Source: Pocillopora damicornis (taxonomy: Eukaryota). Taken from it: a stretch of DNA of 64,000 nt. Below are positions 1-64,000 of the stretch, piece by piece. The first letter of the stretch is position 1, and every line of letters begins with the position of its first letter. Made by a program: the position numbers and the translations under genes. Location of the stretch: contig NW_020847128.1 of NCBI RefSeq assembly GCF_003704095.1, forward strand, positions 1-64,000, written 5' to 3'. The notes beneath the pieces were generated by a model that did no database searches, was not told where the DNA came from, and saw only the letters and a program-made list of their open reading frames with translations.

Positions 1-352
1 CAAATGGATTTGATTTTGCATTTTATTTGGTAGTGCGAGTTTTCTTGACTAATCGCGGACCAATTTAAACCCAAACGGAACCTTTTCCCAATGGTTTTGT
101 AACCAGTCAATAGCACCACCAACAACAATACTGATTCATTTAAGTTTCACCATAAAAACTAAATAGCATTCAATAAAATGAGATAATAATGATAACAATG
201 ACGATGACAACAATCATAACATTGATAATAACAATGATTATAACGAATCTTACAAGGCGACATTTGTTCACTGCATGCAAGGTATGTCGCCTGTGAAGTA
301 TGAAATAGTTTGGAATTACTCTAATTCTGTAAACTGTTACCTGGCATTTCAG

Positions 353-549
353 GTGGAAAGGAATGGCAGTTACTGGCAGAGCGACTGGGTTTGAGTCCGG
401 CAGAAATCCGTTTCCTTGACAATCGAGTACTAAACCCTTGCGATGCCGCGTTGGCCCATGCTCGTAAACAAGGCTTTATTCGCAATGTGGGAGAATTGTA
501 CGACAAGCTTGTTGAATGCGACTACCCTACGTGGGCTGATTTGCTGTAA
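353..549 (+). CDS. Terminal exon encoding a death domain (3' end of a gene that begins upstream of the window)
   Basis: ttcag acceptor at 351-352, phase-1 start. Translates (G)GKEWQLLAERLGLSPAEIRFLDNRVLNPCDAALAHARKQGFIRNVGELYDKLVECDYPTWADLL*, matching the death-fold pattern W-x-x-LA-x-x-LG...L-x-x-x-L...ADLL. 50/65 aa identical to the exon at 12588-12784. Not in the ORF track. Confidence 0.85.
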
Positions 550-641
550 AGAAGAAAGGGTAATAGTTGTTGCCTGAATTATTGTGTTTCTTCGTAGTGA
601 AACGACCTCCTTGAATACTGAACATGACAGTTAATTCTAGT

Positions 642-853
642 TTAACCCCTTGACCCCTAAGAGTGACTAGCATTTAATTTCTCGTTACAAAATCACCCCT
701 GAATCATTCATTAATGTCATGAGAATAAAGGAAATGATCACCAACTGAAGGAACTCTTGATTGTTAGACAAATTCTCCTTGTCAGCACCTTAGTAAATGT
801 ACTGAAAACAGTAAGGTGAATATGAATTCTGATGTTAGGGTGTAAAGGGTTAA
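642..853 (+). mobile_element. piggyBac-like MITE (TTAA|CCC...GGG|TTAA)
   Basis: Begins ttaacccct and ends aagggttaa. Related copies at 55564-55777 (inverted), 55122-55332, ~17695-17910, and partial copies at ~34251-34331 and ~35975-36060. Confidence 0.7.
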
Positions 854-3160
854 GNNNNNNNNNNNNNNNNNNNNNNNNNNNNNNNNNNNNNNNNNNNNNN
901 NNNNNNNNNNNNNNNNNNNNNNNNNNNNNNNNNNNNNNNNNNNNNNNNNNNNNNNNNNNNNNNNNNNNNNNNNNNNNNNNNNNNNNNNNNNNNNNNNNNN
1001 NNNNNNNNNNNNNNNNNNNNNNNNNNNNNNNNNNNNNNNNNNNNNNNNNNNNNNNNNNNNNNNNNNNNNNNNNNNNNNNNNNNNNNNNNNNNNNNNNNNN
1101 NNNNNNNNNNNNAAAAAAAAACCTCGCTAACTTAAACTTGAGTAGACAATAAACAACGATGAGCTGTTGATCGATGTAACGGTAAATGAAATGAAAATCT
1201 ATTTCTTGAAAAACTGCTTTGAGTTTGAGTTATCTGAGTTAGAGTCCGGANNNNNNNNNNNNNNNNNNNNNNNNNNNNNNNNNNNNNNNNNNNNNNNNNN
1301 NNNNNNNNNNNNNNNNNNNNNNNNNNNNNNNNNNNNNNNNNNNNNNNNNNTAAGAGAAAGTCTACGCAAGAGACTATGACCGGATATTAATTGAGCAAGC
1401 AATATCTTTTATTTCTCAGGGAAATATTATGTTCCTCAGTATTCTTTCCTCTTTTCGCTTCCGCAAGATGGGTTCGGATGAGCAATTGCAATTTGCAATT
1501 GTAATTAAGTATGTCAACAAAGTATGGCAGCGGTCGTTCGTTTTCATGCGCGATCCAAAATTTCAAGCTTTATATTACACTACCAAACATTAGATTATGA
1601 GTCTCTAACGAATGGCCCCGACGTATGAACGTTTGAAAATCATTTGAAAAAGTTCGTTTCGTTTGGATTGATTTTGCTTCGCAAAATACAGTAAGCCGTG
1701 GAATTTGACCTTGAATTACACCCACTTGAGCGTAAAGTTATAAAGTTTTGGTTCTTGCCTGTGTTTAACATAAATCACGTCTCACTCTCACTCACGCTCC
1801 CTTAGAATCTGAACGAACCAGACGTTTATAAACCACGTGGCACACTTGATCAAAAGCATTGGTTGTACGGCAGACAGAAAAGGATTCATAACAACTTCGA
1901 TCGATGCCACTCAAGACCTATAATAATTTGTATGCCTATATCCAACGTTACTTTCAGTTAAATGGTCGTGACCGAGGAGAACTTTCAAAGAAACCTCAGA
2001 CATTGATTCTTTAGCCGTTAAAAGTATTACCACTAGCCGTATTCTCTAAAGAGATAGCACACTTGATAGGCAGCGTAATACACAAGAAGGACTCAGGAAG
2101 ACATAGCAATAAATAATGTAGAATATTGCAACGGATTCTAACCCGCCACAGACATGTTTCATGACAGAACAATCCGTTATAATTACCTGGTTCATGATCA
2201 CGCCTCCGTCTTTTCCCACGGAAAATATGTCTCAGTCTGTTCATCGAAGTTGCTTAAACTTTAGCTGCGTAAAACACGGACCAAATCAAAATTTTAAATT
2301 CCGTTCCTCGTGTAGCCTACGTGTAGCCGTACCCTCCTCGGATGGTGAAACGGAAGCGAGGGAATGTCTACACAAACCCGACACTTATCGTGTTCCGTGA
2401 CGTCACTCTGGTTTAAGCAAATTGTTATGTTTTATGTTTTGTTGCGAAGTGACAAGTGTCAGCGTGAAGGTTATCGAGATACAACAACAGAAAGAAAAGA
2501 ACAACATTGAAGTGTATTTCATGATCATTTTCCATTTTTCGGGTAAATTTGCAATTCAGCATCCGAGTTCAAATGAATATTTTGCATTAAAAGAAAATAT
2601 TATAAGCGATTTTTGGTATAGAGTTAGAGTAGGACAATGTTCGATTAGCATCGCGCTTACGAAACTAGATTTCAATTTTAACCTAGCTATGAATGCACAA
2701 GTGTCATGTCACGCAACTTCTGTTTAGTACTTACCGNNNNNNNNNNNNNNNNNNNNNNNNNNNNNNNNNNNNNNNNNNNNNNNNNNNNNNNNNNNNNNNN
2801 NNNNNNNNNNNNNNNNNNNNNNNNNNNNNNNNNNNNCTTCAGGATAAGCTTGAAGTTTAATTAATAGATTTAACTAAATACTTGTCTAAGTAAATTTGTA
2901 ACTCAGTCGAAACCCGTAACTCGTACGCTTGGAGCACGAAAATGAGTTCTGGATATTCAAACGACAGTCAGCTTCGGTCGTAAAGCTTTGCACATGTCAT
3001 GTGATTTGGGTGGTCGGAAGTAACTTTGACTTCCGGTCGCTTAAATTTGAAGAAAATTTCAGTCTCAAAGACAAATTTAGTTAGCTCCCACTGCAGTAAC
3101 GAAAAATACAAAGATTAATTAATTAATTATTCCTTTCGTACTTGTTGGATATGAGATGGA

Positions 3161-4456
3161 TTATATCAAACTCCGTGCTACACGCCTCGTTGGATACCAA
3201 CTATGGCCTTGAAAGAATTCATACCCGGCATTCTGAAGGCTCATTAACCCTGGGCTAGCGATTTCAACATCTGTGCAATCAATGATAACCCTACAATTAC
3301 CAAATAAATGAAACGAGGAAGGGGCACAGGTCTTGTTCTTGTCCCTAGAAGGTATACTGCACATGAAATCGTCAAAAAATAAACTATGTAAAACATGCAC
3401 AAACGTCACAAAAATGTTAGTTATAGTAGTAACACTACAACAAAATAATTGTGCCAGATGGAGGTTGGTATAGTTTTGCCTCAGTTTCATTAGTGTAACA
3501 AACACCTGATCGTCTAACTTGATAGAATCGACTTTCCACCCGTAATAATAGCTAATATTGTCTTTAAATCTTAAAATGTAATTGACATTGACTTCGTTGA
3601 GAGCCCAGTTTCCATCCTTAATACGTCAGTATCGATGGCAGCCACTGAATATCTTGTTCTTTGGTAGACTTGCTGTTCCCTAAGTTCTCTTAGCTCCTTC
3701 TTTACACAGTCTAATTCGGCTTCTAGAATTGTCAGACTGGCAGAGGTAACTTTTTCTTCGTTAGTTTTCAAGTCAGGTGACTCTTCGAGTTTGTGCTCTA
3801 ATTCTGTGTTACTTGTCGCCGTTCGCTTTCTTTTTTCCACGGAGAAGTCATTGCAAATATCTTATTAATGTTCCTGGCAAATAATTCGGGTCCAAGAATC
3901 TTTTTTTTATCGCGGAAATGACAGCTACATACTCTAGAGTTGGAATTAGGATCACGATCTCCCCTCCTGAAAGGCAAGTTCGGTAATTGTAAATCGGCTG
4001 CGACCATAAGCGTAATCCCTGTCAAGTGAAACAAACTCATCTAACAGATACCGTAAAAAACTTACCTGATGAGGTCCTTCCAGCGTTTATGTTGTGTCTC
4101 GTCCTTTGGAAAACGAAAAAACTGACAGGTATGACTTTGCGATTGATGATTGCAGTCAGGGACGAAACACTTCACCACGGCCGATAAGATCGTACATGAA
4201 TGCGACGATAACCGCCAAAAAAAGAAAACGTTTCAACACAGTCTAGAAATTCGTCAAGTTTCAAATCAAAGAGGCAAACGTTTAAAAGCTATAGACGAAT
4301 GTTTAAAGCAAATTAGTAGCACTGAACGTGACTAAACATAACAGCGCGCTGCGTCGATGTGGTTCATTCTCTTCTTGTTATTGGCTCGATCTCGGATTGT
4401 TTAGAACCAAAAAAATGGTTACCATGGAACTGTGACGTCACACTTTACCACTCTAT
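3161..4456 (-). mobile_element. Decayed ISL2EU/Harbinger-superfamily DNA transposon (THAP + coiled coil + HTH + truncated DDE_Tnp_4)
   Basis: Exon 4178-4066 gives VVKCFVPDCNHQSQSHTCQFFRFPKDETQHKRWKDLIR and splices to 3966 (RGDRDPNSNSRVCSCHF), forming a C2CH THAP domain. An HTH (LDDQVFVTLMKLRQNYTNLHLAQLF) and the first catalytic Asp motif (CRVIIDCTD) follow. Frameshifts near 3840 and 3575, start codon is GTG, truncated near 3200. Probable terminus AT|AGAGTGGTAAAGTGTGACGTCAC at ~4456. Confidence 0.8.
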
Positions 4457-4916
4457 AGGCGCCTGGCGCTTATTCAAAATTTCGGCTAAAAGGAGGGGCA
4501 AAGAGGGCCGTTTAATAGAGAGAGCGCTTAATAAGTTTTCATTTCAGCAAAATGTAACTTAAGGTTGGGTAACCTTTTTAAAGAAAAACAAAAACTGCCA
4601 CAAAGACGTAGAGTCCATATTAATGTCTTTCGTTTGTTAAAACAGTGGTTGGTAGTCAAGCGCACCGTAGTCTTATTCAACACTTTACACACAGATGTAT
4701 CGGCATGTTCTTAAATATCGATTATCTCATCATTCTCGTCAACGATATGCAGATCGTTGCATTCCTCTTGATCCATTAGGCGGTGAAAGTGAAGACGGAG
4801 GGAGGGCACGTTTTCAAGGGGGGCACTTGTTCGACATCATGGCCTAGTGGGTGGGCGCTTATTCGGGGGAGGGCGTTTATTGGAGCGTTGGCACTTATCC
4901 TCGGATATTATCGGTA
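4457..4916. mobile_element. MITE with repeated ATAAGCGCCC subterminal motifs
   Basis: Repeated ggcgcttatt motifs and a ...cggta end. A copy lies in the inverted duplicate (~9296-9760) and a related element at ~53301-53590. Confidence 0.55.
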
Positions 4917-4975
4917 TTTACCATCTCATATCCAACACGTGTTCATGGAGTAAATTTTTTCCTGATTCTTTTCAG

Positions 4976-6655
4976 CCCAACGCAGTGGTCCTCTGAAGCG
5001 TCACACTGTTGATGAAGTCTACACAACGCCTCCATCCGGCCAAATATCTATGCTGATGAGGACACCTCTGGATCCTCCAGTTCCGTTGCGGCCGCGCTCT
5101 AAAAGTTATCCTGACCTTGATATTTTTAAAGAGGTAAGGTGACATTCTGCCCTCCTTCCTGATTTTGATTTTTCACTTCGACTACGGCTTAATCTACTTG
5201 TTAACAGCAAATACTTTAGAGTCACAGTCAATACTTAAACTTAAACATGAAGATGGAACGGGAAACGATTAAAAGTATTAACGCTTGCATTATGATGATC
5301 GACAGGCTCTTCAAATTGGAGGAGAAGACGATAACGAACATGAATCAGGTGAGTTTTGTATCTTTCCTAGAAAATTAATTGTGTGGTTATCTTTTTGTCA
5401 AGAAATACTTACTCACAAGTTTCTGAATATTTCAACATCGTTTGCCGTTCTAATTTATGTAAGGCTTTCACCCGGGGATACTTTTTCTGTTGCTGACAGT
5501 GTTCTTTAAAAAATAATAGAAGAATTTGAATAAGAAAATGAAACAAGCAACCTACAACTGTACAACTATGGTAGCACGATGGAAGTCTTAAATAAAATTG
5601 CAGTCTTTGAAAGCAACCAAGGAATAACTGTAAAATCGCGAGGTAGATCCTCATTTGAGGTGATCCCATGACACCCGCCGACTTACACTCCATTCTAACT
5701 AGAAATGACAGTTTCTAGCCTCGATCCAAATAATCTTACACTTAGAATAGGTCTGTAGATTGTAAATGTCCTTTTTTGTTCTATTTGTTGTTTATTTGTT
5801 GTCTAATTGTTTTACTATTTTGTTGCAGTTCCTGGGGAAATCGTTGCTCGAGGCCCTAAGGCCCTCGAAGCTTACCATCGAGCCATCGAAGAAGGAAAAG
5901 CTAGTGTGAAAAGAGTGCCAATCATGTTCATTGGGCAAGGTCAGTCGGGAAAAACAAGTTTAAAGAGATCACTTATAGGAGAGGAATTCAATCCAGAAGA
6001 AAGCAGTACTATAGGCATCGAAACAGATCCTTCCTATTGTAAAGTATCAACGGAAGTTTGGAAAATGGGAGAGGCAACCCACGAAAGAGATTCAAGCATG
6101 GAGCCAATCTCTTTCGAAAAACACACAGCTCAATACATTGTTAACAGCCTCGAGAAAAACGAACGAAGAAAAAAACTCAAGCCTAGCCCATCTCGTTGCG
6201 ACAATGTATCTGAGAAGAATGGAGGTCCATCTTCCCTAAATCATAATGGTGTGTCATCCGGTGCACCAAAGGTTAAAGCCGTGCCAGAAGAAATAGCATC
6301 ATTAGTTACGAAGCTACTTCAAGTTGTGCGCGTTGACGAAGACAAAGACGAAATCTTTTCAACTTTGTGGGATTTTGGCGGGCAGTCAGTTTATTATTCT
6401 ACCCACCCACTTTTTCTAACAAGAGGGGAAGTTTACCTTTTGGTTTATAATCTTAACCGAAATCCAGAGGAGAAGTCTATATCCCGAGTGAAGCGAGGAT
6501 TATTCAAATCTATCAAAGGCATTCATTGTGAGAAAAGTAATTTGGATTATCTCGACTTTTGGATGTCCTCGGTTTCTAGTTTGGCTCCAAACAGTGAGAA
6601 GCCTCACGAAACCCCTTCAACTTCCATGCAACCAGAACTGCTGCAGCCCCCAGTT
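4976..6655 (+). CDS. ROCO-family (Roc-COR) GTPase, copy B, partial (5' exons missing, runs into gap)
   Basis: Phase-consistent exons 4976-5133, 5306-5348 and 5829-6655(gap). Contains VPGEIVARGPKALEAY, P-loop GQGQSGKTS, switch I STIGIE and switch II LWDFGGQSVYYSTHPLFL. Confidence 0.88.
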
Positions 6656-6755
6656 NNNNNNNNNNNNNNNNNNNNNNNNNNNNNNNNNNNNNNNNNNNNN
6701 NNNNNNNNNNNNNNNNNNNNNNNNNNNNNNNNNNNNNNNNNNNNNNNNNNNNNNN

Positions 6756-9236
6756 TCTTCGGGGGGGACATCAACATGGAAGGTACAAGATACTCACTGG
6801 GTGACCCACTCTCGTCAGACGACGGCCAAGGGCATAACAAACCAAATTTCTCCATCATGTTGATAAGACTGTCGACGTCAAAATTTTCTCGGGTGTCAAG
6901 AAGAGGATCCCACAAGTCTTCTAAAAGTCGCTTTTCCAAGATTCCCCTTTTCTCAAGCTTTTTCCACTGTTCTGTATGTTCCTTTTTACTCTTCTTGAAG
7001 GGCGGAATAGTAATCACCTCCTTGAACACGTCTATCAACCACTGTGGATCCAAAATAACGATTTTGTTTAACTCTCGGGTGTCGTCAAAATGAATCAAAA
7101 TTCTCTGGTCGTGTAGGAGGTTCAACATAGCTAGAAACTGCTCTTCGTTGGAAATTCCGCATACCTCACGTGCAATTCTTTCCGCATCTTCGATGTAAAT
7201 CCATTTGCTTCCGTGCTCAACCGTCTCTTTTACAGCCTTTTCAAACTTCAGCCATTTGATTGGAATAACCTCTTTCAGCTGAGGCAGCTTCTTGGCAGTG
7301 TCCAGCACCCCTTTTCTCAAACGAATAACCCCTTCACATTCTTCCTTACTCCCAGACTTAGTGTTGTCTACGACAAAGAAGTCCAGAATTTGTTTACCAT
7401 AACTTTTTTCCTTCAAATTTCCAAAAATCTCTCTTGCAAGCTCTTCAGGATCTGCACCTTTGTGAGGCTTGTCAGCATGGGTAAAGACCAGAATAACTGG
7501 GGGCTGCAGCAGTTCTGGTTGCATGGAAGTTGAAGGGGTTTCGTGAGGTTTCTCACTGTTTGGAACCAAACTAGAAACTGAGGACATCCAAAAGTTGAGA
7601 TAATCCATATTACTCTTCTTAGAAAGAACGTCTTTGATAGACTTGAATAATCCTCGCTTTACTCGAGATATAGACTTCTCCTCTGGATCTCGGTTGAGAT
7701 TATAAACCAAAAGGTAAATTGCCCCTCTTGTTAGAAAAAGTGGGTGGGTAGAATAATAAACTGACTGCCCGCCAAAATCCCACAAAGTTGAAAAGATTTC
7801 ATCTTTGTCTTCGTCAACGCGCACAACTTGAAGTAGCCTGGTAACTAATGACGCTATTTCTTCTGGCACGGCTTTAACCTTTGGTGCACCGGATGATACA
7901 CAATTATTATTTAGGGAACATGGACCTCCTTTCTTCTCATGTACATTGTCGTAACGAGATGGGCTAGGCTTGAGTTCTTTTCTTCGTTCGTTTTTCTCGA
8001 GGCTGTTAACAATATATTGAGCTGTGTGTCTTTCAAAAGAGATTGGCTCCATGCTTGAATCTCTTTCGTGGGTTGCCTCTCCCATTTTCCAAACTTCCGT
8101 TGATACTTTACAATAGGAAGGATCTGTTTCGATGCCTATAGTACTGCATTCTTCTGGATTGAATTCCTCTCCTATAAGTGATCTCTTTAAACTTGTTTTT
8201 CCCGACTGACCTTGCCCAATGAACATGATTGGCACTCTTTTCACACTAGTTTTTCCTTCTTCGATGGCTCAATGGTAAGCTTCGAGGGCCTTAGGGCCTC
8301 GAGCAACGATTTCCACAGGAACTGCAACAAAATAGTAAAACGATTAGATAACAAATAAACAACAAATAGAACAAAAAAGGACATTTACTATCTACAGACC
8401 TATTATTATTTGGATCAAGGCTAGAAATTGTCATTTCTAGTTAGAATGGAGTGTAAGTCGGTGGGGATCTACCTCGCGATTCTACAGTTGTTCCTTGAAA
8501 TAATAATTTCTGTAATGTTGTAAGGTGTTTTGCTTTGTTGCTTTAAAGACTTTTTAGACTACCATCGTGCTACCATAGTTGTACAGTTGTAGGTTGCTTG
8601 TTTCATTTTCCTACTCAAATTCTTTTATTATTTTTTAAAGAACACTGCCAGCGACAGAAAAAGTCTCCCCGGGTGAAAGCCTTACATAAACTAGAACAGC
8701 AAACAATGGTGAAATATTCTGAAATCTGTGAGTAAGTATTTCTTAACAAAAAGATAACCAGACAATTAATTTTCGAGGAAGATACAAAACTCACTTGATT
8801 CATGTTCGTTATCGTCTTCTCCTCCAATTTGACGAGCCTGTCGATCATCATAATGCAAGCGTTAATACTTTTAATCGTTTCCTGTTCCATCTTCAGGTTT
8901 AGGTTTAAATATTGAAAAGTGTCGTCTGAAGGCCCTAAAATGCTACTCCCCCTTTGACTGTGCTCTAAATTATTTGCTGTTAACAAGTAGATTAAGCCAT
9001 GGTCGAAGTGAAAAATCAAAATCGGAAAGGAGGGGCAGAATGTCACCTTACCTCTTTAAAAATATCAAGGTTAGGATAACTTTTAGACCGCTGCCGCCGA
9101 AACGGAACTGGAGTATCTAGAGGTTTCTCCGTCGGCATAGATATTTGGACTGGAGGCACTGCGTAGACTACATCAGTAGTGCGAAAATTCACAGGAAGAT
9201 TAAACTGAAGACGCTCAGGAGGAGCACTGCGTTGGG
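6756..9236 (-). pseudogene. ROCO-family (Roc-COR) GTPase, copy C, with premature TGA, partial
   Basis: Exons 9236-9052, 8837-8795 and 8321-6756(gap). Same Roc motifs as copy B plus G4 FTHADK and G5 VDN. COR motifs PIKWLKFE, LLHDQRILIHF, ILDPQWLIDVFKEVIT and YLVPSML. A CGA>TGA change at 8269-8271 (AYH*) lies just upstream of the P-loop. Confidence 0.8.
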
Positions 9237-11045
9237 CTGAAAAGAATCACGAAAAAGTTTATTCCATGAACACGTGCTGGATATGAGATAGTAAATACCG
9301 ATTATATCCTAGGATAAGTGGCAACGCTCTAATAAACGCCCTCCCCCGAATAAGCGCCCACCCACTAGGACATGATGTCGAACAAGTGCCCCCCTTGAAA
9401 AAGTTCCCTCCCTCCGTCTTCACTTTCACCGCCTAATGGATCAAGAGGAATGCAACGATCTGCATATAATTGACGAAAATGATGAAATGATCGATATTTA
9501 AGAACATGCCGATACATCTGTGTGTAAAGTGTTGGTGTTGAATAAGACTATGGTGCGCTTGACTACTAACCATTGTTTTAACAAACGAAAGACATCAATA
9601 TGGACTCGACGTCTTTGCGGCAGTTTTTGTTTTTTTTTGAAAAGGTTACCCAAAATTAAGTTATATTTCGCTGAAATGAAAACTTAATAAGCGCTCTCTT
9701 TATTAAGCCGCCCTCTTTGCCCCTCCTCTTAGCCGAAATTTTGAATAAGCGCTAGGCGCCTATAGAGTGGTAAAGTGTGATGTCACGGTTCCATGGTAAC
9801 CATTTTCTTGGTTCTAAACAATTCGAGATCGAGCCAATAACAAGAAGAGATTGAACCACATCGACGCAACGCGCTGTTATGTTTAGTCACATTCAGTGTT
9901 ACTAATTTCCTCTAAACATTCGTCCATAGCTTTTAAACGTTTACTTCTTTGATTTGCAACTTTACGAATTTCTAGACTGTGTTGAAAGGTTTTTTTTTTG
10001 GCGATTATCGTCGCATTCATGTACGATCTTATCGGCTACTCGAACAGATTTCAAAGGAGAGCATTTCTATCTAAAGATCATGGCTCAACCTTGAAATTTC
10101 GTCGAAAATGTTCCAAGTCATCCTGGAATGCAGTATGGTAACCGGCCGTTCTTTCTGTTGTGTGAGCGTTTTACTTTTCCTAGACCATAACACATGATAA
10201 AACGTCAATGTCGAGTACAATTTTAAAGTAGAACGTCAAAGACGTGTAAGTATACGTAATATTGTGATATCGCAAGAGATGACATTGAGTGTGCAGCCCA
10301 CTTCGTATCCGAACGCCCGATCCGAGCAACGAAAAATCAAAGCTCCAAATGACCTTTTCTTAAAATTCTTATGTACGTAGTAAACCTCGAAATGGATAAA
10401 ACGCTAAAACGGGTTCCCTTCAACGTAGTAAGCGGTCGGATAGCAAGCGATGCACTGTGGAAGTAAGGTGAGGTATTTTTATCGAGAATTTGACTTATTT
10501 TTTATTCCTTAGAGCGGTGGTAAATATTCCCATACAAACTCTTATAATTTCGCCATGACTGTTATTTCGCAAGATGATCATCTCACAGCTGGAGCTTGGG
10601 CCACCTGTGTTCTGACAAGCCTTTCTCCGATTGCTGCCGTTACCTGCTTTCCTCGGTCAGCATTAGATTCCATCTACCAAAACCACCTTGGTCGAGAGGG
10701 ACTGAGATGGAATGATGGACAACTCATTACTAGTTATACTAAATGAAAATTACGAAGCTACGACAACATGCCGACTTATCCCGATGACCTAAGTGTATTA
10801 TTTGTTTGGGAAATTGCGTCAAGACTTTTTACTCAAGAAATAGTGAGTATTAATTTATTGTTCGATTGTAGTATTATAAAACATTTAACGTAATTTTATG
10901 CAGATATTTCACGTATTTAAAAGGTGCCCAGATGTTACGTAGTTTNNNNNNNNNNNNNNNNNNNNNNNNNNNNNNNNNNNNNNNNNNNNNNNNNNNNNNN
11001 NNNNNNNNNNNNNNNNNNNNNNNNNNNNNNNNNNNNNNNNNNNNN

Positions 11046-23958: not shown

Positions 23959-26900
23959 CCTCTATATTTTAATGGATAGCACCCCGGTCCTACTTTCCTT
24001 TTCTGCTGGTCTCGACGATCGACTTAGCGTGCGGAAACAGATTCGCTTCGGCTGATGTCATCCAGCTGAAAAAGTGTCACATTTGCATTTTTAATTGCGT
24101 CCGAAACTGTCACCACTGCGTTAGTTGGAAATCAAAATTAAAATATGGCTGTAGGATTCTGTAGTGGTACTACTTCCGCTACAGATTGAGGGTTCGAAAA
24201 ACTTTTGACATTTAAAAAACTACAGCGAGACATTATACAGAAGCTTTTCATATGTAAATTACACTACCAGTCAGTATTTGTTATGAAGTTTAAATAAAAT
24301 TGGGGGCGGCAATAAATTTTCCTTGCTCTACAGGCAGCATGGAAACAGCTGGTTAGGGAGGTTTTTTTTTCCGAACGTGTGCAGTGTTTCTAGAGAGCCT
24401 CTGCTACATAATTTTTAATTTCATCGACAAGTCCTTTGACGTTTAAGGAAACACTTTACACCCCCACAAATCATTCACTTAGGTATGTCCTTTTTCCACT
24501 ATATGATTACTACATTTTATATTACTGCGGTCTTGTATTTCACTTATTCAATTAAAAGTGGAGACATCAAACCAAGATATAAGTGGACCGACAACGCTGT
24601 TATTTGGTAAGACAAATGGAAATTATATCTTAAAAGCCGCCTTGAGGGGGGAGGATTTGGGGATCACATACTTTTAGGGGGCACATGGGGGGTGGGAATC
24701 AGCTGTCACCAACAGAGTATAAGGGGGGAGCTATAAAAGATTGACAGCTGATTAACAGTCAATATCGGGGGGAGGGGGGATACAAAGAGCATCATGGAGC
24801 CTTATGGGGGGATCAAATAAATTTTACTAAGACCCAACAAAAATCTCCTTTGCCCGGCGTCGCAAAACGAGCTATCCCTGAATTAATTTCTTGGAGACTG
24901 TGTGGGGTAAACATAATCACATTATGTTTAATTAAAAATGTGTTATTTCTACTCCATAGTTATTTTCCTTTTTTCAGATGAATACAATATTCGAGGCAAA
25001 AAAAAATAAAAAAGCGACTGAGAGAGTATTTCCAGTAAACTTGAAATCAAGTAACACATTTTAAGCTTTTATGTTTCGACGCCCTCAGTTGACATTTCTT
25101 TATTATGATAATGAAGTACTTGAACTGAAAACAAATTGATTAGAAATTAATTGAAAAACTTATTGAAATCAGCGAAGTGGCTTTGGCACCGGAAAGGAAC
25201 TGGTGCTGAGGTGGGATGGACGACCTTCCTCTCCATGACGCAACATTCGTATCAGAGAAATTGCAGGATAAGCAAACTTCTCACGTTGCTCAAAACTGAA
25301 ACACATACCGTGAACTCTCGCTAATAAGACTTAGGCTCACACAACTTCGCACGGGAGGGCTTATATCCGAGGGAGGCTTATAACCAGAATAAAGAAAATG
25401 CTTCAAAATGATCAAAACGCGTTTTGCAATTACTGGTTTTTTAATTAAGCTTCAAAATGTCATAATAAATAGAGTTCCTATCTCAAGGTGGGAGGGGGTG
25501 GGGCTAATATGTGTTTTTAACGGTATCCAAGGAACAGCTTTTGGCCCAAACAAACGTCTGGGTGAAAGAGCTTTCAGTTTTGTTTCAACCTGTGTTGTTG
25601 GGCTATTTATTTAAGGGACCGTTGACCTCCTTTTTATGACCAGGATGACACTGGGTGACAGTGTGTACTTTTGTGCCTCAGACGATATTTACATCAGCAA
25701 CGACAAGAGCATAATTTATGCCAGAATCATAGCTAAATAAACGTATTCAAAGAGGGTAAAATAATTTTATTTTGTTAATACCGAAACGGAGCAAAGTAGT
25801 GTTTTATTTTTGCTGCTACCACCGTTACTGATATTGAGTAAAATAACTTTGTTTTATGATTAAGGACACAGGGTAAATTGCTTATTAAAACTGTAATTCT
25901 GATATCGATATTTAGTACATACTAAAACAGAGAATAGCGTTGAAGGCGCGCTGTGGTTGGCTACTCCTCTGGTATTCACCTCCGAGCAACTCGTGCGATT
26001 TTTGCGCCTGAAATGATTGTAATCGTTGCAGAAAAAAATGAGTTTAATCATCTAATTATGCCATATTATCTTACTGTTTTAGTATATACTAAAACGACTA
26101 TTCACCCCAGCGTCGATGGCTAACGGTGGATATTTACCTAGCCACTTCGCGGCACGGTAAATAACAACTATTAGCAACCTCCAGTTCGGTGAATATTCGT
26201 TAAACATCATTCCCTTTGGACTGAAAAGCAAGCTTTGTAGGTCAGTATATTAGTCTGTCATGACTTTTCAGGTTTCAAATGACTTCCTTTCATTGTGGAT
26301 GTCAATGTAAGGAAAATTAGATCCGGAATGTATTGTTTTTTTTTTTTATCCATCCATATAGCTTATCTCTTATTTGAGTGTTGTACACATAATTGCAATA
26401 AAATACCCAAAAGGAACAGTAAGTATTTGATATTTGCTTGATGTTGCCATTTTTTCCATCTTAACCCAGTTAGAGAATGCCAGCATTTCAAATTAAGTAG
26501 TCATATCATTGTCACACATACTGGCAGTGACAACTCTTTTGGAACACCACTGGCGCAGTTCTCTCACCCTTCCTGCTCTCCCTCCCCTCCCCCCTTTAAA
26601 GGTTGTCCATTGCCAGTATGTGAATAGTTTCTCACAGAATAACTTTGAGACGGAGATCAGGGTCCCAAAAATGTGATTGGAAGTGTGGATTACGGTTTTA
26701 CTTCGTCTCTCTGTCTTTTCTTTTCTTTTCTTGGTTTTTGCGAAAAAAATGATAAATTAACACCTTTTAAAGGCGAATCGTAGCTCATGACGTTATTACT
26801 ACTACTCAACCTTACAAAAAATTTTCTCCTATCCCAACATCACAATATAATGTTTGTGTCTGTCTGAGTTTGTACGAGTATTCTCCATCATACGTTAAAG

Positions 26901-26977
26901 TCTTAATGATGTACTTCCTGAGGTGAAAGAGGTCCTTCCATGACAGCATTCACGTTGATGTACTTTGACATCGTCAT

Positions 26978-29900
26978 CTATACCATAGGCTCTTCTTCGG
27001 ATAATGATACACCGGTCGACCTCTTTGATTTCCCATTTTTCTCCGAGGGCTCCATAAAAGCAGTGTCTAAAAAGGGCGACACTGACTCTATCAGGCGTCC
27101 TGATATTCCACCCTCCTTCTTTTCCTTTCCAGGTCCCTTGATATAACAAAGGACGAGGAAACATACAATGAAACACAGAGGGATTGCCATGGTGAATAGA
27201 ACTCCAAACTTTGTTAATGGCGAAGGTTTTTCGGGTTCTATTCCTGGATCTGGGAAAAAATGGTGAAAGTGGATAATTGAAAAGTCATTGCTTATCGACT
27301 GGGGAATTTTCGTGGGGAGGGGCGGATAACGTGGTTTTCAGGGGAAACGGAGAAGGGGAACAGTCGTCACCAACAGAGTATGAATGGGGGAACAGTAGAT
27401 AATGAACTGAGTGAGAATATTACAGAACCTAATGGGGGATCAAGTAAACTTAATCGCGACACAACGAAAATCCTCTAATTTCCCCCCCTCCCCCCCCCCC
27501 CCACTTACTCTTTCTAGGCGATAAACAACGACTGTTCCTTAGGGTGTTTCTTAATTTATTGAGTTACAAAAGAATCACTTTTGAGTTAAAAATCTGTCGT
27601 CACGCACTCACCAGGTGGTTTAGCAGCAGGGGGCTTGGTAAATAGCTTTGTGTCATTCGTGTCCTTTGTGCTTGTAATTCTAGTCTCTTCTCTACTTTTA
27701 ATTTCGGTTCTAGCCGTCGAAAATTCTGCTGCAATCATTAACAATAAGAACAACAACAACTTAAGCGTGCCCGTAATCAAGTTTTTAGCAATGTTTTGAA
27801 TAGAAAATGACAATTAATTCTAATTATGATAATTAGAGGGTATCAGAACCCTGGAATAATTTAGCAGTTAAAAATGACAAGGAGCTGGATGAAAATTGAA
27901 TTGAATTTTTAATTGTTAAAGCGGAGGTATAGTATGGCCAGTATCAAACCCTACCCTACAGTTACATACATGGACAATAACATTACAAGATAAAACTAGT
28001 TACAGAGAGTATCATCAGTACAATGAACGATGGCGCACCTCAGGACGTGACTGAAATTTTATCAAATAAACAGTTTTAGTCCGTTCCTCGATTAAATTCC
28101 AGATCATAGACAACTCAATGTCTTTTATTATATCTGCCATAATTAGTTCTAACACTGGGAATTTAACATGATTGTTTTGCTGCGGATCTTGCGGATCATC
28201 GAAAACAGAAGGCAATTATCTATTTTATGTAAAATCAATGCAACATTAGCGTGAAACTGTAAGTTTTAAGGATAACGCGCCAGTTTTGTGAATTACTTTG
28301 ACGATGCCATCGAGATAAAGACAAACATGCGATCTTATTTAACTTATACTCACGTGGTCTACAAACTGTGCCATTATTCTCAGTCACGTATCCATCTTTA
28401 CAATGACAAATGTAACTTCCAGGTGTATTAACACAGAAATGAGGGCATCCACCATTTTCATCTTTACACTCGTCAATGTCTGAGAAAGGGATAAATAGAG
28501 AAGAGATAAAGAACAAAACAACAACAACAACAACAACAACAAAAAAGGATAAAATAATATTTGTGCGACATATTTTATGTTGTGTGAAATACGAGTGAAT
28601 ACCGTCTGGGTAAGTTTAAGGTTTATAAACTTGTATATGTATGGATTTGAAAGCGGATTATCACAGCTGAGTTACACTACTCATGCTTATGTGAACAAAG
28701 GGTACTTGAAGTTTTGACTCTTCAAAAGCCGGAGAAGGTTTTTAAAGAGGCTCTGTTACCCGCAAGGATATCAAATGTCTTTGAGCACATCGTAAATGCA
28801 GTCAAGCGTTGTATTTAGGTCAATAACAAATATTTTTAGTTTAATTTTTAATATTGTAGTGCACAGTTGAAAATTTCACACTGATAATTACGCAATATGT
28901 CATTAAATCATAATATTATTATTATTGTTAATATCGTACAAATGTATCTTGCCTAGATGTGAATTTTACCCAGGCAAATTTGGAATGAATATAGTGAGTG
29001 GGATGTATCACATATATGCTCAGTAGTATCTCAGGAAACGAAATCCTTTGCCAAGGAGATTTCAAACTTCAAAGAATTTTAGTAGTAGGTGGTGGGCAGG
29101 TGATTAGTACCTTGACATTTTCGTTTTTCTTTGGTCGCTGTATAGCCTGTCCCGCAAGAACATTTATAACTTCCAGGGACATTGGCACAACGTTGGCCGC
29201 TACAGATATTATAATTGTTACACTCGTTGGCATCTGAAAGAAAAATCAGGTTGATCGCCAAGGAGACCAAGGAACAAGGAAAGAGTTAAAAGTCCAAAAC
29301 CTTAAGAAAACCATTATAACTCATAGTTTACCTTTTACGCAAATATAGCATCCTCGAGCAGAGCACTCTCTTCCATACCAGTATATACTTTTACTCGGGT
29401 GTATTTCTGTGCAGTTTTTGTCTAAACGTTCGTTCATTGGCTCCTTCCTGTGCCATTTTGTGTACTGAGGCTTCACATTGAAATCATCCCGCCACACCCA
29501 TTGGGACAAATTTTTGGGATTTCGACGGAGTCCTATCCAGGTTCCTTCCGTCAAGCAACGTGAGCTCGAATAACGTGAAGCGACAAAAGCGTTTTGCTCG
29601 TCCGAAGTTACTTTCACGAGATCTCCCCCAGTCTCTATACAGCGTTGCCGAGCGTTGGACCAAGTAGCAGTACTGTTGGAGAAGAAATAGCAGTAGCCCG
29701 CTAAATACGACCAACGTTTTGGACAAACGTTTCCTAAGAAGAAGAAAATGTTTATGTGGTTAACGAAAAAAATAAATGCAATGACCTTATAGTTTGAAGT
29801 ACATGACTAAATATTTTTTTAAAAACTTTTTTTAGTTTGGTAAAGAATTTATAAGCAATGTGCCTTTGAAAGACTTCATTACATTGAAAATTGACCAGAG

Positions 29901-32660
29901 AAGGCCTACATGAGGGACGTGAATTTCAACCCTAGCTGGTCTTCTGTTTTGAACAATTTCATTTTAAGTGAGGAGCCATCAGCCATCACCAAAAAAAAAT
30001 TCAACTGAATGGCAGGCTTTCTCCGAAAGATAAGCTAAAAATATTTACATTGAAAATATTTTCATTCCTCTTTGCCTGCGGGTGGTAAATAGGGAAATAA
30101 TTTCCATCATGTATGTGGTTTTGTTCATGCTGTGATACGCTTACTCATCAAGATAAAGCTAAGTCAAACAATGTGGCTGATTTGACTTCAGGTCCTCTCC
30201 GCTATTTCAAATAATTGTGTGTCACTTTTTCATTCTGTTAACATGACTGATTTCCTTTTTTTTAAACTTCAGTTCACGAAGAAATTTCTGTGAAGTTAAG
30301 AGTTTTAATGGATCAGACTCAGAAATTAAAACTTTACATATTACGAGAAGATAATTATTTGTAAAGAAGGGAGGTGGTTTTGTTAAAGGTTGAAAATAGA
30401 TAATTTTTCATTTGCTATTTCATTCTCACTCAGTACTTTCTCGTCTTCTATAAACACCCATCGACTTTTACAAAACTGAAAACTGAAAAAAATTGTACAT
30501 CGAGGAAGCCCTACGTCATTAACAAAAAAGGAAATTTTAAGAATAGGCTCGCGCTAGGAAACAGTACTTGTTTGAAAGAATTACATTTTCAATTTGCGAA
30601 ACGTGAAAGGAAATTCAATTTTTTGGCACCATTTGGTCTGCATCTGCTCTTAAGTGCACTCGTCAAATATTTCAAGAGAGGCTCTTAGATATAAGCGCCA
30701 ACGCACTACAATTATTCGGAATTACGTTCTCCATATTTTTCATTATGATTTTACATCAAATGTGTGGTATAGCAGCAGAAACAGAGAACATGTCTTATAT
30801 TTTAGTTTATGTTCGTCGTCTTTTGTCTCGTTTTGCTTTGTTTTTGCAGACATTTTTCAAACCCATGAATGCATATTATCGTCGTTAACTCGCAGTTAAG
30901 CCATAAATTGTAGTAAAGAAAAACACCACCCGAACAGCAGATAACGCGGAGTCGTAACGCAATCGCGGTACAGAAGAATGAATGACTTGGATATATAAAA
31001 TTTTCAATACTGCGGTGAACCATGAGGCAATCTTAATTAGTTCGGTTTTCCATGATTAATTTTGACAAATTGTATGCTCGGAAATTGCAAATCTTTTAAA
31101 AAAAGAAAGGAATTGAATTTCCCAGGTGGAAATAGCTAAATACTTAATGGTGAATGTGGTTTGGGATAACCACAAGTTATCTATATGCTCAACACAGCTG
31201 CCCAAAATAAAATCTCTTTACAAATCATTCTATTTCTGCTCCTTTTAGCACCCAGTTTTACTCCCAAATTCTGGAAGAAACGCAATAGATGTAAGCTAAT
31301 CAACAAATGGGAAATCGTCTCGAGTCGACCGAGTGATTCGCTGTTTTCTAAGTCTTGATTTTCGGAAACAGCATCGCCGAGATTTTCATTGAGCGCTCGC
31401 GTATTTAGATGATTAGTATAAATCGATTTTCATGTCAATAGAAAATTGAGCTCATTTCTCTTAATTCGAAGCGTTTGCTTCTGTATTTTAACACAGAAAA
31501 CCCTAGGGTCTAATTAAACGTAAAACCCTTAAACCTCGCCTTTTACCCTAGGAGTATTTCAAAGGTAAAACAAAAGGGTGCCATTAACCCAACCTAAGCC
31601 TGTTCTCGCGTATTAACGATGAAGGCGAAAGAACAATTAGTAAAGCGGACTCCATAAAAGCTTAGATTGTTTTTTATGAGCAGCCCAATCAATACAGCTA
31701 ATTACTAGCACAAACCACATAAACTTCCCAATAGATCCATAAAATTTACCAGAATTTCTTAATAAATTTGAAAGAGTTTTAGATCGACCGAGTCAATTTA
31801 AGTCTAAATGTTACGGTTACTTCTCTAGCGATAACATTTGGCGATGACATTCACAACCTAGTGTTTGTGTTTTCATGTTCTGCATTTAATTAAATTTCAA
31901 GAATTGAGACGGTAATTGGTTGTGTGACGTTGTCCGGTTTGATCAAAAATTTTTTTTTTTCGATAAATTCGTTTTCTCGAAAATTAACTCATACAGTAAC
32001 ATTTGCCGAACAAGATTGTGTGATAATTCTGCGCGATATTCATGATAATGTGTGTATCTCCAGCCACCTGTTCAAGCTTATTTGCAAACTGGTTACAAAA
32101 CATATTTCGCGAATACTACCTTCTTTCTGGATTAAGTACTTCATTCTATCAAATACGTTGGGAAGAAGCATGGCAAATCCATAGTTTTACACGGAGCGTA
32201 AACCTCTAGGAAAAACCTCTTTACAAACAAGCTAAAGCTAAAATTGAATTGGTAACAATGAGAACACGCATAATCATGTAAACTACGCATGAAATCTGGG
32301 TCGATATTCTCGACTTCACGCTCTTCGGTATAGTTTCGATTGCATTACAATTATTTACAGCATTTGAATATTTATTTTTAGGGCCATCTCAGCAATATTC
32401 CTCGCAAGAGTTTTGAAGTTCGTTTTCTTTGACTAATAGCTGTACCATGGCGTAACACTGATGAACCGGCAGAGGTAACGTTCTTGTGCTTACGATCGCC
32501 TAACCCGTAAAAATTCTAGCTGTATAACCTTTAAATCGCATCCGAAATCTCCAATACTCATACTGAATCCTTTATACATACCTTGAACCCTGCAAAAGGC
32601 GTAGAAAACAACGGCAGAAGCGAAAAAGATGCGAAATCCGTGAGCCGTACAGCGCGACAT
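26978..32660 (-). CDS. C-type lectin + 2 calcium-binding EGF + Ser/Thr stalk + TM receptor, ~372 aa, 6 exons
   Basis: Phase-1 exon chain: 32660-32582 (signal peptide), 29733-29332 (CTLD: CPKRW..GYCYFF..TWSNARQRC..GGDL..WIGL), 29233-29111 (DANEC EGF), 28479-28354 (DIDEC EGF), 27728-27612 (T/S/P-rich), 27249-26978 (TM and cytoplasmic tail). Confidence 0.9.
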
Positions 32661-34343
32661 GACAGCGCCATTCGTGTTTTCCACTGGTACGACGGCTTAC
32701 GTTGCGTGGGGAAACAAAAGCTCAGTGGGTCGTCGAATAAAATGGCAACAAATTCCAATTTGTTTCCTAAATACAAAACTATTTAAATACTTGACACGAG
32801 CGCACTGCTTTGCAAACTTAATACTAATACAATAAACACTACGAACAATAACGTTTTATCGATTGCGATTGTAACTGTACACGTATAATTCTCCGGGTTT
32901 GGATTCCAATTATTGAATGAGTTTACCATACAAAACATGATATATCTGCATAACGTATGACATAGTTGCATGATAAGTCAACCACCTATCTCGTTTTCCT
33001 CAAACAGCCATTGCGAGATTGTTTTAATCGAGGGACAGTTTCTTTGCTCAAAGAACTTTAAAAACAGAAACACAAATTTCATTCCATAATTTGCAGTGAT
33101 TAGATATTTTAAAAGTTAAGAGAATAGCCAATCTGAAAGTCTTGATTTTTTGCCATCTGCTCCTCAGCTCCTATCGAAAAGTTTAATTTAAAAACGACTG
33201 GACGCTGTCATATTCTTAAGTACCTGGTGAGTGCATTTCAGATCCTCGAAGCTGCAAATGAAGTTCGCTGTTATCTCAGCTACTATACAGAATTCATTTT
33301 TTACTTGTTGCAATAACAGTGAAAATTTATCGATATTTGTCACACGATTGGCGAATCTGATTGGCTCCCTTAGGGTTGACAGTCAAAGTTATTGAAGACA
33401 CGGGCATTCTTATAAGTGTTTTACACATAGGGGGAAAAACCGTTTACTGAACTAAAGAATACCCTCCGTCTTACGACTGGCCAATCGAGATGACTATTCG
33501 ACGACAAAATGCAAATTTACTGATAAATTCAAGCTTTCTCAGAAACCGCTCCAAGTGATCAATTTAAACCAGCCGCTGGTAAAGGTCAGTTAAGGCTTTT
33601 CGGAAGACGGAAAGAGCTGGTAAAAGATAAACTTTAATTTGTTTCGATTTCCGAATCGAAATCAGGGCCAATGTTTTGAAAAGGAGATGTTACTTTTAAT
33701 ATATGGCAAAAGCAAAAAAAACATAGATAAACTACGTTAAATGTTTTTGTGAAATAATTACAAAACTAAAAAAAACAGATTGAGGTAATCAAAAACTTCA
33801 TGATTCACACCCTTACCAAGGACGTGCGTTAAGTCAAAACCAGATTCATAGTTCGCCATTTTATGGAGTTTTCATTTCGGTCTTTTTGCATCTGAGGCCT
33901 TCATTACCTAAAATACATAGGAGACTTCCCTCCGACAATTCGTAGCATTAATTTATTTCTTCGAAAGAAACGTAGACTGAATGTTAAGCTTATTCTTTTT
34001 TACTATATGATAATGTCTATTCCGCTCCGAAGCGGTTCACAACATTGTATTGAAATAATGTGTTGTATGTTGTACTGAAATTTTAAAGCTTAAAAAAATA
34101 ACTATGAAGGATTTTTCGTTGTTACCCAGCCAGCTTGGTGCCTTTAATAANNNNNNNNNNNNNNNNNNNNNNNNNNNNNNNNNNNNNNNNNNNNNNNNNN
34201 NNNNNNNNNNNNNNNNNNNNNNNNNNNNNNNNNNNNNNNNNNNNNNNNNNTGATCCAATGGAAAATTCTTCGGAACTTATTGAAAGACAATAAGGAGAAT
34301 TACTAATGACATCTTGAGAGTGAAAGAGTTACTGCCAACACAC

Positions 34344-35816
34344 CTGACAAGAAGGTGAAGTTGCCCCAAGCACGCGTTTCTTCCGTTAATGATTTTGCAA
34401 CCTTCTCTGTGTCTCCAATCTCTAGGCGCATTTTTGTATAGGGACAAGGAAATGTTTTGATATCTAGTAACACAAGTGACAGTCCGACCCTCCTCACAGG
34501 ACTCTCCGCTGACATAAATGGCGACTGCAGCTCTTGTCGTGTCCGCATGTAACTAAGAAGCGTGATCTTATTAACCTCATCCTGTGAAGACATTGTGACA
34601 TTTGGTACTCATTTTTACTAATCAGTTTTGTCATGTATGTTCTTTATATTCAATTAATTCCTTAAATTATTCCTCCTGTTGTTATTTCATTCCGTTCCTT
34701 TCTTGTCTTCGAATTCTTTTAACACCATCTAAGCATTATCCAGATTGTCAAATAATCAAGAGGATAATGAATGCAAAAACAGATAAACCACGATTAGAAA
34801 CGGTATGGATACGGAACCAGGAGTGGTGGTCTTCATTTCAATTTTCTTATAGGTCTTCGTTGTGAGTCAAATCATCGTAATCGAGAGAAGCACTTAACTC
34901 CATGTCAAAAAGTGCGGGTTCATGTCCCCAGGATTAACCAAAGGAAATAATAGGGGCTGCCTGCGATGGACTAACATCGTATCTAATTCACTGTAAAATG
35001 AAGTTTGTCTTAGCTCTGGAGCCAATTTACCCATGGAGCTGTTTTGATACCAATTTTGGGGCTTAATTGACCATTGATATACTTGTAAGATAAATGAAAA
35101 TACTTCAAGTCTCATACACAGGATATAAACGCCAGCAGCCATAACTTCTGAGAGCAGTTTTACTTTTTCTTTTCTTTGTTTCTTTTTTTAACCTTACCAC
35201 AGTGATTAGATAATCCTCTGCCAAGCTCTTCCACTCATCGTACAGTATTTGGGAAAGGGAGAATTTGGTGTTCTTTGTGTCTCCAGTAAAGTGTCCATCG
35301 TCATCCACAGCTAAAACTGCCAAGGCTAAGAAAGGTTTATTTTTTATCAGTTACAACGAAGGAAGGGAAAGATCTCTCCATCTCTCTTCTTATTTTGCCC
35401 TCCCTCATAATATTAATCATGCCTCTCCCTAACACATAGTTAAGATGCCACAGAAATTTAATCGCTGTGTGCACTGAACACGATGTAAAGATCCGAAGAA
35501 AAGTAGTTGCTTTCATGTAACTTATAATGCACTTAATTTGTCAGGATTTTAAGCTACCTTTCTCCTCAAAGGAAAGAAAGTGTCCATTCATTGTAAGCGT
35601 GAAGTTTGCCAATTCCAAAAACAGCCAATGACTCGCAGCTCCATCGGCTTCATTTGCTTACCGGCAGCTTCAAAACACGCCAGCTGAATAAGCTGCTACA
35701 TACCTAATGACAATTACTTTGCTTTAGCCAGAAGGAACGTTTCCCAATTCATTGCTGCCTGTCTTGTAAAAAGTTCCCTCTCCTCCTGGTTTTGGGACTG
35801 GAGACAAAGCAGACCT
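34344..35816 (-). pseudogene. SABATH-family SAM-dependent methyltransferase (Methyltransf_7), C-terminal half, partial, with in-frame stop
   Basis: Exons (gap)35816-35704, 35325-35198 and 34581-34344 splice in phase: GLLCLQSQNQEERELFTRQAAMNWETFLLAKAK*LSL|ALAVLAVDDDGHFTGDT...LYDEWKSLAEDYLITV|DEVNKITLLSYMRTRQELQSPFMSAESPVRRVGLSL...FPCPY...TRAWGNFTFLS. Matches the family motifs Q-x3-W-x2-FL-x2-RA-x-EL, W-x2-L-x3-G-x-I, Y-x-R-T-x2-E-x3-PF and R-[AS]-W. Confidence 0.72.
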
Positions 35817-36335
35817 NNNNNNNNNNNNNNNNNNNNNNNNNNNNNNNNNNNNNNNNNNNNNNNNNNNNNNNNNNNNNNNNNNNNNNNNNNNNNNNNNNNN
35901 NNNNNNNNNNNNNNNNATCACCAACTAAACAGGCTCTTGATTGTTGAACAGGAGTAATGGGCTCCTGTTGTTGAACAAATTCTCCTTATCAGCACCTTAG
36001 GAGATGTATAAAGAACAGTCTGGAGAATATGCATTCTGATGTTAGGGCGTAAAGGCTTGACCGCCATGAGCGACTTTATCTAATTTGTTCTAACAGAATC
36101 ACCCATGACAGGAGCCCGGTAATGGGCTCCTGCCATGAATGAAACATAAAGGTCATGTAAACGAGAAACTGATCAACATCATCTCGAAGAAGCTAAGCTC
36201 CTTATTGTTAAAAAAAAAAGATTATTCATGTCAGTTCAGTACCAAAGGAAATCTAAAGAAAGAGTATGGACATTATCAAGACAGAAAGGAAAGAAATCAC
36301 TATTTACATATTGATCAGTTGTTTGTTTAAAGCAA

Positions 36336-36540
36336 GAGGGTCAATGAGATAATGGCTTTTAGGGCTACAGATTGAAATTCTGGCTATTTAACGGCTAATA
36401 GTTACTTTCTTTCCATTGTTGTTTAAAAAAATTTCGCTTGACCCTTTTACGGCTAACGGTTAAAATCCGTCAATTTTTGCGCCCAACAACTAAACTTTTT
36501 AGCTATTTTACGGCTAACCGTTAACCCCATTGAAACCCTC
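36336..36540. mobile_element. Short MITE with GAG...CTC termini and 7-bp TSD
   Basis: TIRs gagggtcaatg / cattgaaaccctc. AAAGCAA flanks both ends (36329-36335 and 36541-36547). Internal acggctaa repeats. Confidence 0.7.
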
Positions 36541-39500
36541 AAAGCAATAACCTAAGGAGGAGTACGTCTAAGCAATCAGCCCCCGCTCATTGCCGCGGAC
36601 CCCGAAAAGCGCGGAAAGGTTCAAGCTTCTTTTCTAAAACTCCCTTCTGACCATGAATATTTATTTTTAACTCACACGTTGCTTTGCAGGATCTTTTAAA
36701 AGTAGCAGTTTTTACTTTATCAGTAATGCAGTCTGGTGTCAAGGTAGAAATTTTTTTTACATAGAGAGAAATAAGTGTGATCCACCGCTAAATCTCTGCA
36801 ACACCCTCATCCTCCCCTCACAAAAAAATAAGTAGATAAATAAATAAAATGACTGAGTTTTTGAAGACCCAATCGACTCCTTAAGATTAAAACACACTCA
36901 AGCTGTTTTTCAGGAGGTCAAATGGAAAAATATGAGTTGAAAGTTCTTTTTTTTTTCGCCTTAAGGAGGCGCCTTTCCTCTGCTTTATCAGCTAATTATT
37001 ATTTGTAATGTTCTTCCGTTCGGCTATCCTCGTTTGAATTAAATATCCTATCGATTTTTTTTTCTTTACATCTTAATGATGATTTTTAGGCATACTTTTT
37101 TTCTTTGTCTTACACGAACCATTTGTGCGATTCCAGGAAGGTACATTAAATTGACCTCCCAGGCAGTTTTATTTTCATTTAAACTAATAATAACGATAAC
37201 AATAATAAAGAACAAATCTGAGCATCCGAGTACTTTTCCTTACATAGTCCAATATTCATCGACTCAGACCAACGTTAATTTGACGTTGAGTTAGTCTTAA
37301 TTTGAGAATGCAGTCTTCATTGTGCTAATCTTTATCTTTCAAATAATCAAAGCTTTTCGAGACTTAAACTAGGTCTATAATTATTAAACCATGTTATAAA
37401 AACAACGTGGAATCATGCTGAATTTTCCGAAATGATCTAAGCTGGTACACTTCCTGGGGACTGATTGCTTGTTTTGATTAAAAATGATTGTATGTGATTT
37501 TTCAAAAAAAATGCATCAAAATTGAAATGATGTAAAAGTTTCATATAAATGTGTTTTCAAATGTAAATAGATATTCTGACTGAATAAGCGTTGCATTCCT
37601 TAAAAAAGATGTGGGGAACTGGGAGACGTCTTCTCCAAGGCTTAAAGTTACACTGTCTATTTTATTCATCTGTGAACAGAATATCTTTCGGCTCGTGGCA
37701 TTTTATGATATGTTGACATTTCCATTGGCAGGTTTTGATAAAGAAGGCCTTGAAGGGTTGTTGAAAATATCAGAGAGCAGTGGTAATAACAAGAAACTCA
37801 TGAATAAAGCCGTTACTTCAAAGCAAAACTTAATGATTGTTTCTGACTCTAAGGTAGCTAATCTGTTCCCTGGACAGCCTGGTAATATTTTGGTAAGGTT
37901 GAAATATCCTTGTTGTTATTGTAAATGGAACGATAATCGACTTTCTTCTGTTCCGATGCGTTAGGACCGTGTAACTCGTGTTGCTACAATTTCGAAGTAC
38001 CTAACGCGAACTATTTTGAAAACTGTACAACCAAGAGAAAATTAGGAGACCATCATTTTCTCTCGTTATTACTTACTGTAAAGTTTACAAACTTAGGCAA
38101 AGTTTCAATGGCAACCCTAACAATAGCGTTGGGCAATTGTTTATCCAAAATCTTCGAATGGTCTACGCGATGTTTCAGTGTCTAATTTTTAATTTTATTT
38201 CATTCAATTTCTTGACACTCATCAATCATTTCATTAAAGTAAAGAACATTTCAATATCAGGAGGACATTTTAGGCCAATGATGTTGACTCAGAGAGCGGT
38301 TTGAAGTTTGCACAAAAGGTGTAAGCAGGAGCCCATTACTTGAGCTCTTGGTGTAAGTGAATACGAAGTTCCTACTCTTTATTTATGACCATTTTGGCAC
38401 TTTTCCGTATCGCTCAGGGGGGTTTACAGACATCTCGTTTCCCTGTCAACTTATCCCCCACGGGTAGAGGCGATGAAAGAGATTATTACGAAAGAAATTG
38501 GGCATTTTCAGACATCTTGTCTCCGCTCAAAATGACCTTCAATTCCGTATAAATCTGGCAATTGTGTGAGGTGTGTTGTTCCATTACCCGAAATTGGGAA
38601 CGCTATATTATTTGCATTTTGATGCACAACGCAAGGCAAATGCCTGCGAAAAAGTTTCCATTTTCTTTTTGCGTTCAAGAAATTAAACTGTTAAATTTCA
38701 CCTGGTAAGTTGGGCATACAAATGAAATGAGCATACAAATGGTTTAGTTATCCTAATGTAGTCCTTTCATCATGAATCCGCTTAACTTTTCTTGTAAATA
38801 AGGCGTTTTACTGATTTCGTACTCCTCTACGGGTTTCAAATTTACCATTGTTATAAAATTGATTGGGGCACAACAAACGAAACGTATGATAGACAACGCT
38901 CTAATACGAAGATGTCGTTTTCGAACAGGGTCCATCGAGGGCATTGATTTAAAAGAAATTATCGACTGATACTTCTATTATTATAGTTTTTTGAAAGCGA
39001 ATAAGTGAAATCTTTCATAGAAAAGGATTGATTTTGTTACGTCCTTTGCACGTGGCGCTTTGTTAACAATTTTGTTTGAAATTGAAAGAGTTTTAATTAA
39101 AATGTACCCAAAAGAGAACACAAAGTATTCTTTTTGTTTCTTCGGCTATAGAAGAAAAATCGTCTCCGAATTACGATTTTAAGATGGCCTCTTAACACTA
39201 ATGGCTAAGTGGATATAATTACTCTATCCCTCTTGCTGGCCATTTTAATATTTTTAATAGTACGAACGCTTTGTTTATTTGACTGCCGGTAATTACCGGT
39301 GGTAAACTGTAATGCCTGTGTCATTTGTCGCCATTATAGGCCAGGTCTTCAACCAGCGTATTCTCTGGACGCGTCGGGTGTAATTTGATGTGAATGTTGC
39401 CAGAAGCCTCATTAAAAAGCAAGCTTTTCAAAAACCCGCTCGTTAAGTTGTATTATCTTTGGGTTAATTTTGAAACTTAGAAACGATGTTTGGACAAGCT

Positions 39501-40635
39501 AATTGAAAGCGACTAATACTATATGTTTCTCGACCACAGTTTGTTTCAAGACGAGTGTTTCCAATATTTAATATACTTATTAAACTTAGTTTATTTTTGA
39601 GAAAAAGCTTAAATTAGAAAATGGAGCCCTTTAATTAGCACTTCTGACTGCCCTTCTTATCTTGCTCTTCCGTTGCCCTGGAAAATCCGACAAACTTGTT
39701 AATTTGGTAAAAGGTTTGAACATGAAAATGGTTTAGAGAGCTGAAAATAACTAATTTGCCATTGTCTAATGTATTATTTCCAATTTTTAAGATCCAGGCT
39801 CTAAAAAAAGAAAAAAAACCATTTTGAATAGGAAAAGATGTAATGTTCCGGTTGTTTGAACAAAGCACTCAGTCTTTTTGGCGCCGGGGGAATTCCACCT
39901 TTTTAAGGCTTTCTCTTTTTTTGTTTATTCTTTGTTTGTACTTTTCTTAAAGATGTTCTATTTTCCAACACAGAAGAACATTGAATTACGACTTTGCTTG
40001 ATAACAGCCGGCTGCAATCCCAGGACTTTTTGTCGCCGGAAACGGATCTCGTACATTGTTTTTCTTTTGATTTTCCTTGTCAAGTTAAATGAAGCAAAAA
40101 CCAATTATTGCACCGAGAGATTTATTTTGAGACGTTCTTGTGATTATATTTGTAAAATTTACGCTATTTGTGAGTCCCTTTTTCAATAACTTCAAACAAG
40201 TAATAACAACTAGTAACAAGAACAGATCAGGTAACTGTCTCTAAAACGCCCCTCCGGCGCTGATAATCACATGTTGGTGTTTTCTACAAATGTTTACTAT
40301 TTTATTTAGTTCACTTCATCCAGAATATTAAAAAAGTAATACAGTGGATAAACATTGCACTTTAATATATATTTTCTTGTAAATAAAAACTTTAAAACTA
40401 AGAAATTAAAGTATAAAATTCTCAATTTTTTTTTTTTTAATGGGAAATGCAACTGGATACCCCACATGTAAATTCTCTTATCGCTAGGAGTTTTTGGAAA
40501 TTCATATAACTAAACTAGAAATAAGAAAAAATACCCTTTTCTTTTTTCCTGGGACTTGATACTTCCTAGGGTGTCAATTGATCCTTGAGATTTTACGCTC
40601 GAAAACATTTCATAAGTACGAGTGACCTGCGTATC

Positions 40636-41042
40636 GTGTTAAGGCATGACGAGTTTAACTCAACAATACATCGAGATGATGCGTACGCTACTTTTTAAAG
40701 TCGAGGAACGAATGTGAATTATAAAACTGCAAAGAAGGAAGTAATTTGCTTTTACTACAGATTTTTCCTTCCAAATCACTTCAATATCCCTTTTCATAAA
40801 CTATTCTGATGGTGGAAGAACCGAAAGATTATTGATTTTAAATCTGTATGCGCGATACTTGAGTATTGTGTTAAGGCATGACGAATTTGACTCAACAATA
40901 CATCGCAGTTATGCGTATGCTTCTCTTTTAAGTTGAGGAACGAGTGTGAAAAAGAAAACTGGAAATAAGGATGTAAATTGCTTTTACTACTGATTGTTCC
41001 TTCCAAATCATTTCAGTTTCCCTTTTCATAAACTATTCTGAT
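40636..41042 (+). repeat. Diverged direct duplication, ~175-bp units, period 232 bp
   Basis: 40636-40810 and 40868-41042 both run gtgttaaggcatgacga...cccttttcataaactattctgat. Confidence 0.9.
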
Positions 41043-42841
41043 AATAAAAAAACCTTCAGATCAGAGATCTTAAATTAAACAACTAGCGTGAGCTACGGAG
41101 TGTTCTTTATACTTCTTAGCCATTTCTGGCCATCTTCCTTTTGTTTAAGCGCAAAAGAAAAAAGAAAACATCAGCTGCGGGCTAACTAGTTGCAGTAATT
41201 TGTCTTATGTTACGAACAAACTTGCAATCAGACGAATATTTTCTGGTGGCTAGGTGCAAAGCAGCCAGAAAAAAATAGCAATAAATTTTTGGTGGGATTT
41301 GCAATTTCACGAACTCGCAATGAATACAATTTAAAAGATCTTAAAACTTTTAATGTGGACTTTTCTAATTGGATACGTAATCATGAAAAAAATTGATATT
41401 CCTTTTATTCATTGGAATAAAAAATTTCTACGAGAACTCATTGCAAACCCTGACGCTAAATTCGATAATTGTTTCCAGGCAATCAATTCCAGGTATTTCT
41501 TTGATGTTTCCGACGAAAGGCAAACTTTCACCATTTTCAATATGAAGAATATAAATGAAAGCCTCCATAATCACTTAATTTCAGAAAGTGAATTATTAAA
41601 ACTCTCATATACGTATCAATGATTCAGAATCTTAGACAACACCTTCGTTAAACTATATGTTGCCCTTTTCTGGCGCTCGTGTTGGCCAGCGTCTTACAGA
41701 TTTTCTTGCCACTAATGCTGTTTGCATAACCTAAACTAAACGATTTTTCTAATCCCTATGTATCTGTGGTTTTACGGCGCTAATCCGAACGGAAGGGCAG
41801 CAGAGTGTAAGACATGCTTTGTAATACAAACGATAAAACTCGAATGTCCTCGATAACCTTCAGCATTGCTCTTTCGATATTTATATATAGTTGAGTAATC
41901 TTAATTCAATTATTCCAAAGGTTAGACTAAGGCGGACGCGTGTTAGCGTATCCAAACATGCACTTTTCGCGGTTTTCAAGGCTCTGATAATTACTATAAG
42001 ACGGCCTGTTTTCGTTGTCTGCTGGGCTTTCATTTTCAATCAAGCACCAGTATTCTCTCCCGTGGGCGGCTTTTTTCCTTTTTCAAAATCATCCAAATCG
42101 TCCTTCATTGTCAAACGACGGTCGGATAAACACATTGTGTTAAAAATTACCATAAACAAAAACCAACGGAGATCAATATAAGTGATCTATTGTGGATTAC
42201 GAATCGTAATTTACCGCTTCAGAGAAGAAGCCGCCATTATTTGGCAACCTCGAGGCGGTGCACTTTGCATCACAGCTTTTTTCGCCCCCTTATATTAAAC
42301 GACCTGAAGGTGATTGTTTCCCAAACAGATTGTCCCTGCGAACAGTGTCGACAAGCGCTTCGCAAAGTTATTGACATTTATAAATGAGTGAAAATTAGGG
42401 CAGCGTATGTTAAACACAATTGCATGAATAGGGGTCACAAACCTTTACTTAGAGATGGTACTCAAGCGTCATATAAGTCATTTTATAAATTTACACTTGC
42501 TTATCATGAAAAGACAGCGTATCTTATTGCCGACCAACTCGGCCAGGGAATGGCATATAGTTACTAAAATAGCGTTAGAATGTCAGGTTTAATAATATAA
42601 GTACTTCAAGCATTGCCTTTAATTAAGGTTATTGCAGGAGCCGATAATAAATTATGGAGCTATCTGGGGCACCACAAAGAACAACAATCGCATTAAACGC
42701 GTTTTCTCGACAAAACAGACCAGACACGCACAAAATAAATCTGCCCTTGTCTGTGACAGGGCCTATTAACTGATCCAACTTAAGTGATTTGACCTCGAGG
42801 TTAAACTATTCCAGTGCAAAGTCACTTTCGCTGTCTTATTA

Positions 42842-43108
42842 TTTCACACTCTGTACGGTATGTTTAACTTTGAGAGCGGTCCAATAATTATTAATATGTT
42901 CTAAGCAAAGAAGAGTTTATTGAGCGGCATCGTGATTGGTCGGTTTCTTTACACTGAGTCAAGCTCGATCGGCCTCTGTTTATTGCTAAATTTCCTTGCT
43001 TGTGCATTTCAATTACTTTTCGAAGTGCGCGCTTCCTGATTGGTCCATGCGCTTCGATTTAAATATCTATGGTTAATTACTTTTCTGACATATCAGAACG
43101 AGGTGTGA
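42842..43108 (+). promoter_or_regulatory. Putative Brachyury proximal promoter: two inverted CCAAT boxes and T-box half-sites
   Basis: TGATTGGTC near 42933 and 43037, AGGTGTGA at 43101-43108 and TTTCACACT at 42842-42850, all 160-420 bp upstream of the ATG. Confidence 0.4.
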
Positions 43109-43266
43109 CTTTTATTCATTGACGGCTAATTAGGAAGCTGCTTGGATCGACGGAGTAATAATTTCATTTCGGTTCGATCATCTGTTCTTGTGATGTTTTA
43201 TTAGTACCTCTCGCTGCGTGGACGTCCTGTCATTGAGAGCAAAAGCACAACGAGTCAACACACGCT

Positions 43267-46929
<3,663 letters not shown>

Positions 46930-49900
46930 ACTCTGTAAGGACTTCTTTTCCTCCCTAAACAGAAATCATTAACTTCAGAAATTTAGACGTAAATAATTCG
47001 AAAAGAAAGGCTTAAAAAGGAAAACTATGACAGTTTGTTTCAAAAATAGGATAGTTCCTTTTCACAGTTTCCTCGTTTCTGAAAGAAAAATTATCATTAT
47101 GAGAAGACATTTAGACTTCTAGCACTGAACGGAAAGGAGTAACGAAAAAACCAACTATTTGATTTTTGACTGACATTCCAAAGTTTTATGGCATAATGCT
47201 TCCAACGATAGGTTATTTAGAATATGAATTCAAAAACATGTCATTTCCGTAAATTATTTCCTCCGGCGTTTTTTATAGTTGGATTTAGATATAATTAGGC
47301 AACGTCCTAATTTACCCAAACTGTTCCTCCTATATCGTTAAAAAAAATACAACTTCAAAATGAAATATTTTTATTTAGTCAAGCCCAACTTTAGGGAAAA
47401 TGATCCGAACTGAAACCGGGTTTATTAATTTTTTTTTTTCTCTTGAGCCTCAATCAAAATTTTGAATTTATTTATTTATTTACCTGTACCTCTTTTAATT
47501 TTTTGAAGGATTCCGAACAAGGGTGTCTATCTATGCTGGTGTGTTTCAATGAAAAGAGAATTTTGCTTAAGTACTCGGAACTAAGTGGCCAGATAAGTAA
47601 GTTTTTAGATTTTTGATGAAATTATCCTGAGCATAACGGAAAGCTCTCATTTTTAACTAACCCCTTCGCCGGCCAGGTACGACTTCTACTTACATGACTC
47701 TTTTTCCTTACATTTTTTACGTCCCTTGAAAGCCGACCGTCACAAATCCGGGGAAATAAGGTTTAAAACGTAACGAACAGCTTAAGAAAGTGCAGCTGAT
47801 AGCTTTCAAGGGAATCATCATATTTTAGGATTTAATCCAGAGATTTTTTACAGTATTGTAAGAATTATCGCTCACATCAAAGTACACAGATCCCTAAGCT
47901 CAAAAGCACAACTTGCTCATTATTAACACGATATTTCCTGGTCTCGATATCCGAAAACAACCAAAGAGGAAATAGTTTAAGCGATAATATGAATATGTAC
48001 ATAAAACCTGAAAAATTATTGATTAAGATTAATATAGTTGGTAAAATCAAGCAAGAGAAATATTTATTAAGATAAAGATGATTAACGTTATTTGAAGGAA
48101 ATCTTCGTTATGATTAGAACTATAGTCTTGTAAATAGCGTTTGTATACAAGCAGTTGATGTTTATGCATGAAAAATTAAGAAACGCGGGCCATACTTCAC
48201 ATCAAAGTGAAAGTTGTTATTTAACAAATTCGGTGTGTTCTGATATCGCTTACATATCTGAGATATTCAAGTGGCGATGTTGGTTTGATATCCCTTGTAA
48301 AAGACTTGTAAAGATAACTCTGTAGCTTAAATAAAATAAACCAAGACGGGAAATTCAAATATCAGCGTCTTAATTAAACATCTTCGTCCCTTCCAGGTTT
48401 TCCCGGTATCTGGCAGATATACATTAACTTATTTACCTCCGGCCAGTTCAAAACGATATATTTCCGGCTATGGACCATCAGAATGTTAATTTTGTTAATT
48501 GACTTCAGAAAAAGTTTTGAACAGAACAGGTGAATTCAATCAAATTGCGCGGTATATTTCGCAAAGTTAACGCCTGCCTTTGAGAAAAGAAATTACTTCC
48601 AAACGAGAAGTTCATTTTCCACGGCGCTTCGGAACATCTTACTAATGAAAACAGGGGCGTGTTGTTGCTATAAAAGGCTTTTCAAAGGACCATGGACTCT
48701 CCAATGGTACTTTCGTGTTTGCGCTAACTACTCGTGAGAGAGCGAAAAAAAAGTTCAGTTCGCGACTCCTTTCACACTTTCATGCGACTCCAAGGACACA
48801 ACAGCATAGAAGTGTGGACGAAAATTGTCTCTGTGTTTTATATGTATACCACAATTTTTGTAACTCGCTGTGATGTTTTTTTTCTCAAAAGTGACGAAAT
48901 TGGAACACGCAAAAAACAATGCAGTATAAAAGTAAGAGCAATAAAAAGTTTCTGCCAAGGAGAAGTAGAAGACTCTCTTCGTTTACCGCTAACATTGTTT
49001 TCTGGTTTGATTACATTTCTCTTCTTTTCAAGGCGGCATCACTCAGGCACATTGCGGCGCTTTTTCAAGCGCATATTCAATTAATTTGACCTTTGTTTTT
49101 AACACTGTGGTGTAAATTTGGGCAACAATAGCAAGTCGAGATTGAAAAAGATTAATAAAAACTCTTCAATCTCCAAAGCCATTAAAACGTGCGAGACGAA
49201 ATAATTTATAAGCCAGAAGAGAACAAGCTGGTGAGTGTAATTTATACTGTCTTTGTGTTAAGTCAGGCTACCTTGTTGATATGGAAGGGAAGGCGGCCAC
49301 CGAGGAGCCCGAAGGAAGTATTTTCGGCACTTTGATCATAAAATTCTTTCTTTAATCAGCCTATGATTGTGGGCACCTTTGTTTACCGAAACTTGCTAAA
49401 CTATATTACTTTCTAAAGGCTCTGTTATGATAATGAAGGGTTAATAAGTCGAGTCCTATGTTATTTACTGCTTTCTGTTAATCACGCAGTTTATTGAACC
49501 TCCATATTACTGACGCGTTCTTCTTTGATATGATAATTTAAGTGAAATCGATGCGGCTCTTCCATTGTGCTGATGGTCTTGACAGAAGACCGGTCGCTTT
49601 CACTCCGAAGAAATTCCGTTAACATTAGAATCTTACCTAACTAAGAGCAAAATATTGCTATAGCAAGTATTTTGAAAGTAAACTGTTTGACTGACCTCAG
49701 TAACGACTTTTGCAAACAAATTTGAAGTCGCTGTTCTGACGTAACAGTTTTAAACAGCAAACAGTTAAAACAAAACCAAGCTTCTCGCGACAAAACATTG
49801 TCGTCCAAGCAGATCGTGGATAATGATACGATATCGCAGATAAAAAGTTGATGAAATTGTTTTATCGTAAACAATCCTTAAAATACACAAAGCCTCTTTG

Positions 49901-50922
49901 TTTGTAAATGTAAAGTGCTGGTATTGTTATGACAAGTCATAGCTTGAAGTCTATATTATGTCCGTGCATGCCTTCGTAAAACACAACATTAAATACAGAT
50001 AACAAAAAATTAGTTTCGATGTGTCCTATCTCACTTTAACATTTCCGAGTTGTTTCATGAGATACGTGCTTCATGAAGCAATGAAAAAAAATCAGTTCCG
50101 ATTGATTTTACAAATTTAACGCTTTCCGAGTCATCTTCTCCTATTTACATTTAGCAATATGCGAGCTACTTGAAACCAATTCCCATTTTTCCCACTTTCA
50201 GCTTTCTTTTTTCATCCATGTAAACTTCGAACCATAACTGATCAGAACACTAATGGGATTTACATTCACAAATAATATAAAAAAAAAACTTTCCTAACTC
50301 ATCGTGTGATAAAATGAACCAAGCTATCAAAATATTGAACGCAGATTGGTTCTGTTTTCTCGAATCGTACAGGCTCACTCAAACTCCTCGTTATCGAAAA
50401 ACTGAGATTAGCCGTTTCATGTGGATCGTTGTCTATTCTCTCTGGCAATTCGAGCCTAGAATATTTTGAACCAGAGTTAAAAGTAATTATTTGTTTTGAG
50501 GTATTGGGAGTCTGTAGCATTTTCATTTAAGACTACTGACAATGTAGCTCTCAATGAGATGAAAAGATCAGAAACACTCAGTCCAAATGGAACAAGTTTA
50601 ATGTTTGAGTTCCTTTTTTTTCCCTCATCAGAATTGAATGGGAAGATGTAGATAAAGGTGTTTCGGTCACTTAAGTGAAACAAATTTATGTTTTTCTGCA
50701 GATGTTTTTGCCGCTGATATGATCAAACCTTGCTTAACATTGACTGGATCAAAATAAATCAAATTGAGTTGAAAGAATTATTCACTACAAGACAACTCGC
50801 CTCATATCTACTTTCAAGGAAGTTTAGATTCATTCTCAAGGCGAAATAGATATTGTGAATTCAAAAGGCTCAATCTAATAAATTTACTTAAACAGAAACT
50901 GGTGGATGGAAATTCCATTGTT

Positions 50923-50997
50923 GGAGGGCAAAAGTTGTACGTAGCTGCGAGACAGCGGCGTGCAGGGAGGGCAAAAGTTGTACGTAGCTGCGAGACA
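50923..50997 (+). repeat. Exact 32-bp direct repeat, 2 copies, 11-bp spacer
   Basis: ggagggcaaaagttgtacgtagctgcgagaca at 50923-50954 and 50966-50997. Confidence 0.9.
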
Positions 50998-51269
50998 AAC
51001 CGGTTCCTTGTCGCAATCACACTTTTAGTCAAGGTCAAATTTTTATAGAGTGACGATATGCTTTCATTGTGCAATTTTCTAGTGTTCAGAGATACTTATG
51101 CTCAAACTCTCTTTCTGGTTAGTTTACGCCGAGCCTTAAAGCATAAAAGGATTGTATTGAGTATGTCACATAAATTTCTGAAACGCTGGCTCAAGTTTTC
51201 ACGAGAGCTGGTGGGGAAAGAGTAATTTAGTATTATCAACTGAGAATTGGCCACTATAAAGAGTTTAAG

Positions 51270-51304
51270 AGCTGACGTTTCGAGCGTTAGCTTCTCGTCA
51301 GAAG
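51270..51304 (-). ncRNA. Minimal (Penelope-type) hammerhead ribozyme motif
   Basis: Minus strand reads CTT-CTGACGA-GAAGC-TAAC-GCTC-GAAA-CGTC-AGCT: CUGANGA core, stem II hairpin, GAAA, palindromic ACGT stem III and a GUC cleavage triplet. Confidence 0.65.
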
Positions 51305-53300
51305 TTACACTCTCCCACCGACGCAGCACCACTGTTTCTTTAGAAACTTACCCCCTTTATTCACTGGTGGCGAAAGGTTAAGTAACTTTTCTCTTACAGT
51401 GCACACATTACAGCCGTGTACAGCCAGACTTAATGTTCCTACCTTTTACGCAAGATCAGAGGATCAATTAAACGATCTCGCTATTCAAAACGATTTTTTC
51501 GTTCATTCCCACTTTTACCCTTCTGTAACAGCCTTATGTGGTTACTCAAACATATTTTGTTAACAATCTTCACGACTCATGCTAATCATAAATTTAGGAA
51601 GAGAACACAGTGGATTCTCAAGCCATTGGCTTTGTGCTAAAATAATTTCTTTTCAAGTCAAATCTTGAAAAGTATACTCATTCATTTTCAGCTTTTCTTT
51701 AATTTGTTTGAAGGTTATGTCCGTTTAAATAACTAAAGTTAGAAATTCTCCGCAGAATGCTATTGAAGCCAGTTGTTGTGCGTATAAAGATTATCTTCTA
51801 GGACTAAAACAGGATATAAAAGAGATTCCGTGCACGTTGTTGACTTTTTCCTCACATCAATCCATGAATCAAACCAATAAAAAAATATTTTGTCGAGATG
51901 ATTCTTCTCGCTTAATCTCAAATCATTCTTTTTTAATAAAAAATACAATCGAACAATTGTGTTTCACTTGTTAGGAAAATAGCAAACAAAATGTGAGTCA
52001 AATGATTTTGAAAGCTCATCAGTATTTCTTGCGTGATGAACATTCATTTTACTGACGAGGGTGAAAATGAATTCATCTTATCCGGAAATAACACATTTTT
52101 TAGTTTGGAATGATTTAATTATAAAAGAAATGTGTTTATTTTCTCATGGCAAACTTCGCACAACCGACTTTATTTTCTGGATGCTTCTTAGAGATGATAA
52201 GGCTGCGTGAATTTTTTTCTGACTGAATCTGAGCCCCCAATTGTTTTGGTAATGTTTGCAGTTCGATTTCATCAAAATAAACATAATAACTTTGTAGTAT
52301 TAAGACGTCGGTCTTAGTCGGGAGAATCTAGACTGTGGCCATTGTTATTAGTACTTCTCGTAGAGATGTGAAAAGCTGTACTTGAGGGTGAAACCCCTTT
52401 CACAAAGCCGACTTGTGTTAGATTCACACAAACGTGGTCACAGTTGCCTATTTCTCGTAAATATTTGAATTTCTTTTTTTTCGTTCGCCCCAGTCAGAGA
52501 TGGCAAATGGACAAACAATTGGAAAGAAACGCGAGCTACCGATGAGGATAATCTCGGCCAGAGAGCTAATTGAATATTGAAGAAAGATCTTGAAAATTTG
52601 TCTGCCGTATGGGACACAGAAACAAGTGCGTTAGTGTCCAGTTATATTAACTTGTAGTGCGAATTTTTGATTCACGTATTCCAACATTTATTTCATGGAA
52701 ATACCTCATCGAAGGCCCTTTTATTTGTAGCTTGATCAGATTTTGCTTCTTTCTTTTGTTTTTTTGCTGACTATAGCGTTCACGAAAAAGTGGTGAAGAA
52801 GTTATAGCTTTAAGAATTGGGTGTACGAGAATCAAACAAACAGGGAAATGAAAACGTTCGACCCCTATTAAAAATTTTTCTGGAATGTGGGTACCCTATG
52901 AGAACGCACAAATTTCTCTTTTTAAGGGGTGCAACACTCCTATCGCCTTAGCAACGATAAGGGGTGTTAATTCATTAATCGTAACACGTTAAAGCTTCCA
53001 GCATATTTAGAGACAACACTCTTCCTTACCTTTATGCATTCAATTTTCCCTGACAGCTGACATAAACAAAGGAATTGATAGTTCATTTAGTCACACTTTT
53101 GGCCGCTTGTGCTGTTGCGCTCCGCGCAATTCCGATCCCAGACCTTCCTTCCTGAGTAATTGAACAATCCTGAATCGTTTGGCCGTACCGTTCATCGTCA
53201 CTTTTATGTTTAAATCGGCTGAATTGCACCAGACTATCTTAACATACGTTACTTTGGGTAATAGGCATGCACAACACCGCGTAGGCCCGGTCCTCTCAAA

Positions 53301-53590
53301 CACCGCATTTCCTCGAATAAACGCCCACGCTCTGATAAGCGCCCTCCCTCGAATAATCGCCCACCCCCTCAGCCATAATATGAAACATATACCCCCTCCC
53401 CCCTCACTTTGTTAAGAAGCAAGGATACAAGAAAACACCTGTTTCTATTGCTACTTTATTTATAAATTTTTAAGCTTCAGTAACGGTCACTAATTTCTTA
53501 ATAAGCACCTCTCTCGATCAAGCGCCCTCCTTCCAAAAAGCGCCCCTCCTTTTGGCCGAAATCTAAATAAGTGCTCGGGAACTATTAGAC
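53301..53590. mobile_element. MITE with ATAAGCGCCC repeats
   Basis: Starts caccgcatttcctcgaataaacgccc and has repeated aagcgccc motifs. Same family as 4457-4916. Confidence 0.55.
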
Positions 53591-55121
53591 AATTCTTCAG
53601 CGTCTGCCTTTCTAGTAAATTCCCAAGCGATTGCAGTCAGCAGCAAAAAAATTTAAATCTATACGCCTTGATAGGCATGCTCTAATCTGAAGGAAAAGCT
53701 TTAAAGCCTTAAGAACACTTATTATTATCTTCAACGATAAATCTCAACTAGAGACCTACACTCATCGTCGCGATCATGATTCATTTTATTGTGTAAAAGA
53801 CTAAGGAATAAAACTATGATTTCACTCACCTGCTCTATAGAACACGAGTCCAACCCTTGATTTTTTGAGTCCATAAATTTTCAGATGATTCGAACAATCT
53901 CGAGAAATAATAATGCCTCGTCAGTGCAGAACAGAGTTGCAAATCTTCACTGTGGCACCAGTTTTTTTTACATGCAGTACTACCGCTGACAGTTTGCAGA
54001 TTATGCTCTTCAGATTGTTTGTTTACGGACAACCCTGTATGATTTTCTAAAGAATGGTCCCATGGAGAGAAATGTGATACTTCAAAATGTTCAGTAATCT
54101 GCTGAACTATCGAAATAAGGTTGTAGTCATCTTCTTAGGGGTGACCGATGGAAATGTCGTGGAGAAAATCAGCGAAACGCTATCAAGGTATGGTAAATGT
54201 CTAGAAGTGATCACGATCAAATTCACCTCAGCTTGCTGTAATTCAGGCGACTTAAACGTTTTGCAAAGAAGACTTAATTGACTCGGTGTATTGCTTGAGG
54301 ATTGATGATTGCTCATATACTCGAATAGGTTGGTCTGGGAATCGGGATTTTGGTGGAAAGAGAATGATTTTAGGTAGAAGTAACAACTTAACGTTGTGTA
54401 GTCTTCCATTCAAGCTGATTTATTTCACCTAAGAAACAACAGGTTGAAAGCGCTATAGCTCTTTTTCATGATGCTCATAAGATAGCGTTTTTTGAAACTC
54501 ACGTACATTTTATTTATCTCAGACTCTTTTCACTGAAGCTGAAAATGTAAACGTCACCAAAATATGCAATAATTGATTTTGTTGTTTGAACGTTAATTGC
54601 CGTGTTAAAAAATTAGCAACTGCCCCGCAGAGATTTAATCATACATAGCACATTGGCACTTAATAGGTCCAGAATCGGTGAACTTTTTAAGAAAATCGGA
54701 GGGTGGTTTTTCCTGTTTCCCCACTACAGCCAAAATAATCGAAACTGTTCAGAAACAGATCAGTAACCACCGAAGTTATATAACTGATATCATTAGAGTG
54801 AAGAGGAACGATGTCGCACGTGAGAAGTTTATAAATGCTTTAATGAAATTGAGATAGATACATTACATTGTACTTTTTTTTAGCCAATTTTGTGTTTAAA
54901 AATGAGGCCTTTCGTCATAAACAAGGAAAACTGGCTAACTATAATTGTATATATTTTCCAACAACTGGCTTTTGGGTCTTCCATATCCCAACTATCTTAA
55001 AACCCACATTTACTGAGCTACTTTTTTTAAACTTTTTTTCCCTTAATCAAAAGCGCATGAAAATGTAGACAAACAGCGGTTGGCTAAAATGCTACACTTA
55101 TCACTATATAGAGTGTCATAT

Positions 55122-55332
55122 TTAACCCTTCAGCTCCCATGAGTGACCAAGACAGAATTTCTCCTTACAATATCAATACAATATCAACCGCACAAGTGAT
55201 GAGAATAAAGAAAAATATCAATGAGGGGATTATAAGTTGATCCAATACCAAATTCTCCAAACAATCATCACAATAACTGTATGGCAGACAGTAAGGAGAA
55301 TTACTAATGAGATCTTGGGAGTTAAAGTGTTA
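55122..55332 (+). mobile_element. piggyBac-like MITE
   Basis: ttaacccttcagctccc...tgggagttaaagtgtta, with inverted termini and a TTAA flank. Confidence 0.65.
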
Positions 55333-55563
55333 CAGCGAAAAAATGCTTACGAAAATTTCTTACTCGGAATGAAATGCATGTTTAATTAACTAAAAAGCGA
55401 TAAAAAAGCTTGACAACGTTTAAAAAAACAAGTTAACGAGTATTTCTTTTTTAATCCACTTACTGATTTTGCATGCAAGGTTAATTTTTTTTCGGCAAAA
55501 ATTGATTAAGACACGTGATACAGGGGAGCTATTGCAGTGCTTGTAAGGGAGCAGCACATTGAC

Positions 55564-55777
55564 TTAACCTTTTACGCCCCAACATCAGAATGCATATTCT
55601 CCACACTGTTCTTTATACATTTCCTAAGGTGCTGACAGAGAGAATTTGTTTGCCAATCAGAAGGATCTTTCCCTAGTGACCATTTCCTTTACTCTCATGA
55701 CCTTAATGTGTGATTCAGGGGTCAGATATTGTAGGAAGAAATTAGATGCTAATCACTCTTAGGATTTAAAGGATTAA
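55564..55777 (-). mobile_element. piggyBac-like MITE, inverted copy of the 642-853 family
   Basis: TTAA-flanked. The reverse complement aligns with 642-853 (aagagtga.tagcat.taatt...tctgatgtt.ggg.gtaaa.ggttaa). Confidence 0.7.
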
Positions 55778-56095
55778 GAACAACTTAATATCACCTTAGA
55801 GAACCCGCTAGTAAGCAAGATACTTTATCGTCCCACTTTCGGCAGAATTTGTGAATTCATTCAAGGGAAAATAATGCGACCAACATTTTCTTGATCAATT
55901 TTCCTCGGGTGAGACACTTATGTGTTTATTATACAGTTCTCGAGAGATTATTCTCTGGACAGTTCTTCTCTTAAAAGTGGTTGTATTTTTAGCAACTTAA
56001 CATATGGCAGACTTTGCGTCTCACTGAGCTTTACAACGTTCTTTACGTTTTGCAAGTCCTCTTAACGTTCAATGATAACCATACTTTACTTGGGT

Positions 56096-59000
56096 TCATT
56101 GGAGTTTAGATATAAGCCACGCCCTAAATCTGAACAATATGAAGAGGAACAAATGCACCATTGTTTGCGTTACAATTAACAAGAAGAACACCATAAAAAT
56201 GGCACGACCTGGTTCTTTTTCGTAATCAATGATCTGGTATATGTAATTCAGGCCTTCCTTATTCTTTCCCCCAGCGCCCCAGTAAATCACGCTGAAAAGC
56301 ACGTAGATCGAAGAAAACGCATGAGGATAGAAAAAATGCAGCAGACGGATGGGAATATTACTAAATACGACTTCTATCAGCATAAAAACGGCAGCTAAAA
56401 TATGTTCGTTTATGTTCAAACCATCGATTGCTCCACCTTTTACAGGGTACAGCGTTGACCAATAGAAAATGGTGATTACCAGCGAAGTAACACTTCCTAT
56501 GTCGAAAAGTACCCACAATACCTTCTGTGGCCAGCTCAGCCCGTCTTCATCATCTTCTTTAGTGGCATAGGATGTCCCTTCGTCTTCGGTCTCGTTTTCA
56601 TCTTCGGAAGACAATCCCACGATGTAGGTTTCCGACTTGAAACGGCGAGGTCCGTAGCCAGCCGGGTCATCTTCGACTCCAGATCCGCAGCAATAGTGGG
56701 TAGTAATGAACATGGCAAGCAGAAAGTAAGCGGTTACAAAGGTAAGGACCCAGTTACTAAGGAAAATGAACCAGTAGTTACCATCGCTAAAGCCACTGTA
56801 GATCAACCATGACAGAAAGTAGAAGGCGGCGATGAGGCGGTAAATGAGGAACAAAGGAAGGGGTAGCCACTGTTGAGACAAAATACTGCCAGTCAGTCGA
56901 TACCGAGAGCAAAGATAATCTTCTTACATCACCCTCCCAATCTGTAACATACAATTTATAAATCCGCCGGGAACTGATTTACCGCAGATTGAGAATCCAC
57001 AGACTAACCAAACCTTGTAAAAACTGTTTTTAGATTTAAGAAAAATTCGACTACATACTTTTAGTCAGTAACCTGGCCTCTTACTCTGACTTGTCAGTCT
57101 CTCTCCTCTCTTTCCCATCCCTGTAGTACCTTTCCTTAAAACAAACTGCATGCTACACAGGCAGGCATGCCTCCCTTGTATAATGACCGCGCGTTGTAGT
57201 TTTGCGTAGAAGGCAGGTGCACTGATTTATTTAAATATAACGGCGTCCATGGTCAAATTTTTCAGTTGCCCATTTGAAAACAATATCGAGCTGTTAGATT
57301 ACACATTGAGACTCAAAACCGTGGTGAGAAGCAAATTTTCGTTCAAAATTTTTAAAGGGGAGATGAAAATTATGAAAATGGTTTTTGAAGCATACGTATA
57401 TTCTTTACACATCCTGGGTGAAAAGTTCGCCTGGGAAAGGCACTTGGTTGAAAGAGAATGTGAATTGTTGGTCGACAGTTAGTGTTGGGTCGTGTTATTA
57501 AGATGTACTGGATCATTAACGTATGTTTCTGAACTGTATTTCCACTGGGTTCTATGTGATTGCGCGCACGGGTCCTTACGAGTCATGGATACTTATACTT
57601 CGCTCACAATTCGAAGGAAAGGTCGTTGGTTTTCCATGCTAGAAAAAATTACGATATTAATTTTTTTATCGTAGGATTTTAGAACATACAGGTTCTAAAC
57701 GACCAGCACAATCACTTGCGCTATCTTCGATTTTAGGGGCCACATGTACTTGGCACGAAACACACGTTTTGCACCGTTGAGTGATTGCAATTTCTGCGCG
57801 GGCTATACCAATACAATCTGAAACTACTGGAGCCCGATATTTTTTTTCGCGAGTAAAGCGAGGTTTTTGTTATGAAAACAATCGTATGTCAATACTGTTT
57901 CACGACCGAAGTCATTTATGAACGAAAATTTTTATAGTGCTTCTCAGCATCATTTACCTTCTCTTGTTATTGTCTTAGGAGTAATTTTAAAATTTCTAAT
58001 TTGATGAAATAGAAATATAAGCAGAACTAATAAACGGTTATGAATAATTATAACAATCTTCTGTGGTGTGTTTCAAATACATTTGTTAAACAATCAGAAA
58101 GTCTTGTTCGCTCTTAATCTCATTAAACTGCATATGGTGAACGTACCTTATAAGAGCAATGAGTATCTGATTCATGAAGTCTACCAAGTGTGATAATTTA
58201 AAACAGTTTTCGGCTGTGCAAGTTGTTAGCGTTGCATAAAATATTTTAGTCAATATTTGTTTATTTTACAGATAATTGCGAATTAGTGGGAGCTCAAAGA
58301 GGCTCCATTCCCATGATGTAACTCTCCTGAAGTCCTGCGGGACTCCATGAAACTTCTGCTGCTGTGTAACTTTTTTAAAGTTGAAAGATAATTACGCTGT
58401 TGGCTATGGAACCTTAAGTTCGTGCGCGGAAACCGTGTTTGAATAATTAGATCAAGTAGCATCATTTAAGCGAATGAAAATCATACAAGGTAATTTTTTA
58501 AAAAGGTAAAGATTTTAACCGATTTTGTTCGTAATGTAATCTTTTGATACCGTCAGTTTTATGAACACGAAGTTTTAATGGACTTAACATACCTGTTATC
58601 GCAGTATTTCTAGAAAGTATTTGACTATATTGATAACTCACTGAAATCCCTTGAAGGGCGACCGTCGAAGCGCGCCACTTCATAATTATTACTCTTCCCA
58701 TGAACAGTAAACGTTGATCCAAAGATTTTGGCGCCATTACAGAACCACAACGATCTTTTACTTTTCTTGAAATGGGGGTCTCTCACCAATTTTAAGAGAA
58801 TGCATTTGTTACAAATGTCAGTTTCATAAATGGCTTGACAAAATTCGTGATCCAGTAACTCACGTCTTATTTATGCCTTCTAGATAATGTATTCACTGGC
58901 AGATAAAGGCTTGATTTACAAAGAATTCAGTGCTCTTTGCCATTTACAAGGACTTTCATTCATTGTGGGAAGAAAACTAAACTTCTCTTCATTTTCGGAA

Positions 59001-59213
59001 ATTCTTTAAACAATCTTTGATAAACACGCTCCGTGCAAGGAACAAATGAAAGACCCTACAGTAATCTGTCTCTGATCAGATCGTGAATCTAAAAGGGAAA
59101 TGTTCCTTGCCTTAAAAAGTCGAGGTACTCACCGGCGATGTCGCAAACGCACTTGCATAAGGATGACTCAATTTGAGACGACGGAAAGCAAATTCCTCTG
59201 GGCAAAGGCACAT
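56096..59213 (-). CDS. Rolling-stone-like multipass membrane protein, ~284 aa, 2 exons
   Basis: Exon 59213-59133 (MCLCPEEFAFRRLKLSHPYASAFATSP, gtgagt donor) joins in phase 0 to 56869-56096 (WLPLPLFLIYR...WFIFLSNW...ITIFYW...NEH...IPIRLLHF...YVLFSVIYW.AGG...IYQIIDY). These motifs are typical of the rolling stone family. Confidence 0.85.
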
Positions 59214-60045
59214 GTTGAAACGCTCGAAGTTGCGTTCACATCTCCATGAAATAAAACGAAGTGACGCTTGAATACCGACTGACCTTCTGGAACTTGCAAA
59301 TTTTGGGCCCTCGGTCCGCAGTGATGCATGTCTAACGCGTCCCTCGGGAAACCAAGGTTTCATATAATTTTGATTCATGAAAGGCCTTTAAATACTTCCA
59401 GTGGTATTTATTTTGGTGCAATGTAAAGGAAATTGTCTGTGAAAAGTCAAATGATTACAGTTATGTCATTCTTATGTAAGAATGATTCACTATCTTCAAA
59501 AATATTTATCACCGGGAAACGATTAGTATTCATGACTTTATAGACACCAAAACAATACAACTCAAGATGGGTCTACAAAACACTTTTGAATCCATTATTC
59601 CCTTAAGTTACGTAAAGGGGGACTGTGAGTGTAGCATTANNNNNNNNNNNNNNNNNNNNNNNNNNNNNNNNNNNNNNNNNNNNNNNNNNNNNNNNNNNNN
59701 NNNNNNNNNNNNNNNNNNNNNNNNNNNNNNNNNNNNNNNNNNNNNNNNNNNNNNNNNNNNNNNNNNNNNNNNNNNNNNNNNNNNNNNNNNNNNNNNNNNN
59801 NNNNNNNNNNNNNNNNNNNNNNNNNNNNNNNNNNNNNNNNNNNNNNNNNNNNNNNNNNNNNNNNNNNNNNNNNNNNNNNNNNNNNNNNNNNNNNNNNNNN
59901 NNNNNNNNNNNNNNNNNNNNNNNNNNNNNNNNNNNNNNNNNNNNNNNNNNNNNNNNNNNNNNNNNNNNNNNNNNNNNNNNNNNNNNNNNNNNNNNNNNNC
60001 ACAATTAAGGAAAACGTTGGAGGTAGCCAGTGAGAATTCAAAGTA

Positions 60046-60868
60046 GAGGGGGACATGGGGGGTTCTGAATACCGCAACACCACAAACAAAATAGAACAAA
60101 CACCGCATCACCGCAAGAAATATTATCAACACGCCGACACCGCAAGATTTACTTGGTCTAAATGTTTTTTTTTTTTTTTTTAAAAACGTAATTACCGTTA
60201 CTTCTACTTTTCAAACACAAGAAACACATCACAAGACAATCCTACCGCCTTCTCCGCATGTAAAATTCCTTGCTGTCGTCTACACTTCATTCTAAGATGA
60301 GCCAAAGAAGTTACTGTTGCCAAGTGATACGACAGTGTTTCCGTTGGGTCAGTCTTCCGTCCTTTGAAGTTATAACATATTCCCGCAAAAAGTGAAGTTC
60401 ACAGTTTGCTTCCTTTGATTTCACGACTTCCTTTGTCTAGTTTTTTTTTGTTTCAAATCCATTTTCTATTTCATAAAAAATTTTATACAGTTAGTCATCG
60501 TGGGGACTAACACTATAGCAGCTAAGTTTATCGTTTGTCTATCTATGTGGTCTACGATGATGTCGACTAGTTGTGCTTCATCTTATAAAGAACCGGGTGG
60601 TCCGCTGTCATTCATTGGTTTAGCAATAACTGTGGTTGGCATATAAACTCAGGGAGAGTACCATGCTTTGCCATGGTCGTCGTTGAAGGATAAACTGCAA
60701 CACCAGAAATGGTTTATTTCACCGAACACCGTCGGTTTGAAGCTACAAACATCGTAAACCGTAAGCTTTGAGATCATCGCAACACCGCGATACCAATTGT
60801 TCTTCACCACAATACCGCATCAAAAAAAGAGTCAACACCGCAACACCGCAAACCCCCATGTCCCCCTC
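60046..60868. mobile_element. Non-autonomous DNA transposon with GAG...CTC TIRs and 6-bp TSD
   Basis: TIRs gagggggacatgggg / ccccatgtccccctc. AAAGTA flanks both ends (60040-60045 and 60869-60874). Many ACCGCA subterminal repeats. Confidence 0.8.
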
Positions 60869-62166
60869 AAAGTAACATGCAGCAAGCACACTGCCTGAAG
60901 CGCGGGAAAACGCGAGCCGGAAAAAGACGGGGGTTGGTTTTGGTTTTGCGCTTGATTGATTTCTTGAAGCAGTGCAAGATTGTTTTTAAACCAGTTACAA
61001 AGCCTCTGCGGCGAATTAAAAACAAAACAATTCAATCCTGGATTTCCTTAAACATATTCCTGGCTACGATTCGCAGATATCTGAATGGTTCTCCCCCTTG
61101 GCATAAAAGACGGCTTCATGTCTACTTCAGTATTCCCAATCGAATTGAGATCACTTGATAATTCATGAGAGAGACTGCTATTTTTCTGTTTGTACCTTCG
61201 AATTCCTTGCACTCAGCTGAGTGTAAAAAAGTGCACAAGACGGCAAGCTGCTAAAGGAATCACCTTCTGATCTGAATCGGGTGGTATCAAGGCTGAAAAA
61301 AAGTAAGCCCAATTTTGCTAAACTGACGGAGGTGAGACCTGTTAGATGAACAGTTTGAAAACAAAATAAGAAGGTCATCCTCCATACTTAGTAGATTTTA
61401 GATGTCTTTCATTCGGTTGTCACCCAAAAAATCCACAGTACATATCTGAGCTGAATGGATACTTTAATCGTTATTTTTTGTGCTTGGAGAAAAAATTTAC
61501 TTTTCAGTTTGTGTGTCATATTGTAGTTATTGCAAGTTATTTTACAGACGGTGTACAACATGTTAGGCTGTTTCCTGCTGATGTAAAGGGCGCAAGAGGC
61601 CTTGTTCGCTTAGTGTCACAGGTTAAAGTTTTTATAAGACAAAATGGCAGGAAAATTCGAGATACATGTACCTGAGTTTAATTTTACAGGTCCCTAATCG
61701 TTGTATGAACTACTCGCGGTTTAATGCCACGAAAATGTCAATGGAAAAACGTTTATGTCTTACGATTTTGCAAACATCTGTCTTGTTTAGCAGATTAATC
61801 TTACATATATAAAGCGTTTTTGTCTAAAAGGTCAAATCTAAACCTTTCGTGATGACAGACGAGACTGTTTTTGGTTCAAAGATCAAGACTGTCTCTTTTT
61901 CACCTGGCAACGATGGCTTTACGATCTCTTGTGTTCAGAAAACTTGCGAGGTTAATAATTCAGAATTTTGTTTTTGTTCCATCTCTGTTACTAATCACTG
62001 ATTTTTTTTTAGATAAATAATTTAGTTTCCAATGTAAAGAAGCAAGTTACGCATTTCTGTCTAGGCCTTTACAAAACATCTTTGTAGTCTCCAGGAGGCT
62101 AATTTTAAAGGTATTTATTTAAAGAGAAACGTCTCGCTTTTGTCTTTGAATTCAAGGAGGTCTGTC

Positions 62167-62205
62167 AAGGAGCATCTACACCTGTGACAGGTGTAGATGC
62201 TCCTT
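62167..62205. repeat. Perfect 39-bp palindrome (19-bp arms, 1-nt spacer)
   Basis: aaggagcatctacacctgt-g-acaggtgtagatgctcctt. Confidence 0.95.
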
Positions 62206-62540
62206 CGTGATCTTACTATTGCGCCCACGATTTATCGCAATCTTTCAGCCGGGATACCAAATCCCACAGCCTGTGGACTCTTTCTGTCCTTTGAAATCGG
62301 TGATAATACTGAAGATCAGGGAATTATTTCAGCACCTCTTTCTGGTAGAACGCATTCGAAAACAATTAAAAACAGTTATCGAAAACACGTTTCTTACACA
62401 ACCCTAGCAAACAAGGACTTTGCATGAACCTCAACAAGCTACACACGTGTTTCTTGGGTTTTTTTTTAAATTTTAATTTTCAGACAAGGAGTAGATAAAT
62501 AGAATAAGAGAGATGGCAATTTTTTTTTTTTTTTATCGAA

Positions 62541-62625
62541 ACGCGGAATATGAAGGTCTGAGGTTCGATTCCTCATGGAGACTCAGAATTTTTTCTTCGT
62601 GACAAGACGGAAAACATCCTTCTCT
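62541..62625 (+). mobile_element. tRNA-derived SINE fragment
   Basis: B-box GGTTCGATTCC at 62562-62572, followed by tcatggagactcagaatttttt, which is homologous to the hairpin arms at 14784-14855. Confidence 0.5.
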
Positions 62626-63560
62626 AAGGAGTAGATAGCTTCAGAACGCTTTGGCGATTGTGTCGCAAAGACAAAGCTGGTGAAAAAAATGATAGGAACA
62701 AATTTAAGGGAATTAGAAAAATACATAAAAAAACGTGACCGCCGCTGACCAAGTCATGATTTGAAACTTTAGTGTGGAACATGAAAAACTGAGAGAATGG
62801 CGCAAATTTTGGAGACCAATGATAACGTGAAGTACAGTACAACCAGTCAATTCCCACTGGACTACTTTTTAGAATCAGTGCATTGTCAATCCATTCACCT
62901 TACAAGTGATACTAGAGTTCACCAGCGCACTCTTATTGATAGAGATTAATTACTTTTTAAAATAATCAAAACCCGGTCCAAGCGATCGCTCATAGGCAAT
63001 ATCAGACTACAGAATAGCTTACCATTAAATTTTCGTTGGAGAAAAAGAAAGGTCATGTGCTGGAACGGCATGGTTGGTGAATAGATGTAACGTAATTTGT
63101 ATGTTACACAGGAAAGACTTGAGAGGTCACTTTAGTCGCTCTAAGAGTTATTTCTGCAGGAAGTCAAACCAGGATGGATTGCAATTAGGTAGCTTGCGCC
63201 ATTTTCGGCTGTATGTTTTCTCAGCGAAGGAGACAAAACTTGACACGAAAGACTGTTTTCTCAAGCTAGAAATGAATAAGATCCCTTTTTTGGCGTTTTC
63301 CCGCCAATTCTCCCTGGGTTCCTTCGGCTGAAACCGGAAAGGGACGGGGATGCCATTCTAAAAAAAAAAATGGTTTTAAAAATTTAATTAATCTGATCTT
63401 CGCACCAATTAACAGTAGCCTCCAATAGTTAGTCGACTTCAAAGTAGACATAGACACATATTAAAGTTCTCACAGCAACCAGGTGGACAATCAGACATGG
63501 CGGTTTGCTTCCTGACGCCTATTTACACCTCGTCAGAAAAAAGGCCGCTAATTAATGATC

Positions 63561-63671
63561 ATATAAAAGGACCTTGTTGCAGCGTTAGATCACCCCTGAT
63601 GAAGGCACTAGACAGGAGTGTCGAAACGTTAGGTCTATGAATTATCACTTCTTCGGTCATATTCATTAAAT
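63561..63671 (+). ncRNA. Penelope-like pLTR remnant containing a minimal hammerhead ribozyme motif
   Basis: TATAAAA at ~63562. CTGATGA-A-GGCACT-agacagg-AGTGTC-GAAA-CGTT-AGGTC at 63596-63635, with a 6-bp stem II and palindromic AACGTT. GACCT (63570-63574) is complementary to AGGTC. ATTAAA at ~63665. Confidence 0.6.
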
Positions 63672-64000
63672 CTGTAAACCAGAGTAGCATCAAACCATGT
63701 CTAGACATGCACATTTACAATGAATTTATGTTATCCCAAGTGGCCAATAGATTGCACAATCAGACAGAAAACGAACTATGATAAAATTAAAAAGGGGTTG
63801 ATTGGGTGCTGAGTAACCCCTTCATGATACCTGCCGAATATTTGAAAATTTCCGGAAGTGAAAGGTGGCAAGTCGTTACCGGAAAATGTTTTTCTTTGTT
63901 GGTTGCAGGCCAAAAAGAAATGTCTGAATATGGATGAAAATATGCCTTTCTACAGCGTATAGACCATTTAGCGATTAGTTGTGAAGGACTTACTTTCAAT

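What the first reader, a model, noticed from the sequence alone, without database searches (positions are those of the whole stretch)
34344..35816. Hidden intron-containing SABATH (plant hormone/caffeine-synthase family) methyltransferase in an animal genome
Seen: three exons that the ORF track shows only as unrelated or wrong-frame fragments splice into a continuous peptide with the SABATH C-terminal motifs. Known: characterised SABATH enzymes are mainly plant methyltransferases for salicylate, jasmonate, IAA, gibberellin, xanthines and nicotinate, with bacterial and fungal homologs; they are not part of the vertebrate or insect toolkit. Inference: the details (DxxGxxxGxT, SPVxxxGL, PCPY) recall bacterial members from memory, while GT-AG introns and a host MITE fragment on the same contig argue for a host gene. 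It may be an old horizontal acquisition that makes methylated small molecules (for example trigonelline/homarine-type betaines or methylpurines; speculative).
Basis: partly seen in the sequence, partly recalled or inferred. Interest (0 to 1): 0.7.

Follow-up and report, generated by a model that had tools for sequence, protein, structure and literature searches.

The report
Broken coral SABATH methyltransferase copy
A reef coral carries a broken third copy of a plant-type methyltransferase gene; the family is already on record in corals and other sea animals, and its intact members likely methylate a small nitrogen compound, perhaps making the osmolyte homarine, which is untested.

Summary
The three exons are real and homologous to Methyltransf_7 (PF03492) proteins: the read-through scores 125.6 bits on my own profile, shuffles at most 2.2, and is 60% identical to an intact Oculina orthologue. 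They do not give an intact peptide. Exon 3 has an in-frame TAA, also seen in DNA of two other studies. Exon 4 lacks four conserved codons. RNA contigs of a second haplotype without the stop are mis-spliced. The SAM-binding half and the last exon are absent from the assembly. It is a host gene: animal neighbours, intron positions shared with two paralogues, grouping with bacteria rejected (p-AU 8e-7). The family is not new in animals: hits in corals, anemones, a brachiopod, krill, amphioxus and a snail, and Acropora METHYL3, a published DMSP-synthesis candidate, is a member. No coral-specific transfer is seen. The open question is the substrate: the carboxylate-binding Gln is missing in all 55 rows checked, and gene context points weakly to homarine. 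The scan had no note on the animal gene, only on bacterial relatives, which gave the homarine lead.

The parts
35704..35816 (-). 3' part of exon 3 (numbering by the paralogues; first coding exon not located), cut by the assembly gap; ends in a phase-1 GT donor at 35703-35702
   Evidence: 71% over 38 aa to P0167; same intron position in paralogues A and B and orthologue L138
35714..35716 (-). In-frame TAA at an invariant Glu of the RAKEL motif; a second haplotype reads Glu
   Evidence: same letter in DNA contigs of X2 and X5, both forms in X14; Glu form in RNA X15, X16
35326..35703 (-). Intron 3, single copy in the genome; RNA of the other haplotype reads through its first ~137 bases, past in-frame stops
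35198..35325 (-). Exon 4 remnant, lacking the first four codons of the orthologous exon; GT donor at 35197 used in RNA
   Evidence: (12-base gap against L138 and L110)
34582..35197 (-). Intron 4; orthologous acceptor AG at 34583-34582; RNA contig uses a cryptic AG at 34554-34553, 29 bases downstream (frameshift)
   Evidence: X16 record 9
34342..34581 (-). Exon 5, open, 80 codons, with SPVxxxGL, PCPY and R-x-W motifs; donor reads GTGTGT where two orthologues have GTATGA
   Evidence: 66% over 83 aa to P0166
35817..35916 (.). Assembly gap, likely longer than its 100 N; would hold the 5' part of exon 3
34151..34250 (.). Assembly gap; the last exon is likely hidden here or missing
   Evidence: 415 bases of RNA contig X16-9 beyond 34342 lie on nothing in 32500-38500; no last-exon match
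35961..36058 (.).
   Evidence: 2263 candidates, 40 scored at 88-93% (self aside)
34281..34331 (.). Short high-copy repeat piece just after exon 5
   Evidence: very high summed depth in all four DNA runs

Best explanation
The stretch is the broken remnant of a third coral paralogue of a SAM-dependent SABATH-fold (PF03492) methyltransferase, with a stop codon and a damaged exon, and it likely died recently and makes no enzyme. Shown: homology, exon structure, stop codon, loss of four codons, mis-spliced RNA of a second haplotype, two other copies in the genome, full-length orthologues in other stony corals. Inferred: intact members bind SAM through the DYGxADGG motif and transfer the methyl group by proximity, as plant SABATH enzymes do. 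Because the carboxylate-binding Gln is absent they likely do not make methyl esters the plant way; the acceptor I think most likely is the ring nitrogen of a small pyridine acid, picolinate to homarine (about 0.3), ahead of other N-acceptors, a carboxyl group or the DMSP sulphur step.
For: Read-through 125.6 bits, best of 500 shuffles 2.2. Groups with five full-length proteins, three named Desmophyllum or Oculina, at 99-100% SH-aLRT; all five hit PF03492 at 122-126 bits. TAA in long DNA contigs of 2 of 4 runs laid (two studies), both forms in a third, no cover in the fourth. 9 of 35 family-conserved columns changed, against 2-5 in the five intact orthologues; 25 of 95 subfamily-invariant columns against 3-10. 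RNA contigs in 2 of 4 runs (one study) skip the exon-3 donor; X16 joins 35198 to 34552; a Logan protein P0001 reads exon 4 out of frame; a near-identical protein P0074 shifts frame inside exon 5. Model of P0167: pLDDT 90, TM 0.85 to 5F2N. Gln25-equivalent is Gln in 0 of 55 rows (C 23, A 20, T 6, gap 3, other 3; register). A Shewanella protein fuses the domain to an amino-acid dehydrogenase and a sarcosine-oxidase/NikD-like flavoenzyme and sits in the eukaryote-rich clade next to the animals. 44 of 80 bacterial loci carry at least one of four cluster genes within 3 kb that earlier scan notes equate with the homarine breakdown operon (lead, identity not checked by me).
Against: dN/dS on the window's branch is 0.20 (95% 0.11-0.32), not above the 0.42 (0.23-0.76) of the two orthologues compared, 154 codons: no sign of long neutral decay, so loss must be recent and intact alleles may exist. 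Three of the nine changed conserved sites (D196, R204, E207) are normal in the second haplotype. Contigs drop minor isoforms, so a correct splice form could be missed; the RNA evidence is one study plus single proteins. The 5' half was never seen. No enzyme assay exists; the 80 bacterial loci are only 31-37% identical to the coral protein; the subfamily differs from paralogue A at the cap residues (KVLDT against NTIGC) and may have had another substrate.
Confidence: 0.78

Rival explanations
1. The locus is a working gene with a segregating null allele: the assembly holds the broken haplotype, while other colonies or sister species make an enzyme from the haplotype without the stop.
For: The second haplotype keeps D, R and E at the invariant sites; it is transcribed (contig depth about 12); dN/dS 0.20 on the branch; its RNA shows an orthologue-like start of exon 4.
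Against: Its assembled RNA is out of frame at two junctions and P0001 likewise; exon 4 is two codons shorter than in orthologues even there; G253Y, A289V and S330G are not among the listed differences, so seem shared; no full-length Pocillopora or Stylophora protein of this subfamily among 8 hits or 1 hit (weak, word-limited searches).
Confidence: 0.17
2. Intact members are the sulphur methyltransferase of coral DMSP synthesis (MTHB to DMSHB), as proposed for Acropora METHYL3.
For: METHYL3 (1.2.14921.m1) is PF03492 and by eye carries the same motifs as paralogue A; it was picked for likeness to a diatom candidate (PMC5557254). Loss of the Gln fits any non-carboxyl acceptor.
Against: METHYL3 did not respond to salinity change; the diatom candidates were not verified (PMC5395565); the coral DSYB described in a 2025 preprint is a Methyltransf_2 protein.
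Confidence: 0.1
3. Intact members are carboxyl methyltransferases that esterify fatty or aromatic acids, like mycobacterial FAMT and plant SAMT or JMT.
For: Closest solved structure is FAMT by sequence and fold; the Trp151-equivalent is kept in 4 of 5 subfamily members and most animal rows.
Against: Gln25-equivalent, kept in FAMT, SAMT and loganic acid methyltransferase, is absent in 55 of 55 rows; the N-methylating IpCS3 also lacks it.
Confidence: 0.2
4. The piece comes from a symbiont, a bacterium or a mis-joined contig, or from a recent horizontal transfer into corals.
For: The 1566-base island lies between two gaps, so physical linkage to the neighbours rests on scaffolding; many bacterial relatives exist (466 of 518 stretches).
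Against: Intron positions match two paralogues and coral orthologues; holding window plus 20 bacteria together is rejected, p-AU 7.7e-7; GC 35% like the window; a host repeat piece lies on the same island; the scaffold carries T-box, GPCR, ZP, C-type lectin and Roc-COR genes; relatives in cnidarians and four bilaterian phyla.
Confidence: 0.03

Closest known systems
Acropora millepora METHYL3 (1.2.14921.m1; PMC5557254 Table S4 and sequence file; first proposed by Raina et al. 2013, not read)
   Same: PF03492 coral protein, 63% to a Branchiostoma protein per the table; by eye the same motifs as paralogue A.
   Different: It corresponds to paralogue A, not to the window's subfamily (window read-through about 46% to A, 60% to its own orthologues); it is intact; activity untested.
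Full-length coral orthologues P0166 (Desmophyllum pertusum), P0167 and P0169 (Oculina patagonica), unnamed P0165, P0168
   Same: 54-60% identity over the read-through, one clade, same exon borders in genomic orthologues L138 and L110.
   Different: They are open and keep the SAM motif; annotated only as hypothetical or uncharacterised; P0166 has an aberrant C-terminus.
Mycobacterial fatty acid O-methyltransferase (PDB 5F2K, 5F2N, 5F2O; species M. marinum recalled)
   Same: Best solved relative: E 9.6e-27 for P0002, TM 0.85 and rmsd 2.3 for the P0167 model.
   Different: 22% identity; keeps the carboxylate-binding Gln, which the coral and marine bacterial proteins lack.
Plant SABATH enzymes (SAMT 1M6E, IAMT 3B5I, xanthine N-methyltransferases 2EFJ, 2EG5, 8UZD, 6LYH)
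   Same: Same fold (TM 0.65-0.77) and Pfam family.
   Different: About 20% identity; annotation names such as jasmonate or gibberellic acid methyltransferase on animal proteins are transferred by similarity and carry no test.

Membership tests
Methyltransf_7 / SABATH (PF03492) | Pfam hit above the curated cut-off, window sequence itself | tested here: inconclusive
   0 of 4 single pieces, no window match in the genome scan; an intact orthologue's exon 5 alone also misses; the joined peptide could not be handed to Pfam.
Methyltransf_7 / SABATH (PF03492) | Pfam hit for the nearest full-length relatives | tested here: met
   5 of 5 orthologues at 122-126 bits, cut-off 29.8; read-through scores 125.6 bits on a profile of proteins.
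Methyltransf_7 / SABATH (PF03492) | SAM-binding motif I (D-x-G-x-x-x-G) and D-x-P-x-N-D-F motif | tested here: inconclusive
   Present in both paralogues and all five orthologues; the exon is missing from the assembly at this locus.
Methyltransf_7 / SABATH (PF03492) | Rossmann-like methyltransferase core with helical cap | tested here: met
   For orthologue P0167 only: TM 0.85 to 5F2N, 0.77 to 1M6E; next families below 0.5.
SABATH carboxyl methyltransferases | Gln25 (SAMT numbering) that binds the carboxylate | tested here: not met
   0 of 55 rows have Gln (register; feature named in PMC10193983). Not in the window's remnant.
SABATH carboxyl methyltransferases | Trp151 (printed as Trp115 in PMC10193983; position 151 by the 1M6E alignment) | tested here: met
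   4 of 5 subfamily members and paralogues A and B. Not in the window's remnant.
SABATH carboxyl methyltransferases | SAM-dependent methyl ester formation | not testable with these tools
   Needs an assay.
Functional protein-coding gene | Open frame across spliced exons | tested here: not met
   One stop in 160 codons, confirmed in other DNA; assembled RNA out of frame.
Pseudogene | Neutral evolution (dN/dS near 1) | tested here: not met
   0.20 over the whole branch, which averages a long functional history with any recent decay; differences between haplotypes listed: 6 non-synonymous or stop, 3 synonymous, 9 sites.
Homarine synthase (picolinate N-methyltransferase) | Homarine from picolinate and SAM | not testable with these tools
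   No gene for this step was found in the papers searched.
Horizontally acquired gene | Animal sequences nested within a donor clade in a rooted tree | tested here: inconclusive
   Animals cluster with unnamed and protist rows; a Shewanella sequence lies among eukaryote-type rows; no outgroup.

The most novel reading that the evidence does not exclude
The intact marine-invertebrate members of this family, including the Acropora protein long listed as a DMSP-synthesis candidate, are the unidentified homarine-forming picolinate N-methyltransferase of sea animals: an old gene shared by cnidarians, brachiopods, molluscs, crustaceans and amphioxus, expanded into at least three subfamilies in stony corals, one of which is dying in Pocillopora.
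Probability: 0.3. Interest if true: 0.72.

Novelty: new member of a known kind. Interest (0 to 1): 0.3.

Why it matters
The window's own copy matters little: it is a decaying paralogue in an annotated family. Its value is as a pointer. Marine invertebrates have an untested small-molecule methyltransferase family whose coral member has been carried in print as a DMSP candidate without support from expression. Homarine is among the most abundant marine osmolytes and lacked characterised synthesis genes in the 2021 paper read (PMC8269262). A one-step assay of paralogue A would decide between homarine, DMSP and ester formation, and would tell whether the coral host makes such a compound itself.

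Tried and rejected
First in-script splice was one base off and gave 7 stops; corrected. Pfam scan of single exons: nothing. Search with exon 5 alone found 1 protein among 60 candidates; only the profile search reached orthologues. The idea of a transposon inside intron 3: the stretch is single copy and has no clean inverted repeats; the DNA alignment favours a plain 12-base loss at the exon-4 start. Whether the 239-base RNA skip is a cryptic intron or a genomic indel is unresolved: its ends are not GT-AG and no DNA run showed the join. Run X12 gave no cover and X17, X19 no spliced piece among those listed: no evidence either way. dN/dS did not show relaxation. The coral genome gave no match to the dehydrogenase or flavoenzyme parts of the Shewanella fusion (7 matches, all methyltransferase; 9 candidates, low sensitivity), and none of the 160 bacterial and metagenome loci had those genes nearby. 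ESM Atlas with a Nematostella homologue only returned PF03492 clusters. NCBIfam has no model for the family. No complex prediction was sent. Ten paper searches found no paper on animal SABATH enzymes by title or listing; the Acropora record surfaced only in a supplement. The FAMT paper, Hall and Gurin 1975 and the homarine catabolism paper were not held.

Full report
Setting. The window is the first 64 kb of contig C3763 of G000 (234 Mb, 4393 contigs). The finding lies on a 1566-base island between two N gaps. The organism is a pocilloporid stony coral: the two paralogues fall in 90% clusters with named Pocillopora and Stylophora proteins, and coral RNA runs hold the stretch. The scaffold carries ordinary animal genes: Roc-COR, GPCR, C-type lectin, EGF, ZP, rolling stone and a T-box gene (Brachyury-like by recall).

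Observation. A PF03492 scan of the genome gave 4 matches at two other loci, here A (C3577) and B (C2757), and none in the window. A search with full-length paralogue A added the window as a third and last locus (11 matches). Exons of A match three window pieces. Joined in a script at 35704/35325 and 35198/34581, the pieces keep the frame for 160 codons, have GT-AG at each junction, hold one stop at codon 34, and score 125.6 bits on a profile of homologues; the best of 500 shuffles scored 2.2. The read-through covers residues 174-337 of the 383-residue orthologue P0167 at 60% identity, with a four-residue gap at the start of exon 4. The exon with the SAM motif, the 5' part of exon 3 and the last exon are not in the window or elsewhere in the assembly; contigs from other runs extend 375-391 bases into the upstream gap and an RNA contig has 415 unplaced bases downstream.

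Is it broken? The TAA is not an assembly error: contigs of X2 and X5 (two studies) span the island with one other letter, not at the stop; X14 holds both a TAA and a Glu form; X12 gave no cover (4 runs laid). RNA contigs of X15 and X16 (2 of 4 runs, one study) come from the Glu haplotype, 96-97% identical in the exon 3 and 4 pieces. They read past the exon-3 donor for about 137 bases, where the window has in-frame stops, rejoin at exon 4 out of frame, and in X16 enter exon 5 at a cryptic AG 29 bases too late. P0001 shows the same read-through and another shifted acceptor. P0074 (92%) shifts frame in exon 5 and P0079 (73%) ends early; these are single unnamed records. The window changes 9 of 35 family-conserved columns, intact orthologues 2-5. 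Against an old death: dN/dS on the window's branch is 0.20 (0.11-0.32), no higher than between the two orthologues, and three of the nine changes are specific to the TAA haplotype. I read this as a gene that worked for most of its history and died recently; a still working allele is not excluded.

Relatives. All 72 proteins found with exon 3 of A carry PF03492; 17 have animal names: five coral genera, two anemones, Lingula, krill, Branchiostoma and Batillaria, none a vertebrate or insect (not a test of absence). A profile of exon-5 relatives found 8 proteins, five of them full-length members of the window's subfamily. In a tree of 76 rows (20 of 78 bacterial sequences, every fourth; quick method, LG+G4) the window sits with these five at 99% SH-aLRT, next to paralogue B's lineage; the 25 named animal rows lie on one side of a 99% branch against 21 bacterial rows, with unnamed and protist rows among them. 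Holding the window with the bacteria is rejected (p-AU 7.7e-7). Genomic orthologues L138 and L110 have the same exon borders. So this is an old animal gene family; if it came by transfer, that was before cnidarians and bilaterians parted, and my tree, lacking an outgroup, cannot show it.

In print. PMC5557254 (passages; supplement rows and sequence) lists Acropora millepora METHYL3 as PF03492, first proposed as the DMSP methyltransferase and not responsive to salinity. By eye it is the orthologue of paralogue A. PMC5395565 and bioRxiv 2025.12.05.692423 (passages) describe the DMSP candidates as unverified or assign the step to another family. PMC10193983 (passages) names the Gln and Trp signature. 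PMC8269262 and PMC9321204 (passages) state that homarine synthesis involves a SAM-dependent methyltransferase and had no characterised pathway. PMC13640505 and PMC4878875 (passages) added nothing on this family; Table 1 of the latter was not read. Other papers were seen as listings only. Supplements of bioRxiv preprints were not available and could bear on the claim that no enzyme of this group has been assayed.

How intact members likely work. The P0167 model (pLDDT 90) matches mycobacterial fatty acid O-methyltransferase best (TM 0.85) and plant SABATH enzymes next. The SAM motifs are kept, so SAM-dependent methyl transfer is near certain. The acceptor site differs: the Gln25 position holds Cys, Ala or Thr, never Gln, in 55 rows, while FAMT, SAMT and loganic acid methyltransferase keep Gln and the N-methylating IpCS3 does not. 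Gene context: near 80 bacterial homologues I found a 550-residue orphan (31 loci), an Ldh_2 dehydrogenase (31), DUF3726 (11), an M19 peptidase-like gene (7) and TRAP transporters (22); 44 of 80 loci have at least one of the first four. Earlier scan notes equate these with the homarine breakdown operon and describe a Synechococcus operon of this methyltransferase with an amino-acid dehydrogenase and a NikD-like oxidase; I could not read the paper behind them. I did find the same three domains fused in one Shewanella protein, placed near the animal clade. That homarine is common in marine invertebrates, and that a homarine-forming enzyme was once purified from a snail without a gene, is recalled and comes from no call. 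Together this makes picolinate N-methylation my first guess, at about 0.3. The coral genome showed no match to the two partner enzymes in a low-sensitivity search.

Verdict. Observation partly confirmed, interpretation partly supported. The locus is a likely recent pseudogene of a known, annotated but untested family. Interest 0.3, almost all of it from the substrate question for the intact paralogues.

Noticed in passing
window 43237-45525 (+), possibly to 46929: T-box gene about 7.4 kb from the finding; T-box Pfam hit E 6e-11; looks like Brachyury by recalled motifs.
   Followed up: partly
window 5807-8268: Two near-identical Roc-COR GTPase pieces on opposite strands around the gap at 6656-6755: an inverted duplicate or an assembly artefact.
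   Followed up: no
window 15219-18389 (-), 22966-23961 (-), 28235-29806 (-), 56096-56923 (-): ZP-domain gene, single-exon rhodopsin-type GPCR, C-type lectin and EGF exons, rolling stone protein.
   Followed up: no
window 3161-3625 (-): Transposase-related fragment (HTH_Tnp_4).
   Followed up: no
G000:C3577:595637-598345 and G000:C2757:136113-140037: Paralogues A and B, with open exons where sequenced (A has gaps in exon 4) and many transcript-sized contigs in their clusters: the right targets for an assay.
   Followed up: partly
P0047: Shewanella surugensis triple fusion of amino-acid dehydrogenase, sarcosine-oxidase/NikD-like flavoenzyme and Methyltransf_7; its methyltransferase falls among eukaryote-type sequences on a long branch.
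   Followed up: partly
L120:10-2790: Intronless, tandemly repeated copies of a divergent family member (39% to P0167) on an unnamed metagenome contig.
   Followed up: no
P0116 cluster: Family members in marine filamentous cyanobacteria (Okeania, Moorena, Trichodesmium, Dapis).
   Followed up: no
L043:830-2479: A 550-residue protein with no Pfam or NCBIfam hit is among the commonest neighbours of the bacterial homologues (31 of 80 loci).
   Followed up: partly
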